This document shows positions 1 through 64,000 of a stretch of DNA of 64,000 nt, one piece after another (the stretch's first letter is position 1; each line of letters begins with the position of its first letter). The notes beneath the pieces were generated by a model, which saw only the letters and a program-made list of their open reading frames with translations, did not search any database and was not told where the DNA came from. The stretch spans positions 55,574 to 119,573 of the forward strand of contig NZ_JBGMOE010000190.1 in the NCBI RefSeq assembly GCF_041424195.1, read 5' to 3'. A program made the position numbers and the translations under genes. The stretch comes from Tardiphaga sp. Its GTDB lineage: Bacteria; Pseudomonadota; Alphaproteobacteria; Rhizobiales; Xanthobacteraceae.

Positions 1-1
1 G

Positions 2-130
2 AAGGCGACGCGCCTCGCGGTCGTGCGCCGCGGCAAGGTCATCGCCGAGACGCCCGCACGGATTGCCCGACTCGCACTCGATGGCCGCCCCGCATTGGTC
101 GATCCGGCCGCCTACGCGCCACCGACCTGA
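2..130 (+). CDS. 3' end of a cytosine deaminase-like amidohydrolase (partial, runs off the window start)
   Basis: Frame from nt 2 reads KATRLAVVRRGKVIAETPARIARLALDGRPALVDPAAYAPPT*, resembling the C-terminus of alphaproteobacterial CodA-family proteins; stop TGA at 128-130. Confidence 0.55.
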   Translation, partial: KATRLAVVRRGKVIAETPARIARLALDGRPALVDPAAYAPPT

Positions 131-166
131 TATCGTCGGCCTCCTTCCCTCACATCTCCCGGCAGT

Positions 167-1540
167 ATGACATCCTCTCCCCCCAAATCCCTGCGCGTTG
201 CCGTCGTCGGCGGCGGCGTGGCCGGTGCGTTCGCCGGCATCATTCTGGCCAGGCTGCCGCAGATCGGGCCCATCACCGTGCTGGATCGCGATGGCGCCTT
301 CGGGCGCGGGCTCGCCTATTCCGCCAAAGCGAAGTGGCACCGCATCAACGTTCCCGCCTACAAGATGGGCGGGCTCGGCGCCGACGATGACGGCTTTGTC
401 GAATGGCTGACGGAAACCGGTCAGGCGAACTGGCCGGACTACTCGTCGTCTTTCGTTCCCCGCCGAGTCTATGGTGATTACATCTCGACGAAGTTCAACG
501 AACTGACCGCCATCGGGCGTGTGACGCCGCGGCAGGACGTGGCAGTCGCCGTGACGCGCCAAGGCGATGGCTATCGCGTTGCGACCGCATCTGGCGCGAC
601 CATCGACGCCGATCTGGTGTTCCTCTGTCTTGGCAACCAGCCGCCGTCGCCGTTTCCCGGCATCAAGGCATCGCCGCGTTCGATCACCAATGTCTGGGCG
701 CCCGGCGCACTCGATCCCATCGGGGCGGATGATCGCGTGCTGGTCATCGGCACCGGCGCCACCGCGGTCGATGTGGTGATCGATCTCGTCCATCGCGGCA
801 TGCGCGCGCCCATCACGATGGTCTCGCGGCGCGGACTGCTGCCGCTGATCGATGTGCCAGCGGAAATCGATCCCAATCCGATGAACTCATTCCCCGTACC
901 CACCGCACGGGGCCTTCTGGCCGCTCTTCTCAAGGACACCCGCCGCAAGGTGGCCGCGGGGATTCCATGGCAGACCATGGTCGACACGTTTCGACTGTCG
1001 ATTGGTGAACTCTACAGGAACGCCTCCGAAACCGAACGTGCCCGCTTCGCACGGCATCTGCGCGCGATCTGGATGGTGCATCGGCATCGGCTGGCGCCGG
1101 ATGTCGCCGAGCTGCTGCAGCAGTTGCAGCGGGACAAGCGGCTCGACGTGATCGCAGGACGCATCGCCAGCGCGGTCGCGACGACATCAGGCCATGACGT
1201 CAGCATCCGCAAGCGCGGACATGGCGAGACGATCAACCTCGCCACCAACTGGATCCTGAACTGCACCGGCCCCGAAGAGCGCTATGATCGCCTGGGCGAT
1301 CCGCTCATCAAGTCGCTGCTCACAACCGGGCAAGTGCGGACCGGCTTCAACGGCCTCGGCCTCGATGTCGCTCCAACCTGCGAGCTGCGCGACAGCGCCG
1401 GTCATGTTCAGCCCGGCTTCTATGCCATCGGCCACGCCACGCGCGGCGCGTTCTGGGAAGTGACTGCGGCATCCAATATTCGGCGGCAGTTGCTGGCGAT
1501 TGGAGATACGCTGGAGAATTCACCGTCAACCGCGTCGTAG
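167..1540 (+). CDS. FAD/NAD(P)-binding oxidoreductase of unknown function (YdhS/NAD_binding_9-like)
   Basis: 457 aa; two dinucleotide-binding motifs (VAVVGGGVAG, VLVIGTGATA), SRRGLLP and C-terminal TRGAFWEVTA typical of this family. Confidence 0.75.
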   Translation: MTSSPPKSLRVAVVGGGVAGAFAGIILARLPQIGPITVLDRDGAFGRGLAYSAKAKWHRINVPAYKMGGLGADDDGFVEWLTETGQANWPDYSSSFVPRRVYGDYISTKFNELTAIGRVTPRQDVAVAVTRQGDGYRVATASGATIDADLVFLCLGNQPPSPFPGIKASPRSITNVWAPGALDPIGADDRVLVIGTGATAVDVVIDLVHRGMRAPITMVSRRGLLPLIDVPAEIDPNPMNSFPVPTARGLLAALLKDTRRKVAAGIPWQTMVDTFRLSIGELYRNASETERARFARHLRAIWMVHRHRLAPDVAELLQQLQRDKRLDVIAGRIASAVATTSGHDVSIRKRGHGETINLATNWILNCTGPEERYDRLGDPLIKSLLTTGQVRTGFNGLGLDVAPTCELRDSAGHVQPGFYAIGHATRGAFWEVTAASNIRRQLLAIGDTLENSPSTAS

Positions 1541-1587
1541 GATGGGTTTCGCTCCGGCGCTTCGCGCCTTCGCTCTGCCCATCCTAC
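1537..1587. repeat. GTAG-class REP-like palindrome between convergent genes
   Basis: GTAGGATGGG (1537-1546) and its exact reverse complement CCCATCCTAC (1578-1587) enclose a GC-rich inner segment. Confidence 0.7.
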
Positions 1588-1591
1588 AGAC

Positions 1592-2365
1592 TCAGCCCTT
1601 CCGCCACGGCACGATGGCCCGCTCCAGCGCGTCGAAGCCGGCATTCATCACGAAGCCGATGATCGCGATGACGAACAGGCCGACATACATGGTCTGGACG
1701 TCGAACAGCTCCCACGCATTCCAGATCATGTAACCGAGCCCCTGCTTGGCGCCGACCATCTCGGCGATGGCGATCAGCACCAGCCCCATGCCGGCGCCAA
1801 GCTTGATGCCGGTCATGATCAGCGGCAATGCGCCGGGCAGCGCCACGGTGCGGAACATGTTGAAGCGGCTGGCGCCGAAATTGCGGCCGACATCGAGGAA
1901 GATCGGCGCAATCTGGCGCACGCCCGCGGCCGTATTGATGACCACCGGATAGAACACGCCGATCGCCACCATGGCGATCTTGGAACTTTCACCGAGACCG
2001 AAAATCAAGAGCATCAGCGGCAATAGCGAGCTCTTCGGAATCGGATAGGTCGCGGAGATCAGGGGATCGAATGCGGCCCGAACCGGGCGATACAGACCGA
2101 TGGCCAGCCCGATCACGATCGCCGGCACGCAGCCGACGACAAAGCCCACGATGAGGCGATACAGGCTGGCGCCGACATGCCGCCACAGCGCGCCGGATGA
2201 CGCCAGCTCGAACAGATGCTTCACGATATTCGAAGGCGCCGGGAAAAACCTGACATCAACGATACCGGTGCGGGCGCAGATTTCCCACAGGCCGAGCAAT
2301 ACCAGCGGGGACAGGATGCTGATGGTACGGTCGCTCCACAGCGAAGGCGAACGGGCCGAACTCAT
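1592..2365 (-). CDS. NitT/TauT family ABC transporter permease
   Basis: 257 aa, about 6 hydrophobic helices, EAA-like loop (FLDVGRNFGASRFNMFRTVALPGALP); 4-nt overlap with the ATPase gene. Confidence 0.9.
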   Translation of the reverse strand: MSSARSPSLWSDRTISILSPLVLLGLWEICARTGIVDVRFFPAPSNIVKHLFELASSGALWRHVGASLYRLIVGFVVGCVPAIVIGLAIGLYRPVRAAFDPLISATYPIPKSSLLPLMLLIFGLGESSKIAMVAIGVFYPVVINTAAGVRQIAPIFLDVGRNFGASRFNMFRTVALPGALPLIMTGIKLGAGMGLVLIAIAEMVGAKQGLGYMIWNAWELFDVQTMYVGLFVIAIIGFVMNAGFDALERAIVPWRKG

Positions 2366-3192
2366 GCCTTGCTCCCCGGCTCGCGGCTGCGCGCGCGATC
2401 GACCTCTTCACGCAACTGCGCCCAGATGTCATAGACCAGTTCGCCATAGGCCGGTGTGTGCCGGAGTTCGACGACGTTGCGTGGCCGCGGCAGATCGACC
2501 GGCACGATGGTCTTGATACGGCCGGGGCCGGCGGTCATCACCATGATGCGATCGCCCAGCGTCACGGCCTCGTCGACGCTGTGAGTGATGAAGACCACAG
2601 TCTTGCGCGTCTCTTCCCAGATTCGCAGCAGCTCCTCGTGCAGCAGCGTCTTGTTCTGTTCGTCGAGCGCCGAGAACGGCTCGTCCATCAGCAAGATGTC
2701 GGGATCACTGGCGAAGGCGCGCGCGATGGAAACGCGCTGGCGCATGCCGCCGGACAGTTGATGCGGATAGAGCGTCCGCGCGCCATACATGCCGGTCTTG
2801 TTCAGATAATGCCCGACCACATCATCGATCCGCGCCTTCGGAACATTGCGCATCGTCAGGCCATAGGCGGCATTATCCCATACGGTCATCCAGGGAAACA
2901 GCGAGTCCCCCTGAAACACCATGGCGTTCTGCGGATGGCCGGGCTGCGGATCGGCGATGACGATCCGGCCGTCCGATGGCGCATCCAGCCCCGCAAGCAT
3001 ACGCAGCAGAGTCGTCTTGCCGCAGCCGCTCGGGCCGACCACCACGAAGAAGGTGCTGGCCGGGATATCGAGCGTGATCCGGTCCAGCGCCAGCTGCGTA
3101 TCGTGCCGCTTGGTGACGTCGCGCAGGCTGATCTTCGGCGCGGACACTGGCCCGCCATCCCCGATTGCTGCTGTCGACATCTGCACCGCCAT
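2362..3192 (-). CDS. NitT/TauT family ABC transporter ATP-binding protein
   Basis: Walker A GPSGCGKT, signature LSGGMRQR, Walker B LLMDEPFSALD, H-loop FITHS. Confidence 0.92.
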   Translation of the reverse strand: MAVQMSTAAIGDGGPVSAPKISLRDVTKRHDTQLALDRITLDIPASTFFVVVGPSGCGKTTLLRMLAGLDAPSDGRIVIADPQPGHPQNAMVFQGDSLFPWMTVWDNAAYGLTMRNVPKARIDDVVGHYLNKTGMYGARTLYPHQLSGGMRQRVSIARAFASDPDILLMDEPFSALDEQNKTLLHEELLRIWEETRKTVVFITHSVDEAVTLGDRIMVMTAGPGRIKTIVPVDLPRPRNVVELRHTPAYGELVYDIWAQLREEVDRARSREPGSKA

Positions 3193-3214
3193 TGTTACGT
3201 TTTCCCACGCCGTT

Positions 3215-4243
3215 TTACCTGGGCCGCGCGAACGGCCCCAGGTCCGGCTTCAGCGCATTGACATAGGACATATCGACGACCTTGGCAGCCTTGATGTCAC
3301 TGGTGACAAGGCCGCGCGACTTGAAATAAGCGAGATCGGTCTCGACGCTCGGGAGATTGACCTGGCCATCGGGATCGATAAACACCGGCACCATCTGCTG
3401 CAGCAGCGTCATGTCCTTGATCCCCGTCATTTCGGCGATGTCCTTGATCATGCCCTCGGCGCCGGGACCCGCGATCTTGCCGTCCTTCAGCGTCGCGTCA
3501 TAGGCTCGCACGCCGCGCAGATAGGCCTTGAGGAAGGCCGTCACCGTCTTGCGATCCTCGGCGAACTTGCCATTGATCAGCAGCATGGCCGTCTGCTGCA
3601 CCGGATAGAAATCGTCGAGGCCGGCGAAGCGTACGGCGACGCCATTGCGCACCATGGCCGTCACGCCGGGCTCGGCCGAGATCGCCGCATCGATCGCCTT
3701 GTTGGCGAATGCCGTGAGATGCTGCGGGAATGGCAGGAAGATCTTTTCGATATCCTCGTCCTTCAGACCGGCCTTTTTCAGCGCCTGATTGATAACGGAT
3801 TCATCGGCCGCACCATTGGCGATGATCGCGACCTTCTTGCCCTTGAGATCGGCAAGCGACTTGAATGCGCCTGACTCGATCAGGTCCTTGCGGACCATCA
3901 GCGCCTTGTAGCTATAGCCGGCGATATTGGTGCCCTTGTCGGCCACCATTTTCAGCTTGAGACCACGATTGACGGCATTATAGAGCCCGGCCGACGCAGC
4001 CCCTGCGGCGGCGTCCAGATCTCCCGCACCGAGCGGCGCGACCATCTTGGCACCGGAATCGAACGGGATGAGTTCGACCTTGACGCCCTCTTCCTTGAAG
4101 TAGCCGCGCTTCTCGGCGAGGAACAGGCCGATATCGGATGACAGGTTGGTGGTTCCGACCTTGACCGTCTTCATCCCCTGAGCATGCGCACTTCCCATCA
4201 TCGACATCGCAACAGCAGCGACAACAAGCAGACGTTTCAGCAT
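3215..4243 (-). CDS. NMT1/THI5/SsuA-like ABC substrate-binding protein
   Basis: Signal peptide (MLKRLLVVAAVAMSMMGSAHA), LAEKRGYFKEEGVKVEL pattern, position upstream of ATPase and permease. Confidence 0.85.
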   Translation of the reverse strand: MLKRLLVVAAVAMSMMGSAHAQGMKTVKVGTTNLSSDIGLFLAEKRGYFKEEGVKVELIPFDSGAKMVAPLGAGDLDAAAGAASAGLYNAVNRGLKLKMVADKGTNIAGYSYKALMVRKDLIESGAFKSLADLKGKKVAIIANGAADESVINQALKKAGLKDEDIEKIFLPFPQHLTAFANKAIDAAISAEPGVTAMVRNGVAVRFAGLDDFYPVQQTAMLLINGKFAEDRKTVTAFLKAYLRGVRAYDATLKDGKIAGPGAEGMIKDIAEMTGIKDMTLLQQMVPVFIDPDGQVNLPSVETDLAYFKSRGLVTSDIKAAKVVDMSYVNALKPDLGPFARPR

Positions 4244-4294
4244 GATCGGTCCTCTCTATCTCGCATGAAAATGATGGGCAAAACGCGCCGCAGC

Positions 4295-5299
4295 TCAGGG
4301 CAAACGTGGAAACAGACGTCTCGGATTGGTTTCGGTAATCAGTTCGATATCGGCTTTGGAGAAACCCGCAGCCTTGATGCCGGCGAGCGGATCGCGATCC
4401 GCCGGCGGGAACGACTCATCGGTGCCGAGCGCCACGCGTTCGATACCCACTGCATCGGCGAGAAAGCGCAGCGCCTTCGGCGCATGAACGATACTGTCAT
4501 AGCCGATGCGCGACGCGTAGACAGACGGATCGCATTGCGCGACGTCGCCCTGACCCGCACGGTCCATCCGCGCATGCATCACGTCAAAACGGCCCAGCAG
4601 ATACGGGAACGTACCGCCGCCGTGGCTGAGGACGATGGACAAAGCAGGGAAGCGATCGAGCACACCGGAGAACATGATGGAGCCGATGCCGAGCGTGGTG
4701 TCGAATGTGTATTGGGCGATCTGCGTCAGGGCAAATTTTGCGGCGCGCGGCGCGGCATCCACCAGCACGGGATGCAGGATGACCGGCAGTCCCAGCGCTT
4801 CCGCCTTGCTCCAGAACGGATCCAGCGGCTTCTCGCCGATATTGATGCCTTCGATATTGGCGGGGACCATCACAGCCACGGCGCCGAGATCCACGGCGCG
4901 ATCGAGCTCGGCCGCAGCGTCGGCAGCATCGACCAGCGGCACCGATGCGACGAAGGAAAAGCGGTCATTGTTCGTATGGCACCAGTCGCCCAGCGTATCG
5001 TTGAGCATGCGATGCCAATGCGCGCAGGCATCTTTTTGAAGGCCGTAGCCGTAAATATCCGGCCATGTGGCCACCAGTTGCCGGTCGAGACCCTGACGAT
5101 CGAGGCTGGCACGGCGTTGTTCAACAGGCTCGACCAGTTGCGGGAAGAACGGCCGAACCCTGAAACCGTAATCGAAGCCGAGGGCCGGCGGCTTTCCGTT
5201 CCCTGACGGCAGCAGCCTCACGCCGCAATAGGCGCCGCGGCCATCGATCGCGGACAGAAGCTGCGGCGGCACATAATGGGCATGGATATCGATCGGCAC
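4295..5299 (-). CDS. Amidohydrolase_2 family protein (ACMSD/non-oxidative decarboxylase-like)
   Basis: IDIHAH metal motif, ILHP, LSHGGG, GYDS and LGTDESFP motifs. Confidence 0.82.
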   Translation of the reverse strand: MPIDIHAHYVPPQLLSAIDGRGAYCGVRLLPSGNGKPPALGFDYGFRVRPFFPQLVEPVEQRRASLDRQGLDRQLVATWPDIYGYGLQKDACAHWHRMLNDTLGDWCHTNNDRFSFVASVPLVDAADAAAELDRAVDLGAVAVMVPANIEGINIGEKPLDPFWSKAEALGLPVILHPVLVDAAPRAAKFALTQIAQYTFDTTLGIGSIMFSGVLDRFPALSIVLSHGGGTFPYLLGRFDVMHARMDRAGQGDVAQCDPSVYASRIGYDSIVHAPKALRFLADAVGIERVALGTDESFPPADRDPLAGIKAAGFSKADIELITETNPRRLFPRLP

Positions 5300-5308
5300 A
5301 ATCAGTCC

Positions 5309-7603
5309 CTATGCGGCATTGGTCCTGCGCTCGCGCGCATCCTTGATGAGGCGCCACAGACGCGGTGGCGTCAGCGGCAGGTGATGAATCTCCACATGCA
5401 ACGGCGCCAGCGCCGCCGCCACCGCATTGGCCGTCGCTGCGGCCACAGCAACGATGCCGCCCTCGCCCGCGCCCTTGGCGCCGAGCGGGTTGCTCGGCGA
5501 CGGCCGAAGCTCCAGCGTCACCGCGCGCAGCACCGGAAAATCGCTCGCGGTCGGCACCAGATAATCGGCCAGAGAGGCGTTCAGGAGCTGTCCCTGATCG
5601 TCATAGATCAGATGATCGAGAAAAACGCCACCCAGTCCCTGCACGATGGCGCCGATCGCCTGTCCGTGCACGATGGCCGGATTGATGGCACGACCGACAT
5701 CTTCGACCGCGATGTAATCGAGAATTTTCACCGCCCCGGTACGTGGATCGACGGTGACATGCGCCGCATGGGTGCCGTAGCTGTAGGTGCGCACATTGTT
5801 GGAGAATGTGCCGTCTGCCTGCAATTCGCTGTCGGTTGCGAGCGCAGCGAACGACACGGACGCGCCGTTATCGGCGATGACGTTCGCATTGACGATCTTC
5901 AACTCGCTGTTCGGCCTGCCCAGGTGATTGGAGGCACGCTCCAGGATCTTCTCGCGCAGCCGGGTGGCAGCATCGAGCACGGCCGAACCGCCCATCACCA
6001 CCGCGCGCGAATGATACGTGCCGAAGCCTTCATCAAGCAGCGTGGTCGAGCCGTGCAACACGCGTATACGATCGAACGGGAGCGATAGCGTATCCGCCGC
6101 GATCTGGCCGAGCACCGTCTCCAAACCCTGGCCCAGCACGGATGAGCCCACAACAACAGTCAGCGAGCCGTCCCTCTCGAGCGTGACTGCGGCATTTTCC
6201 TTCGGGCCGGCACCGCCGCTTTCGACGAAACAACCGAGCCCGATGCCATGACGTACGCCATCGATCAGTTTGCCCTGCAGATGTCGTTTCTCGGTCCAGC
6301 CGATCTCTTTCAAGGCACGTTCGAAGACCTCGACATAGTCGCCGGTGTCGTAGGATGTCGGCCCTTCATAGGGTACGAGCCCGTCAATGGGATAGGGCAG
6401 CTCCTCTTCGGTAATCAGGTTCTTGCGCCGGAATTCAGCGACGTCGATGCCGAGATCCATCGCCGCCATGTCGATCAACCGCTCGCGAAAGAAATTTGCC
6501 TCGAAGCGGCCCGGACCGCGATAGGTGCCGACCGGCGTCTTGCTGGTCATGAAAGCTTCGACTGACACGCTGACATGGGGGATGCGATAGGGACCAGGCA
6601 GAAACTGCGCCGCCTTGGCCGGCACCACGCCGCCATTGGTGCGGATATAGGCGCCCATATCGGCGAATATCCGGCCGCGCAAACCCAGTATCATTCCGTC
6701 GCTGCGGCAGGCGAGCGACAATTCGCAGGCGACATCGCGTGAGTGATTGATCGCCATCAGATGTTCGCGGCGATCCTCGATCCATTTGACCGGGCGTGCC
6801 AGCTTGCGGGCAGCAAAGGGGATCAGGAAATCCTCGGGATAGAACTCACCACGGACGCCAAAGCCGCCGCCGACATCGATCTCGATCAGATCGATATCCT
6901 CCTGGCGAAGGCCCAGCATCTGCGCCAGCGCGCGGCGGTTATAGAACGTGACCTTTGTCGCGCCCGTGACGACAAGCCGACCGGCCGACGAATTCCATTC
7001 TGCAAGGAGCCCCCGCGTCTCCATGGGCAGCGCCGTGTGGCGCTGCACGCTGAAGCGCTCGGTGCGCACATAGTCCGCCGACGCGAACGCTTTATCTGCA
7101 TTGCCAAATCCGGCATCGTAGCGCAGCGCGACGTTATCTTCGGTGAAGTCGAACAGCGGGGTTGCGCTTGCACCGCGCTCGGTGACTGCCGACAGCGCTT
7201 CAAATTCGATGCCGATCGTCTCCAGCGCGTCCTCGGCCAAAGCGCGGCTGTCAGCAACCACGACAGCAATGGGCTCGCCGACATAGCGCAGCTTGTCGCG
7301 CGCGATCACAGGCTGGCGGAATGGCTCGAATTCGGGCAGCGGCGCCAGGCGAAGCGGGATGATGGGGATGACATCGCCGATATCGCGGGCTGTGATCACA
7401 GAACGAATGCCCGGCATGGCCAGCGCAGCCGATGCATCAATCGCCAGGATACGCGCATGCGCGATCGGGCTACGCAGGATCGCGGCATGCAGCATCCCCT
7501 CGACGGCGAGATCGTCAGCAAAATTGCCGGACCCCGACAGGAAGCGCGCATCCTCCATACGCTCGACCGCGCTGCCAACCAGAAGTTTGGCGACATCGCT
7601 CAT
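5309..7603 (-). CDS. Xanthine dehydrogenase family molybdopterin-binding large subunit (CoxL/CutL-like)
   Basis: 764 aa; VGGGFGVRG, active-site loop TYRGPGR, LGQGLET, HGQAIG and GAKGAGEGG motifs. Confidence 0.9.
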   Translation of the reverse strand: MSDVAKLLVGSAVERMEDARFLSGSGNFADDLAVEGMLHAAILRSPIAHARILAIDASAALAMPGIRSVITARDIGDVIPIIPLRLAPLPEFEPFRQPVIARDKLRYVGEPIAVVVADSRALAEDALETIGIEFEALSAVTERGASATPLFDFTEDNVALRYDAGFGNADKAFASADYVRTERFSVQRHTALPMETRGLLAEWNSSAGRLVVTGATKVTFYNRRALAQMLGLRQEDIDLIEIDVGGGFGVRGEFYPEDFLIPFAARKLARPVKWIEDRREHLMAINHSRDVACELSLACRSDGMILGLRGRIFADMGAYIRTNGGVVPAKAAQFLPGPYRIPHVSVSVEAFMTSKTPVGTYRGPGRFEANFFRERLIDMAAMDLGIDVAEFRRKNLITEEELPYPIDGLVPYEGPTSYDTGDYVEVFERALKEIGWTEKRHLQGKLIDGVRHGIGLGCFVESGGAGPKENAAVTLERDGSLTVVVGSSVLGQGLETVLGQIAADTLSLPFDRIRVLHGSTTLLDEGFGTYHSRAVVMGGSAVLDAATRLREKILERASNHLGRPNSELKIVNANVIADNGASVSFAALATDSELQADGTFSNNVRTYSYGTHAAHVTVDPRTGAVKILDYIAVEDVGRAINPAIVHGQAIGAIVQGLGGVFLDHLIYDDQGQLLNASLADYLVPTASDFPVLRAVTLELRPSPSNPLGAKGAGEGGIVAVAAATANAVAAALAPLHVEIHHLPLTPPRLWRLIKDARERRTNAA

Positions 7604-8097
7604 TGTGCCGCCTCACGTTGTACGTCGCTATAGGCAATACGGGCTTCCATGATCGCCGCGATGATCGGCAGATATCCGGTACAGCGGCAGAGATTGCCGG
7701 AAATCACCTCGCGGATGCGATCCTCATCCGCCTGCGGCTCGTCGGTCAGCAATGCATGGGCAGTTGCGAGAATGCCGGCGGTGCAAAAGCCGCATTGCAA
7801 AGCGTGATGCTTACGGAATGCCAGTTGTAACGCGCCGAGATGCGCAGCGCTGCCGAGCCCCTCAACGGTCGTCACCTCGCACCCTTCCGCCTGCGCCGCC
7901 AGCATCAGGCAGCCGCGCACGGCGGCACCGTCGACGATCACCGTGCAGGCACCGCAGACGCCGTGCTCGCAACCCAGATGCGTTCCGGTCAGGCGGAGTT
8001 CGTTGCGCAGCGCATCCGCCAGCGTAGTGCGCGGCTCGACCGCGACGGTCGCCGCCGCGCCGTTGACGGTGAAATGGACGGGACGCGCGGACGTCAT
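7600..8097 (-). CDS. Xanthine dehydrogenase family 2x[2Fe-2S] small subunit (CoxS-like)
   Basis: GCEHGVCGACTV...GC and QCGFC...GNLCRCTGY cysteine motifs. Confidence 0.93.
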   Translation of the reverse strand: MTSARPVHFTVNGAAATVAVEPRTTLADALRNELRLTGTHLGCEHGVCGACTVIVDGAAVRGCLMLAAQAEGCEVTTVEGLGSAAHLGALQLAFRKHHALQCGFCTAGILATAHALLTDEPQADEDRIREVISGNLCRCTGYLPIIAAIMEARIAYSDVQREAAQ

Positions 8098-8972
8098 GCG
8101 GCCTCCGGCAAGATGATATCGGCCGCACGCGCCAGCGCCCGCTCCAGCAACACACCCAGAAGATCGCGGCGATAGGCGGCTTCCGCGTGGATATCATCGG
8201 CAGGATCGACCGCATCCCGCGCAGCCGTCGCAGCCTGAAGTATCACATCCGCATCAATCCGGCGGCCATTAAGGAGAGCCTCGACACCTGGCAGTCGCGC
8301 TGGACGATCCGCGACGCCGATGACCCCGACATGCGCATCGAAAGCCAGACCTTGCGCATCGATGTCGTAAAATGCTGCGACGCCCGCCAGCGCAAAATCC
8401 CCGCGGCGGCGGGCGAATTCCTCGAAGGCCCAACGCCGTGCCTTCTTCCATGGTGGCAGATGTATACTGGTCACGATCTCGTCGGCCTCCAGAACCGTGC
8501 TGAGCCCGCCGGTAATGAACTCATCCGCGCACACAATGCGGCACCCGTTCGACCCGACGATCGTCAGCATCGCATCGCAGGTCACCGCAATGCCCGGCAT
8601 TTCGGCGGCCGGATCAGCATGGGCCATGCTGCCACCGACGGTACCGCGGTTACGGACCTGGTAATGCGCGACATGGGCAACGGCTGCCGCCAGTAGTGGA
8701 TGCGCCTGCGCGAGCCGCGCATCACGCTCGATATCGCGCCAGGTCACGAGGGCGCCGAAATCGATGCCCTCAGCGGAAATACTGATAGTCTTGAGATCGG
8801 GCAGCCGCCCGATATCAACCAGGACGGTCGGTGCCGCCAGCCGGAATGCGAGCATCGGCATCAGGCTCTGTCCACCCGCGATCACCTTGGCATTGCCACC
8901 GTGGGCCGCGAGTGCGGCAATCGCCTCGGACAGCGTGGCAGCGCAAATATAGTCCAGCGGCGGAAGCTTCAT
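8094..8972 (-). CDS. Xanthine dehydrogenase family FAD-binding medium subunit (CoxM-like)
   Basis: AGGQSL, RNRGTVGGSMAHADPAAE and FARRRGDFA motifs. Confidence 0.92.
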   Translation of the reverse strand: MKLPPLDYICAATLSEAIAALAAHGGNAKVIAGGQSLMPMLAFRLAAPTVLVDIGRLPDLKTISISAEGIDFGALVTWRDIERDARLAQAHPLLAAAVAHVAHYQVRNRGTVGGSMAHADPAAEMPGIAVTCDAMLTIVGSNGCRIVCADEFITGGLSTVLEADEIVTSIHLPPWKKARRWAFEEFARRRGDFALAGVAAFYDIDAQGLAFDAHVGVIGVADRPARLPGVEALLNGRRIDADVILQAATAARDAVDPADDIHAEAAYRRDLLGVLLERALARAADIILPEAA

Positions 8973-8986
8973 GGGCTATTTGCTAC

Positions 8987-9024
8987 TTCTCAATTGCTGA
9001 GAACACCATCTTATCTTATAAGAA
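8987..9024. promoter_or_regulatory. Two tandem 17-bp palindromes, candidate IclR operators in the divergent promoter
   Basis: TTCTCA-ATTGC-TGAGAA (8987-9003, perfect arms) and ATCTTA-TCTTA-TAAGAA (9008-9024) in the AT-rich gap between coxM-like and iclR. Confidence 0.5.
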
Positions 9025-9100
9025 CCACAGCGCAGGGCAATGTTTGTTCGTGCGCAAATCATATCCAGATGCTGCCCGTTCCGATGGCAGGCATTACCGA

Positions 9101-9916
9101 ATGGAGGTTCCGTTGGCCATCAAGAGAGCAACAGCGTCGAAACGCGCTGACGCAACGGAGCGTCCTCCCGCCGCGGACGGCAGTTCGCGAAAGATACTTC
9201 GTGCCTTGCTGGCCTTCTCTACCGATCGTCCGCGGCATTCAGCAGAAAGCCTGTCGGAGCAGATCGGGGTGCCGCTGTCGTCGACCTATCGCTATATCGG
9301 TATCCTTCGCGAAGCCGATCTCATTGATGAAGACGGCCGCGGCTCGTTCGTGCTGGCACCGCGCGTCATCGGCCTGGCTCAGGCCGCCCGCGCCGGCACC
9401 GACCTCGCCTCCATTGCACGCCCCTTCATGAAGCGCGTCTCCCAGGAAGTCGGAGAAACGATTATCCTGCTGCGCCGCTCGGCCGATCGCGCCGTGTGTA
9501 TCGAGCGCGCCGAATCGTCGTCGCGTATTCGCCTGACCTTCGAGGTCGGAACGGCATTGCCCCTGCACCGTGGCGCCGGCCCGAAAATACTGCTCGCTCA
9601 CATGTCGGAAGCCGAATGCGAGGCGATCCTCGACGACGCGGTTCTGCGCGAGCCCGGCTTTGCTCCGCATCGCAGGTTGCTGGTGCGTGAACTCGCCATG
9701 ATCCGGGAACAGGGGTGGTCGGAGTCACGCGCCGAGATCACACCCCACGTCTATGCCGTCTCCGTTCCGGTGCGTGACCCCAGCGGGGTGGTTGCCGCCA
9801 TCTCGTTCGTGACGCCGGCATTCCGCACGCCGAAAGCCAGCCAGATCAGGCTGCGCGAACATCTGCAGCATGCGGCCAAGGATATCAGCAGGGCCTATGC
9901 AGCCGTCAGTCTTTGA
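9101..9916 (+). CDS. IclR family transcriptional regulator
   Basis: HTH (AESLSEQIGVPLSSTYRYIGIL) and IclR C-domain (LHRGAGPKILLA). Start at ATG 9101 or TTG 9113 (GGAGG 5 nt upstream); the ORF-track extension to 8831 overlaps coxM. Confidence 0.88.
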   Translation: MEVPLAIKRATASKRADATERPPAADGSSRKILRALLAFSTDRPRHSAESLSEQIGVPLSSTYRYIGILREADLIDEDGRGSFVLAPRVIGLAQAARAGTDLASIARPFMKRVSQEVGETIILLRRSADRAVCIERAESSSRIRLTFEVGTALPLHRGAGPKILLAHMSEAECEAILDDAVLREPGFAPHRRLLVRELAMIREQGWSESRAEITPHVYAVSVPVRDPSGVVAAISFVTPAFRTPKASQIRLREHLQHAAKDISRAYAAVSL

Positions 9917-9938
9917 CGGCTGCACGTAACCGGCACGA

Positions 9939-11390
9939 TCAGATCGGATAATGCTGCGGGCCGGTCTCGATGGTGATCCAGCGCAGTTCAGTGAATTCGG
10001 CAATGCCGGCTCTACCGCCGAAGCGGCCATAGCCCGACGCCTTCACCCCGCCGAACGGCATCTGTGCCTCGTCATGCACCGTCGCGCCATTGATATGGCA
10101 GATGCCGGACTCAATCCGCTTGGCGACATCCAGCGCGCGGGCAATATCGCGGCCGAACACGGCGGCCGATAGTCCATACTCCGTATCATTGGCCACACGC
10201 ACGGCTTCCTCGACGCCATCTACACGCACGACGGTCACGATCGGGCCAAACGATTCCTCATTATAGATGCGCATGGCCGAGGTGACGTGATCCAGCACCG
10301 TGGCCGACATCAGCGTGCCTTCGACGCTACCGCCGGCCACGACGCGCGCGCCCTTCCCCACCGCATCCTTGATCAGCGCCTGCAAACGATCTGCCGCGTC
10401 CGCGCCGATCAGCGAGCCGAGCGGCGTGTCGCCCTGGCGTGGGTCGCCGGCGACAAGCCCCCCGGCCTTGGCCGCCAGTTTCGCCACGAACGCATCAGCG
10501 ACCTTCTGGTCGACCACGAGACGCTCGGTGGACATGCAGATCTGGCCCTGATTCATGAAGGCACCGAAGGCCGCTGCCGCCACCGCCGCATCGAGATCGG
10601 CGTCGTCGAGGACTACCAGCGGCGCCTTGCCGCCGAGTTCGAGCAGCACCGGCTTGAGATAGGTCGCGGCGGTCTGCGCGATGATGCGGCCGACGCGGGT
10701 CGAGCCGGTGAAGTTGATCCGCCGCACCGCGGGATGCGAGATCAGCGCATCGATCAGCGCCGGAGCATCCTCCGGCGCGTTGGTGATGACGTTGAGCACG
10801 CCGGGCGGCAGACCCGCCTCGCGCAGACATTCGCCGATCAGCCGATGCGTACCGGGGCAAATCTCGGACGCTTTCAGGATCACCGTGTTGCCGCAGGCCA
10901 GCGGCAACGCCACGGCCCGCACGCCGAGAATGACCGGCGCATTCCACGGCGCGATGCTGAGCACGACGCCCGCGGGCTGGCGGATCGCCATCGAGATGCA
11001 GCCGGGCTTGTCCGATGGAATGACCTCGCCGGAAATCTGCGTCGTCATCGATGCCGCTTCGCGCAGCATGTTGGAGGCGAGATGGACATTGAAGCCAGCC
11101 CAGCCGGCGGTCGCACCGGTTTCCGACGCCATCAGTGCAATGAAGTCGGGCGCCTTGCTGGCAAGGATATCGGCAGCCTTCAGCAGGACGGCACGGCGTG
11201 CACCCGGGCCGGTGGACGACCACGCAGGGAAAGCAGCGGCAGCGGCATCGGCCGCGCGCTTGGCATCGGCGATCTGCGCAGCCGCAGCACGCGAGGCGAC
11301 GTCACCGGTCATCGGGTTGAGACGATCGAATGTCGCGCCGTCGATGGCCTGCACATCCTGGTTCTCGAGCAGCAGATTGATCTGGTTCAT
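9939..11390 (-). CDS. NAD-dependent aldehyde dehydrogenase, vanillin/salicylaldehyde dehydrogenase-like
   Basis: PWNAP, FTGST, catalytic Glu in LELGGK, catalytic Cys in GQICMSTER, EESFGP; N-terminus resembles the Vdh clade. Confidence 0.85.
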   Translation of the reverse strand: MNQINLLLENQDVQAIDGATFDRLNPMTGDVASRAAAAQIADAKRAADAAAAAFPAWSSTGPGARRAVLLKAADILASKAPDFIALMASETGATAGWAGFNVHLASNMLREAASMTTQISGEVIPSDKPGCISMAIRQPAGVVLSIAPWNAPVILGVRAVALPLACGNTVILKASEICPGTHRLIGECLREAGLPPGVLNVITNAPEDAPALIDALISHPAVRRINFTGSTRVGRIIAQTAATYLKPVLLELGGKAPLVVLDDADLDAAVAAAAFGAFMNQGQICMSTERLVVDQKVADAFVAKLAAKAGGLVAGDPRQGDTPLGSLIGADAADRLQALIKDAVGKGARVVAGGSVEGTLMSATVLDHVTSAMRIYNEESFGPIVTVVRVDGVEEAVRVANDTEYGLSAAVFGRDIARALDVAKRIESGICHINGATVHDEAQMPFGGVKASGYGRFGGRAGIAEFTELRWITIETGPQHYPI

Positions 11391-11422
11391 GGCGATAGCC
11401 TCCGTTGAATATTTTTGCTGGA

Positions 11423-12145
11423 TCAGGCTGCGCCGCTGGCGAGCCCGCCGAGATAGGCGCGGCGCACGGCGTCATCTGATTGCAGGGCAGCCGCGGTACC
11501 GCTGCCGGTAATCCTGCCGTTCTCGATCAGATAGCCGCGATCCGCGATGGCGAGACTCTCGCGCGCGTTCTGCTCGACCAGCAATAACCCGACACCCGTC
11601 TCGCGCACCTTGCGCAAGGCCGCGAACAATTCGCGCACCAGCAACGGCGACAGACCGAGCGATGGTTCATCGAGCAGGAGAATATCGGGGTTCGACATCA
11701 GCGCGCGGCCGATTGCCACCATCTGTTGCTCACCGCCGCTCATGGTACGCACGGTCTGCGCCAGGCGCTCGCCGAGCCGAGGAAACAGCGTCATCACCTT
11801 GGCGCGCTGTTCGGCCTCGACGGCCCGTGCGCGCTTCGGATTGGCGCCGAGCAGAAGGTTCTCCGCCACTGTCAATTCACCGAACACGCCGCGGCCTTCC
11901 GGCACCAGTGCGAGCCCGGCTTCCACGATCTCATGAGGCGGCAGACGGGACAGATCACGACCGGCGAGTTTGACGATCTTGGCTGGTGACGGCAGCAAAC
12001 CGGCAATGGCCTTGAGCAACGACGACTTGCCGGCGCCATTGGCGCCGAGAATGACGATGATCTCGCCGCGCTCGACATGGAGCGCCGCATCGCTCAGCGC
12101 GTGATGCTGGCCATAGGTGACGCTGATATTGGAGACCTCAAGCAT
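11423..12145 (-). CDS. LIV-type ABC transporter ATP-binding protein (LivF-like)
   Basis: GANGAGKS, MSGGEQQM, LLLDEPSLGL, VEQN. Confidence 0.92.
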   Translation of the reverse strand: MLEVSNISVTYGQHHALSDAALHVERGEIIVILGANGAGKSSLLKAIAGLLPSPAKIVKLAGRDLSRLPPHEIVEAGLALVPEGRGVFGELTVAENLLLGANPKRARAVEAEQRAKVMTLFPRLGERLAQTVRTMSGGEQQMVAIGRALMSNPDILLLDEPSLGLSPLLVRELFAALRKVRETGVGLLLVEQNARESLAIADRGYLIENGRITGSGTAAALQSDDAVRRAYLGGLASGAA

Positions 12146-12881
12146 CCGCAGGCACTCCCAGATAGGCCTCGATCACCGCTGGGTCGCTCAGCACAGCAGC
12201 AACAGGCCCTTCTGCAATCTTGCGGCCGCTGCTCATGACCACGCAGCGATCACATAACGAGCGGATCGCATCCATCACGTGCTCGACCAGCAGGATCGAC
12301 AGCCCCTCATCCTTGAGCGAGCGGATCAGTTCGATCCCGATCAGCAATTCGGACGGGTTCAGACCAGCAAGCCATTCGTCGAGCAGCAGCAGGCGCGGCT
12401 GCAGCGCCAGCGCGCGTGCCAGTTCGAGCCGCTTGCGGTCGATATAAGTGAGCTCCGATGCGGGCCGTCCGCCAAATCCGGCGAGCCCGACCCGCGCGAG
12501 CAGGCCGGCCGCAGCCGCAGCCATCGCGTCGCGTGCAAGCGGCGCATGATGAAAGGCCAGCCCGGCCTCCACATTCTCGCCGCAGGTCATGCCATCGAGC
12601 ACACGGACCAGCTGGAAGGTGCGCGCGAGCCCGAGACGCGCGATGCGATGGGTCGGCCAGCCCGCGATATCGTGGCCGGCGAAGGCAATCACGCCGGCAT
12701 TCGGCGACAACACGCCGGAGATCAGGTTGAGCGCCGTGGTCTTGCCGGAGCCGTTGGGGCCAAGCAGGCCGACGATCTCGCCGGCATGCACCGCCAGGTC
12801 GATGCCGTTGACGGCGACGAGGCCACCGAAAGCGCGGGTCAGGCCTTCGATGCGGAGCACCGGCGTTGCACTGGGGGTCAT
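12138..12881 (-). CDS. LIV-type ABC transporter ATP-binding protein (LivG-like)
   Basis: Start MTPSATPVL (ATG 12881 overlaps the livM stop); GPNGSGKT, RTFQ, LLLDEW, VEH. Confidence 0.9.
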   Translation of the reverse strand: MTPSATPVLRIEGLTRAFGGLVAVNGIDLAVHAGEIVGLLGPNGSGKTTALNLISGVLSPNAGVIAFAGHDIAGWPTHRIARLGLARTFQLVRVLDGMTCGENVEAGLAFHHAPLARDAMAAAAAGLLARVGLAGFGGRPASELTYIDRKRLELARALALQPRLLLLDEWLAGLNPSELLIGIELIRSLKDEGLSILLVEHVMDAIRSLCDRCVVMSSGRKIAEGPVAAVLSDPAVIEAYLGVPADA

Positions 12882-13825
12882 GCCTGCGCTCCCCGCATCT
12901 TCGACGCCGTTGGCTGCCAGGCCTTCAACTTCTCCCAGAAGCCAACCACGCCTGATGGCAGCGCATAGACGATGAGGAGAAACACCACGCCCATGATCAG
13001 GGTCGATGTGCTGGGGAAGCGTGCGGACAGGACGTCGAACAACAGCGTCAGCGGAATGGCGCCGAGCGCCGGGCCCCACAGGCGATGGGCGCCGCCGAGC
13101 AGCGCCATGATCACCACTTCGAAGGAGATCGTGGCGTTGAAGGCAATCGAGGGCTCGATATAGGTGAAGCGCGGCGCCATGATCGCACCGACCAGCGTCA
13201 TGAAGGTGGCGGTGATGGTGAACAGCGCCACCTTGGCGATAGTGACGTTGATGCCGCAATGCCGCGCCACAGTCTCGTCCTCGCCGATAATCCGCAGCGC
13301 GAAGCCGAAGCGCGAGCGGGCGATCAGCCAGCCGGCACCGAACACGATGACGGCCAGCGCCAGCAACTGCCAGTAGATGTCGTTCTGGGTGATATCGACA
13401 AAGACGTAACGGCCGAGTACGCGCGTCTTGTTGACCTCGTACCAGACCACGATCTGGCGCACGAGTTCGGCGAGACCGAAGGTGAAGATAACGAAATGCA
13501 CGCCGCTCAGCCGCAGCGTCGACAGGCCGACGATGACGGCCATCACCGCGCCGATCGCAGCCGCGATCAGCAGCACCAGCGACCATGGCAATTGCTCACC
13601 CAGCACCGCGACGGTGTAGGCGCCGACACCGAAGAAGGCTGTCGTTGCGAGCGACACGTAGCGTGTCGGGCCCGAGAACATGCCCCATGCCGTCGCTAGC
13701 ACCGTGAACTGCAACAGGCTGATCGCCAGCGCGAGATAATAGGCGTCGACCACCATCGGAACGAAGGCGAGCGCAACCACCGCTGCAAGGCAGATCGCAC
13801 CGGTTGTCATTTGTGCGCGGCTCAT
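12878..13825 (-). CDS. LIV-type ABC transporter permease (LivM-like)
   Basis: Start MSRAQMTT (ATG 13825 overlaps the livH stop); SRFGFALRIIGEDETVARHCGIN motif; multiple TM helices. Confidence 0.88.
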   Translation of the reverse strand: MSRAQMTTGAICLAAVVALAFVPMVVDAYYLALAISLLQFTVLATAWGMFSGPTRYVSLATTAFFGVGAYTVAVLGEQLPWSLVLLIAAAIGAVMAVIVGLSTLRLSGVHFVIFTFGLAELVRQIVVWYEVNKTRVLGRYVFVDITQNDIYWQLLALAVIVFGAGWLIARSRFGFALRIIGEDETVARHCGINVTIAKVALFTITATFMTLVGAIMAPRFTYIEPSIAFNATISFEVVIMALLGGAHRLWGPALGAIPLTLLFDVLSARFPSTSTLIMGVVFLLIVYALPSGVVGFWEKLKAWQPTASKMRGAQA

Positions 13826-14691
13826 CGCTGCGCCCTCCCGAAAATGCCGGCCGGCTTCACCAACAGCACGCCGAGGAACAGCGCGAAATTCACCGCCAGC
13901 GTCAGCCCGGGATCGATGAAGGTCGCCACCAGCGCTTCGCTCAGACCGAGCGCAAGTCCTGCCACCAGGCAACCGAGCAGATTGCCGACGCCGCCCATCA
14001 CGACGACGATCAGGGCCTTCATGGTGAAGACCACGCCGGAGGTGGCGCTGAAGGTCAGGAACATGCTGATCAGCACGCCCGCGGACGCCACGAGCGCGCC
14101 GCCGAGTGCAAAAGCGAGTGCCGATGTCCTGGTGACGTCGATCGCCACGAGCTGCGCCGCGACGGGATCGACGGCCACCGCGCGGATCGAGGTGCCGATC
14201 CGTGTGCGCGTCAGCGTCAGATAGAGCGCGAGACCGACGACGACCGCGAGACCGAAAGCGATCAGGCGATTCAGCGCCAGCACTTCGCCGACGATCGTCA
14301 CCGGCACAGCGAGGAACGAGTAGCTGAAATAAGCGCCGCCAAACATGGTCAGCATGATGCCCTGCACGATGAACATCATGCCGAAGGTGGCTAGAATACT
14401 GTCGACCTCAAGGGCGTCGCGGGTGCGCGCGCGGCGCACCAGCGGCGTGAGCAACACGCGATACAAGAGATAGCTGACGCCGAAACTGACCGGAATGACA
14501 AACGCCAGTCCTGCGAGCGGATTGAGCGCCCAGCCGGTAAACAGCCAGTAGGACGCAAAGGCCGCGCCGATCAGGAACTCGCCATAGGACAGGTTCATGA
14601 TCCGCGCCACGCCATATTGCAGGGTGAGCCCCATGGCGATCAGCGCATACATGCCGCCCAGCACGAGGCCGGTGAGAACCGCGTTTGTCAT
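13822..14691 (-). CDS. LIV-type ABC transporter permease (LivH-like)
   Basis: GGMYALIAMGLTLQYGVARIMNLSYGEF and TRIGTSIRAVA motifs. Confidence 0.9.
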   Translation of the reverse strand: MTNAVLTGLVLGGMYALIAMGLTLQYGVARIMNLSYGEFLIGAAFASYWLFTGWALNPLAGLAFVIPVSFGVSYLLYRVLLTPLVRRARTRDALEVDSILATFGMMFIVQGIMLTMFGGAYFSYSFLAVPVTIVGEVLALNRLIAFGLAVVVGLALYLTLTRTRIGTSIRAVAVDPVAAQLVAIDVTRTSALAFALGGALVASAGVLISMFLTFSATSGVVFTMKALIVVVMGGVGNLLGCLVAGLALGLSEALVATFIDPGLTLAVNFALFLGVLLVKPAGIFGRAQR

Positions 14692-14721
14692 TCTGTCAGA
14701 CCAGATACAGGAGGGACGCGA

Positions 14722-15948
14722 TCACTGCGCCTTCCATGCCGGCTTCGGCACGACCGGCGCACGCGCGCCCTCGTTACCCGACGGGCCGACGCCATAGAAC
14801 TCGCCGTCCTGCCACTGCCCGACCCACCAGTATTTGGTCGGCATGTTGTTCTCGAGCTTCACCTTGCCAATCACGGTGTCAAAGGTGCCGCTCTGCAGGT
14901 CCTTGATGACCGCAGCACGATCGACTTTGCCAACCCGCTCAATCGCTTGCTGCAGCATCTGCAGGCCGGCATAGGTGACCGCACTCGCCCAGCGGTCCGG
15001 CTCGGCGCCATTCGTGGTCGACGCCTTGTGGCGCGCCAGATAGTCCTTGATGGCCGGGCTGTCGCCGCTCCAGCCGCCGATGCCCATCACACCTTCCGCA
15101 TTGGCACCGAACTTCTGCTTGAACAACGGAAATGCCGTGCCGACGCCAGTGTAGAAGATCTTCGGATTGAAACCGGAGATGCGCGACTGTTCGGTGATGG
15201 CGATCGTGTCCGGCGGATAGCTGAAGGCGATGAACACGTCGGGGTTCAGTGCCTTCACCTCGTTGATGATCGGGCTGAGATCCTGCGTGCCCACCGGATA
15301 GGTCTTGTCATAAGCCAGCTTGAATTTGGCGGCTGTCAGAGCGGGCCTTGCGGCACCAGAGAGATCGATGCCGAAGCCGTCGGCGATGCTGGCCATCGCC
15401 ACGGTATCGCCGATCTTGCCTTCACTGCGGAGCTTCGTCAGCAGCTCGACCAGCGTCTTGGCGGCGTCGGCGCTGGTGCCGAGCAGCCAGAAACTGTTGG
15501 GCCAGCGCTTTGCCAGTTCGGGCGCGCGGTCAGTCACTGCCGTCGAGGCGATATGCGGATAGCCGGCCTTGTTGAGGATCGGGCCAACCGCGAGATTCAG
15601 GCCGGTGCCCCAGGGCGGCAGGATGAAATCGACCTTGTCCTGGGTGATCAGCCGCTCCAGCGCCTTGGCGGCTTCCTCGGCGCTCGACCGGTCGTCATAT
15701 TGCACGACCTCGATGGGCACGCGCTTGTCGCCGAGCTTGAGGCCGCCGGCGGCGTTCACCTCCTTGACCCACAGCTCGTAGTTTGGAATCGTCGTCACCG
15801 CAGCGCCTCCGGCCGCCGGGCCGGTGCGTGAGATGGCATAACCGATCTTGACCGACGTCTGGGCCTCCGCCGCGCCGTCCCATCCGACGACCGCCGCACC
15901 GGCCACTGCGAGTAGTCCCGCCGCAAGGCGCTTGACTGCTGACACCAT
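14722..15948 (-). CDS. LIV-type ABC substrate-binding protein (PBP1 fold; likely aromatic ligand)
   Basis: Signal peptide; VKIGYAISRTGP, YDDRSS, DFILPPWGT patterns. Confidence 0.85.
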   Translation of the reverse strand: MVSAVKRLAAGLLAVAGAAVVGWDGAAEAQTSVKIGYAISRTGPAAGGAAVTTIPNYELWVKEVNAAGGLKLGDKRVPIEVVQYDDRSSAEEAAKALERLITQDKVDFILPPWGTGLNLAVGPILNKAGYPHIASTAVTDRAPELAKRWPNSFWLLGTSADAAKTLVELLTKLRSEGKIGDTVAMASIADGFGIDLSGAARPALTAAKFKLAYDKTYPVGTQDLSPIINEVKALNPDVFIAFSYPPDTIAITEQSRISGFNPKIFYTGVGTAFPLFKQKFGANAEGVMGIGGWSGDSPAIKDYLARHKASTTNGAEPDRWASAVTYAGLQMLQQAIERVGKVDRAAVIKDLQSGTFDTVIGKVKLENNMPTKYWWVGQWQDGEFYGVGPSGNEGARAPVVPKPAWKAQ

Positions 15949-16097
15949 GATATCCTCCCCGAGATCTTTTCACCGACGCCTTGTGGCGTTCGATGGCGGG
16001 AGACTAGTCGAGCGCTTGGACCTGGGAATTGGACGCATCCGGGGAAAGATTGTATTGATCCGTGTAAGCGAGCTATTTCGCGCGACGGATTGTCCCA

Positions 16098-17021
16098 GTG
16101 CTTGAGACCGCGCACATCGTTTCGGGTCCGGCCGGCTTCATGGAGAAGCTGCTTCCCGCTTTGCATGCCGACAGATTCGTGCCCGGACTGGCGCCGCGCA
16201 GCTGGACCATCCGGCAGTCGATTCCCCGGCGCTCACACCTGCTGGTGATCGAAACCCGGCGCGGCACCGCGACAATGCGCGGCACCACGGTTGCCATTCA
16301 GTCCCCCGGCCTGTTGTGGCTTCCCGGCGATCATGAAGGCACGCTGCAGGTCGAGGCCGGCGCGCAGGGCTATCTGATATCCGTCTCCGACGACGTGCTG
16401 ACGCGGACCGTGGCGAGCAGCGCCGAGGCGCTGCATCTGCGACGGACCATTGACCGGCTGGTCCTGCTTGAAGGCAAGCAACTCGCCACGACCTTCACTC
16501 CCATCACCGAATCCTGCGCCACACTGGTGCGCGAGTTGGGCACGCCCGGCCGCGGCAGTGCGACGATGAGTTCGACACATGTGTTATTGCTGTGCCTGCA
16601 TCTCTGGCGATCGCTGATTTCGGAGGAGCCCGCCGACGATGCTGCGCAGCGCGGCGATGGCCCCCGCCTTGTCGGCAATTTCCTGCAGATGGTCGAACTG
16701 CATTATCGTGACGGCTGGCCCATCGCCCGCTATGCGGCCGCGCTTGGCGTCACCGACGACAAGCTGCATGCGCATTGCAAGCGCGAGAAGGGTTGCAGTC
16801 CGCGCGCCATCATACATCAACGGCTAATCCACGAAGCCTGCATGCGCTTGCGACAACTTGATCTGCCTGTCGAGCAGATCGGCTATGGCCTCGGCTTTCG
16901 CGACCCCGGTTATTTCAACCGCTTTTTTCGCAAATATCAGAACGCCTCGCCTGGCGCCTATCGGCGCCGCGCGCGACTCGATCCAGGTCAGCACGGTCCG
17001 TCCTATGCAGCGTGGCCGTAA
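16098..17021 (+). CDS. AraC family transcriptional regulator
   Basis: C-terminal double HTH with IGYGLGFRDPGYFNRFFRK; divergent from the ABC-ALDH operon. Confidence 0.88.
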   Translation: MLETAHIVSGPAGFMEKLLPALHADRFVPGLAPRSWTIRQSIPRRSHLLVIETRRGTATMRGTTVAIQSPGLLWLPGDHEGTLQVEAGAQGYLISVSDDVLTRTVASSAEALHLRRTIDRLVLLEGKQLATTFTPITESCATLVRELGTPGRGSATMSSTHVLLLCLHLWRSLISEEPADDAAQRGDGPRLVGNFLQMVELHYRDGWPIARYAAALGVTDDKLHAHCKREKGCSPRAIIHQRLIHEACMRLRQLDLPVEQIGYGLGFRDPGYFNRFFRKYQNASPGAYRRRARLDPGQHGPSYAAWP

Positions 17022-17472
17022 CTGTCCCACCGTCGATCAGTGCTGTGTCTCTTTGAAACCTGCGTGATCAATTTGGAACAGCACGCGTTAAGCATGACTC
17101 GATATTGAATCGGGATCACAACATCCATTTCCGCGCTCTGTTTCAGATGTCACTCATGACGCCGTTCACTATTCGGCCCAAAGCGCTGGTGAAAGATGCC
17201 CACGAGATCGTCATCGACGTAGGATCGCACCCATAAGACGCATGTGACGGCGCCAATTACCGACTCCAGGTAGAGCGGAATACTACTTGGCGCAACGAGG
17301 CTGCATTCACTCAACTGTGTCCGAGTGTTTCCGCCGAAATGCCTTATCGCGAAGGTCAAATCTTAGACGTTGTGCTGGTGACAAAAGGCTGCGAAAGCAG
17401 GATATTGATGAAATTGCGACTTATCAGCGCACCAACGAAATTGGCGTTCACCCTTTTTCATAGTGTCGGCCC

Positions 17473-18651
17473 ATGACCATCGAGATCGTCCAGATCGTCC
17501 AGGAATTGAGTTCGGTCGGCGGCGTTGAAAGCGTGGCCAGCGAACTCGCATGCGCCTTCAGCCGCGCCAAGATCGCCAACACAGTTCTCGCCAGCGCCGT
17601 CGGCGACAAGGCAACGCCGGGTACGCGCATCGAGCGCGTCGGCGGCTGGCTGTCACGCATCAAGACGCGCGGCGTCCTGCGCTATCTTGGCCGCGCTTTT
17701 GTCGTTCCTACCTTCACTTTTCTGGCGACGCGCGCCGCCTATCATCATCCCAAGGCCGTCATCGTGAGTCACGGTGACAGCCTGACGGGCGACGTGCTGG
17801 TCGTGCACGCGGTCAATGCGCAGAGCCTCGCCGAAAAGCGCAACGCCGGTTCCTGGTCATGGATGCTGAATCCCATGCATCTGTGGGTGGCCCTGCGTGA
17901 TCGCTGGATGATCGGCGGTCTGCGCTATCGCATGTATGTCGCGGTCTCGCCGCGCGTCGCGACCGAACTGCAACAAATCTACAAGGTGCCGGCATCGCGC
18001 ATCCGTGTGATCCCCAACGGCATCGACCTCAATCGCTTTACCCGCGATACCGCGGCCGGCCTCAGGATCCGTGAGGAATTCGGCATCCCCGCACACGCCA
18101 GGCTTCTGCTGTTCGCCGGCCATGAATTTCGCCGCAAAGGTCTGGCGCATGCCATCGGCGCGCTCGAGCGTCTTGGCCCCGATGTCTGGATGCTGGTGGT
18201 GGGCTCGGACAATCCTGCGCCCTATCGCAAGCTGGCGACAACCTCGAGCAATCGGCTGGTCTTCGCAGGATCGCGCACCGACATGCCTGCGTTCTACGCT
18301 GCGGCCGATGCCTTCGTGCTGCCGACCGCCTATGAGACTTTCTCACTGGTCTGCATGGAAGCCATGGCCTGCTCGACGCCGGTTTTCGCGACGCCGGTTG
18401 GCGGCATCGAGGATTACCTTGTCGACGGCGTGAACGGCTATCAGATCAAGATGGACGACGCAGACATCGCAGAGAAGATCGCGATGGCTTTCTCCGATCC
18501 GGCAGCATTGGCGCGGCTGTGCGAAGGGGCGCATGCCACGGCACTGAACTACGGCTGGGATTATGTCGGCTCGCGTTACATCGAACTGCTGGAGCAGGTC
18601 CAGGCCTCGAAGGACGAATTTGCGCCGGGCGCGATGGCGGTCGGCGCCTGA
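17473..18651 (+). CDS. Glycosyltransferase family 4
   Basis: VIPNGID, RRKG, and EX7E motif ETFSLVCMEAM. Confidence 0.9.
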   Translation: MTIEIVQIVQELSSVGGVESVASELACAFSRAKIANTVLASAVGDKATPGTRIERVGGWLSRIKTRGVLRYLGRAFVVPTFTFLATRAAYHHPKAVIVSHGDSLTGDVLVVHAVNAQSLAEKRNAGSWSWMLNPMHLWVALRDRWMIGGLRYRMYVAVSPRVATELQQIYKVPASRIRVIPNGIDLNRFTRDTAAGLRIREEFGIPAHARLLLFAGHEFRRKGLAHAIGALERLGPDVWMLVVGSDNPAPYRKLATTSSNRLVFAGSRTDMPAFYAAADAFVLPTAYETFSLVCMEAMACSTPVFATPVGGIEDYLVDGVNGYQIKMDDADIAEKIAMAFSDPAALARLCEGAHATALNYGWDYVGSRYIELLEQVQASKDEFAPGAMAVGA

Positions 18652-18667
18652 TCGCAAGCGCCTGCTT

Positions 18668-19834
18668 TCAAGGGAGCGGCCGGGCGGCTCCCCGCTTGGC
18701 ATCGGCCGCCTGCCGGCAGGCCGACACCAGCGCATTCGCCACCACCTCGTAAGTGAAACGCGTCAGCACATTGTCGCGCGCGGCCACACCGCGATCCAGC
18801 AACTGCTGCGGATCAGCAGCAAGCCGATCCAGCAGTGTCGCCAGGGCATCCGGATCGCGCTCGGGAACAATCCAGCCGCCCTTGCCGACAACCTCGGGAA
18901 TAGCACCGCCCGTCGAACCGATAACCGGCACGCCGCAGGCCTGCGACTCGACGATCACCCGGCCGAACTGCTCACGCACGGCGCTGGTTGTGCGGGTCAG
19001 CAAGATCGCCGCATCGAGGCTGCTGAGGAACGACGCGACATCGGCGGGCTTGCCCCACCCCTGAAACGTGACGCGGTCGGTCAGGCCCATTTCAGCGACA
19101 CGCTGCCTGAGTGCAGGCTCATGAGGGCCTTCGCCCATGATCGCCAATGTCACATGCGCCGCGGCGCGCTTCATCGCATCGAGCGCATCGTCGAGGCCCT
19201 TCTCCTCGACGAGACGCCCGACATAGCCAATGCGTAGTCCCTGCCCGGGCGCCATCGGAGCCCGGCGCTCGTCCGTCAAATTGAAGGTCGCGAGATCGAC
19301 ACCGTAGCCGATTGGCGACGTCGGGCCGGCATAGCCGCGCGCGCGAACGACCGCTGTCGCCTCCGGACTACGCGAGAGGATGTGATCCGTATTCCGCAAC
19401 ACGTCCTTGCGGATGAATTCGAATGGCGGCGGCAGGCGCTTGAGAATGTTCTGATCGACTTCCAGGACCATTGCAGCGCGGCCCTTGAGGACGCGCGCCT
19501 GCATCGCGACTACGCTCCACGGTTCTTCCCAGAGATGGATCACATCTGGATCGACCTCGCGGATAATGCGGCGCAGCCCCGGATAGAAATGCAGATACCA
19601 GCTCATCGGGCCCGCTCGCGGCAGGCGGATCGGCATCACATGCACGGTCATGCCGGGATCGTCGGACGGATCTGCAATGATCGTGCGGCCGAACTGATAC
19701 CAGGTCGCCGGGACGACGAGATGCATATCGACGTCATCGCGCCCGACGAGAGGGTAGTAACGCAGGCGCCCCGCATCGCGGCTGACGGCGGGATGGGCGA
19801 TCGAAAGAACCTTGAGGCGACGACTGCTAGACAC
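18668..19834 (-). CDS. Glycosyltransferase family 4
   Basis: YVGRLVEEKGL and EQFGRVIVESQACGVPVIGS motifs. Confidence 0.9.
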   Translation of the reverse strand: MSSSRRLKVLSIAHPAVSRDAGRLRYYPLVGRDDVDMHLVVPATWYQFGRTIIADPSDDPGMTVHVMPIRLPRAGPMSWYLHFYPGLRRIIREVDPDVIHLWEEPWSVVAMQARVLKGRAAMVLEVDQNILKRLPPPFEFIRKDVLRNTDHILSRSPEATAVVRARGYAGPTSPIGYGVDLATFNLTDERRAPMAPGQGLRIGYVGRLVEEKGLDDALDAMKRAAAHVTLAIMGEGPHEPALRQRVAEMGLTDRVTFQGWGKPADVASFLSSLDAAILLTRTTSAVREQFGRVIVESQACGVPVIGSTGGAIPEVVGKGGWIVPERDPDALATLLDRLAADPQQLLDRGVAARDNVLTRFTYEVVANALVSACRQAADAKRGAARPLP

Positions 19835-20849
19835 GCCCCGTCATCCTCGCGGCCACACCCGTCAGGCCAGACAGATGCAGTTCCATGGTCGCGAGACTGC
19901 GATCCGCGCCGTTGATCGTGCATCGTGGCAGGTTGTAGGCATCCTGCCCGTTGCGCACGAGGCCCTTGCGCGTGGTTGCTGCGCTCGCATAGCCGGCATC
20001 ACGCGCGATGGCGAAATCACGCGGACCGCAATCGCCTGAACGCCCATAGGGAAATGCAAAATGTCTGGCGGGAATACCGAGCCGCTCGACCAACCGGTCG
20101 CGGCCGCCCTTGAGTTCAAAGCGTGCGTCATCGGGCGACAGCGACGAAATGCGGGCATGCGTCACGGTGTGGCCGCCGATTTCCACCAGCGGATCGTCGC
20201 GCAGCTCTTCGAGCATCTCCCAGGTGATCGCATGCTTCCAGTGCATCGCGTCGATGTCGACACCGTTGAGTTCGCAAAATTTGGCGTAGCAGCTGGCCGC
20301 CTGGGGGCCGTCCCAACGATCCGCAATCCGATGGAACGCCGCACGCTTGGCGTCGGATGTCGGCACGTCGATCGCGCCGTCCTCGAGAATGACCCGGTCG
20401 TTGTTGAGCAGGGTATCTTCCAGACCCGCGGCCCACAGCGGAAGCGTACCGTCAGGAATGCCCGTCGTAACGAACAGCGTCACCGGCACGTTGTGACGGC
20501 GAAACAGCGGCACGATCTCCTCATACGTATCGCGATAGCAATCGTCGACGGAGAAATTGGCGAAACGATCGTTGGACTTTCCGGCCTTCGTGCGCTGGAT
20601 CGCCTCTTCCATCGTCACGACATCCCAGCCGCGTTGCTTCAGATGCGATAGGAACTGATCGAGAAAATTCGTATCGAGATAGAAGTCGCGGTTCGGCAGC
20701 TTTTCCCAGGCCCGAGCTGAAGCGCCGCGGTGAAAGGTCATCAGGCAACCGCGCGTGCCCATGAACAAGTCGGCAGCCATGCTGATCGGGCGAACCAGCG
20801 CTTCGGACGAAGCCATGCGTCGGGCGGCGCTGGATAACAGGTGCTTCAT
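19827..20849 (-). CDS. Polysaccharide deacetylase (CE4/NodB domain)
   Basis: Motif 1 variant SVDDCY, GGHTVTH metal motif, FAFPYG. Confidence 0.85.
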   Translation of the reverse strand: MKHLLSSAARRMASSEALVRPISMAADLFMGTRGCLMTFHRGASARAWEKLPNRDFYLDTNFLDQFLSHLKQRGWDVVTMEEAIQRTKAGKSNDRFANFSVDDCYRDTYEEIVPLFRRHNVPVTLFVTTGIPDGTLPLWAAGLEDTLLNNDRVILEDGAIDVPTSDAKRAAFHRIADRWDGPQAASCYAKFCELNGVDIDAMHWKHAITWEMLEELRDDPLVEIGGHTVTHARISSLSPDDARFELKGGRDRLVERLGIPARHFAFPYGRSGDCGPRDFAIARDAGYASAATTRKGLVRNGQDAYNLPRCTINGADRSLATMELHLSGLTGVAARMTGRV

Positions 20850-20903
20850 CGAAAAGTCCTCAGACGATCAAGGCACTCTCTAATACAAAAACACATACTA
20901 AAA

Positions 20904-22403
20904 TCACAAGCGGCCCCGGACGCGCGCAAATGCCGCAATGTAAATGCCGGGCATCAGCATGGCGACAGACAGGGCAAGGCAGACCAGATAGGCAAAACCA
21001 CCGGCGAAAAGTCGCTGCCACGGGCCCGTCAGAACCTCATGAATTTGCCAGCTGAAGACTGCCATCAGCGCTGCCGGGAAACACGCGAGAACCATCAGGT
21101 AGAGCAGCTTGCGCCGGGACCCCAGGACGATCATGACGCCAGCCAGAAGAACGATACCACGGGCGGCTTCGCCCAGTCCAAGTAACAAGGTGCCCCATTC
21201 GTGCGCCGTGGGCAGGTATGAGGTGAGAAGGTTAACTACGATATTAACCAGATAGGCACTGATAATGATGGCCGCGGCCGCAAGGTTCCGTCCTGCGCCA
21301 TTGAGGATGCGGATCAGGATCCAGCCAAGCGTCGCAGCCCAAAGGCCAAGTGCAATGCCGCGCAAGGCCTGACTGGTCAGAAACAGTGCCTGCTCGTTAA
21401 AGGCGCCGCGCAGAAAAACCAGTCGCACGATCTCCGGCGCGAACATCGCGAGAAAGACTGACGCCGGCACCGCGAATGCGAGAATGGGCCGGGCGATCCC
21501 TTCGATCTGCACGCCGACATCCTTTGGCGGATGGCTGGACAACACCGCCAGCCCGATCGGCTGGCTGATCAGCAGCAACGCGCTTTCGGTCAACGTCCGC
21601 GCATAATCCATCGAGGCCACCGCACCGGTCCCGACCCGCGAGGCCAGCAGGCGTTCGATCCAGACATTGGCCTGTTCGGCGACCGGTAGCGCGAGCAGCG
21701 GTCGCAGCCGACGGAAGAAGTCGCGCCCCGATGCCAGCACCGATGACAGCGACAGGCCCTTGAAGCTGAGCACGCCCTCGCGCCACATGGTGTAGAGGCC
21801 CCAGGCGGCGAGCGCATTGAAGGCAATCGAGAACGACCAGGCCAGTGTATGGAAGTTGCCGGACACAGAAACGAGAGCAATGCCCATGAGCACGGCCACG
21901 TTCAGGATGCTGGCGCGGACATTCGTCAGGCGGGTCCGGCCGAGCGCAATTTCCCCCGAGGCCAGCACATTGATCATCGCCGAGGCCGGCATGCCCAGCG
22001 CCATGATGCGAATGAAGTCGAGGGTAAGCCTACGCCCTTCCGCCGAAAAGCCGCCGACCAGCGCGTCCACGGCCCTCTCGCCGAGAGCCTGCAGCCCGAT
22101 CATCAGGATCATGGCGATGCCGGTGATCGCCACGGTCATGGCACCAAGGCGCTGAGGTCCGTTGCCGTCCTTCAACGCATCCCGGTGCATCGGGATCATC
22201 ACGGCCGGCACGGTTTCGTTCTGCAGGAAGGCCAGCGGCAGCATCACCGCCGTGATCGCGCCACGAAAGCCATCGGCGACCAGCGAGGCGCCAAGCACTT
22301 GCGCCATCAATATCTCACGGCCGAACCCCAGCAGCTTGCTGGTCAGCGCACCGCTGATGAGAATCGCCGTGAACTTCCGCGTCGAGTGCCGGGCTCCGCT
22401 CAT
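20904..22403 (-). CDS. MurJ/MviN-like (MOP superfamily) flippase
   Basis: SKLLGFGREILMAQVLGA...ADGF N-terminal MviN pattern; LVFLRGAF; about 13-14 TM segments. Confidence 0.78.
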   Translation of the reverse strand: MSGARHSTRKFTAILISGALTSKLLGFGREILMAQVLGASLVADGFRGAITAVMLPLAFLQNETVPAVMIPMHRDALKDGNGPQRLGAMTVAITGIAMILMIGLQALGERAVDALVGGFSAEGRRLTLDFIRIMALGMPASAMINVLASGEIALGRTRLTNVRASILNVAVLMGIALVSVSGNFHTLAWSFSIAFNALAAWGLYTMWREGVLSFKGLSLSSVLASGRDFFRRLRPLLALPVAEQANVWIERLLASRVGTGAVASMDYARTLTESALLLISQPIGLAVLSSHPPKDVGVQIEGIARPILAFAVPASVFLAMFAPEIVRLVFLRGAFNEQALFLTSQALRGIALGLWAATLGWILIRILNGAGRNLAAAAIIISAYLVNIVVNLLTSYLPTAHEWGTLLLGLGEAARGIVLLAGVMIVLGSRRKLLYLMVLACFPAALMAVFSWQIHEVLTGPWQRLFAGGFAYLVCLALSVAMLMPGIYIAAFARVRGRL

Positions 22404-22473
22404 AGGCGCGCCGCCGCGGTCCGATCAGGGACCATCCGAGCTTTCAAACCGAGAACCGAGCAGCGATACGCAG

Positions 22474-23628
22474 TCACACGGGAGCTCCCGCAGCCGCTCG
22501 CCCGATCAGGCTCGAGACCGTCTGCAACATCTGATCGACGCTGTAGTGCGACCGCGCCCGCGCTTCGGCATATCGCAACTGGCCCGCCAGCTCAGGCGGG
22601 TGCGACATCACTCGTGTGATCGCAGTGGCCAGCGCATCGACATCGCCGGGCGGTACCAGCGTTCCGGCCTTGCCGACCTCGAGAATATCGGAGGCTGCGC
22701 CGGCATCCGTTGCAATTACAGGCACACCCGCGAGCATGGCCTCGACGAGCGTCCGGCCGAAAGGTTCGGGATCGATCGAGGGATGGATCATCGCATCGAC
22801 GGCACGCATCAGCCTCGGCACGTCATTGCGCTGGCCGAGGAAATGCACGCGATCACCAAGACCGAGATCCGCCACCATCCGGTTGAGCTTCTCGGCATAG
22901 GGTTCCTCGCCGAACAGCGCAGCCCCCGCAATGATACAACTGACGCCCGGGGTCTTTGCCAGGGCCTGCAACACGATATGCTGCCCCTTCCAGGCCGCAA
23001 GGCGGCTGAAGACGCCGACGAGCGGCCCTTCGGGTAATTTCAGCTCGCGCCGGATCTCCAGCGGCGTGTTTGCGTCCGGCGGCACATCAAGACCGTTGGG
23101 CACGATCGCGACCAGCTCCTTGCGGCCGCCTTCGGCAATGAAGGCATCTGCAGCGGCTTGCGAAGGAACGATCACCTTTGCCGTGCAATAATTCGCCAGC
23201 GTCACTTGCACACGGCGCTGCGTGGCGCCGAAATGCTCGCTGCTGATGATATCATGGAGGTGCCAGATCAGCGGACGCCGCGCCAGCGTGGCGGCGACGG
23301 CCGACAGCACAAAGGCCTTCTGCGAGTTCGCATAGATGACGTCGTGACGGCGCGCTTCGCCCGTCAATTCGGCAATGATGGCCCCCAGCCGGCCAATCAA
23401 CGGAAAGGCTTTCAGGATCGAACTGTCGCGCCTGACATCCGTGAGCCCCTTGCCCCAGCGCGACACGCGCACCTTCAGACCCTTGGCTGCGAGCGCCTGA
23501 TGCAGTGGGCCATCCTCGAACAGGAAGGCGGCCTCGCCCACCCATGGCTGAACGAGATCGATCAGAACCAGCTCGGCGCCGGAGATCGCGCCTGTATGGC
23601 AGACGAACAGAACGCGCGGAGCAGGCAT
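22474..23628 (-). CDS. Glycosyltransferase family 4
   Basis: ISGAE, IVPNG, FSRLAAWKGQ, EPFGRTLVEAM. Confidence 0.9.
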   Translation of the reverse strand: MPAPRVLFVCHTGAISGAELVLIDLVQPWVGEAAFLFEDGPLHQALAAKGLKVRVSRWGKGLTDVRRDSSILKAFPLIGRLGAIIAELTGEARRHDVIYANSQKAFVLSAVAATLARRPLIWHLHDIISSEHFGATQRRVQVTLANYCTAKVIVPSQAAADAFIAEGGRKELVAIVPNGLDVPPDANTPLEIRRELKLPEGPLVGVFSRLAAWKGQHIVLQALAKTPGVSCIIAGAALFGEEPYAEKLNRMVADLGLGDRVHFLGQRNDVPRLMRAVDAMIHPSIDPEPFGRTLVEAMLAGVPVIATDAGAASDILEVGKAGTLVPPGDVDALATAITRVMSHPPELAGQLRYAEARARSHYSVDQMLQTVSSLIGRAAAGAPV

Positions 23629-25913
23629 CACGTCGCCCCGGCATAGGCATCATTCGAGAGCCGGTCCGTACTGCGTGGTGTGTTGGCATCCGGCATCATG
23701 GTGACGGCAATACCGAAGACATTGCCGCCGGCGACACGGATCGCGCTGGACGTCGCCACCGCCTGCCCGATCGACGAGCGGCCGGAACGCATGCAGAGCA
23801 GCACGCCATCGACCTGCCTGGCCAGCACGCCCAGATCGGTCTGGATGCCGGGCGACGGCGCGTCGATCAGGACGACGTCGTAGATCTGGCTCCACAGCAG
23901 CAGATCGCCGAGCGGTTTGCGCATCAGCAATTCGGCGGATGCCGAGAACGGCCCAGCAGGAATGACGTCGAGATTGGGAGTCGCGGTGCGGACCACCGCT
24001 TCGCGCGGCGCGATGTCGCCGCGCAGAATTCCCTGCAGCCCCATGCTGCTGCGCAAGCCCAAGGCTGTTTCGAACTTCGGCGCGCCGAAATCGCATTCGA
24101 TCACCAGAACGCTGCGGCCGGCCGTTGCGAGATGCTGCGCCAGAGTCAGGGTCAGAAAGGTTTTGCCCTCGGCCGTCGTCGGCGACGCGACCAGAATCTT
24201 GCGGCGTGTCCTGGCGTCGTTCGACGTCAGCAGCCCCGTCGCCAGATCGCGGAGTGCATCCTGATAGTGCTGGTCCTGCAGTGCGAGTGGCAGCGCACGC
24301 GCCAGCGAAGCGCCGGACTGCGCCGTGAGGATCGCACCGATCGGCGATTCCGACGGATCGCGCTTGACGGTCGGCAATCGTGCCAGAATGGGCGCGCCGG
24401 TGACGACGGCGAGCTCCGATGACAATGCCACCGGCGCCGGTCCGGGACGCGGCGCCACCGGGGCTGTCGCCTGGACAGGAGCCGGAGCGACGGGCGTAAC
24501 GACAGCGGCAGGCTCGGGCGCCGCTGCGCGCGCCGGGCGAATGGTTGCCATCCGCAGCCGGGATAGACCCGCAAGATTGACGCGATCGCCGAAGAAGGCT
24601 GCGACGAGTGCGAGCAGCAGGCCGAGCGTACCGCCGGCGGCAAGGAACGGGATTTTCTTCGGGAAGAACGGCTTGGCCGGCAGTTCGGCAAGGCTGACCA
24701 GTCGTGTATTGCCGATCAGCACGCGGCGCTCGGTTTCGAGTTCGCTGGCGCGCTTGTAGAGATCGGCATATTGCTGGCGCTTGATCTCGGTGCTCCGCAC
24801 CATGCTCTCGATCGAGGCTTCGTCCGATGTCGCCGAGCCGACTTCAGCTTTCACGGCATCCATCTGCTTCTTCAGCGAATTTACCAGCGCGTCATTGGCG
24901 TCATAGGCCTTCTGCGCGCTGGCCGCGATGCTGGCCACTTCCGTGGCCATGCGCCCCTTGATCGCAGACTGCTCCTGCTCCAGCGCACGCAGCGATGGGT
25001 GCCGGGGCCCGAGTACATTAGCCTGACTGGCGAGCTGTGCGGTCACGACCGTGAGCTGCTGCTTGAGATCGGCGATCGAACGGTTCGATAGCACCGAAGG
25101 GGAATCGACAGCGCGAGCCTGATTGGCCTTGATCTCCTGCAAGCGGGCGAGCGCTTCGGCGCGCGCGGTTTCCGCCGTGGACAATTGCTGGCTGATGCTG
25201 GTCAGCCGCTCCGAGCTGATCGGTGCCAGCGAACCACGCATCAGACCCTTGTTGCGGCGAAAGGCCTGAATCTTGGCATCGGCGTCGCGCAACTCGATAT
25301 CCAGCTGCTTGGCTTCCTTCCAGAGATAGGACGCGGCAATCTCGCGGCTGTTCGCCCCCGACGTCCTTTGCTCGTCGAGAAACGCATTGGTCAGCGCATT
25401 CGCCATCTTCTGCGCGACTTCGGGCATCGACGAGGTGTAGGAGATATTGATGACGCGGGAACGTCCGACAGCACCGATCGAGAAATTGCCCGACACGTAT
25501 TCGATCAGCGCCGCCGTGTCGGTCTTCATTTTCTCGCAGGTCGCGGCGTTGCCCTTGCTCTGACACTCTTCGATGGCAGCTTCGGTAATGCCCGGCTGCT
25601 GCATGGCGAGCCGCAAGACCCGCGGCGAGCGCGCGATCAGCAGCTGGCTTTCGACGTCGGCGGGGTCGCCGATCTTCTGCGCCCAGGCGGCCGAGGCGTT
25701 GCTGTTGCTGGGCTCCTGCTCGGCGACAATCACCGAACCTGTGGCGAGATAACGCACGGGCAGCACGACCAGCGCAATGACCGTCAGGATCATCACGCCG
25801 AGAAACACAGCGCCGAACAGGCTACGATTGCGCCAGATCTTCAGCAACGGGCTCTCGCTCGCCGCGCCATCGGCGGTTTGGGTATTCGTAACGATGGCGC
25901 GTCTGGTGAACAT
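23628..25913 (-). CDS. Wzc/GumC/ExoP-like polysaccharide co-polymerase with fused kinase-like domain
   Basis: Two TM segments flanking a coiled-coil periplasmic region; C-terminal Walker A SPTTAEGKT, A' LVIECD, B VLIDAP. Confidence 0.85.
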   Translation of the reverse strand: MFTRRAIVTNTQTADGAASESPLLKIWRNRSLFGAVFLGVMILTVIALVVLPVRYLATGSVIVAEQEPSNSNASAAWAQKIGDPADVESQLLIARSPRVLRLAMQQPGITEAAIEECQSKGNAATCEKMKTDTAALIEYVSGNFSIGAVGRSRVINISYTSSMPEVAQKMANALTNAFLDEQRTSGANSREIAASYLWKEAKQLDIELRDADAKIQAFRRNKGLMRGSLAPISSERLTSISQQLSTAETARAEALARLQEIKANQARAVDSPSVLSNRSIADLKQQLTVVTAQLASQANVLGPRHPSLRALEQEQSAIKGRMATEVASIAASAQKAYDANDALVNSLKKQMDAVKAEVGSATSDEASIESMVRSTEIKRQQYADLYKRASELETERRVLIGNTRLVSLAELPAKPFFPKKIPFLAAGGTLGLLLALVAAFFGDRVNLAGLSRLRMATIRPARAAAPEPAAVVTPVAPAPVQATAPVAPRPGPAPVALSSELAVVTGAPILARLPTVKRDPSESPIGAILTAQSGASLARALPLALQDQHYQDALRDLATGLLTSNDARTRRKILVASPTTAEGKTFLTLTLAQHLATAGRSVLVIECDFGAPKFETALGLRSSMGLQGILRGDIAPREAVVRTATPNLDVIPAGPFSASAELLMRKPLGDLLLWSQIYDVVLIDAPSPGIQTDLGVLARQVDGVLLCMRSGRSSIGQAVATSSAIRVAGGNVFGIAVTMMPDANTPRSTDRLSNDAYAGAT

Positions 25914-26087
25914 GCGTGTCAGACTTTGCTATGGCGCGCTGGCACCGCACATCCTTGCGCCGCAACGGCGCTCACCCAGCGCAACCACCCATGAACGACC
26001 GCGACACGCATACTGAACCCCTTGTCCCCGAACCACAAATCCACTGCAGGGAGCAGGCCTACTATCCATTCATTAGGGATGTTTTGG

Positions 26088-26102
26088 TTAAGGGCGGGTT
26101 TA
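26088..26102. promoter_or_regulatory. CtrA-box-like motif upstream of the polysaccharide operon
   Basis: TTAA-GGGCGGG-TTTA, one mismatch to TTAA-N7-TTAA, 175 bp upstream of the wzc-like start. Confidence 0.3.
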
Positions 26103-26214
26103 AAATGATAACCAATACGTGTGCACTGCCCAAATAGTAGGCTGTTACGCGCGTCCCTCGGCGTGTGCCGCATTTTAGGGAGCTACGTAAGCATGGCGGT
26201 ATTGGTTGCGAGCC

Positions 26215-26240
26215 GGAACCAAATGTCGCAGTGCCGCGTT
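26215..26240 (+). promoter_or_regulatory. EcfG (general stress response sigma) promoter
   Basis: GGAAC-N17-CGTT, exact consensus, 29 nt before the DUF1328 start codon. Confidence 0.7.
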
Positions 26241-26268
26241 CCAGAATTGGTGCAACCGGAGTTCCCCA

Positions 26269-26442
26269 ATGAGCCTCCTGAAATGGGCGCTGATCTTCTT
26301 TCTGATTTCCGTCGCCGCCGGCGTGTTCGGCTTCACCGGCATCTCCGCCGCCACGGCGGATGTCGCGCGCGTGCTTTTCTATATCTTCCTGGCGATCTGC
26401 ATCGTGCTGCTGCTATTGGGGATCACGATCTTTCGGGCCTGA
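26269..26442 (+). CDS. DUF1328 (UPF0391) small membrane protein
   Basis: 57 aa [37 protein letters not shown]...; GGAG ribosome-binding site upstream. Confidence 0.88.
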
Positions 26443-26470
26443 CGCGCCAGGCGGCGCGCCTGTCCGGGAT

Positions 26471-27184
26471 CTAGTGAATGCCGACGCCGACCAGCCGATC
26501 GACCAGCGCGCGGTCGGCTGTCAGCACATCCGGCTCGCCGCTCCAGCTGGTCCGGCCCCGTTCCATCACCATGACGCTGTTCGCGAAATCGAGCGCGCGC
26601 TCGATCTGCTGCTCGACCAGAATGATGGTAACTTCGCTGGTAGCGGCCAGCTGCGCCAGCAATGCCATCAGCTCGTCGCAGATCACGGGCGCGAGACCTT
26701 CCAGCGGCTCATCCAGCAACAGGATCGAGGGCTTGCCCAGCAGGGTCCGGGCCATCGACAGCATCTGCTGCTCGCCACCCGACAATTGCTTGCCATAATT
26801 GCCGCGACGTTCGCGCAGGCGCGGAAACATCGCATAGGCCTCGTCGAGTGCCGACGCCGGCCTGCCCTTCAGCCCGGTGCGCAGATTCTCCTCCACCGTC
26901 AGCGAGGCGAAAATGTCGCGGGTCTGCGGCACATAGCCGATCCCGAGGTCGGCGCGCGCCGAGGTGCGTTTGGCCGTGACGTCCTGGTCACCGATCCTGA
27001 TCTCGCCGCCATGGCGCGTCGTCAGGCCCATCAGCGTTGCCAGCAGCGTGGTCTTGCCCATGCCGTTACGGCCGAGCACGGCGAGACGGTCGCCGGCCTT
27101 CACCGAAAACGAGATGTCCTCGATGATCCGCGTCGGGCCGTAGCCCGCGCTGAGGTTCCGGATTTCAAGTGGCGCGGCGGGCAT
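26471..27184 (-). CDS. LIV-type ABC transporter ATP-binding protein (LivF-like)
   Basis: GRNGMGKT, LSGGEQQM, LLLDEP, VEQ; start 27184 preferred from RBS spacing (alternative 27190). Confidence 0.9.
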   Translation of the reverse strand: MPAAPLEIRNLSAGYGPTRIIEDISFSVKAGDRLAVLGRNGMGKTTLLATLMGLTTRHGGEIRIGDQDVTAKRTSARADLGIGYVPQTRDIFASLTVEENLRTGLKGRPASALDEAYAMFPRLRERRGNYGKQLSGGEQQMLSMARTLLGKPSILLLDEPLEGLAPVICDELMALLAQLAATSEVTIILVEQQIERALDFANSVMVMERGRTSWSGEPDVLTADRALVDRLVGVGIH

Positions 27185-27929
27185 CGGCATAGCTCCCCAG
27201 ATACGCGCGACGCACTTCGTGATCGGCAGTAACGGCGTCAGGCGATCCCTCGAATATCAGCCGCCCGGCCGCCAGCACCAGCACGCGCTTGGCAAACTTG
27301 AACACCAGATCCATGTCGTGCTCGATCATCAGGACGGCGATATCCGCCGGCAGACGATTGATCGCGTCCAGTATCTTCGGTGCTTCGTCATGCGGTACAC
27401 CGGCGGCGGGCTCGTCGAGCAGCAACACCTTCGGATGCAGCGCGAGGCCGATGGCAAGCTCGATCAGGCGTTGCTGGCCGTAAGCGAGTTCAACCACCCT
27501 GCGATAGGCCAGATGATCGAGACCGAGATGGCTCAGGATCTCACTCCATTCGGCGCGGACTTCCGGCAATTCGGTCGAGCGAGAGAAGAATCGCCGTGTG
27601 ATGCGCTTGCGTTGCATGATCGCCAGCGCAACGTTGTCGGCGACCGTGAGATTGGCGAACAGGCGCGTGGTCTGGAATGTCCGAACCAATCCGCGACGTA
27701 CACGATCGGGAATGCTGAGGTTGGTGATCTCATCACCGCCCATGAAGAACTGGCCTCCGCTCGGCACGATGTCACCGGTAATCAGGTTGACCAGCGTGGT
27801 CTTGCCGGCACCGTTCGGCCCGATCAGCGCGACGCGGTCACCCGCAGCGAGCTTGAAATTGACGTCGCAGGTGACCTGCAATCCGCCGAACGAACGCGAA
27901 ACGCCGCGGGCTTCCAGGAGATCGCTCAT
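27165..27929 (-). CDS. LIV-type ABC transporter ATP-binding protein (LivG-like)
   Basis: Start MSDLLEARG; GPNGAGKT, LAYGQQR, LLLDEPAAG, IEHDMD. Confidence 0.9.
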   Translation of the reverse strand: MSDLLEARGVSRSFGGLQVTCDVNFKLAAGDRVALIGPNGAGKTTLVNLITGDIVPSGGQFFMGGDEITNLSIPDRVRRGLVRTFQTTRLFANLTVADNVALAIMQRKRITRRFFSRSTELPEVRAEWSEILSHLGLDHLAYRRVVELAYGQQRLIELAIGLALHPKVLLLDEPAAGVPHDEAPKILDAINRLPADIAVLMIEHDMDLVFKFAKRVLVLAAGRLIFEGSPDAVTADHEVRRAYLGSYADARRAT

Positions 27930-28927
27930 GCAGCGCTCCCCTTGCGCCTGAGGCGGGAGGTCAGCGACAGCATCGGTTCGATCAGGCCGCGCGGCGCGAA
28001 TACCACGATCAGGATCAGCAACAATCCGACCAGCGTCATCCAGTGGAACGGATTGGCGGCGGCGACGATGTGCTCGAAGATCATGAAGATGATCGTCCCG
28101 GCCAGCGCGCCCCACAGATGCCCGGCGCCACCGAGCACCAGCATCACCAGCACTTCGGCCGAGCGCTCAAAACTGACGCTATCGAGGCCCACTACTCCGG
28201 TGCTGATCGCTGTCAGTGCGCCGCCGACGCCAGCCACGGCGCCAGCCACGCCATACATCAGCACGAGACGCGGATAGATCGAGACGCCAATCATCCTTGC
28301 GCGCAGGTCGTCGTCCTTGATGCCACGGCACATCAGACCGAATGGCGAGCGCACGAAGCGCTGCAGCAGCACGAAGACAATAACCAGCACGCCCAGCGAG
28401 AACAAAAATGCCGTGCGGCTGTACATGTCGAAACTGAAGATGCCGAACACCTTACCCGGTGTGATACCGGACAGGCCGTCGCTGCCCCCGGTCAGCCACG
28501 ACAGCTTGTTGGCAAGCGCGGCCACCAATTGCCCCACGGCAATCGACAGCACCAGTTGCGGCAGCCCGCGAAACCGCGTGATCAGCGCGCCGGAGATCAG
28601 CCCCATGATCGTGCCCGCAAACACGCCGACCGCCAGCAATGCGACAGGATCTGTAATGCCACGCACGCAAGCAATGCCGGCGGCATAGGCGCCCACGCCG
28701 AATTGCGCGGCATGACCGAGGGTGGCGACGCCGCAATAGCCGGTGACCAGATCGAGCGACAGCACCAGGAATGCGATGCCGATCAAGCGCGTCAGGAACG
28801 CCAGATCGTCCGGATACAGAAAATAGCCGATGGCACCGAGCGCGATGATGCTCAGCGCACCTGCCGCTTCCTGGCCAAAGGGAATGTTGCGCTTGTGCGG
28901 AACGTGAGTCACGACGATCTCGCTCAT
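27926..28927 (-). CDS. LIV-type ABC transporter permease (LivM-like)
   Basis: Start MSEIVVTH overlapping the livH stop; LSLDLVTGYCGVATLGHAAQFG, SPFGLMCRGIKDD. Confidence 0.88.
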   Translation of the reverse strand: MSEIVVTHVPHKRNIPFGQEAAGALSIIALGAIGYFLYPDDLAFLTRLIGIAFLVLSLDLVTGYCGVATLGHAAQFGVGAYAAGIACVRGITDPVALLAVGVFAGTIMGLISGALITRFRGLPQLVLSIAVGQLVAALANKLSWLTGGSDGLSGITPGKVFGIFSFDMYSRTAFLFSLGVLVIVFVLLQRFVRSPFGLMCRGIKDDDLRARMIGVSIYPRLVLMYGVAGAVAGVGGALTAISTGVVGLDSVSFERSAEVLVMLVLGGAGHLWGALAGTIIFMIFEHIVAAANPFHWMTLVGLLLILIVVFAPRGLIEPMLSLTSRLRRKGSAA

Positions 28928-29793
28928 GCGTGCGACCTGCCGAACAGGCCATGCGGAAACAGGAACACGATGAAGATCACCGACAGATAGAAGAAGAAGT
29001 CGCCGAACTCCGGCGCAAGATATTTGCCGGTGGTGTCGGCGAGGCCGAGCAGCAGCGACGCCGACAGAGCACCAAGGATCGAGCCTGCACCGCCGACAGA
29101 GACGACGACCAGGAACGTCACCATATAGCGCAGCGCATAGAACGGTTCGATCGGCAGGATCTCCGCGCCGACCACGCCACCGAATGCACCGAGCCCGATC
29201 GCCAGCGCGAAGGTCACCGCGTAGATGATCTCGGTGCGGATGCCCAAGGCGTCCGCCATACCGCTGTGATCGACCGAGGCGCGCAGCTTGATTCCGAACT
29301 CCGTCTTCTCGATCAACAACCACAACGCCAGCGCCGTAATCACGCCGCAGGCGATGACAAAGATGCGATGGGTTGGCAGCATCCGGAAGCCGATATCGAG
29401 CGGGCCACTGAGGGTCTGTGGCAGCGGAATCGATTTCAGCGACGGGCCGAAGATGAAGTTGACGATGCCGATGATGAAAAACGTGATGCCGATGGTCATC
29501 AGCACCTGAATCAGCGGATCGGACTTCCGGTAGATCCGGCGGTACAGCAGAATCTCGAACGGGATCGAAACGATGATGGTGCCGATCACTGCCATCAGGA
29601 TCGCAACGCTGTAATGCACATGCAGGTCGCGGATCGCATAGGAGGCCAGATAACCGCCAATCATGGCGAAAGCGCCATGGGCGAGGTTCACGACGCGCAT
29701 CAGCCCCATCATGATGGACAGGCCGATGGAAATGATGAACAGAACCATCCCATAGGCGACGGCGTCGGTCATGATGCTGAAGATGGTGCGCAT
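28924..29793 (-). CDS. LIV-type ABC transporter permease (LivH-like)
   Basis: Start MRTIFSIM; SIGLSIMMGLMRVVNLAHGAF, TEFGIKLRASV. Confidence 0.9.
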   Translation of the reverse strand: MRTIFSIMTDAVAYGMVLFIISIGLSIMMGLMRVVNLAHGAFAMIGGYLASYAIRDLHVHYSVAILMAVIGTIIVSIPFEILLYRRIYRKSDPLIQVLMTIGITFFIIGIVNFIFGPSLKSIPLPQTLSGPLDIGFRMLPTHRIFVIACGVITALALWLLIEKTEFGIKLRASVDHSGMADALGIRTEIIYAVTFALAIGLGAFGGVVGAEILPIEPFYALRYMVTFLVVVSVGGAGSILGALSASLLLGLADTTGKYLAPEFGDFFFYLSVIFIVFLFPHGLFGRSHA

Positions 29794-29801
29794 GATTGAT
29801 C

Positions 29802-31436
29802 CTATACCGAAGCAGCGACCGAACGCCATTCCGGCGACTGCGGCAAGGCGTCATGGACGACGGCGCCACGCACCATGGTGAGCAGCACCTGCGTCTCTTT
29901 CAGAGGGAGGCGCTCGGCGGCGAAGGGATCGCGATCAAGTGCGATCAGATCGGCCGCCATGCCCGGCATCAGCGTGCCGCGCCAGTTATCCTGCTTCATC
30001 GCGGTGGCGCCACCGACCGTATAGCTGTGAATGGCTTCGCGGACGCTGACGGCTTCACCCTGCCCGATCGGCGCACCGCTGTCCGAGGCGCGGTTCACCG
30101 CGTCGGCGATGCCATCCCACGGAGACCACGACCCGGTCGGCGCATCCGAGCTGGCGATGTAGGCAACACCCGCGTCGATCACGGAGCGGCCGGGATAGCA
30201 ACGGTCGGCGCGCGGACCGAACGCGCCGGCAATCGAGCGCCGCATCCGGGTGAGGAAACTCGGCTGGGTGACGACCAGCGCGCCCAATGCCTTCATCCGT
30301 GCCAGTCCACCGGCAGGTGGCACGAAGTAATGTTCGATGCGATGCCGGGCATCGGCGCGGGGATGCGCCGCCTGCGCCTTCTCATAGGCTTCGATGATGC
30401 AGTCGATGCCGCGATCGCCGGTACAATGAACGGCGACTTGCCAGCCGTCCGCATGGGCCTCGGCGATCACGCGCTGCAGCTCGGTTTCATCGCGCATGAA
30501 CATGCCGCGGGATGGCGTATCGAAGAAATCCTCGCTCACGGCCGACGTTCGCGCGCCGACGATGCCATCGGCGAAATATTTCAGCGTCATGGACTGCCAG
30601 TCGGCATCTGGCGTCGGCGCCAACCCACGCGCCTCCGCTTCAGCCGGGTCGAGCTGGTTCATGAAGCCGAGCCGCATTGGCAGCACATCGCCATTCGCGC
30701 GGATCTCGTTCCAGATGGCGAACTCATCATCGAAACCGACGGTGAATCCAACCGCGGCTTCCACGGCAGCAACAAGACCGAGCCTGGCGCTGTCGGCAAT
30801 TGTCGCGCGCAGAGCCGCGGCGAGCTCGTTGCGGTCCATCGGCGGCGCGGCACGGAAAATCAGTTCGGCCGCGCTTTCTTTGGCGCTGCCGTCCAGTCGA
30901 CCGTCCTCGGAGCGCCCGAACGTGCCGCCTTCCGGATCGGCGATAGCATCGTCGATGCCCAGCAGTCGCAGCGCGGCACTGTTGACGACGGCGACATGAC
31001 CGCAGAACCTGCGGATCAGCACCGGATGATCGGGAATGACGGCATCGATCTCGGCACGTGCCAGCAGCCGGTGTTCGGTCAGACCGTTCTCATCGAGGCC
31101 AGCACCGTAAACCCATCTGTCTGACGGAATGGCGCCTGCGCGTGCAACCAGCAGATCTAGCACGGCAGATATCGTTGGTGCATCGCGGGGCGTCACCGGC
31201 ACCTGCAGTCGCGCATGAGCGATGGCGAACAGATGAATATGCGCGTCGGTCAGGCCGGGAATGACGGTGGCACCCGCGAGATCGATCGTCTCGTCGGCGG
31301 ATGGCGCAACATCCGCTGCGCCGATCCAGACCACCTTGCCATCGCGGACGACGATGCTCTCCGCGGGAGCTTTATCCCAGGCAGAACGATAGATGCGGGC
31401 ATTGATCAGTCGAACGGTGTGCGCGGACCTGGTCAT
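29802..31436 (-). CDS. Amidohydrolase_3 (YtcJ/NfdA-like) metal-dependent hydrolase, cytoplasmic
   Basis: PGLTDAHIH, KYFADG, VHCTGD, RHRIEH, SSDAP; no signal peptide. Confidence 0.85.
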   Translation of the reverse strand: MTRSAHTVRLINARIYRSAWDKAPAESIVVRDGKVVWIGAADVAPSADETIDLAGATVIPGLTDAHIHLFAIAHARLQVPVTPRDAPTISAVLDLLVARAGAIPSDRWVYGAGLDENGLTEHRLLARAEIDAVIPDHPVLIRRFCGHVAVVNSAALRLLGIDDAIADPEGGTFGRSEDGRLDGSAKESAAELIFRAAPPMDRNELAAALRATIADSARLGLVAAVEAAVGFTVGFDDEFAIWNEIRANGDVLPMRLGFMNQLDPAEAEARGLAPTPDADWQSMTLKYFADGIVGARTSAVSEDFFDTPSRGMFMRDETELQRVIAEAHADGWQVAVHCTGDRGIDCIIEAYEKAQAAHPRADARHRIEHYFVPPAGGLARMKALGALVVTQPSFLTRMRRSIAGAFGPRADRCYPGRSVIDAGVAYIASSDAPTGSWSPWDGIADAVNRASDSGAPIGQGEAVSVREAIHSYTVGGATAMKQDNWRGTLMPGMAADLIALDRDPFAAERLPLKETQVLLTMVRGAVVHDALPQSPEWRSVAASV

Positions 31437-31471
31437 CAGAAAGAAAATCTCATATCGCGCATCCCGTCGAT

Positions 31472-31596
31472 GTCATTCCGGGACGTCCTGAAGTCGGCGA
31501 AGCCGACGATAGGGCAGCCCGGAATCTCGACGTGTTCATCTCATCTCGGGATTCCGGGGTCGCGCGCAGCTTGCGCTGCGCACGCCCCGGAATGAC
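31472..31596. repeat. RIME/REP-like palindromic intergenic element (GTCATTCCGGG family)
   Basis: Terminal inverted repeats GTCATTCCGGG (31472-31482) / CCCGGAATGAC (31586-31596); internal CCCGGAATC (31518-31526) / GATTCCGGG (31550-31558). Confidence 0.8.
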
Positions 31597-31603
31597 AATA
31601 GTA

Positions 31604-32779
31604 TTACTTCGTGCTCAGCGCCCAGTCCGGCTGATCGGCGAAGGTCTGGCTTTCCTTGTTGATCAGCTTGCCGTCCACCTTCTCCACACTGCGCAGATAG
31701 ACGTTCTGGCGAATGTGACGCGTCGTCGGATCGATCGACACCGGACCGCGCGGCGAGACCCACTTCATGTCCTTGACGGCATCAACTGCCTTGGCGGGAT
31801 CGCGCTTGCCGTCGGTGGCCTCGATCATCTTGTAGATCAGGCGCGCGCCGTCATAGGCAGCGACCGATGTCATGGTGACTTCGTCGAGGTTGCCGCCGCC
31901 CTTCTTGATGGTGGCAAGGAAGGCCGCGTTCTCCTTGGAGTCGTGCGACACCGAATAGTGATAGGTCGAGAGGATACCGATGCCGGCATCGCCGATATTC
32001 GGCAGATCGGGTTCGGTGACGACGTCACCGGTCGACATCAGCTTGACACCGCCGGCCTTCAATCCGTTGTCGATATAGGCCTTGACGAAGCCCAGCGTCG
32101 GCGGCCCCGATGGCAGGAAGGTGAAGATGGTGTCAGCGCCGGAATCCTTGATGCGCTGCATGATCGGGCTGAAGTCGGTGGTGGCGAGCGGAATGCGGAT
32201 CGCTTCGACCACCGCGCCGCCCTCGCCTTCGAACGTCTTCTTGAATGCCGCTTCGGCATCGACACCCGGACCGTAATCGCTGACTGCGATGGCCACCTTC
32301 TTGGCACCGTTCTTGAACGCAATTTTCGCGGCAGGCACCGTGTTCTGCCACATCGTGAACGAGGTACGGACGATATAGGGGCTCTTCTCGACAATCGACG
32401 AGGTCGCCGCATTCATCACGATCAGCGGCGTCTTGGATTCTTCCAGCAACGGCGCGATGGCCATCGCGTTCGGCGTGAAATAGACGCCAGCGAGATATTG
32501 CACCTTGTCCTTGACCAGCAGCTCCTGCGCCAGCGCCTTTGACTTGGCGGGATTCGGGCTTTCTTCATCGCGATAGATGAATTCGACGTCATGCTTGCCT
32601 GCTTTGGTGCCATGCTCGGCGACCCAGGCGTCGATGCCCATCTTGAAGTTCTTGCCAAACAGCGCGTAAGGGCCCGACATGGTGCCGATCACGCCGACCT
32701 TGATGGTGTCGGCAGAGGCCGTGCCGGTCATCAGGCCGAGAATGGCCAGTGCAAGAATGGAGTGGCTGCGTCTGTTCAT
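31604..32779 (-). CDS. LIV-type ABC substrate-binding protein (likely aromatic acid ligand)
   Basis: Signal peptide; IKVGVIGTMSGP, YRDEES, VRTSFT patterns of the PBP1 family. Confidence 0.88.
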   Translation of the reverse strand: MNRRSHSILALAILGLMTGTASADTIKVGVIGTMSGPYALFGKNFKMGIDAWVAEHGTKAGKHDVEFIYRDEESPNPAKSKALAQELLVKDKVQYLAGVYFTPNAMAIAPLLEESKTPLIVMNAATSSIVEKSPYIVRTSFTMWQNTVPAAKIAFKNGAKKVAIAVSDYGPGVDAEAAFKKTFEGEGGAVVEAIRIPLATTDFSPIMQRIKDSGADTIFTFLPSGPPTLGFVKAYIDNGLKAGGVKLMSTGDVVTEPDLPNIGDAGIGILSTYHYSVSHDSKENAAFLATIKKGGGNLDEVTMTSVAAYDGARLIYKMIEATDGKRDPAKAVDAVKDMKWVSPRGPVSIDPTTRHIRQNVYLRSVEKVDGKLINKESQTFADQPDWALSTK

Positions 32780-32826
32780 TGCGGTTGTCCCCGTTGGAAA
32801 GTTAAGAAAACTATTGGCAAACCTGT

Positions 32827-32841
32827 ATTCAATAAACGTGC
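32827..32841. promoter_or_regulatory. Weak copy of the PcaR-type operator motif upstream of the SBP gene
   Basis: ATTCA-ATAAA-CGTGC shares the TTCAATA-N-ACG core with sites at 37476 and 37616. Confidence 0.3.
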
Positions 32842-32881
32842 CGAGATGGCACGCTTGAACCGGCGTCAGCGCGCCGACGCC

Positions 32882-34318
32882 TCAGAACATCTCAAAATAT
32901 TCGCGCTGCTCCCAGTCGGAGACTTCCGCCTGGAAGCGATCGATCTCGGCATTCTTGATGTGGGTGTAATAGTCGACCATCGTCGCGCCCATCTTCTCGC
33001 GGAAGAACGGATCCTCCTTGAGCGCAAAGGTCGCCTCGCGCAGCGACTTCGGCAACAGATCTGCGTTGGTCTCGTAGGGCGTGTCGGCTGACGGGCCTGG
33101 ATCGAGCTTGCGATCGACGCCGTCGAGACCCGAGAGAATCTGCGATGACATGTAGAGGTAGGGATTGGCCGCAGGCTCGCCGACGCGGTTTTCGATGCGT
33201 GTCGCGGAATCATTCAAGCCGCCGAGCACACGCAGCATCGCGCCGCGATTGTCGCGACCCCAGATTGCACGATCCGGCGCCAGCGAATAGGAGCGATAGC
33301 GCTTGTATCCGTTGATCGTCGGCGTCGTGAAGACCGTAGCGGCGCGCGCATGCGCAAGAAGCCCCGCGAGATAGCCTTGCCCGAACGATGACAGCGGCTG
33401 CGTGCCCTCGGTCGGCATGAACGCATTTGCGCCCGTGTCCCGCGATACGATCGACTGATGCAGATGCCAGCCCGATGACACGACATTCGGGATCTTCGGC
33501 CGGCACATGAACGTCGCGTGATAGCCGTGGCGATGGGCGATCTGCTTCACGGCGCTGCGGAACAGCACCATGCTGTCGGCTGGCGTCAGCCCCACCGTCG
33601 GCGCAAAAGTGAATTCGCACTGGCTCGGGCCGTATTCGACTTCCACCGAACGCAATGGAAGACCAAGCGCAATCACATCACGCCGGATGATTTCGAGCAC
33701 CGGCTCCATCTGATCGTAGCGCTGCTCGGTGAGGTAGTTGTAGCCGTGCGAGAGCAGACTGACCTCCGGCGGATTGCCGGGCTGGCCGGCATCTTCCGGC
33801 TTCATCCGGTTGTTCTCGACATTGAAGATATGAAACTCGACTTCGAGCCCGGCGACGAAATCGTAGCCGCGATTACCGAGATCGCCGAGCACCTTCTTGT
33901 AGAGGTTACGCGTCACGAACGGCACGGGACGGCCGTCGGAAAAATGCACGTCGCACAACACCCAGCCGGTCTCAGGCGCCCAGGGCAGAATCCGAAACGT
34001 GCTGGGATCGGGGATCATCAAGACGTCGGCCGCGCCCTGCATTTCGGGAATGCCGAAGCCGCCCCCGGCGGTGAACACCGGAAACACCGTCTTGTGCGAG
34101 GTGTCCTTGGCGAACATCGTCGTGGTGATGGAGCAACCGCTTTCGAGACAACGCAACGCCTCGCTGGCGATCAGCGTCTTGCCGCGCAGGATGCCGTGCT
34201 GATCCGGAAACGACAGCCGGATCACTTCGAGCTTATGCTCTTCGACCATGCTGCGCAGCCGGACGGCTGCTTCCTTCTGCTCCGCGGACCACAAACCGTG
34301 ACGTTCAACGAAACTCAA
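32882..34318 (-). CDS. Glutamine synthetase-like gamma-glutamyl-amine ligase (AtdA1/TdnQ/SadB-like)
   Basis: TTG start 34318 after GGGAGAG; GLEVEF, EVEYGPSQCEF, SGWHLHQS, YSLAPDR, ENRVGEPAANPYLY, WEQREYFEMF. Confidence 0.85.
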   Translation of the reverse strand: MSFVERHGLWSAEQKEAAVRLRSMVEEHKLEVIRLSFPDQHGILRGKTLIASEALRCLESGCSITTTMFAKDTSHKTVFPVFTAGGGFGIPEMQGAADVLMIPDPSTFRILPWAPETGWVLCDVHFSDGRPVPFVTRNLYKKVLGDLGNRGYDFVAGLEVEFHIFNVENNRMKPEDAGQPGNPPEVSLLSHGYNYLTEQRYDQMEPVLEIIRRDVIALGLPLRSVEVEYGPSQCEFTFAPTVGLTPADSMVLFRSAVKQIAHRHGYHATFMCRPKIPNVVSSGWHLHQSIVSRDTGANAFMPTEGTQPLSSFGQGYLAGLLAHARAATVFTTPTINGYKRYRSYSLAPDRAIWGRDNRGAMLRVLGGLNDSATRIENRVGEPAANPYLYMSSQILSGLDGVDRKLDPGPSADTPYETNADLLPKSLREATFALKEDPFFREKMGATMVDYYTHIKNAEIDRFQAEVSDWEQREYFEMF

Positions 34319-34349
34319 CGCACTCTCCCGCGGCTGTTCTGATCGATTT

Positions 34350-35717
34350 TCACTCTGCCGCCGGCAGGTGGATGACATTGGATCCCGGCTCGGTCTGATC
34401 GGCCGGAGCGGCTGCCATCCATGGCGCACCGCGGCGACGGGCGACGTCGACTTCCATCCAGTAGGTTTCCCAGCCCTTGGTCGGTCCGATGCCGTCCATG
34501 GTGCCCGGACCCTGGATGCTGCGCGCGGTGTCCGCATCGAGGGACATCATCGGCTTTTGACCACCGGCGACCTTCTCGATCTCCGCACGCAACAGCTTGC
34601 GATAGGCGATGATCGCCTTGTCGCTGGAGCCGAGATGCTCGCGGGTGCGATCCTGGATCTTGCCCATCGACTCCACCGCCCACTGGTCGTGGACGTTGAT
34701 GTCGGCGCCCATGCCCGTATAGGTCTCGTGCTTCTGCTCGTGCGGATTGAAACCGTAATCGTTGGTCTTGTTCTTGCGCGACGTATAGTTCGGCAGCTCG
34801 TAAAGTTCGAGCCGCTGGTCGGTCATCTTCTTCTTGTCGACCGGCTGGGTGTAGCTGGTGAAGATCGCGTACCAGTAGCAGTTCTCGTCATCGACCGGCA
34901 CATGCCACTGGGTGATGGTCATTTCCGTGCTCATGGGAATGACGAAGCCATGCGGGAAGAGCTGGTTGGTAACGCGCACATGGGTGCGTTCGTCGTCGAG
35001 CTCGCGTAGCGCGATCAAACGAAGACCGTATTCGGTCGACTCCACATTGATGATCGGGCGATCATATTCGCGCAGGATCTTGGTCATCGGCAGCTCAGTG
35101 CCAGCGGACGCACCGCGGAACTGCTTGCCGTAGGAGGCCTTGACGTCCTCGTCCTCGAAGAAGCGATGCAGGAACGAGGCATGGGCAGGATCGATACCGA
35201 CTTCCAGCGCCTGCAGCCAGTTGCATTCGAACAGGCCCTTGAAGGCGAAGGTGTACTGGCCGGGTGCGGCGAAACAGTCGAGCTCCGGAAATGCCGGCGG
35301 CTCGCCTTCGCCCAGATAAGCCCAGAGGATGCCGCCCTTCTCGACCACCGGATAGGCGCGCTGCTTGATGCCGGCGCAGAGTTTCGAGGTCTTCGGCTCG
35401 GCCGGGGTCTCCAGGCACTTGCCCTCGACGTCGAACAGCCAGCCATGAAATGCGCAACGCACGCCGCCGCCTTCGAGACGGCCGAAAGCGAGGTCAGCAC
35501 CGCGATGCGGACAGTCGCGATCGAGCAGGCCGTAGCGGCCCTGCTCGTCACGGAACAGCACGAAGTTCTCGCCCAGCAATTTGACCGGACGGATCGGACG
35601 ATCCCCTTCGAGCTCATCGACCAGTGCCGCTGGCTGCCAGTATTGGCGCATCAGCTTGCCCGCGGGCGCCTTGGGGCCGATGCGGGTGATCAGATCGTTC
35701 TGCTCTTGGCTCATCAT
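34350..35717 (-). CDS. Rieske aromatic ring-hydroxylating oxygenase, alpha-only (phthalate dioxygenase/LigXa/SadA-like)
   Basis: Rieske motif CPHRG...CAFHGW; mononuclear Fe motif EVGIDPAHASFLH; NVHDQWAVES; start MMSQEQND. Confidence 0.9.
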   Translation of the reverse strand: MMSQEQNDLITRIGPKAPAGKLMRQYWQPAALVDELEGDRPIRPVKLLGENFVLFRDEQGRYGLLDRDCPHRGADLAFGRLEGGGVRCAFHGWLFDVEGKCLETPAEPKTSKLCAGIKQRAYPVVEKGGILWAYLGEGEPPAFPELDCFAAPGQYTFAFKGLFECNWLQALEVGIDPAHASFLHRFFEDEDVKASYGKQFRGASAGTELPMTKILREYDRPIINVESTEYGLRLIALRELDDERTHVRVTNQLFPHGFVIPMSTEMTITQWHVPVDDENCYWYAIFTSYTQPVDKKKMTDQRLELYELPNYTSRKNKTNDYGFNPHEQKHETYTGMGADINVHDQWAVESMGKIQDRTREHLGSSDKAIIAYRKLLRAEIEKVAGGQKPMMSLDADTARSIQGPGTMDGIGPTKGWETYWMEVDVARRRGAPWMAAAPADQTEPGSNVIHLPAAE

Positions 35718-35754
35718 GGCAAAATGTCCTTCTATAACTCCGGCGATGCGCCGC

Positions 35755-37455
35755 TTAACGCTGAAATACAATCTTGCCGCCGACCATCGTCATATCGGCG
35801 GTGATGTCCTTGATCTGGCCGTCCGGCACCGTCATGAAGTCGGCGGAGAGAACCACGAGATCGGCCAGCTTGCCGGCCTCCAGCGTCCCCTTCCGCGCCT
35901 CCTCAAACATGTAGCGCGATGCCGCACTGGTATAGAGGCGAAGCGCCTGTTCACGCCCGATCGCTTCGGACGCGCCATAGACCTGGCCGGCCGGGTCCTT
36001 GCGCGTCACCATAATATACATCGTGAGGAACGGGTTTAACGGGTTGACCGGGAAATCGGTGCCGGCGCCGAGATTCTCCAGTCCCATTTTCTCGATCAGG
36101 GTGCGCGTCGGCACCGCACGATCCGCTGTCGGCCTGCCAAGGAAACGCGCGACCGTCGCCGCCTTGTCCCACATGAAGGCGTTCTGGAAATCGATCCGCG
36201 CCCCGACGCGGCGCGCCCGCTCCATCTGTTCGGGGCGGATCAGGCTGGCATGGATCAAAACGAAGCGGCGATCCTTGATCGACTTTTCCTTGTCGGTGGC
36301 TTCGAACGCATCCAGCACGTGATCGACGCCGAGGTCGCCAACGACATGTACGCCGACCCGCCAGCCGCGAAGGTTGGCGATCGACACCAGCTGCTTCAGC
36401 CGCTCGGGCGTGACCTGCGCGACCCCATGATAATCGTCATGCGAGTCCGGATAGGCGTCGCGCATCATGGCCGTCTTCAGGGTCATGCCGCCGTCGTAGA
36501 AGATCTTGATGCCGCCGAGCTTCAACCAATCGTCGCCGAAACCCGAGGTGGCACCGTTGCCGCTCATGATGGCGTCCCACCCGGCCGAGTCCGCGGGCGG
36601 CTCCGGTCGAAACATGGTTCCGACCCGCACCGTCGCATCGCCTGCCAAAGCGAGCTTCTGCAGGATCTGCGTGTCGCGCGCGCTCGTCGCGCCCTCGACG
36701 ACGCTGGTGATACCGAGGCGGTTGAGCGCGGCCTCGGCGAGACGATATTGCCGCAACTCCTCGTCTTCGGTGAAGGGCGGCACGATGTTCTCGACCAGCG
36801 GGATCGCCGTCTCGACGAGCACGCCATTGATGTCGCCGCTTGCGTCCCGCTCGAACGCGCCGCCGGCCGGATCCGGTGTATTCTTGCTGATGCCCGCCTT
36901 CTGCAAGGCCAGCGAATTGGCCATCGCAAAGTGACCGACGGTCCGCAGATAGACCGGATTGTTGGGGGACACGCTGTCGAGCTCCTGGCGGGTCAGGTAG
37001 CGCTTTTCCGCCAGTTGCGACGGCGGATGCCAGCCGCCGGTCGTGATCCACGCGCCGGGCTGCTTCTTCGCAACGAACGCCCGAATGAGATCGAGCGCGC
37101 CGGCCACGTCCCTGGCGCCGCCGAGATTGACCACATAGTCGCCGAGCCCCGCCGCTCTGAAATGCGCGTGGGTGTCGATCAGGCCGGGGACGACTGACTT
37201 GCCGGCGAGGTCGATGACCCTGGTCTGCGGACCCGCCAGCGGCTTGATCGCAGCGTCGCTGCCGACCGCGAGGATCTTGCCGTCGCGGATGGCCAGCGCT
37301 TGCACGATCGTCGACTGGTCGTCGAGGGTGAGGATCTTGCCGCCCGTCAGGACCACCTGGGGCGCGTTCGGGTCTGATTGCTGCGCCACAGCCGGCAGGA
37401 CGGCGGCAGCAATCGCAATTGCTCCCACAATCAGGAATTTCCCACCCAGATGCAT
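35755..37455 (-). CDS. Amidohydrolase_3 (YtcJ/NfdA-like) hydrolase with N-terminal signal peptide
   Basis: MHLGGKFLIVGAIAIAAAVLPAVA-QQ signal; PGLIDTHAH, KIFYDG, VHVVGD, LIHAS, GTDFP. Confidence 0.85.
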   Translation of the reverse strand: MHLGGKFLIVGAIAIAAAVLPAVAQQSDPNAPQVVLTGGKILTLDDQSTIVQALAIRDGKILAVGSDAAIKPLAGPQTRVIDLAGKSVVPGLIDTHAHFRAAGLGDYVVNLGGARDVAGALDLIRAFVAKKQPGAWITTGGWHPPSQLAEKRYLTRQELDSVSPNNPVYLRTVGHFAMANSLALQKAGISKNTPDPAGGAFERDASGDINGVLVETAIPLVENIVPPFTEDEELRQYRLAEAALNRLGITSVVEGATSARDTQILQKLALAGDATVRVGTMFRPEPPADSAGWDAIMSGNGATSGFGDDWLKLGGIKIFYDGGMTLKTAMMRDAYPDSHDDYHGVAQVTPERLKQLVSIANLRGWRVGVHVVGDLGVDHVLDAFEATDKEKSIKDRRFVLIHASLIRPEQMERARRVGARIDFQNAFMWDKAATVARFLGRPTADRAVPTRTLIEKMGLENLGAGTDFPVNPLNPFLTMYIMVTRKDPAGQVYGASEAIGREQALRLYTSAASRYMFEEARKGTLEAGKLADLVVLSADFMTVPDGQIKDITADMTMVGGKIVFQR

Positions 37456-37475
37456 CTCGCCGCCCCATCAAAGAT

Positions 37476-37490
37476 GTTCAATAGACGAAC
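37476..37490. promoter_or_regulatory. PcaR/PobR-type IclR operator 1
   Basis: GTTCA-ATAGA-CGAAC, 1 mismatch to GTNCG-N5-CGNAC, 21 bp upstream of the amidohydrolase start. Confidence 0.6.
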
Positions 37491-37615
37491 TAATGTGCGA
37501 ATATTATCGTTAGAAGAATTCCAGGCAAGCAGAATTTTACAGCATGAACTGATGGGTTATTGAGCAAGTGCAGCAATTCACGCCCAAAGCATCGCCTTGC
37601 GCAGAACGAACACTT

Positions 37616-37630
37616 GTTCAATATACGGAC
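37616..37630. promoter_or_regulatory. PcaR/PobR-type IclR operator 2
   Basis: GTTCA-ATATA-CGGAC, near-duplicate of site 1, upstream of the reductase-iclR operon. Confidence 0.6.
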
Positions 37631-37698
37631 GCAATTCAGGAGCTGATGATGTCGAACACTTTGAATTCGTGTGCGGATCGAACCCAGGGAGCGCGCTC

Positions 37699-38919
37699 GT
37701 GAGCGGCCTCGTGATTGTCGGCGCCTCCTATGCAGGCGTCCAGGCGGGCATTAGCGCGCGCGAGAAGGGCTATCAGGCGCCGATCCGCATCGTCGCCGAT
37801 GAAATCCATCTGCCCTATCAGCGCCCGCCATTGTCGAAGGCGTTTCTCTCCGGTGACGTCGCGCATAACAGCCTTTTCCTCCGCGGCGAGGACTATTTCA
37901 AGACCCAGGGCATCGACCTGGTGCTGGGTCATCGCGCCGTCGGGCTCGACCGCGCCGCCGGCCGGATCGCACTGGAAGGCGGCGACAGCCTGCCCTTCGA
38001 CCAACTCGTCATCGCCACCGGCTCGCGCGCACGGCGCCTCAGCGTGCCCGGCCATGAGCGCGACGGCATCGTCTATCTACGCACCCTCGATGACGCACAA
38101 CATCTGAAGCCGCGACTCGAAGCGGCCAATGATGTCGTTATCGTCGGCGGCGGCTTCATCGGCCTCGAAGTGGCGTCGACCGCCGCCAAGGCCGGCAAGA
38201 AGGTGACGCTGATCGAGGCGCAGTCGCGCCTGCTGGAGCGCGCGGTGTCGCCGCTGATTTCGCAATTCCTGCTCGACGCCCATCGCTCCCATGGCCTCGA
38301 CATCCGCTTCAACGAATCCGTCGTCGCCATCGAAGGCAACAATGCGGTGCATGAGGTCGTCTGCTCCAGCGGCCTGCGGGTGCGGGCCGATCTAATCGTC
38401 GCCGGCATCGGCGGCATCGCCAATGATGAGTTGGCAGCCGCGGCGGGCATCGCCTGTACCAACGGCATCGATGTGGACGAGCATGGCTTGAGCAGCGCGC
38501 CGAACATCTATGCTGCCGGCGACGTCAGCAATCACTACAACTCATTCGCGGGCCGCCGCGTGCGCCTCGAAGCCGTGCAGAACGCCACCGATCAGGGCAA
38601 GGCCGCGGGCGCAATGATCGCCGGCAAGCCGGAAGCCTATGATGCGGTGCCGCGTTTCTGGTCGGATCAATATGACGCCAAGCTGCAGATCGTCGGTCTC
38701 TCTGCGCCGACCGACAGCGCAGTGATCCGCGGTTCGATGGACGACGGCAAGTTCTCGGTCTTCTATTATCGCGACGGCAAGCTCACCGCCGTTGACAGTA
38801 TCAACCGGCCGGGCGACCAGATGATCGCACGCCGCCTGATCACCGCGGCGCTGTCGCCGACGCCGGAACAGGCCGCCGATCTGTCATTCGATCTGAAAAA
38901 ATTCGAAGCCGGCAAATAG
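37699..38919 (+). CDS. GR-type FAD/NAD ferredoxin reductase
   Basis: GTG start after AGGGAG; IVGASYAG, PYQRPPLSK, IVGGGFIGLE, YAAGD, PRFWSDQY. Confidence 0.9.
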   Translation: MSGLVIVGASYAGVQAGISAREKGYQAPIRIVADEIHLPYQRPPLSKAFLSGDVAHNSLFLRGEDYFKTQGIDLVLGHRAVGLDRAAGRIALEGGDSLPFDQLVIATGSRARRLSVPGHERDGIVYLRTLDDAQHLKPRLEAANDVVIVGGGFIGLEVASTAAKAGKKVTLIEAQSRLLERAVSPLISQFLLDAHRSHGLDIRFNESVVAIEGNNAVHEVVCSSGLRVRADLIVAGIGGIANDELAAAAGIACTNGIDVDEHGLSSAPNIYAAGDVSNHYNSFAGRRVRLEAVQNATDQGKAAGAMIAGKPEAYDAVPRFWSDQYDAKLQIVGLSAPTDSAVIRGSMDDGKFSVFYYRDGKLTAVDSINRPGDQMIARRLITAALSPTPEQAADLSFDLKKFEAGK

Positions 38920-38935
38920 GGCGGACCCACGGCTC

Positions 38936-39721
38936 ATGCCCAAGATCAAGCGTCCCGACGACGAACGCGGCAATACCGACTTCATCGAGAGCCTCGATCG
39001 GGGCTTGCGGGTGTTCGAATTGTTCGGCGCACATTCGCGCCCGATGACGCTGAGCGATGTCGCCAAGGCCGCCGAGCTGCCGCGCGCCACTGCCCGGCGC
39101 ATCCTGTTCACGCTGGAGCGCAAGGGTTATGTGACCAGCGACGGCAAGCTGTTCGCGCTGTCCCCGCGCGTCCTGGCGCTGGCCGGCTCCTATATGACCT
39201 CCAATCAGGTCGTCACCATCCTGCAGCCCGTGCTCGACAGCATCTCCAGCGCCGCGCAAGAGATTTCGTCGCTCGCGGTGCTCGAGGGCCATGAGGTGAT
39301 CTTCGTCGCTCGCGCCAGCCCGGCGCGGGTGTTCTCCGCCGGCATCGATCTCGGCTACCGGCTGCCGGCATTCTGCTCGTCGGTGGGCCGCGCGATGTTG
39401 GGCAAGTATTCCAACGACGACCTCACCGCAGCGCTGGATGCCATGGACCTCGTGGCGATGACGCCCTTCACGGTAACCGACAAGGAACTGCTGAAGGCCA
39501 CCATCATCACCGACCGCGAGAAAGGCTATTCGCTGGTCGACCGCGAGGCCGAGCCGGGCTTCCGCTCGATCTCGGTGCCGGTGCGGCGCTACGATGGCGC
39601 GATCGTCGCCGCCATCAATATGGGCGCCCATGTCGACCGCGTCTCCACCGGCGAGATGATCGATCGCTTCCTGCCGCTGCTGCGCGATGCCGCCAACTCC
39701 GTGAAGCCGCTGCTGCTTTGA
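38936..39721 (+). CDS. IclR family regulator, PcaR/PobR subgroup
   Basis: FIESLDRGLRV, LPRATARRIL, GYRLPAFCSSVGR, RSISVPV. Confidence 0.9.
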   Translation: MPKIKRPDDERGNTDFIESLDRGLRVFELFGAHSRPMTLSDVAKAAELPRATARRILFTLERKGYVTSDGKLFALSPRVLALAGSYMTSNQVVTILQPVLDSISSAAQEISSLAVLEGHEVIFVARASPARVFSAGIDLGYRLPAFCSSVGRAMLGKYSNDDLTAALDAMDLVAMTPFTVTDKELLKATIITDREKGYSLVDREAEPGFRSISVPVRRYDGAIVAAINMGAHVDRVSTGEMIDRFLPLLRDAANSVKPLLL

Positions 39722-39730
39722 ATGCTCTAC

Positions 39731-39826
39731 CCTCATCCTGAGGAGCGGCCACTTGGTCGCGTCTCGAAGGATGACCCCACACTCATGGTTCGAGACCGCG
39801 CCAAGCGGCGCCCCCTCACCATGAGG
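39731..39826. repeat. Palindromic intergenic element (CCTCATCCTGAGG family)
   Basis: End units CCTCATCCTGAGG (39731-39743) and CCTCACCATGAGG (39814-39826); inner pair GTCTCGAA / TTCGAGAC. Confidence 0.75.
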
Positions 39827-39861
39827 TCCGAGATTGAACACGCACCAGGAATTGTCGTCTC

Positions 39862-40209
39862 ATGCCCCATATCGTCATCGAACACTCCACCGACGGTCAT
39901 GGCGGCCTGTTCGACGCTACCAGCCTGATGCAGGCTCTGCATGACGCAGCCGCCGCCACCGGCGTGATGCAGGCGGCGGACATCAAGGTCCGCGCGATGG
40001 CCTATGCGGATTACCTGCTTGCCAGGGAGCGCGACGGCTTCTGCCATGTCACCGTGTCCATGCTGGAAGGCCGCACGCCCGCGCAGAAAGTGGCGGTGAG
40101 CGAAGAGCTACGTGCCGCGATGGTCAGGCTGCTGCCGCAGACCAAGAGCCTCAGCGTCGATATCCGGGATATGGACTCCGTCGCCTACAAGAAGCGGCTG
40201 AACGAGTAG
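39862..40209 (+). CDS. 5-carboxymethyl-2-hydroxymuconate isomerase-like tautomerase (HpcD/CHMI family)
   Basis: 115 aa with N-terminal Pro (MPHIVIEHS), IKVRA, FCHVTVSMLEGR, SLSVDIRDM. Confidence 0.82.
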   Translation: MPHIVIEHSTDGHGGLFDATSLMQALHDAAAATGVMQAADIKVRAMAYADYLLARERDGFCHVTVSMLEGRTPAQKVAVSEELRAAMVRLLPQTKSLSVDIRDMDSVAYKKRLNE

Positions 40210-40223
40210 AGCCGCGCTGACTG

Positions 40224-40372
40224 CCTTCTCCCGCCTGCGGGGAGAAGGTGGGCGCCGCGAAGCGACGACGGATGAGGGGGAGCCTCCGCAGGCGCAGAGC
40301 GAATGGAGAGCCCCCTCACCCGACTTCCACGCGCGCGTTGCAGTCGACCTCTCCCCGCAAGCGGGGAGAGGT
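40224..40372. repeat. Palindromic intergenic element (CTCCCCGCAAGCGGGGAG family)
   Basis: End hairpins CCTTCTCCCGCCTGCGGGGAGAAGG (40224-40248) and ACCTCTCCCCGCAAGCGGGGAGAGGT (40347-40372); central TGAGGGGG (40273-40280) / CCCCCTCA (40311-40318). Confidence 0.78.
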
Positions 40373-40385
40373 AAGGCACTCCCCA

Positions 40386-40425
40386 AAACGAAACCGGCGC
40401 GGCATTCCCTGGGAATGCCGCGCCG
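40386..40425 (-). terminator. Rho-independent terminator of the HU gene
   Basis: 15-bp arms CGGCGCGGCATTCCC / GGGAATGCCGCGCCG followed on the minus strand by GTTTCGTTTT. Confidence 0.75.
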
Positions 40426-40480
40426 TTCCCAATTCAGGTCGGCTGCGGTCACCTCATGGGCGACCGCGCCGGAGGTTCGC

Positions 40481-40780
40481 TTAGACCGCGTCCTTCGCAG
40501 CCTTGACCGGGCGAGCGCGCACGATCTTGCGGGCCGGCTTGGCCTTGAAGGTCATTGCTTCGCCGGTGAAGGGGTTGGTGCCCTTGCGTGCCTTGGTGGC
40601 GGGCTTCTTGATGACGACGAACTTGGCGAAGCCGGGAACGAGGAACACGCCGCTCTTCTTCAGCTCTTTGTAGCCGAGGGTCGCCATGGTCTCGATAACG
40701 CCCTTGACGTCCTTCTTCGAGAGCTCAGTGGTCTCAGCGATTTTCTCGATGAGCTGCGACTTCGTCATTTGGTCTGCCAT
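40481..40780 (-). CDS. HU family DNA-binding protein (divergent)
   Basis: 99 aa; MTKSQLIEKIA, VPGFAKF, ARKGTNPFTGE, KAKPARK. Confidence 0.9.
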   Translation of the reverse strand: MADQMTKSQLIEKIAETTELSKKDVKGVIETMATLGYKELKKSGVFLVPGFAKFVVIKKPATKARKGTNPFTGEAMTFKAKPARKIVRARPVKAAKDAV

Positions 40781-41032
40781 TTTGCACCTTTTGGTTTGCC
40801 GTGATTCGGTGAGACAGACACTATGAGGAATCACGGGAAAAAACCCGTGCTCAATGAAATTTTCACAGATTTTGCCGGGAAAAATGGTGTTTTTTGACCA
40901 CCAAACCCCGATTCGACTTGTACGGCAGGGTTTCGGGACCCTCGCAAGCGCAAAATACTTGAAACAAGGGGCCTACGGATTCGCCGCAGGCGCCGGAAAC
41001 GCACCGCCAAAATCACCCCCGGATTGGCGCCC

Positions 41033-41653
41033 TCACCACATGGTCTGACGCGCCCTTTCCGGCCAGGCGCGATCATAGTCGACGCCCCCGACCCGGCGCT
41101 CGCTCATCTCGGCCAGGATCTCGCCAGGCGTCGGCAAGGTCCTGGGATCGATGCGCTTGTCCGGGTCCCAGAGGTCCGAACGGACAATGGCCCGGGCGCA
41201 CTGGAAATAGATCTCCCCGATCGTCATCACGATGACTGTCCGCGGCGCCTTCTCCGCGACAGCGAAGGAGGCCAACAGCGCAGGATCGGCCGACAGATGG
41301 GCCTCGCCGTTGATACGCAGCGTCGTGCCGGAGCCCGGGATCAGGAACAGCAGCGCGATCCGCGGGTCTCGCACAATGTTGCGCAGGCTATCGACGCGGT
41401 TGTTGCCGCGGCGATCCGGCATCATGAGTGTCTTCTCGTCATGGATACGGACGAAGCCCGGCAGGTCGCCGCGCGGCGAACAGTCGAGCCCCTCGGGTCC
41501 CGATGTCGCCAGAGCGGCGAAGGGCGACACCTCGATCAGCCGGCGATATTGCGCCGTCACGCGATCCGCAACCTTGGCAGTGGAGGCTTCGCCGATATCA
41601 TTGAACCGGCCGTAGATCGCTTCGAGCTGCTCGATGGTTTCGATCACCGACAT
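41033..41653 (-). CDS. Pyridoxamine 5'-phosphate oxidase-like flavin-binding protein
   Basis: DCSPRGD, PDRRGNNRVDSLRNI, LLFLIPG, YFQCARAIVRS; 12 nt downstream of phnN. Confidence 0.82.
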   Translation of the reverse strand: MSVIETIEQLEAIYGRFNDIGEASTAKVADRVTAQYRRLIEVSPFAALATSGPEGLDCSPRGDLPGFVRIHDEKTLMMPDRRGNNRVDSLRNIVRDPRIALLFLIPGSGTTLRINGEAHLSADPALLASFAVAEKAPRTVIVMTIGEIYFQCARAIVRSDLWDPDKRIDPRTLPTPGEILAEMSERRVGGVDYDRAWPERARQTMW

Positions 41654-41675
41654 GGCCACACTCCCCCGCCCGTAT

Positions 41676-42254
41676 CTATTGACCCCTGATGACCCGTATC
41701 AGGTCATCCGCATGATCTTTCGCGACACCGATATTGTTGATCGTGACGTCGGCACCTGATGTCTCGACGCTGCGCTTGAGCCGGTCGCCGATCGGCCCAT
41801 CGCTTGAGCGTCCCCGCGCCGCAAGGCGCGCCGCAAGCACTTCCGGCGGCGCCGTGATCGACACAACGACGACATCTTCATAGGCGGCACGTAGTGCCGG
41901 GATAACCGTCCGTGAGATATTGGCAACGACATTCCGGCCGGCGCGAAGCGCATCATCGATGGAGCGCGGAAGCGCATAACAAAGACCATGCGCTTCCCAG
42001 TGAACGGCGAAGGCGCCGCTGGCCTGTGCCTGACGGAACGCCTCCGGCGTGACCTGCGTATTATTCTCGAATTCCGACGCCTCGCGCGTGACCACGCGGC
42101 GCGTGAACACCACATTATCGTCATCCGCGCAGGCCGCCTGCGCCAGACCGATCAGCGTATCCTTGCCGGCACCGGACGGGCCGACCACCAGCACCAATCG
42201 GCCAGGGCCGATCCGGCCTGCCTGCGCTCCGGACATCGCCGCGGTGTCGGTCAT
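41676..42254 (-). CDS. phnN: Ribose 1,5-bisphosphokinase
   Basis: VVGPSGAGKDTL, HWEAHGLCY, LAARGR; overlaps the phnM stop. Confidence 0.92.
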   Translation of the reverse strand: MTDTAAMSGAQAGRIGPGRLVLVVGPSGAGKDTLIGLAQAACADDDNVVFTRRVVTREASEFENNTQVTPEAFRQAQASGAFAVHWEAHGLCYALPRSIDDALRAGRNVVANISRTVIPALRAAYEDVVVVSITAPPEVLAARLAARGRSSDGPIGDRLKRSVETSGADVTINNIGVAKDHADDLIRVIRGQ

Positions 42255-43405
42255 GCCACGCGATGTCCTTCGCGCCAGACGCTGCGCACCACCGGCACAT
42301 CATGCGCCACGTGAACGCGGATCACATCGGCGCGCTTGCCGACCGCGATCTCGCCGCGGTCCATGAGGCCAACGGCTTCCGCGGGCCGTTTGGTCACCGT
42401 GCGGATTGCACTGGCGAGATCGATCGATGGCACTTTCGTCGCGAGCTGCAAGGCGCCCATCAGAAGGCTCGACGGCACATAGTCCGATGACAGGATATCC
42501 AGCATGCCTTCACGTGCGAGATCGATCGCCGCGATATTGCCGGAATGCGAACCGTTGCGAACGACATTCGGCGCCCCCATCAGGATTCCGACACCGGCTC
42601 TGTGCAGGCCCTGCGCAGCCTCCAGCGTGGTCGGGAATTCCGCCACCGAGACCTTGTCTCCCACGGCTTCGGTCACGTTGTCTTCCGTGGTGTCGTCATG
42701 GCTCGCCAATGGAATATTTCGCTCGTGGGCCAGTGCCACGATCGCGCGCATATTGCCGGCCGCATATTGCTGCTGACAGGCCAGGCGCTGTGCGAACATC
42801 ACATCGAGCTCGGCATCGCTCTTGCCGCCCTTGCCGCGATAATAGGTGCGCAGCTTCTCCTCATCGCGAAACTGGCGCTGGCCGGGCGTGTGGTCCATCA
42901 GCGACATCAGCCGGACGTTCGGCTTCTCCAGGAGTGCCTTCGCTTCCTCGACCACGGTCGGCATCGGAATCTCGCAGCGCAGATGCAGGAAATGATCCAC
43001 CCGCAAGAGGCTGGCTTCCCCGGCAGAGGCAATGGAATCCACCAGCACGCCGGCATAGCTGTCGATCCCCTGGCTCGAATCCTCGCATCCGACCCGCACC
43101 GAGTCGAGCACCGTGGTAATGCCGGAGGTGGCAAGCTGACCATCATAGGAGACCACCGCGGCGATCGGATCCCAGAACACCTTCGGCCGCGGCATGAAAT
43201 GCGCTTCGAGATGGTCGGTGTGCAATTCGACGAGACCCGGCATGATCAGATCGCCGCGCATATCCTCGCTGCCGCGCGGCGCATCGCCCTCGCCAAATTC
43301 AGCGATGCGACCGTCAACAAAGGCAATCCAGCCTTTGTCGATGACGCGGTCGGCAAGAACGATCCTGGCGTTGCCGATGACGGTTTCGGTCGATGATGCA
43401 GTCAT
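42251..43405 (-). CDS. phnM: Alpha-D-ribose 1-methylphosphonate 5-triphosphate diphosphatase
   Basis: PGLVELHTDHLE, MDHTPGQRQF, SHDDT, EFPTT, GAPNVVRNGSHSGN, LSSDYVP. Confidence 0.95.
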   Translation of the reverse strand: MTASSTETVIGNARIVLADRVIDKGWIAFVDGRIAEFGEGDAPRGSEDMRGDLIMPGLVELHTDHLEAHFMPRPKVFWDPIAAVVSYDGQLATSGITTVLDSVRVGCEDSSQGIDSYAGVLVDSIASAGEASLLRVDHFLHLRCEIPMPTVVEEAKALLEKPNVRLMSLMDHTPGQRQFRDEEKLRTYYRGKGGKSDAELDVMFAQRLACQQQYAAGNMRAIVALAHERNIPLASHDDTTEDNVTEAVGDKVSVAEFPTTLEAAQGLHRAGVGILMGAPNVVRNGSHSGNIAAIDLAREGMLDILSSDYVPSSLLMGALQLATKVPSIDLASAIRTVTKRPAEAVGLMDRGEIAVGKRADVIRVHVAHDVPVVRSVWREGHRVA

Positions 43406-43416
43406 GGTTCTCTTTC

Positions 43417-44118
43417 TCAGGCAGCAGCAGCGGCGAAGGATGCGACGTCCACCAGCCGGTCGGCAATCAGGTGCCGCACTTCGTCGTCATGCACAATGGC
43501 AACCATGGCAACACCGGCCCGTTTTTTCTCGGCGACCAGTTCGACGACCACCGCGCGATTGGCGGCATCGAGCGACGCAGTCGGTTCATCCAGCAACAGG
43601 ATCGGTAGATCGGAGATAAAGCCGCGCGCGATATTGACGCGCTGCTGCTCGCCGCCGGAAAAGGTCGAGGGCGGCAGCTTCCACAGCCGCTCGGGAATGT
43701 TAAGGCGACGGAGCAACACGCCCGCGCGCGTCTGCGCTTCCTCGCGCGTCACACCAGCAGCGAGCAACGGCTCGGCGACAACGTCGATCGCGGCGACACG
43801 CGGCACCGCGCGCAGGAACTGGCTGACATAACCGATGGTGTCGCGACGCACATTCAGCACCTGCCGTGGCTCCGCGGTCGCGATATCGACGATGTCGCCG
43901 TTGTGGCGCACACCGATGGTGCCGCCATCGCAACGGTAATTGCCGAAAATCATTTTCAGGATCGATGACTTACCTGCGCCGGACGGTCCGGACAGCACCA
44001 CGCATTCGCCGGGTGCCACATGAAACGACACATTGCGCACCACCGGCAGCCGAATGCCGTCCTGCAAATGCATGATGAAGGTCTTCTCGGCGTTGCGGAT
44101 ATCGATCATGGGAATCAT
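43417..44118 (-). CDS. phnL: C-P lyase system ATP-binding protein
   Basis: GPSGAGKS, YVSQFLRAVPRV, TFSGGEQQRVNIARG. Confidence 0.95.
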   Translation of the reverse strand: MIPMIDIRNAEKTFIMHLQDGIRLPVVRNVSFHVAPGECVVLSGPSGAGKSSILKMIFGNYRCDGGTIGVRHNGDIVDIATAEPRQVLNVRRDTIGYVSQFLRAVPRVAAIDVVAEPLLAAGVTREEAQTRAGVLLRRLNIPERLWKLPPSTFSGGEQQRVNIARGFISDLPILLLDEPTASLDAANRAVVVELVAEKKRAGVAMVAIVHDDEVRHLIADRLVDVASFAAAAA

Positions 44119-44125
44119 CTTGACC

Positions 44126-44950
44126 TCACGCCGGCAGGATCGAGGAAACGAGCAGTTGCGTATAGGGCTCGCGGGGATCGTCGAGCACCTGATCGGTCAG
44201 GCCCGTCTCGATCACACGCCCGCCCTGCATCACCATCACACGATGCGACAGCAATCGCGCTACCGCGAGATCATGCGTCACGACGATGGCCGAGAGACCT
44301 AGCTCGCTGACCAGCGTGCGCATCATATCGAGCAAACGCGCCTGCACCGACACGTCCAAGCCACCAGTCGGTTCGTCCATGAAGACGAGCCGCGGTTCAG
44401 TGACGAGATTGCGCGCGATCTGCAGCCGCTGCCGCATGCCGCCGGAATAGGTCCGCGGCGCATCGTCGATACGATCAGGCGAAATCTCGACGCGCTCGAG
44501 CCAGGACGTCGCGGTGTCACGAATCTTGCCATAGTGGTTATGACCGACAGCCATCAACCGCTCGCCGACATTGGCGCCGGCCGAGACCGCCATGCGCAGA
44601 CCCATCGCGGGATCTTGATGCACGAAGCCCCAGTCGGTACGGAACAGGAAGCGACGCTCGGCTTCGCCCATGGTGGCGAGGTCACGGGTCACGCCATCGC
44701 GCATTCGGTAGGAGACGGTACCGGTGCTCGGCGTCAACTGGCCGGAGAGAATCTGCAGCAGCGTCGATTTTCCGGAGCCGGACTCGCCGACAATGGCCAG
44801 CACTTCGCCGGAATAGAGCTCGAACGACACGTCACGACATGCCGCAAGACGGCCATAAGATTTTCCCAGGTTTGCCGCAACAAGCAACGGCTCGTCGCTG
44901 GCAGGCACGGGCGCGGCGCGGTGAGTTGAATTCGCTGTCACATCAAGCAT
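44126..44950 (-). CDS. phnK: C-P lyase system ATP-binding protein
   Basis: GESGSGKS, RTDWGFVHQ, VSAGANVGERLMA, YSGGMRQRLQIARNL; ATG 44950 overlaps the phnJ end. Confidence 0.93.
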   Translation of the reverse strand: MLDVTANSTHRAAPVPASDEPLLVAANLGKSYGRLAACRDVSFELYSGEVLAIVGESGSGKSTLLQILSGQLTPSTGTVSYRMRDGVTRDLATMGEAERRFLFRTDWGFVHQDPAMGLRMAVSAGANVGERLMAVGHNHYGKIRDTATSWLERVEISPDRIDDAPRTYSGGMRQRLQIARNLVTEPRLVFMDEPTGGLDVSVQARLLDMMRTLVSELGLSAIVVTHDLAVARLLSHRVMVMQGGRVIETGLTDQVLDDPREPYTQLLVSSILPA

Positions 44951-45827
44951 TTGCGCTCTCCGCATAGGGCGCAGCATTCTCGCTGCCGCGGTGTCCCTGT
45001 GATTGCCGCGTTTCGCAGTAGTCGGTGTCGGAGCACACGAACATCCGGCTGCCCATGTTGTCGGTGACGATCTCGTCGAGATAACTATCCTCGGCATTGC
45101 ACAGCGCGCAGCAGGCCTTGTGCTTGTAGGGCTCGAAGGGATGGTCTTCGAAATCCAGCGACACCACCGACGTATAAGGCGGGATCGCATAGATCCGCTT
45201 CTCGCGGCCGGCGCCGAACAGCTGGAGTGCGGCGCAGTTGTCCATCTTCGGATTGTCGAATTTCGGCGTCGGCGACGGGTCCATCACGTAGCGCGCATTG
45301 ACCTTAACCGGATAGGCATAGGCCGTTGCGATATGGCCGAAGCGCGCGATGTCCTCATAAAGCTTCACATGGATCAGCCCGTATTCACCGAGCGCGTGCA
45401 TGCGGCGCGTTTCGGTCTCGCGCGGCTCGAGGAAGCGCAGCGGCTCCGGGATCGGCACCTGATAGACCAGCACCTGATGCGCCTGCAGCGTCGCTTCGGG
45501 AATACGGTGCCGGGTCTGGATCACCGTGGCATCGCTCGTGCTCGTGGTCACCGCAACGCCTGCGGTCTTTTCGAAAAACTTGCGGATCGAGATCGCGTTG
45601 GTCGTATCATCCGAGCCCTGGTCGATCACCTTCAGCTTGTCGATGGGGCCGAGGATCGCCGCCGTCACCTGCACGCCGCCGGTGCCCCAGCCATAGGGCA
45701 TCGGCATCTCCCGGCTGGCGAACGGCACCTGATAGCCGGGAATCGCGATGGCCTTGAGAATGGCGCGGCGGATCATCCGCTTGGTCTGCTCGTCCAGATA
45801 GGCGAAGTTATATGTCGGCGCGTTCAT
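44943..45827 (-). CDS. phnJ: Radical SAM C-P lyase
   Basis: YNFAYLDEQTKRMIRR, MPYGWGTGG, CX2C...C cluster (CALC...VCSDTDYC). Confidence 0.96.
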   Translation of the reverse strand: MNAPTYNFAYLDEQTKRMIRRAILKAIAIPGYQVPFASREMPMPYGWGTGGVQVTAAILGPIDKLKVIDQGSDDTTNAISIRKFFEKTAGVAVTTSTSDATVIQTRHRIPEATLQAHQVLVYQVPIPEPLRFLEPRETETRRMHALGEYGLIHVKLYEDIARFGHIATAYAYPVKVNARYVMDPSPTPKFDNPKMDNCAALQLFGAGREKRIYAIPPYTSVVSLDFEDHPFEPYKHKACCALCNAEDSYLDEIVTDNMGSRMFVCSDTDYCETRQSQGHRGSENAAPYAESANA

Positions 45828-46930
45828 TCCGCGGCCTCCTGAAGAGCAACTGGCGTCTCGTTGGCGTCGGCGAACTCCTTGCGCAGCTTGCGGAGCAGGC
45901 CGAGCTCGGATTGGAAGTCGACATAATGCGGCAGCTTCAGATGTTCGACGAAACCGGTCGCCTGCACATTGTCGGAATGCGACATGACGAATTCCTCGTC
46001 CTGCGCCGGCGCCTTGATGTCCTCGCCGAGCTCACGCGCGCGTAACGTGCGATCGACCAGTGCCATCGACATCACCTTGCGCTCGCTCTGACCGAAGGCG
46101 AGGCCATAGCCGCGGGTGAAGCAGGGCGCCTCGGTATCCGAGCCCTTGAACTGGTTGACCATCTGACACTCGGTCAGCGTGATCGACCCCAGCGGCACCG
46201 CGAAGCCGACATCCTCGGCCAAGAATTCAACCTCGACCTCGCCGAGGCGGATTTCGCCTGCGAAAGGATGGTTGCGGCCATAGCCGCGCTGCGAGGAATA
46301 GCCGAGCGACAGAAGAAACCCTTCATCGGCGCGCGCGAGATTCTGCAGGCGCAGATCGCGCTCTGCCGGGAAGCTCAGCGCGTCGCGCGTGAGATCGCCA
46401 ACCGGCTTCTCGGGGGCTTCCGCCGGCGACGCTTCGATCAAACCATCCCGGCCAAGAATATCGGTGACACGCGGCATCGCGCCCGGCTCTGCATCGGCCA
46501 TGGCCGGCTGGTCGGGCGAGGATTCTCCGGTCAACACCGGATCGAGCAGACGATGCGTATAGTCGAAGGTCGGACCGAGCACCTGGCCGCCCGGCATGTC
46601 CTTGAAGGTCGAGGAGACGCGGCGGCGCACCTGCATCTGCGAGGTATCGACGGGCTCACTCGAGCCGAACCGCGGCAACGTCGCGCGGAAGGCGCGCAGC
46701 AGGAAGATCGCCTCGATCATGTCGCCACGCGCCTGCTTGATGGCCAGCGCCGCGAGCTCGCGGTCATACAGCGATCCTTCGGTCATGACGCGATCCACAG
46801 CGAGACCGAGCTGATTGGAAATCTGTGCCAGCGATACTTCCGGTACATCGCGATCACCCCGGCGCTCATGGGCCAACAGACGATGCGCATTCTCGATGGC
46901 GCGTTCGCCACCCTTGACGGCGACATACAT
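45824..46930 (-). CDS. phnI: C-P lyase complex subunit
   Basis: MYVAVKGGERAI, GPTFDYTHRLLD, GFVEHLKLPHYVDFQ. Confidence 0.96.
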   Translation of the reverse strand: MYVAVKGGERAIENAHRLLAHERRGDRDVPEVSLAQISNQLGLAVDRVMTEGSLYDRELAALAIKQARGDMIEAIFLLRAFRATLPRFGSSEPVDTSQMQVRRRVSSTFKDMPGGQVLGPTFDYTHRLLDPVLTGESSPDQPAMADAEPGAMPRVTDILGRDGLIEASPAEAPEKPVGDLTRDALSFPAERDLRLQNLARADEGFLLSLGYSSQRGYGRNHPFAGEIRLGEVEVEFLAEDVGFAVPLGSITLTECQMVNQFKGSDTEAPCFTRGYGLAFGQSERKVMSMALVDRTLRARELGEDIKAPAQDEEFVMSHSDNVQATGFVEHLKLPHYVDFQSELGLLRKLRKEFADANETPVALQEAAE

Positions 46931-46932
46931 GC

Positions 46933-47541
46933 TCAGCCCTCTTTCGCGACAAGGCGCGTAGTGCGCGGCAGCGCGACGATGGATTCGCCGGACACCAGCA
47001 CAAGATCGATGCCGCGGGGAAACAGCGAGGCATTCAGCGCAAGACGATCCAGCAGGTCCGGCACGCCGATCGCGGCGCGCAGGATGATGGCACCGTCGAT
47101 GCCGGGACCACGCAGCTCATAGGCCGGGCCTTCGGTCAGGCTCGCGACCTGTAGAACGATGGTCGTGGAGCGATCCGGATATTCGCCGGAGCCGAATGCA
47201 AAGTGCTCGAAGGACGGCAGCGCGGCAGCATCAGCCACCACGGCGAAGGCACACACGGCGGGATCGGCGATGACCGGCGCGCTGGTGTGAAACTTGATCC
47301 ACTTGGCGACATCCATCGTCGCCGCCAGCTTGGCATCGAGCCAGACCGGCGTATCCTGATCGAACAGCGTCAGCGCGATGGCCGCAGCCCCGCGCATCAT
47401 TGGCGCAGGCACGCCCGAAACAGCCAGGATCCGCTGCACGGTGCCGGGACGCGCCATCGCGTCCATCACCGAACGGAAGGTCGATTGCGCTGCAAGGACC
47501 TTGTCCGCGAAACCGGCCGGCATTTCCGCAACTGTCGTCAT
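46933..47541 (-). CDS. phnH: C-P lyase complex subunit
   Basis: AQSTFRSVMDAMARPG, LFDQDTPVWL, GSGEYPDRSTT, LRGPGI, FPRGIDL. Confidence 0.94.
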   Translation of the reverse strand: MTTVAEMPAGFADKVLAAQSTFRSVMDAMARPGTVQRILAVSGVPAPMMRGAAAIALTLFDQDTPVWLDAKLAATMDVAKWIKFHTSAPVIADPAVCAFAVVADAAALPSFEHFAFGSGEYPDRSTTIVLQVASLTEGPAYELRGPGIDGAIILRAAIGVPDLLDRLALNASLFPRGIDLVLVSGESIVALPRTTRLVAKEG

Positions 47542-47543
47542 GA

Positions 47544-48005
47544 TTAGCCCTCCCCGCGCACGAGCGTGTAGAAATCGACTTTGGTTGCCGCCGTCTCCGC
47601 GGCCTTGCGCCTGATGTCGGCGACGACGCGCGCACGCAGCGGCGTCAGCACCCTGGTCTCGACAGCTTCTGAAAATTCACTGGTCTGGATCAGCGCATCG
47701 CACAGCGCGATCAGGTGCGCCTTCGCGCCATCCCGGCCCAGCGTGTAGCCGAAGCCGACCTCGCCGCTGGATAGCCGCACGGCGGCGCGCGACACGGTCG
47801 CCTCGCCGAGATTGAACGGCGCGCCATCGCCGCCAATCCGGCCGCGCAGCATCACCAGGCCATTTTCGGGCTGGCGCAATTGTTCATGGGCCGGAACGGC
47901 CACCGTATCGAGATATCCGGCAATATCCGCCGTCTGCGAGTGCCCCAGCACCCCCATCGCTTCACGGCGCCGGGCCTGCTGGTCATTCGAGGGAACTGTG
48001 CTCAT
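47544..48005 (-). CDS. phnG: C-P lyase complex subunit
   Basis: PENGLVMLRGRIGGDGAPFNLGEATVSR, TAATKVDFYTLVRGE. Confidence 0.94.
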   Translation of the reverse strand: MSTVPSNDQQARRREAMGVLGHSQTADIAGYLDTVAVPAHEQLRQPENGLVMLRGRIGGDGAPFNLGEATVSRAAVRLSSGEVGFGYTLGRDGAKAHLIALCDALIQTSEFSEAVETRVLTPLRARVVADIRRKAAETAATKVDFYTLVRGEG

Positions 48006-48024
48006 GGTCACCGCGATCCGCAAC

Positions 48025-48050
48025 AAGTTGTATGATTTACTAGACAACTT
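48025..48050. promoter_or_regulatory. Inverted repeat, candidate PhnF operator
   Basis: AAGTTGT-N12-ACAACTT between divergent phnG and phnF. Confidence 0.5.
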
Positions 48051-48064
48051 TATAGGCCGGGGCA

Positions 48065-48082
48065 ATGACCGTTTCGTGACAG
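48065..48082 (-). promoter_or_regulatory. Pho box (PhoB site) oriented toward phnG
   Basis: Minus strand reads CTGTCAC-GAAA-CGGTCAT versus consensus CTGTCAT-N4-CTGTCAT. Confidence 0.72.
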
Positions 48083-48134
48083 CGGCGCGATTTTTCGCTA
48101 ATGCGTGGTCGACATCATTCTAGGACCGACTTTT

Positions 48135-48869
48135 GTGACCATTCAGGAAAAGCCAACAGGCGTCGCACTTTGGCGGCACGTTGCCGACGGCATCGAGCGC
48201 GGCATTGCCGACGGGCGTTATCCGGCCGGCGACAAATTGCCCGGCGAGACGGAGCTGGCGGAGCTCTACCGCGTCAATCGACATACGGTACGTCGCGCGC
48301 TGGCGACGCTGGCCGAGCGCGGCCTCGTGCGCGCCGAGCGCGGCAGCGGCACTTATGTGGAAGCGCCGAAACTCGCCTACCCCTTACGCTCGCGTACGCG
48401 CTTCTCGGAAATCGCTGGCGCCGGCGGCCGCGAGCCACAGGCGCAACTGATCGGAGCCTGGGATGACGTCGCGACACGTGAACTGGCGCGGCAGCTTGGC
48501 CTCAAGACCGGTGCAAGGTTGATTCGCATCGAGGCGCTACGCCTCGCCGACAAGACACCGATCTGTATCGGTACCAACTGGCTGTCTGCCGAGCGCTTCC
48601 CGGATTTCGGCAAGATCTATGAGCGCGTGCGCTCGATGACCAAGGCGCTGGCGCATTACGGCATCAAGGACTATCGCCGAGCCTCAACGAAAGTCACCGC
48701 GGGAATCATCGATGCGACTGATGCGACACGGCTTGGCGTCGCGCTGGGGCGTCCGATTCTGATCGTCGATTCCATCGATGTGGATGCGGACGGTACGCCG
48801 CTGAGCGCCACGCATTCACGCTTCGTCGCCGAGCGCGTCGAATTCGTGGTCGATAGCGGCTCGCTGTAA
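48135..48869 (+). CDS. phnF: GntR/HutC family phosphonate regulator
   Basis: LPGETELAELYRVNRHTVRRAL HTH, RTRFSE, UTRA domain; GTG start after AGGA. Confidence 0.92.
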   Translation: MTIQEKPTGVALWRHVADGIERGIADGRYPAGDKLPGETELAELYRVNRHTVRRALATLAERGLVRAERGSGTYVEAPKLAYPLRSRTRFSEIAGAGGREPQAQLIGAWDDVATRELARQLGLKTGARLIRIEALRLADKTPICIGTNWLSAERFPDFGKIYERVRSMTKALAHYGIKDYRRASTKVTAGIIDATDATRLGVALGRPILIVDSIDVDADGTPLSATHSRFVAERVEFVVDSGSL

Positions 48870-48884
48870 TCCTGCCCAACGAGA

Positions 48885-49352
48885 TCAGAACGGGTCCGTG
48901 CCGAGACCCGGCACATCCGCGGGGCGCGGCCCCGGTGCCGGCCACAGGAAGCGGCGATCCTTTTCGGCAATGGCCACATCGTTGATGCTCGCCTCGCGGC
49001 GACGCATCAGACCACCCTCGTCGAACTCCCATTGCTCGTTGCCATAGGAGCGATGCCAGTTGCCGGCATCGTCGTGCCATTCATATTGAAAGCGCACGGC
49101 AATGTGATTGCCGTCGAAGGCCCATAAATCCTTGATCAACCGGTATTCGTGCTCCTTCGCCCATTTACGGGTGAGGAATTCGACAATCGCCGGGCGCCCC
49201 TGAAAGAACTCGCCGCGATTGCGCCAGACGCTGTCCTCGGTATAGGCGAGCGACACTTTCACCGGATCGCGCGAATTCCAGGCGTCTTCGGCCATGCGGG
49301 CCTTCTGGGCGGCGGTCTCTCGGGTGAAGGGCGGAAACGGTGGACGCGACAT
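48885..49352 (-). CDS. DUF1348 / SnoaL-like (NTF2 fold) protein
   Basis: [50 protein letters not shown]. Confidence 0.88.
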
Positions 49353-49433
49353 GGGACCCTCGGCTTTGCGATGTGCCGGGAGTGTAGCCGGGCCTTTCGC
49401 AGAGTCGACGCCGTTTCGCCTATCGGGCGATTG

Positions 49434-49892
49434 CTAAATCTGATCGGCCTTCATGGCGATGCGCAACGCCCTGGGAATCGGCCTGGCGCGGCCACCAGAC
49501 ACGAAGGCCACCTTCACCTTGGCTTCCAACAGCAACTCATCGCCGCGGCGGACTTCCTGATGCAGCGTGATCGAGGCGCCTTTCACATCCAGCGGCCGGG
49601 TCAGCACGTCGAGCAGATCGTCCATGCGCGACGGCTTGAGAAAATCGAGCTGCATCGACCGGACCACGAAGGCAAAGCCCGGCGCTTCGCTTTCGGCCTC
49701 GGCAAACAGCGCACGCTGATCAGCACCGAGCAATCGCAGATAATTGGTCCGCCCGCGCTCCATGAAGCGCAGATAGTTGGCGTGATAGACGATGCCGGAG
49801 AAATCGGTGTCTTCGTAATAGACACGCACCTGCATGCGGTGAATGCCGTCGGCAATAGTGCCGTCGAGATGGGAGGTCGCCGAAACCGTCAT
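49434..49892 (-). CDS. ybgC: Tol-Pal-associated acyl-CoA thioesterase
   Basis: RVYYEDTDFSGIVYHANYLRFMERGRT. Confidence 0.9.
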   Translation of the reverse strand: MTVSATSHLDGTIADGIHRMQVRVYYEDTDFSGIVYHANYLRFMERGRTNYLRLLGADQRALFAEAESEAPGFAFVVRSMQLDFLKPSRMDDLLDVLTRPLDVKGASITLHQEVRRGDELLLEAKVKVAFVSGGRARPIPRALRIAMKADQI

Positions 49893-50299
49893 TGCGGGAA
49901 ACCGTGAAAGGCGAGTGGCAAGACGTGATCGCGCGTCAATGGCGCAAGGATAACGGCCTCAGGCGCGGCCGGATCAATCCAGAGCGTTTCGGCGATCTCG
50001 GCCTGGGGCGCGATCGCGCCATCCACCTTCACCGCGTAAACGCTGGCCTGCACCTGCCAGCCCGGCTCATTGGCGGCAACGCTGTTGAACTGTCCGAGCG
50101 CTTGGGCAGAACCCGGCACCATTCGGCATCCCAGCTCTTCGCTGATCTCGCGCTCCAACGCGGCTAGATCGTCTTCGCCGGCATCGCGCTTGCCACCCGG
50201 CTGCATGAAGGCCTCGGTGCCACGTTTGCGCACCACCAGCATGCGTCCAATATCGTCGCGGATCAGCGCGGCTACAACGCCGATAATCTTGTCAGTCAT
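49889..50299 (-). CDS. NUDIX hydrolase
   Basis: Nudix box GGKRDAGEDDLAALEREISEELG. Confidence 0.88.
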   Translation of the reverse strand: MTDKIIGVVAALIRDDIGRMLVVRKRGTEAFMQPGGKRDAGEDDLAALEREISEELGCRMVPGSAQALGQFNSVAANEPGWQVQASVYAVKVDGAIAPQAEIAETLWIDPAAPEAVILAPLTRDHVLPLAFHGFPQ

Positions 50300-50305
50300 C
50301 GCAGA

Positions 50306-51355
50306 TCACTCCTCGTCGCTGGATCCAAACAGTCCGATCTGGCTCGCATCGCGCGTTGGCTCACTCAATCCGAGATGCCTGAAGGCATGCGACGTCAGCA
50401 ATCGCCCGCGAGGGGTGCGCTGCAGATAGCCGCACTGGATCAGATAGGGCTCGATGATGTCTTCGATGGCATCCCGCGGTTCGGAGAGCGCAGCCGCCAT
50501 GGTCTCGACGCCGACCGGGCCGCCGCCGTAATTCATGGCGATAGTGGTGAGATAGCGGCGATCCATGGCGTCGAGGCCGGCACTGTCCACTTCGAGCGCG
50601 CTCAGGGCATGATCCGCGATCTTGCGATCGATTGCGGCAGCGTCCGCAGCGGAGGCGAAATCGCGCACGCGGCGCAACAGCCGCCCGGCGATGCGCGGCG
50701 TGCCACGGGCGCGACGCGCGATCTCATTGGCGCCTTCCGGCGTCATGCCTATCTGCAGCACGCGCGCACCGCGGGTGACGATCTTTTCGAGTTCGTCGAT
50801 GGTGTAGAAATTCAGCCGCAATGGAATGCCGAAGCGATCACGCAGCGGATTTGTCAGCAGGCCTGCGCGCGTCGTCGCACCGACGAGTGTGAATTTCGAC
50901 AGCTCGATCTTCACCGAACGTGCAGCGGGACCTTCGCCAATGATGAGGTCGAGCTGAAAATCCTCCATCGCCGGATAGAGCACTTCTTCCACGGCAGGGC
51001 TGAGACGATGAATCTCGTCGATGAAGAGAACATCGCGCTCCTCGAGATTGGTGAGGAGCGCCGCGAGATCGCCGGCCTTGGCGATCACCGGCCCCGACGT
51101 GGCACGAAAGCCAACGCCGAGTTCGCGCGCGACGATCTGCGCGAGCGTGGTCTTGCCGAGCCCGGGCGGGCCGACGAACAGCGTGTGATCCAGCGCTTCG
51201 CCGCGCTTGCGCGCGGCATCGATGAATATCTGCAGGTTGGCGCGTGCCTGCGCCTGGCCGACGAAGTCGGACAGCGACTGGGGACGCAACGCGGTGTCGC
51301 CGACATCGTCGGAACGGCGCTCAGGCGTGATGACGCGATCAGTTGGGATGTTCAT
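50306..51355 (-). CDS. ruvB: Holliday junction branch migration ATPase
   Basis: [45 protein letters not shown]. Confidence 0.97.
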
Positions 51356-51852
51356 GATGCGACGTTACCACGGTGCAACGGTCGCGCGAACCACCAGCAC
51401 AGGCTGGCTGGAATCACGGCAATGCTCGCGAGCAATACCGACAGCGACAGCGCCTGCGTGAGCGATCGAACGCCGGGCAAGATTATTGCCGAGGATTCCG
51501 AGGGTTGAATGAACATTCCAAGACCGATGAATCCGGCGATGCCGAAGGCCGCAGCGAGCCACGCCATCCAGATCGTGTTTTGCCCGGCATAGACGGCAGA
51601 CAGCGCAAAGACGACGCCGGCACCGATTGACGGCAGCAGCGCCGCCAATGCAGCGACGAATGCCAGCAGCCACAGTGCAATCGAGACAAGCGATCTGAAA
51701 CCATCGAGATCGGCGACAGAGAAAATCAGTTGAAGGATCGACGCACCGAGGGCGACCACCAGTAACGACACGAGCGCAGCCACGGATAGCGAACCGACAA
51801 CACCGAAGATCGCGACAATGCCAATCACACGGGCGATCCTGGCAAGGCTCAC
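51352..51852 (-). CDS. Hypothetical integral membrane protein between ruvA and ruvB
   Basis: 166 aa, about 4-5 hydrophobic segments; GTG start overlaps the ruvA stop and its stop overlaps the ruvB ATG (4-nt overlaps on both sides). Confidence 0.7.
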
Positions 51853-52466
51853 TTCGCCAGTTCCTTCAGCCCGAGTTTGATCAATTGTGCTGTTTCCGCG
51901 CCCTCGCCTGCGCTGCGCGATGCTGCAGCAACGGCCGCCGCCGCCTGCGGCTGGCCATAGCCGAGATTGACCAGCGCGGAGATCGCATCCCTGACGGCGC
52001 CAGGCGCACGGTTGTCGTCCATCGCGCCGGCGAGTTGTGCGACCACCGGATCGACGGACGCAAAGGCCGGAGCCTTGTCCTTCAATTCGCTGACGATGCG
52101 CTCGGCCACTTTAGGACCGACGCCCGGCGTGCGCGCCACGGCCGTCTTGTCGCGCAGCGCAATGGCATTGGCGAGGTCCGACGGGGGCAGCGTACTGAGC
52201 ACGGCCAGCGCAACCTTGGCGCCGACGCCCTGCACAGTCTGCAGCAACCGAAACCATTCGCGCTCCATATCGCTGCGGAAGCCAAACAGCTTGATCTGGT
52301 CTTCGCGGACATAGGTTTCGATGGAGAGCACCGCAGCTTCCCCCGCCTGCGGCAATGCCTGCAGCGTGCGTGCGGAACAATGCACCTGATAGCCGACGCC
52401 CTGCACATCGAGGATCACGTAGTCCTCGCCATAGCTGTCGATCAGGCCTTTGAGCTTGCCGATCAC
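51849..52466 (-). CDS. ruvA: Holliday junction branch migration protein
   Basis: [43 protein letters not shown]. Confidence 0.97.
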
Positions 52467-52990
52467 GCGCCGACGACCTTGAGGCGCAGTGCCATGCTCT
52501 GGCGGTGATGCGCATGGGTGATGGCGATGGCCAGCGCGTCGGCGGCATCGGCCGATTTCGGCTCGGCCTTCGGCAGCAGAATCTTCAGCATCACCTGGAT
52601 CTGGTTCTTGTCGGCGTGGCCCGCACCGACCACAGTCTTCTTCACTTGATTAGGCGCGTATTCCGCGACGGCAATGCCGAACATTGCCGGCGTCATCATG
52701 GCGATGCCGCGCGCCTGGCCGAGCTTCAGCGTCGCGACGCCATCCTTGTTGACGAAGGTCTGCTCCACCGCAGCTTCGGCCGGCTGGAAATCGCCAAGGA
52801 TCTTGGCGAGCCCCTCATGGATGCCAAGCAACCGGCTCGCCAGTGGCAAACTGTCCGGCGGCTCCACCGAACCGCAGCCGATATAGGTCAGCCGGTTGCC
52901 GTCGATCTCGATCACGCCCCAGCCGGTGCGGCGCAGGCCCGGATCAATGCCGATGATGCGGACAGGAGGGCGAATCGGAGGGTGTGTCAT
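52463..52990 (-). CDS. ruvC: Crossover junction endodeoxyribonuclease
   Basis: [40 protein letters not shown]. Confidence 0.96.
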
Positions 52991-53075
52991 CCCACAGGAA
53001 TAACGCCGGTCGGAACGGAACGAAATAGAAACGCGCGGCCGTCCCAAGGGAAAGAGAGGGAAGCTGAGCCCCTGC

Positions 53076-53822
53076 TCAGCCGCCCATCTTGGCCATCAGC
53101 GCGTCGGACACCTCGAAGTTCGCATAGACGTTCTGCACGTCGTCATGCTCGTTCAGGAGGTCCATCAGCTTGATCAGCTTTTCGCCCGTCTCGTCATCGA
53201 CCGAGAGCGTGTTCTGCGGTTTCCAGATCACCGCGGCCTTGCGGGCTTCGCCGAATTTGGCTTCGAGCGCCTTGGCGACGTCGCGGAACGTCTCCTGCGA
53301 GGCATAGACCTCATGGCCGCCCTCGCCCGACACGACGTCGTCGGCGCCAGCCTCGATGGCCGCTTCGAGCATGTCGTCGGCGGAGGCCTTGTCGGCGTCA
53401 TATTCGATCACGCCGACATGGTCGAACATGAAGGACACCGAGCCGGTTTCACCGAGATTGCCGCCGGATTTGGTGAAGTAAGAACGGATGTCGGAGGCAG
53501 CGCGATTGCGATTGTCGGTCAGCGCCTCGACGATGACGGCAACGCCACCGGGGCCGTAGCCTTCGTAGCGGATCTCGTCATAATTCTCGCCTTCGCTGCC
53601 GATCGCCTTCTTGATCGCGCGCTCGATGTTGTCGCGCGGCATATTCTCCTGACGGGCAGCGATCACGGCAGAGCGCAGCCGGGCGTTCATCGACGGGTCC
53701 GGCGTTCCCATCTTGGCAGCGACGGTGATTTCGCGCGCCAGCTTGCTGAACAGCTTGGACTTCTGGGCATCCTGCCGGCCCTTGCGGTGCATGATGTTCT
53801 TGAATTGGGAATGTCCGGCCAT
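53076..53822 (-). CDS. yebC: YebC/PmpR family protein
   Basis: [38 protein letters not shown]. Confidence 0.96.
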
Positions 53823-53945
53823 GCGGTCTCTCTTGAATCGTCTGGTGTCTTAAGGGCTGCGGCGCGGGGTTATAGGCCGCGAGATCGGCAAAATCAAAAA
53901 TATGCGTCGAAATCTCGCAGGCCAAAATCGCCGCCGCTGCGATCC

Positions 53946-53961
53946 TTAACCCTCACTTCAC
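53946..53961 (+). promoter_or_regulatory. CtrA-box-like motif upstream of the chemoreceptor
   Basis: TTAA-CCCTCAC-TTCAC, one mismatch to TTAA-N7-TTAAC, 50 bp before ATG 54011. Confidence 0.45.
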
Positions 53962-54010
53962 ATTCGGGTGCAAGAATACCCGCATAGATTGCAATCCGCG
54001 AGATTTGAAT

Positions 54011-55762
54011 ATGGCATTTGGACTGTTCCGCAGGAAGCAGCCCGATCTGGCTGTGCCGGTACTCGCCCCCGACAAAGCTGCGCCAATCGAGGCCCCCGCT
54101 GCTTCCGACAACGATTCCGCCCGCGACATCCTGGAGCTGCTGGAACTCGAGCTGGGGGCCCTGATCCGGCAGTTGGAGCGGGCGGCCACCTCGGTGGCCG
54201 GCGGCGCCGAATCGACCGCGGCGACTCTCTCCGCCATCCGCACCCGTACCGATGTACTGGCCGACCACAGCAGCGCCGCGCAATCCACCGCCACCACTTT
54301 CGCGCAGGCCGCCGACAAATTCACCCAATCGGCCGAGGGCATTGGCGCTCAGGTGCGCGATGCCAGCCGGCTCGCGGATGAGGCCAGCGCTGCCGCCCAC
54401 GAAGCCAGCGCCAATGTGGACCGGCTGCGGGATTCCTCCGCTGCCATCAGCAATGTGCTCGAGCTGATCGCGCAGATTGCCCGGCAGACGACCATGCTGG
54501 CGCTGAACGCAACGATTGAGGCGGCCCGCGCAGGTTCCGCCGGCCGCGGCTTCTCGGTCGTCGCCACCGAGGTCAAGGCGCTGGCGGTGCAGACGCAGAA
54601 TGCCACCGAAGAGATCCGGAAGAAGATCGACACACTGCAGCGCGACGCAGCGAGTTCGGTCGATGCCGTGCACCGCATTTCCGGCGCCATCGACGCGATC
54701 CGCCCGGTCTTCGCCAACGTCAACGGCGCAGTGGCCGAGCAGAACGCGACCACCAGCGAGATGTCGCACAATGCCACCACCGCCTCACAATTCATCGTTT
54801 CGGTCGGCAACAGCGCCGCGGAAATCGATAGCGCTGCCAGGGAAGCTGCGGCCCATGGCGAGCATGTTGCACAAGCCGGCCAGGCCGTGACGATGTTTGC
54901 CTCGAGGCTGAAGTCGCGCTGTGCGGTGCTGCTCAAACAGAGCGAGCGCGAAGACGAGCGCCGACGCGAAAAGCTGCCATGTCACCTGAACGTCCATCTT
55001 CAGGCGCGCGGGGGCCAATTCAGCGCCCCGGTCTATGAAATCTCGATGGACGGAATCCTGATCGGCGGGCCTGACGCAAACCGGCTTCCGCTCCACGATA
55101 TCGTTACCGCCGAACTCAGCGAGGTCGGGCCGTGCCGCCTGCGCATTGCCGAGCATTCTCCCGCCGGCACGCAGGCGCGGTTCGTAGCGCCCGACGGCCA
55201 CCTCGTCAGCCGCATAGAAGACCGGCTATGGGCGATCCATGACGAGAACACCGAATTCGTCACCCGCGCCATCGATGCAGGGGCCGCGCTCAACAAGATC
55301 TTCGCCGACGGCATCGCATCCGGCGCGATCAGCATCGAAGACATGTTCGACGAGACCTATGTCGAAATTCCAGGCTCCAATCCTGTGCAGTATCGCACAA
55401 AGATTCTCGGCTGGGCCGACCGCGTGCTGCCGGAATTCCAGGATGCATTTCTGGCAAAGGACAGCCGCATGGCATTTTGCGCGGCAATCGACCGCAATGG
55501 CTACCTGCCGGTGCATAACAGCATCTATTCAAAGCCGCAGCGCCCGGGCGATGTCGTCTGGAATACGGCCAACAGCCGCAATCGTCGCATCTTCAACGAT
55601 CCGGCCGGGCTGGCCGCCGGCCGCAATACCCGCTCCTACCTGATCCAGAGCTATGCCCGCGACATGGGCAACGGCCAGACCGTGATGATGCGCGAGATCG
55701 ACGTGCCGGTGCGTGTACAGGGCCGGCATTGGGGCGGATTCCGCACGGCGTACAAATTATGA
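54011..55762 (+). CDS. Soluble methyl-accepting chemotaxis protein with PilZ-like and extra C-terminal domains
   Basis: MCP hairpin IARQTTMLALNATIEAARAGSAGRGFSVVATEVKALA; PilZ-like ERRREK...YEISMDG; no TM helix. Confidence 0.85.
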   Translation: MAFGLFRRKQPDLAVPVLAPDKAAPIEAPAASDNDSARDILELLELELGALIRQLERAATSVAGGAESTAATLSAIRTRTDVLADHSSAAQSTATTFAQAADKFTQSAEGIGAQVRDASRLADEASAAAHEASANVDRLRDSSAAISNVLELIAQIARQTTMLALNATIEAARAGSAGRGFSVVATEVKALAVQTQNATEEIRKKIDTLQRDAASSVDAVHRISGAIDAIRPVFANVNGAVAEQNATTSEMSHNATTASQFIVSVGNSAAEIDSAAREAAAHGEHVAQAGQAVTMFASRLKSRCAVLLKQSEREDERRREKLPCHLNVHLQARGGQFSAPVYEISMDGILIGGPDANRLPLHDIVTAELSEVGPCRLRIAEHSPAGTQARFVAPDGHLVSRIEDRLWAIHDENTEFVTRAIDAGAALNKIFADGIASGAISIEDMFDETYVEIPGSNPVQYRTKILGWADRVLPEFQDAFLAKDSRMAFCAAIDRNGYLPVHNSIYSKPQRPGDVVWNTANSRNRRIFNDPAGLAAGRNTRSYLIQSYARDMGNGQTVMMREIDVPVRVQGRHWGGFRTAYKL

Positions 55763-55853
55763 TTTGCGTTTGCACAGCTGGTTGCTATCTGACCCTGGCG
55801 CAGCCGCATGTTCCGTCTGTGCGTAGGTTTACAACCGAACCCGCCAAGACCTC

Positions 55854-56138
55854 CTAGCCGCCGCTGGTTCGGCCTTCCGCATTGTCATCTCCGCCGTATG
55901 AGCCGCCGCCATATCCGTATGGCGCGCTGTATCCGTATGGCGCGCGGTATCCATATGAACCGGGGCCGGTACCGAATCCGCGATAGACCATTCCCGGATC
56001 GCTTCCCTCATACCGCGCGTGAGAGGACATGATCCGTCGATGCTTGCTGGCAGCGCTATGCCCGTCTTTCGCCTGCGCGGTCCAGCTCGCAGTGCCGGCG
56101 ATCAGTAAAGCGGCGCCCAACAGAATGAATTTATTCAT
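55854..56138 (-). CDS. Small secreted Gly/Tyr-rich hypothetical protein
   Basis: 94 aa, Sec signal (MNKFILLGAALLIAGTASWTAQA), GYRAPY-GYSAPY-GYGGGSY repeats. Confidence 0.7.
   Translation of the reverse strand: MNKFILLGAALLIAGTASWTAQAKDGHSAASKHRRIMSSHARYEGSDPGMVYRGFGTGPGSYGYRAPYGYSAPYGYGGGSYGGDDNAEGRTSGG
55912..55957. repeat. 18-bp coding tandem repeat (2.5 units)
   Basis: TATCCGTATGGCGCGCTG / TATCCGTATGGCGCGCGG / TATCCATATG. Confidence 0.7.
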
Positions 56139-56374
56139 CGCATTCTTCCCTGGTCAATGAGCCCCGCGACCTCAGATGCGCATGCTTGGCCCTCAAGGTA
56201 GCGCCAATCACGCGTAGTTGAATTTCGGCGGGTGGTACCCCGTCCTGCATGGATGGCGGCGGCTAGACTCATTGGGGCCATTCCCCCTCGCCGCGGGCCT
56301 GGAAGGCAGTGTCACACCGCTGACAATTGAGTCGGTCCATAACCGTGGACCCATTCGATGCCAGCGGAGCTGCC

Positions 56375-57301
56375 ATGACCGAACATTCCTTCGACGACGC
56401 GCAAGCAATCCACGACCGCATTCGCGCAGAAATGCTGGACGGCTTCGACGAAGAACTCGAGCTCGAGATCGACGACGATCGTCTCGACGCCCTGACCAAC
56501 GAAATGTCCGGCCACAGTCCGGCGGAGACCATCGAGCGGCGCCTCTATTTCAAGGAGCTGTTCCGTTTGCAGGGTGAGCTGGTGAAGCTGCAAAGCTGGG
56601 TGCAGCATAACAAGCTCAAGGTCGTGGTGATCTTTGAGGGCCGCGATTCCGCCGGCAAGGGCGGCGTCATCAAGCGCATCACCCAGCGGCTCAATCCCCG
56701 CGTCTGCCGCGTCGCTGCGCTTCCCGCGCCGAGCGAGCGCGAGCGCACGCAATGGTACTTCCAGCGTTACGTCTCGCACCTCCCCGCTGGCGGCGAGATC
56801 GTGCTGTTCGATCGTAGCTGGTACAATCGCGCAGGCGTCGAGCGCGTGATGGGATTCTGCACCGAGGATGACGTGGAGGAATTCTTCCGCTCGGTGCCGG
56901 AATTCGAACGCATGCTGGTGCGCTCGGGCATTATCCTGATCAAATACTGGTTCTCGATCACCGACGAAGCTCAGCATCTGCGCTTCTCGATGCGCATCGC
57001 CGATCCGCTGAAGCAGTGGAAGCTCAGCCCGATGGATGTCGAGGCGCGCACTCGCTGGGAGCACTACACCAAGGCCAAGGAAGCGATGCTCGAACATACG
57101 CATATTCCGGAAGCGCCGTGGCATGTGGTGCAGGCTGTCGACAAGAAGAAGGCGCGCCTGAATTGCATCGCGCATCTGCTCGAGCAGATCCCATATCAGG
57201 AGGTCGAGCACCCGCCGGTGACCCTGCCGGCCCGCGTCCGCAATCCCGACTATCACCGCACGCCGGTACCGGCCGAGATGTACGTGCCTGAGCGCTATTA
57301 A
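56375..57301 (+). CDS. ppk2: Polyphosphate kinase 2
   Basis: FEGRDSAGKGG, QWYFQRY, FDRSWYNRAGVE, WKLSPMD; ATG 56375 after GGAG. Confidence 0.95.
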   Translation: MTEHSFDDAQAIHDRIRAEMLDGFDEELELEIDDDRLDALTNEMSGHSPAETIERRLYFKELFRLQGELVKLQSWVQHNKLKVVVIFEGRDSAGKGGVIKRITQRLNPRVCRVAALPAPSERERTQWYFQRYVSHLPAGGEIVLFDRSWYNRAGVERVMGFCTEDDVEEFFRSVPEFERMLVRSGIILIKYWFSITDEAQHLRFSMRIADPLKQWKLSPMDVEARTRWEHYTKAKEAMLEHTHIPEAPWHVVQAVDKKKARLNCIAHLLEQIPYQEVEHPPVTLPARVRNPDYHRTPVPAEMYVPERY

Positions 57302-57353
57302 GCGCCGCGTGCAGCAGAGCTATCAGTTCGGCAATCATGCACAACGGCGCCGA

Positions 57354-58811
57354 CTATTTTGTGGCCGGCGCCGTCGCCTCCGTACCTGGACCGATGCGCG
57401 CGACGAGGGCATCGGCGCGCTGTCTAATATTCCCGGGAAATTTCTCGCCGGTGCCGAGCCGGCTTTTCACGATCGAGGCCAGCTTGATAGCCTCCGCGAT
57501 ATGGCCGAGCGCATGCTCGGTCTCGGCCAGCGCGATCTGAAACCTGATGTTGTCGGGCTGGGCCTCGTAAGCCTTTCGCAACGGCCCGATAGCTTCATAG
57601 TTGCGGCCCTGGCGCTGCAGGTCTTCGCCATAATCGAGCTGCAGCATGGCGCTGTTCGGGATCATGGCGACGCCTGTCAGCAACGCCTCGCTCGCCTCCC
57701 TGTCACGCTTCGCGTCGCGGAATACCACCGCCAGCCGGCGATAGGCCACGATACTTCGCGCATTCTTGCCGAGCGCGGCCCGATGGGCGTCGATCGCTTC
57801 GTCCTTGCGGCCCATCGCATTCAGCACGAAGCCGAGGGAGTTGTAGCTGTTGTCGGAGTCCGGCGCGCGTTCGACGCCGCGCCGCACCGCCTCCAGCGCT
57901 TCCTCCGGCCGCTTCTGCGCCAGTAGCACGAAGGCCCTGGTGTATTCGGTCGCGGCGAATTCGGGATCCATGGCCCGCGCGCCCTCCGTCGCCTGCATCG
58001 CTTCGGCGATCTGGCCCCGGCCGAGGTAGATGTAGGTCCGCAAGTTCAAAGCGTATTTTTCCGCGTCCTTGTGGCCGCCTGCCAGGGCGACGGCAGTCAG
58101 GCGCATGGCGCTTTCCTCGTCGCCATACTCGCGAAAATAGATGCCCGCCGCGATTTCGGGATCGATGTGTTCCAGCAAGTTCAGCGCAGCCTTCCTGAAA
58201 AGATTCTCGGCGCCTTGCGCGGTTTCAACATCGATCAGCCCCTCGCGGCCAGGGGTCTGACGCAGACGAAGCCGCAACAGCTCCCTGCCGTCTTCATTGC
58301 GAGTGGTGATTTCACCGGAGATCTGAACGATCTTCTTTCCCAGCACCTTCTGGATCAGCGACTGGAACGACTTCAGGTCGATGTTTCCAGCCGGCGTTTC
58401 GATAGACGACAGAGCATCGATCAATTGCGTGTCACCAAGCGCAGTTTTGGGCTTCGCAGCATTGGAGGTGCGATTCAGGGCGGAGATTTCATCCAGCAGT
58501 CGCTGCGTTGCGGTCTCTGCCGTGTAGCCTGCGGCTTCCAGCGATTGCGGCACGCGCAGCGCGGTCATCACGATGCCGTTCTCGACCATCGCCTTGGAGA
58601 CCACGATCACCGTCAGGACGATCGGCACAATAGTGACGAGGACGACGGCCAGCCCTTTGGCAAACATCACCAGCTCGGCAACCGTCCGCTCCCGGATCTG
58701 CGCTGCCAGATAGTCCCGGGTGCGGGCGTGAAGCCGGCGCTTTGCCTGCACGACCGGCCGGTCCGAAGCGGGAAGAGGTTGCTCGTGCTGAACCAGTCCT
58801 GATGACATCAT
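57354..58811 (-). CDS. Membrane-anchored tetratricopeptide repeat protein
   Basis: One TM helix (GLAVVLVTIVPIVLTVIVV) then TPR-like repeats (AYNS/YNSLGFVLNAMGRKDEAIDAHRAAL); start MMSSG at 58811. Confidence 0.72.
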   Translation of the reverse strand: MMSSGLVQHEQPLPASDRPVVQAKRRLHARTRDYLAAQIRERTVAELVMFAKGLAVVLVTIVPIVLTVIVVSKAMVENGIVMTALRVPQSLEAAGYTAETATQRLLDEISALNRTSNAAKPKTALGDTQLIDALSSIETPAGNIDLKSFQSLIQKVLGKKIVQISGEITTRNEDGRELLRLRLRQTPGREGLIDVETAQGAENLFRKAALNLLEHIDPEIAAGIYFREYGDEESAMRLTAVALAGGHKDAEKYALNLRTYIYLGRGQIAEAMQATEGARAMDPEFAATEYTRAFVLLAQKRPEEALEAVRRGVERAPDSDNSYNSLGFVLNAMGRKDEAIDAHRAALGKNARSIVAYRRLAVVFRDAKRDREASEALLTGVAMIPNSAMLQLDYGEDLQRQGRNYEAIGPLRKAYEAQPDNIRFQIALAETEHALGHIAEAIKLASIVKSRLGTGEKFPGNIRQRADALVARIGPGTEATAPATK

Positions 58812-58929
58812 ATGGCCCCTGAATGAAATGAAGCGATAGGGCCGGAAGGCCCGCCGCGGCCATGCCGGGGCGGACCTTTTCGGAAGAGCTGCAACGAGAA
58901 ATGCGTGAGCGAACCGCCGTCGGTGCAGC

Positions 58930-59433
58930 CTATCGAACCGAGCCGACGAGCTGTGCGGCAACCCTTTGGTGACCCGCGGCAGTGAGATGGATGTGATCAC
59001 TCTGGGCCATGCCCGACTGCAATGCCGCTTTCACATATCCGTCGGCCTGAACCGTCTTGATGCCGCGCGCCTTCAGTTGCTGCTGGATGTTGGCGATGTT
59101 GGCCTGCCGCTGCGGCGGGGTGATGCCGCGACGGCCATCATTGCCACCGAACTGCAAGATGACCACCTTGGTTCCTTCAGGTACGCTGCTCGAGAGCCGC
59201 GACAGCATGCCTTGCGTGGTATCGCCAAATACGCCGGCATTCCTGACCTGAGTGCTCGAGCCCTTGGCCTTAAGCATGCGCTCCAGTTGCGCCGGATAGG
59301 CTTCTGAAGAACCGACGCCGTGCCCCTCGGTGTTGCTCGCGCCGAGGGCGACGACCTGCGCCGACGCGGACTGCATGACGCTCATGCCAGCGAGCAGCGT
59401 CGCGGCGAGGATCGCCGTTTTAAGTGATATCAT
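58930..59433 (-). CDS. Secreted SGNH/GDSL hydrolase (TesA/arylesterase-like)
   Basis: Signal peptide; block I LGASNTEG, block II NAGVFG, block III GGND, block V DHIH. Confidence 0.85.
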   Translation of the reverse strand: MISLKTAILAATLLAGMSVMQSASAQVVALGASNTEGHGVGSSEAYPAQLERMLKAKGSSTQVRNAGVFGDTTQGMLSRLSSSVPEGTKVVILQFGGNDGRRGITPPQRQANIANIQQQLKARGIKTVQADGYVKAALQSGMAQSDHIHLTAAGHQRVAAQLVGSVR

Positions 59434-59651
59434 GATTGTTCCCTCTGTCTGATCTGGACTGGATCGGCTCGATGCTCGGTGACCAACTTTGCAGCAAGCT
59501 GACAGAAGCAAGGAGGCACGGAACGACGTCACGTTCGTCCCCCAATTGGGTGAGTACGGCGTGGGACGTCGGGCCGTCAGGGAACCACGGCTAAGCCGCC
59601 GTCGACAGCTACCCGCGCGCACTGGTCCGAAGCCGGCGGTCGGACATGCGT

Positions 59652-60476
59652 CTAGGTCACCCAGAACTCCGGCACGGCCTGCGAGAGCCGGCCGCCCAGC
59701 CGCACCGGTGCGATGCGAGACGCAAGCCCTGTCTTGTCATCCGTCTCGACGGCGACGCCACTGAGCGTCGCCGGACCGAAGGCCGGTTCGAAGCGGCCGG
59801 AAGGAATGCCTGTGGTGAAACGACGTACCGGCTCTTCCTTCTGCATTCCGATCACAGAATCATAGTCGCCGGTCATGCCGGCATCGGTCATATAGGCCGT
59901 GCCGCCCGCTAGGATTTGGTGATCTGCCGTCGGCACATGCGTATGCGTGCCGACCACGAGGCTGACGCGGCCGTCGCAGAAATAGCCCATGCCCTGCTTC
60001 TCGCTCGAGGCTTCGCCGTGGAAGTCCACCACAATGGCATCGGCAGCCTCGACCAGCGGACAGGCATCGATCTCCTTGCCGACTGCGCTGAACGGATCGT
60101 TGAGCGGCTCCATGAAGACGCGGCCCATGGCGTTGATCACCAGCGCACGCGCGCCGTTCTTGGCGTCGATCAGCGCGGCGCCGCGGCCTGGCGTATGGCG
60201 CGGGAAATTCAGCGGACGGATCAGGCGCGGCGCACGCTCGATGAACACCAGCGCTTCCTTCTGATTCCAGGCGTGATTGCCGAGCGTCACCGCATCGGCG
60301 CCGGCATCTATGAGGTCGTTGTAGATCGTCTCGGTGATACCGAAGCCGCCGGCCGCGTTTTCGCCGTTGATGACGACGAGATCGAGCTTCCAGTCACGGA
60401 TTAGGCCCGGCAGTCTGTCGAGGATCACCACGCGGCCGGTCTTGCCGACGACGTCGCCAATGAAAAGAATACGCAA
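59652..60476 (-). CDS. ymdB: YmdB family metallophosphoesterase (TIGR00282)
   Basis: ILFIGDVVG, NGENAAGGFG, TLGNH, DFHGEASSEK, GTHTHVPTAD, TDAGMTG. Confidence 0.92.
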   Translation of the reverse strand: MRILFIGDVVGKTGRVVILDRLPGLIRDWKLDLVVINGENAAGGFGITETIYNDLIDAGADAVTLGNHAWNQKEALVFIERAPRLIRPLNFPRHTPGRGAALIDAKNGARALVINAMGRVFMEPLNDPFSAVGKEIDACPLVEAADAIVVDFHGEASSEKQGMGYFCDGRVSLVVGTHTHVPTADHQILAGGTAYMTDAGMTGDYDSVIGMQKEEPVRRFTTGIPSGRFEPAFGPATLSGVAVETDDKTGLASRIAPVRLGGRLSQAVPEFWVT

Positions 60477-60477
60477 G

Positions 60478-61065
60478 TCAGATGCTCCGAAAATCGATCG
60501 TCCGGGTCTCGGTTACCACATAATCCAGCGCCACGTCGTGCGGCTGCATCGGAATAGCCTCGATTTCCTGGGTGTCGAAGGCCACGCCCACGGAGATGAA
60601 TGGCTTGATGGCGTGCAGTTGCGCGAAGGTGCGGTCATAATGCCCCGCGCCATAGCCAATGCGGTGGCCGGCGCGGTCGAAGGCCGCGAGTGGCACCAGC
60701 AGGATATCGGGGATCAGTCGTGGCGCCTCCGGTGCCGGTTCCGGAATGCCAAGCGAGCCGCGCACTAGCACATCGCTCGGGCTCCAGAGCCGGAACATCA
60801 ACGGCTCATCACGGGCGACGATCGCCGGGAGCGCCAGCCGCACACCTCGGGCGGCGAGACGCTGCATCAGCGGGATCGGATCGATCTCGCTGCGGATGGG
60901 GGAATAGCCGGCGACGATGCCGCCGTCCCTGACGGGGAAAGGCAGCCCCCGCGCTGCGATGGCCTGCGCTGCAGCCGATCTTTCAGCCTCGCTCAGCGCC
61001 GTGCGGCGTGCCAGCGCGGCGATGCGGAGCTCAATCTTTGTCGGAGTGGGCGGCGTGTCGGACAT
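60478..61065 (-). CDS. ygfA: 5-formyltetrahydrofolate cyclo-ligase
   Basis: SEID, LVPLAAFDRAGHRIGYGAGHYDRT, PHDVALD; downstream of 6S RNA. Confidence 0.92.
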   Translation of the reverse strand: MSDTPPTPTKIELRIAALARRTALSEAERSAAAQAIAARGLPFPVRDGGIVAGYSPIRSEIDPIPLMQRLAARGVRLALPAIVARDEPLMFRLWSPSDVLVRGSLGIPEPAPEAPRLIPDILLVPLAAFDRAGHRIGYGAGHYDRTFAQLHAIKPFISVGVAFDTQEIEAIPMQPHDVALDYVVTETRTIDFRSI

Positions 61066-61195
61066 GCCGCAGGATATGCTGTCCCCAGAGCCTGCGGAAG
61101 CGCAGGACCGGTTTTCACCAGCATCTTCGTCTCGAGAGGTTAAGAGGCGCGGCAAAAGCCACGCAAACGGCCAGAGCCGTCACAAAAGTAAAAGC

Positions 61196-61354
61196 GCGAA
61201 GCCACGATGGCCGTTGAAGCACTCGATCCCGGAGCACCTACGAAAGTAGGTGGGCACCATGTGACCAGATCCACGGACCTGGTCAGGGACAGTTCCCTGA
61301 AGGATCGATAAGGCCCCGGGGATATATGGCTCCTGACGCGCGACGCAGCCTCGC
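61196..61354 (-). ncRNA. ssrS: 6S RNA
   Basis: About 159 nt between zapA and ygfA; complementary ends GCGAGGC / GCTTCGC; alphaproteobacterial 6S core (CCCCGGGGCC...AGGGAACTGTCCCT...GGTGCCCACC...CCGGGATCG). Boundaries approximate. Confidence 0.85.
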
Positions 61355-61415
61355 CTGCACAATGTAGGGGTTATCGAGCGGATGCGCCAGTGCCCGCTTG
61401 GCACCGAAGCCTGCG

Positions 61416-61799
61416 TTATCCAATAGCAACGCCGCCGCCGATGGTGCGGTTGAGCACCTGGGTGGTCTTCTCGATCCGCTCGGCCGCTGCATTCAGCGCC
61501 GCGGCAACTGCCGTCTGCGTCGCCCGTGCGCGGTCCGCAGCGACAACCCGGACATCGCGCAACGCTGTGAGCTCTTCCTGCAAGGCGCGGATCTGCTGAT
61601 TGGCATCGACCAGTTCGTCGGCAATGGTCAGCGCCGCCATCACCGTCAACCGTGCATCGCCGATCTCGCCGAATTTGCCGCGCAGGTTTTCCACACGGGA
61701 TTCAAGACTCTCCGCCAATCGCAGCAGCCGGGTTTCCTGACCCTCCTCGCAGGCCATGCGGTATTGCCGGCCATTGATGGTGACATTGACGTGGCTCAT
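61416..61799 (-). CDS. zapA: Cell division protein
   Basis: VTINGRQYRMACEEGQE, FGEIGDARLTVMAALTIADEL. Confidence 0.93.
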   Translation of the reverse strand: MSHVNVTINGRQYRMACEEGQETRLLRLAESLESRVENLRGKFGEIGDARLTVMAALTIADELVDANQQIRALQEELTALRDVRVVAADRARATQTAVAAALNAAAERIEKTTQVLNRTIGGGVAIG

Positions 61800-61805
61800 C
61801 TCGCT

Positions 61806-62135
61806 TCACTCATGCGCATTGTCCGCAGCCAGCACTGCGCGGATGGTGCCGATGGCGGTATCGAGCTTGTCGGCGATGTCGCGATTGGCGCGCTCCAGCC
61901 GCCGCGATTTCACCAGCGTGCCATCGAGCTCATCCGCCAGGCGAGACCGGTCGGCGCCCAGCGCCTGAATGCGGGTGGCCAGTTCATCCTCGTCGCGATC
62001 CGCTTCATGGCGGCGCTCCACGGCGCTTTCCAGAGCATCCAGCGCCGCCATCAACCGCCGCGTGGCGGCGTCGATCTCGGCCGCGCCATTACTGGCGGGA
62101 TCGGAGGCAGAGAGATGGGCGGGACGTTCGACCAT
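61806..62135 (-). CDS. DUF4164 family coiled-coil protein (ZapB-like partner upstream of zapA)
   Basis: RLMAALDALESAVERR...LGADRSRLADELD; conserved synteny with zapA; start uncertain. Confidence 0.8.
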   Translation of the reverse strand: MVERPAHLSASDPASNGAAEIDAATRRLMAALDALESAVERRHEADRDEDELATRIQALGADRSRLADELDGTLVKSRRLERANRDIADKLDTAIGTIRAVLAADNAHE

Positions 62136-62443
62136 ACTGGGTTACGCGGACCTTGGATGTGATGCGACCGGAGCTCAAAAACCACGGCTCCGCAAGCCTT
62201 TAGGCCCTGAAACTTAGGTTGCAAGCGAGCCGGACGCAACAAAGCTTAAAAGCTATGCACCGCAAAGCCGACAAAAACCGCCGGTATATATCCACAGACC
62301 AGAACTGTTCGGGAGACCTTGGACTCCCAGGAACCCAGATGCTATCCACCAGTTTCTCCTAAGCGATCCCAACATCTCGCTGCAGACCGCCCCTCTTGCG
62401 GACGCGAAATATTCCATTCCCTTCAATTTAGACGGAAACCGAC

Positions 62444-64000
62444 ATGGCGCAGGTTGATCACTCGAAAATGGCCAACGCGATTCGTGCCCTCGCCATGGAT
62501 GGCGTGGAAAAGGCCAAATCCGGTCACCCTGGGCTACCGATGGGCGCCGCCGATATCGCCACCGTGCTGTTCACACAGTTCCTCAAATTCGACGCCGCCG
62601 ATCCGCAGTGGCCGGATCGCGATCGCTTCATTCTCTCGGCCGGTCACGGCTCGATGCTGCTCTATGCCCTGCTCTATCTGACGGGCAACAAGGAGATGAC
62701 GCTCGATCAGCTGAAGAACTTCCGCCAGCTGCATTCGAAGACCCCCGGCCATCCCGAGAATTTCCACACTTCCGGCGTCGAGACCACCACCGGTCCACTC
62801 GGCCAGGGCGTCGCGACTGCAGTCGGTTTCGCGCTCGCGGAGCGCATGCTCGCCGCTGAATATGGCGATGTGGTCGATCACTACACTTACGTGCTGTGCT
62901 CCGATGGCGACCTGATGGAAGGCATCAGCCATGAAGCAATGGCCCTCGCCGGGCATCTCAAGCTGTCGAAGCTGATCTTCCTGTATGACGACAATGGCAT
63001 CTCCATCGACGGCCCGCTGTCGCTCGCGGACAGTGTCGATCAGGTCGCGCGCTTCAAGGCCCACGGCTGGAATGCCGTGCATGTCGATGGCCACGACCAG
63101 GTCGCCATCGCTGCCGCCATCAAGCAGGCGCAGGCATCCGACCGTCCGTCGATGATCGCCTGCAAGACCACCATCGGCTTTGGTGCACCAACCCGGGCCG
63201 GCACCTCGAAGGCCCACGGCGAACCGCTCGGAGCAGAAGAACTCGCAGGCGCCAAGAAGGCACTGGGCTGGGATTACGGCCCGTTCGAAGTGCCCGATGA
63301 CATCCTGCAGGCTTGGCGCAATGTCGGCAAGCAGGGCGCGTCGGCGCATGCGGACTGGCAGAAGCGCTTCGATGCGCTTCCGGACGACCAGCGCAGCGAA
63401 TTCATCCGCCGCAACGATCATGTTCGACCGGCAGCCATGGCCGACGCGATCCGCGCGTTAAAGAAGAAGCTGATCGCCGAGCCGCAGACCGTTGCGACCC
63501 GCAAGGCCAGCGAACTCGCGCTGGAAGCACTGGTCCAGGTCGTGCCGGAAATGGTGATCGGCTCCGCCGATCTCACGCCGTCGAACAACACCCGCACCAA
63601 GCACGCCATTGAGGTGAAGCCCGGCGACTTCAAGGGCCGCTACATCCATTACGGCATCCGCGAAATGGGCATGGCCGCAGCCATGAACGGCATCGCGCTG
63701 CATGGCGGCTTCATTCCTGCCGGCGCGACCTTCATGTGCTTTACCGACTATGCGCGACCGGCGATGCGCATCTCGGCGCTGGCCCAGATCCCGGTCATCT
63801 ACATCATGACCCATGACTCGATCGGTCTCGGCGAAGACGGCCCGACCCATCAGCCGGTGGAGCATTTGGCCGCGATGCGCGCGATGCCGAACATGCGGGT
63901 GTTCCGCCCGGCGGATACGGTCGAGACTGCCGAATGCTGGCAGCTCGCGATGGAGAAGACCAACGGTCCGACCATGCTGGCGCTGTCGCGCCAGAACCTG
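62444..64000 (+). CDS. tkt: Transketolase (5' part, truncated by the window end)
   Basis: [67 protein letters not shown]; frame open to the last base. Confidence 0.97.

Follow-up and report, generated by a model that had tools for sequence, protein, structure and literature searches.

A putative IclR-controlled gene cluster for para-amino aromatic acid breakdown in Tardiphaga, with two additional amidohydrolases

Genes and operator-like sites of the locus

The window, i.e., the whole 64 kb stretch of Tardiphaga DNA that was analysed, carries gene runs on both strands, and domain and profile searches have found every gene of these runs at the place proposed in the initial annotation. The minus-strand run begins with AH1, an exported YtcJ-like amidohydrolase of 566 aa (35755-37455; Amidohydro_3, PF07969, 2e-105), which is the first gene of an operon with an alpha-only Rieske oxygenase of 455 aa (34350-35717; Rieske and LigXa_C domains) and a glutamine synthetase (GS)-like putative glutamate-arylamine ligase of 478 aa with a TTG start (32882-34318; Gln-synt_C, 5e-80). 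It continues with a periplasmic solute-binding protein, SBP (31604-32779; Peripla_BP_6), a second, cytoplasmic YtcJ-like amidohydrolase of 544 aa, AH2 (29802-31436; Amidohydro_3, PF07969, 4e-87), and a livHMGF block (26471-29829) in which the domain search found two BPD_transp_2 and two ABC_tran domains. Here livH (28924-29829) and livM (27926-28927) encode the membrane parts of an ABC importer, and livG (27165-27929, also with BCA_ABC_TP_C) and livF (26471-27190) the ATPase parts. The 3' end of AH2 overlaps the longest livH ORF. The SBP-AH2 spacer, which has no strand (31437-31603), is filled with nested inverted repeats and resembles a REP insertion; in Bradyrhizobium sp. LTSP885 (L008) the two genes lie 4 nt apart. 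The plus-strand run consists of a FAD-dependent ferredoxin-NAD(+) reductase of 406 aa with a GTG start (37699-38919; Pyr_redox_2 and Reductase_C), an IclR-family regulator (38936-39721), and a tautomerase-superfamily protein of the CHMI family with 115 aa (39862-40209; PF02962, 2.6e-12).

Homologues of the GATase, of a ferredoxin, and of pcaHG were absent from the whole 64 kb by tblastn, and annotation and domain search found no oxygenase beta-subunit gene among the genes of the cluster, in line with the initial remark that GATase and beta subunit are missing. The whole arrangement recurs in Tardiphaga robiniae (L009) and in strain LTSP885, and hence is not a chance juxtaposition.

The shared operator motifs noticed at first sight have also withstood a count. 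Two copies of the 16-nt operator-like motif TGTTCAATAnACGnAC stand in the divergent promoter, at 37475 and 37615, and a third, with 2 mismatches, lies at 32826, 5' of the SBP gene; these 3 sites compare with 0.10 expected, and 3 were reached in 0 of 100 shuffles. Site 1 (TGTTCAATAGACGAAC; 37475-37490, plus strand) is a GTTC-N7-GAAC palindrome 20 nt 5' of the AH1 start codon, site 2 (TGTTCAATATACGGAC; 37615-37630, plus strand) lies about 70 nt 5' of the reductase start codon, and site 3 (TATTCAATAAACGTGC; 32826-32841, plus strand) lies upstream of the SBP-AH2-liv operon and recurs unchanged at that position in L008, L009, and L014-L016. A single putative operator motif thereby links all three transcription units. 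In the IclR-type loci, including those of M. nodulans and N. resinovorum SA1, it also precedes the Rieske gene; it is missing from that position in the GntR-type loci, the sole match in L010 being inside the reductase gene. The regulator itself scores 303.2 bits against TIGR02431 (cut-off 284.75), which agrees with its proposed PcaR-like nature and places it in the PcaR/PcaU/PobR subfamily; in most Nitrobacteraceae loci, its gene and the Rieske gene are divergently oriented. What the data show directly is which genes are present and in what order, the families to which they belong, the operators that they share, and how far these features are conserved among loci.

The ligase, the oxygenase, and its electron donor

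The grouping of the GS-like protein with arylamine gamma-glutamyl ligases, and not with PuuA or true GS, is supported by its match to NpaA1 (PDB 8wwu; 466 bits, 1.5e-138, 45% identity), the next best structure reaching 187 bits, and by 52% identity to TdnQ, a member of a classical GS-GATase-alpha-beta-reductase cluster (L093). It is 61-82% identical to the partners of alpha-only oxygenases and does not reach the cut-offs of the NCBIfam models of GlnA, type III GS, and gamma-glutamylputrescine synthetase (236 bits against 650 for the last). All five motifs said to be shared with AtdA1 (FRILPWA, SGWHLHQS, YSLAPDR, GEPAANPYLY, and WEQREYFE) are present and align with near-identical ones in NpaA1, which is reported to be 90% identical to AtdA1 (PMC11335346). 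The hydrophobic aryl loop AIGPFFFD of NpaA1 and TdnQ has become TTTMFAKDTSH(K/R)T in the ligases with alpha-only partners (11 of 11 compared). The amine-binding E232 and E234 are retained, whereas the phenylalanine of the aryl-pocket loop in aniline-type enzymes (F75' of NpaA1) gives way to a lysine that is invariant in these 11 ligases, which fits an anionic para substituent. The protein is predicted to be a gamma-glutamyl-4-carboxyanilide synthetase.

Likewise, the claim of an alpha-only oxygenase is borne out. Among solved structures, it matches isophthalate dioxygenase 9ina (2e-68) and the phthalate dioxygenases 7fhr and 7fjl best, which supports membership in the alpha-only phthalate/isophthalate dioxygenase family, and the motifs CPH-x17-CAFH and DPAHASFLH are present. 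To our knowledge, isophthalate and phthalate dioxygenases work without a beta subunit, and none is annotated beside the Rieske-GS pair in L001-L003 and L010-L012. The Rieske protein keeps 67-88% identity throughout nearly all related loci, and its gene adjoins the GS gene in nearly all of 92 loci from Alpha- and Betaproteobacteria. Its predicted substrate is a gamma-glutamyl arylamide. The FAD reductase (AndAa-like, 3e-100; HcaD-like, 2e-93; both under the cut-offs) has homologues of 44-95% identity beside the pair in relatives and is the predicted electron donor. Reductases of this type need a ferredoxin; a 107-aa 2Fe-2S ferredoxin is often encoded beside the reductase in relatives and is missing from the Tardiphaga cluster, a lack that the initial annotation had passed over.

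The initial annotation had put the system forward as a candidate undescribed one, which does not hold for its core: the GS-like ligase, alpha-only Rieske oxygenase, reductase, and IclR regulator are the already known sulfanilate sadABCD-type module, and match the pab operon for 4-aminobenzoate in Paraburkholderia terrae as well. Core orthologues (GS 61-74%, Rieske 67-79%) occur in Methylobacterium, N. resinovorum SA1, Caballeronia/Burkholderia, Cupriavidus, and Polaromonas. The link to the experimentally tested sad and pab proteins is made by architecture and by the orthologues on plasmid pSA3 of Novosphingobium resinovorum SA1 (GS 70%, Rieske 78%), which lie beside a maleylacetate reductase gene. 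Strain SA1 is a sulfanilate degrader. The sad operon comprises sadA (oxygenase), sadB (GS), sadC (ferredoxin), and sadD (reductase), and its natural substrate is given as unknown (PMC5632844). M. nodulans and C. pinatubonensis carry a nitroreductase gene close to the pair, which fits the reduction of a nitrobenzoate to an aminobenzoate.

Substrate and proposed pathway

The SBP shares 83% identity over 367 residues (E 4e-209) with PDB 4evs, an R. palustris protein that we take to be RPA0985 and that is 93-97% identical to the SBP encoded after the GS gene in the Rhodopseudomonas loci. By this homology, it is most likely a carrier for para-substituted benzoates of the RPA0985 type. RPA0985 is strongly stabilised by 4-hydroxybenzoate, with a thermal shift of 29.5 C (PMC3223731); the main text of that study leaves aminobenzoate unmentioned, and 4-aminobenzoate (PABA) was apparently outside its ligand screen. 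4-Hydroxybenzoate is the sole ligand tested for an SBP of this type. The livHMGF genes are syntenic and 70-99% identical in L006, L008, L009, L015, L036, and others, and pcaH and pcaG directly follow livF in L006, L024, and Afipia broomeae (L036).

The cluster is probably an IclR-controlled regulon for the uptake and breakdown of a para-amino aromatic acid, PABA being the most likely one, with AH1 and AH2 as add-ons. The conversion of such an acid to protocatechuate, as was initially suggested for an aminobenzoate-type substrate, is favoured because of the SBP orthologue, the pcaHG adjacency in relatives, the lysine in the ligase loop, and the pSA3 orthologues of SA1. We infer the chemistry from homology and genomic context. 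The free acid would be imported by the binding protein and LivHMGF, after which the ligase, with ATP, would join the gamma-carboxyl of glutamate to the aryl amino group, yielding gamma-glutamyl-4-carboxyanilide. The Rieske oxygenase would then place two oxygens onto the amide-bearing carbon and its neighbour, and a ferredoxin encoded elsewhere would relay the electrons from the FAD reductase. The amide would leave, presumably as glutamine, and the resulting protocatechuate would enter the beta-ketoadipate pathway.

The same machinery might serve another para-amino aromatic acid, such as sulfanilate (4-aminobenzenesulfonate), 4-aminosalicylate, 4-aminophenylacetate, or 4-amino-3-hydroxybenzoate, which we consider unlikely. 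The studied system of this architecture is after all the sulfanilate sad operon, with orthologues in SA1, and the lysine or arginine of the ligase loop would suit a sulfonate no less than a carboxylate; a sulfanilate-degrading Bradyrhizobium strain has also been reported (Hayase 2016, cited in PMC5632844). Against sulfanilate, however, the pcaHG genes that follow directly in three relatives speak for protocatechuate and not 4-sulfocatechol, the SBP type binds a benzoate, and the module occurs widely among Bradyrhizobium, Afipia, and Rhodopseudomonas of non-polluted origin. The authors of the Hydrogenophaga study likewise favour a natural analogue of sulfanilate (PMC5632844).

The amidohydrolases and the unity of the cluster

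What looks new in the cluster is the pair of co-regulated YtcJ-like amidohydrolases added to the known core. In AH1, the PF07969 match spans the full length, a Sec-type signal peptide ends in AVLPAVA/QQ, and the metal-binding residues (HxH, K, H, H, and D) are all kept. AH2, only 29% identical to AH1, also conserves its metal ligands and is without a signal peptide. As a guess, AH1 most likely splits an extracellular amide conjugate, such as N-acyl-PABA or p-aminobenzoyl-glutamate, to free the aryl amine acid, and AH2 may deacylate an imported conjugate. Alternatively, and equally a guess, AH2 may hydrolyse the gamma-glutamyl anilide in place of the GATase-like AtdA2/TdnT hydrolase of other versions; AH2 and GATase-like hydrolases are complementary in distribution among the loci, which is weak evidence since the distribution tracks phylogeny.

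AH2 is kept in the same position with 60-92% identity in 11 Nitrobacteraceae-type loci (L008, L009, L013-L017, L024, L036, L047, and L051) from Tardiphaga, Afipia, Bradyrhizobium LTSP885, and several MAGs, and a homologue directly follows the GS gene in L086. The distribution of AH1 is patchy: it is absent from the Tardiphaga MAGs L014-L016, whose GS is 95% identical, and in Bradyrhizobium AZCC 2262 (L007) a 78% orthologue occurs on its own in an unrelated setting, so that AH1 may serve another pathway. It is conceivable, though improbable, that both amidohydrolases are passengers brought by gene shuffling from other pathways, the functional unit being SBP-Liv, GS, Rieske, reductase, and IclR. 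In most Bradyrhizobium loci, IclR, Rieske, and GS are indeed all that there is, the transporter occurs without AH2 in L006, L070, and the Rhodopseudomonas loci, and AH1, 81% identical in L008 and L009, stands in T. robiniae among neighbours of 95-99% identity, which points to recent exchange. However, with the operator on one side of it and the Rieske gene on the other, AH1 must be co-transcribed, AH2 is downstream of site 3, runs into the longest livH ORF, and is retained across several genera, and three distinct gene arrangements, one betaproteobacterium included, bring an AH1-like gene close to the pair: that of the window, L008, and L009; that of L019 and L020, behind a perfect operator; and that of L011 (about 50% identity in L011, L019, and L020).

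That ligase and oxygenase do no joint work, the former being a spare glutamine synthetase or alkylamine/polyamine ligase and the latter an O-demethylase or free aromatic-acid dioxygenase, is very improbable. The LigXa_C domain would suit such a reading, and so would the apparent orthologue R. palustris GlnA4 (RPA0984), whose recombinant form showed high activity in a GS assay and whose expression increases when nitrogen is limiting. However, GlnA4 is dispensable for ammonium assimilation, its deletion leaving growth with ammonium unaffected (PMC10100968), the Tardiphaga ligase is nearest to NpaA1 and far under the GlnA and PuuA cut-offs, the two genes stay adjacent in nearly all loci across two proteobacterial classes, and in the aniline and naphthylamine systems the free amine is no substrate for the oxygenase (PMC11335346).

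The tautomerase starts with Met-Pro, Pro1 being the catalytic residue of the family, and its homologues are found beside the module in N. resinovorum SA1 (47%), Afipia broomeae (48%), L008, L015, L047, L051, and L074.

Gene content and regulation of the cluster

The cluster at 26471-40209 belongs, as a variant, to the known type of arylamine dioxygenase module that depends on gamma-glutamylation and has an alpha-only oxygenase. To the known core it adds an ABC importer of the benzoate type and two amidohydrolases, AH1 and AH2, that are uncharacterised; these two are its new part. The initial annotation had called it an undescribed arylamine catabolic system, and while the chemistry proposed there is largely right, the word 'undescribed' is wrong. 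Domain and profile searches of the window recovered every gene that it had listed. On the minus strand are AH1 (35755-37455, Amidohydro_3), the Rieske/LigXa_C oxygenase gene (34350-35717), the gene of a glutamine synthetase-like (GS-like) protein (32882-34318), whose TTG start is preceded by the Shine-Dalgarno sequence GGGAGA, the gene of a periplasmic solute-binding protein (SBP; 31604-32779, Peripla_BP_6), AH2 (29802-31436, Amidohydro_3), and livH, livM, livG and livF (26471-29829). The plus strand carries genes for an FAD reductase (37699-38919), an IclR regulator of the PcaR/PcaU/PobR type (38936-39721) and a CHMI-family tautomerase (39862-40209). The full arrangement is also found in T. 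robiniae (L009; L numbers denote the related loci compared) and Bradyrhizobium sp. LTSP885 (L008). A T. robiniae protein matches the GS-like protein at 98% identity, and the window comes from a T. robiniae-like alphaproteobacterium; the sequencing runs found for it, all of DNA and none of RNA, give its setting as a crude-oil metagenome.

The IclR regulator scores 303.2 bits on TIGR02431 against a cut-off of 284.75, which places it in the PcaR/PcaU/PobR subfamily. An operator-like motif, TGTTCAATAnACGnAC, occurs at 37475, 37615 and 32826, where 0.1 copies are expected in the window; this bears out the shared operator proposed from the sequence. The core of the motif is the palindrome GTTC-N7-GAAC, which is kept in relatives, and the three copies lie upstream of the predicted operons AH1-Rieske-GS, reductase-IclR and SBP-AH2-liv. 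The importer and both amidohydrolases are putatively under one IclR operator. Loci of the IclR type, among them those of M. nodulans and Novosphingobium resinovorum SA1, have the motif GTTCrATAnnCGAAC upstream of their Rieske gene; it was not found at that place in the GntR-regulated betaproteobacterial loci. A promoter and terminator scan gave a result no better than shuffled sequence.

Both flanks are unrelated to the cluster in gene content. Directly left of livF is an exopolysaccharide-type cluster (17473-25913), unrelated to the finding, with three GT4 glycosyltransferases, a polysaccharide deacetylase, a MurJ-like flippase and a GNVR/CbiA tyrosine-kinase-like chain-length regulator. The right border (40395-48065) holds a strong hairpin with a 14-bp stem (40395-40425), a gene for an HU-type DNA-binding protein (about 40481-40780, minus strand), a PNPOx-family gene and a carbon-phosphorus lyase cluster (phnGHIJKLMN) comprising phnG, phnH, phnI, phnJ, ABC ATPases, a PhnM-like amidohydrolase and a PhnN-like kinase; the right-hand neighbours are the same in T. 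robiniae. Two spacers within the cluster are rich in repeats. The 167-nt spacer between the SBP gene and AH2 (31437-31603) is full of nested inverted repeats, for example TGTCATTCCGGGACGT / ACGCCCCGGAATGACA, and resembles an inserted element of the REP or MITE kind; in Bradyrhizobium LTSP885 only 4 nt separate the two genes. Likewise, an imperfect 44-nt inverted repeat (39731-39826, 73% complementary) occupies most of the spacer between the IclR and tautomerase genes and may act as a terminator or be a further repeat element.

Probable substrate and product of the pathway

Four independent lines point to a para-amino aromatic acid, which is probably converted to protocatechuate. The nearest solved structure of the GS-like protein is that of NpaA1, the 1-naphthylamine glutamylating enzyme (8wwu; 466 bits, 45% identity), the runner-up structure scoring 187 bits. 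The NpaA1 pocket (PMC11335346) was mapped onto the alignment, with the numbering checked via V201 and Y205. The aryl loop, which is hydrophobic in the aniline and naphthylamine systems (AIGPFFFD in NpaA1/TdnQ), is polar and basic in the cluster, and reads TTTMFAKDTSH(K/R)T in 11 of the 11 compared ligases that have an alpha-only oxygenase as partner. These ligases retain the amine-binding E232 and E234 of NpaA1 and have an invariant lysine where NpaA1 has F75', which fits an anionic para substituent.

The imported ligand points the same way. The SBP has high identity (83% over 367 residues) to PDB 4evs, which is itself 93-97% identical to the SBP encoded right after a GS-like gene in two Rhodopseudomonas loci. 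We take 4evs to be R. palustris RPA0985 crystallised with 4-hydroxybenzoate; this is consistent with the Rhodopseudomonas match and with the numbering of RPA0984 and RPA0985, which adjoin in R. palustris. The thermal shift of RPA0985 with 4-hydroxybenzoate is 29.5 C, and 4-aminobenzoate (PABA) may not have been screened on it, as aminobenzoate is absent from the main text of that study (PMC3223731).

The product is suggested by pcaH and pcaG, which lie within about 45 nt after livF in three loci (L006, L024 and that of Afipia broomeae, L036). The Afipia locus has the order CHMI, IclR-reductase-ferredoxin and, divergently, Rieske-GS-SBP-AH2-livHMGF-pcaHG. ATP-dependent formation of a gamma-glutamyl anilide and then of a catechol is predicted, with the downstream pcaHG genes of these loci as indirect support. 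The fourth line is the PcaR/PobR-type regulator together with the nitroreductase genes found near the Rieske-GS pair in two distant loci. The substrate of the cluster is most likely PABA.

Sulfanilate is a possible alternative or side substrate. N. resinovorum SA1, a well-studied sulfanilate degrader, carries orthologues of the pair on its plasmid pSA3, where identities to the proteins of the cluster are 78% (Rieske), 70% (GS), 57% (reductase) and 47% (CHMI-like); like the cluster, pSA3 has an IclR regulator, and its Rieske gene is preceded by an operator-like motif. The Hydrogenophaga sad operon consists of sadA (oxygenase), sadB (GS), sadC (ferredoxin) and sadD (reductase), and its authors reasoned that, being conserved in unpolluted strains, it must have a natural substrate that resembles sulfanilate (PMC5632844). 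Compared by gene make-up alone, sadABCD (4-aminobenzenesulfonate 3,4-dioxygenase of Hydrogenophaga intermedia PBC) likewise has an alpha-only phthalate-family oxygenase, an adjacent GS-like protein and a GR-type FAD reductase, and it turns a para-amino aromatic acid into a catechol by deamination, as is proposed for the cluster. Unlike sadABCD, however, the cluster has no sadC-type ferredoxin gene, possesses two YtcJ-like amidohydrolases and, for import, LivHMGF with an SBP of the benzoate type, and has relatives tied to pcaHG and not to 4-sulfocatechol genes. PABA, the favoured substrate, is one suggestion for the natural substrate sought in the study of the sad operon. Among the best 120 matches listed to the SadB orthologue of Polaromonas JS666 (76-91% identity) none was from Hydrogenophaga; those listed came from Variovorax, Xylophilus, Ideonella and others.

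A 4-hydroxybenzoate pathway was rejected, because a PobA-type hydroxylase is missing and the pcaHG-linked loci have no route to protocatechuate other than the GS-Rieske pair.

The oxygenase module and its relatives

The top structural matches of the Rieske oxygenase (9ina, 7fhr and 7fjl) are isophthalate and phthalate dioxygenases, enzymes that consist of alpha subunits alone. No beta-subunit gene was found among the genes of the cluster, and none is annotated next to the pair in L001-L003 and L010-L012; similarly, neither of two GATase/C26 queries had a match in the window. The absence of both, as the initial annotation had it, is upheld by these searches. The gene of this phthalate-family oxygenase without beta subunit adjoins the ligase gene, and the two are adjacent in nearly all of the 92 loci compared. 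The reductase encoded at 37699-38919 is of the ferredoxin-dependent type, and no ferredoxin homologue was found by tblastn across the 64-kb window, so that the cluster has a dedicated reductase without its ferredoxin gene. The ferredoxin gene adjoins that of the reductase in many relatives, and a 2Fe-2S ferredoxin is present in L001-L003, L010-L012, L036, L074 and L086. The CHMI-like tautomerase gene recurs beside the module in distant genomes, SA1 among them, and its product might speed the keto-enol step once the amide has left. In L009, the CHMI-like gene matches over only about 99 codons, the gene caller gave only a 53-aa gene, and it is possibly decayed.

Most Bradyrhizobium loci have the IclR, Rieske and GS genes alone, and the SBP-Liv importer is found in Tardiphaga, Afipia, Rhodopseudomonas and some MAGs. 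A tblastn search of the GS-like protein against plasmids gave orthologues of 61-74% identity, each adjoining a Rieske orthologue of 67-79% and usually accompanied by a 2Fe-2S ferredoxin and an FAD reductase, in Methylobacterium nodulans, N. resinovorum SA1, Burkholderia/Caballeronia, Cupriavidus and Polaromonas JS666. On plasmid pOM-1 of Nitratireductor sp. OM-1 (L012), the Rieske protein is 82% identical to that of the window and the GS-like protein encoded nearby, transcribed separately, only 52%; by these identities the ligase partner seems to have been swapped and the oxygenase kept. Plasmid 1 of Polaromonas sp. JS666 carries a gene annotated as a CBASS oligonucleotide cyclase and its neighbours (L010 1511-2416) a few kb from the sad-like operon; these genes have no relation to the finding.

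The pab operon of Paraburkholderia terrae KU-15, said to have been described by Liu, Okano and Iwaki in J Biosci Bioeng in about 2024, reportedly converts PABA to protocatechuate. PabA is said to form gamma-glutamyl-4-carboxyanilide, PabB1-B3 to oxidise it to protocatechuate, and PabC, a GATase-like hydrolase, to reverse the first step. A locus of Burkholderia sp. RPE67 with Rieske, GS, ferredoxin, reductase and C26 peptidase genes (69% and 66% identity to the window proteins) has the architecture reported for pab, a comparison made through this related strain and not through the KU-15 sequences. In the pab version, as described and as represented by the related strain, regulation is of the GntR/LysR type, transport goes through an MFS protein, and both a ferredoxin and a GATase-like hydrolase are present, whereas the cluster has an IclR regulator, an ABC importer, neither ferredoxin nor GATase, and two amidohydrolases instead.

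The R. palustris locus with the 4evs-type SBP and GlnA4 has the SBP gene right after the GS-like gene; unlike the cluster, it is without both amidohydrolases and without the reductase. GlnA4 (RPA0984) appears to be the orthologue of the window ligase and is predicted to be an arylamine ligase. Ammonium assimilation is intact without GlnA4, which is induced by nitrogen limitation and whose function was called unclear in 2023 (PMC10100968). If the prediction holds, Rhodopseudomonas and Bradyrhizobium would have in GlnA4, their 'fourth glutamine synthetase', an enzyme of arylamine nitrogen scavenging.

In AtdA1-A5, TdnQTA1A2B and NpaA1-A5, a GS-like ligase likewise glutamylates the arylamine before dioxygenation (PMC11335346). 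Identity of the GS-like protein is 52% with TdnQ (L093, a TdnQ-type cluster) and 61-82% with ligases partnered with alpha-only oxygenases, which places it in the arylamine (AtdA1/NpaA1, 'GoaS') ligase clade. The aniline/naphthylamine type, as in L093, differs in having a GATase-like hydrolase, an alpha/beta oxygenase, a ferredoxin-NADP-reductase-type reductase and a LysR regulator. A classical aniline dioxygenase (AtdA1-A5 / TdnQTA1A2B) was therefore rejected, as the cluster is without beta subunit and without GATase (AtdA2/TdnT). A PuuA-type polyamine ligase, the grouping that the initial annotation had named as speaking against its own reading, was rejected too, because the protein scores far below the NCBIfam cut-offs for gamma-glutamylputrescine synthetase (GGputSyn, 235.6 against 650), GlnA (223.7 against 429) and type III GS (234 against 469.6).

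The two amidohydrolases

AH1 and AH2 share just 29% identity. Both are YtcJ-like Amidohydro_3 proteins that match PF07969 over the full length and retain the HxH / Lys / His / His / Asp metal ligands. No specific family was found for either in NCBIfam or the PDB, and the nearest solved structures, 3igh and 3icj, are uncharacterised proteins from which no substrate can be transferred. A tblastn search against plasmids returned paralogues at up to 38% identity, apart from an AH1-like gene of Cupriavidus pinatubonensis, and gave no functional clue.

AH1 and its orthologues carry a Sec signal peptide, the leader of the Cupriavidus homologue being Tat/lipobox-like, and the AH1 gene separates an operator-like site from the Rieske gene. 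Its distribution is patchy: the window, L008 and L009 have it, and three Tardiphaga MAGs (L014-L016) whose GS is 95% identical do not. AH1-like genes (about 50% identity) occur near the pair in two further arrangements: in L019 and L020 the gene has a perfect copy of the operator ahead of it and the genes of a TauT/NMT1-type ABC importer after it, and in C. pinatubonensis it lies on the opposite strand. AH2 is cytoplasmic, and the end of its gene overlaps the longest livH ORF. It is kept between SBP and livH, at 60-92% identity, in 11 related Nitrobacteraceae-type loci, and directly follows the GS gene in L086. GATase-like hydrolases are encoded in the betaproteobacterial loci L003, L010 and L011 and never alongside AH2; this split follows phylogeny and is thus weak evidence.

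We infer that AH1 may release an aryl amine acid from an extracellular amide, and that AH2 may deacylate the imported conjugate or cleave the gamma-glutamyl anilide. AH1, being exported, would free PABA from natural amide conjugates such as p-aminobenzoyl-glutamate, a folate breakdown product, or N-acyl-PABA, and AH2 would either take the place of the GATase-type gamma-glutamylanilide hydrolase, as a non-homologous enzyme, or act as a deacylase in the cytoplasm. That the two together form a route for bound PABA, by periplasmic release and by anilide hydrolase replacement or deacylation, is a tentative and rather unlikely reading. Were it true, a branch of the amidohydrolase superfamily that is so far uncharacterised would gain its first functions. 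A similar logic is found where phenylurea and anilide hydrolases (HylA, PuhA/PuhB) feed an aniline dioxygenase (dcaQTA1A2B): metal-dependent enzymes of the amidohydrolase superfamily free the arylamine from an amide or urea, and glutamylation and dioxygenation follow. Likened by description only, this route matches that proposed for AH1 or AH2; it acts on xenobiotic herbicides in Variovorax, Arthrobacter and Mycobacterium, whereas the cluster, found in Nitrobacteraceae that are common in soil, has its hydrolases in a single regulon together with an importer.

The cluster extends known chemistry and brings no new principle. PABA and its conjugates are set free wherever folate turns over, and to our knowledge their recycling by common soil and root bacteria (Bradyrhizobium, Tardiphaga, Afipia, Rhodopseudomonas) is barely described. 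A testable function is proposed here for a module of hundreds of Nitrobacteraceae genomes, R. palustris GlnA4 included. AH1 and AH2, having no characterised close relative, are candidates for new amide-cleaving activities on aryl amides, which bear on the breakdown of anilide and azo-dye products.

Two further observations concern AH1. Amidohydrolases of its type lie beside TauT/NMT1-type ABC transporters in two contexts (L019 11556-16739; L007 3609-11701), the latter being Bradyrhizobium AZCC 2262, where a 78% AH1 orthologue stands alone beside a GntR regulator and the TauT-type transporter. As TauT/NMT1 is a family of phthalate and aromatic-sulfonate importers, the AH1-type hydrolase may be linked recurrently to anionic aromatic import. 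In T. robiniae (LVYV01000023.1, 10001-11692), AH1 is only 81% identical to that of the window and its neighbours are 95-99% identical, which suggests allelic replacement of AH1 by recombination.
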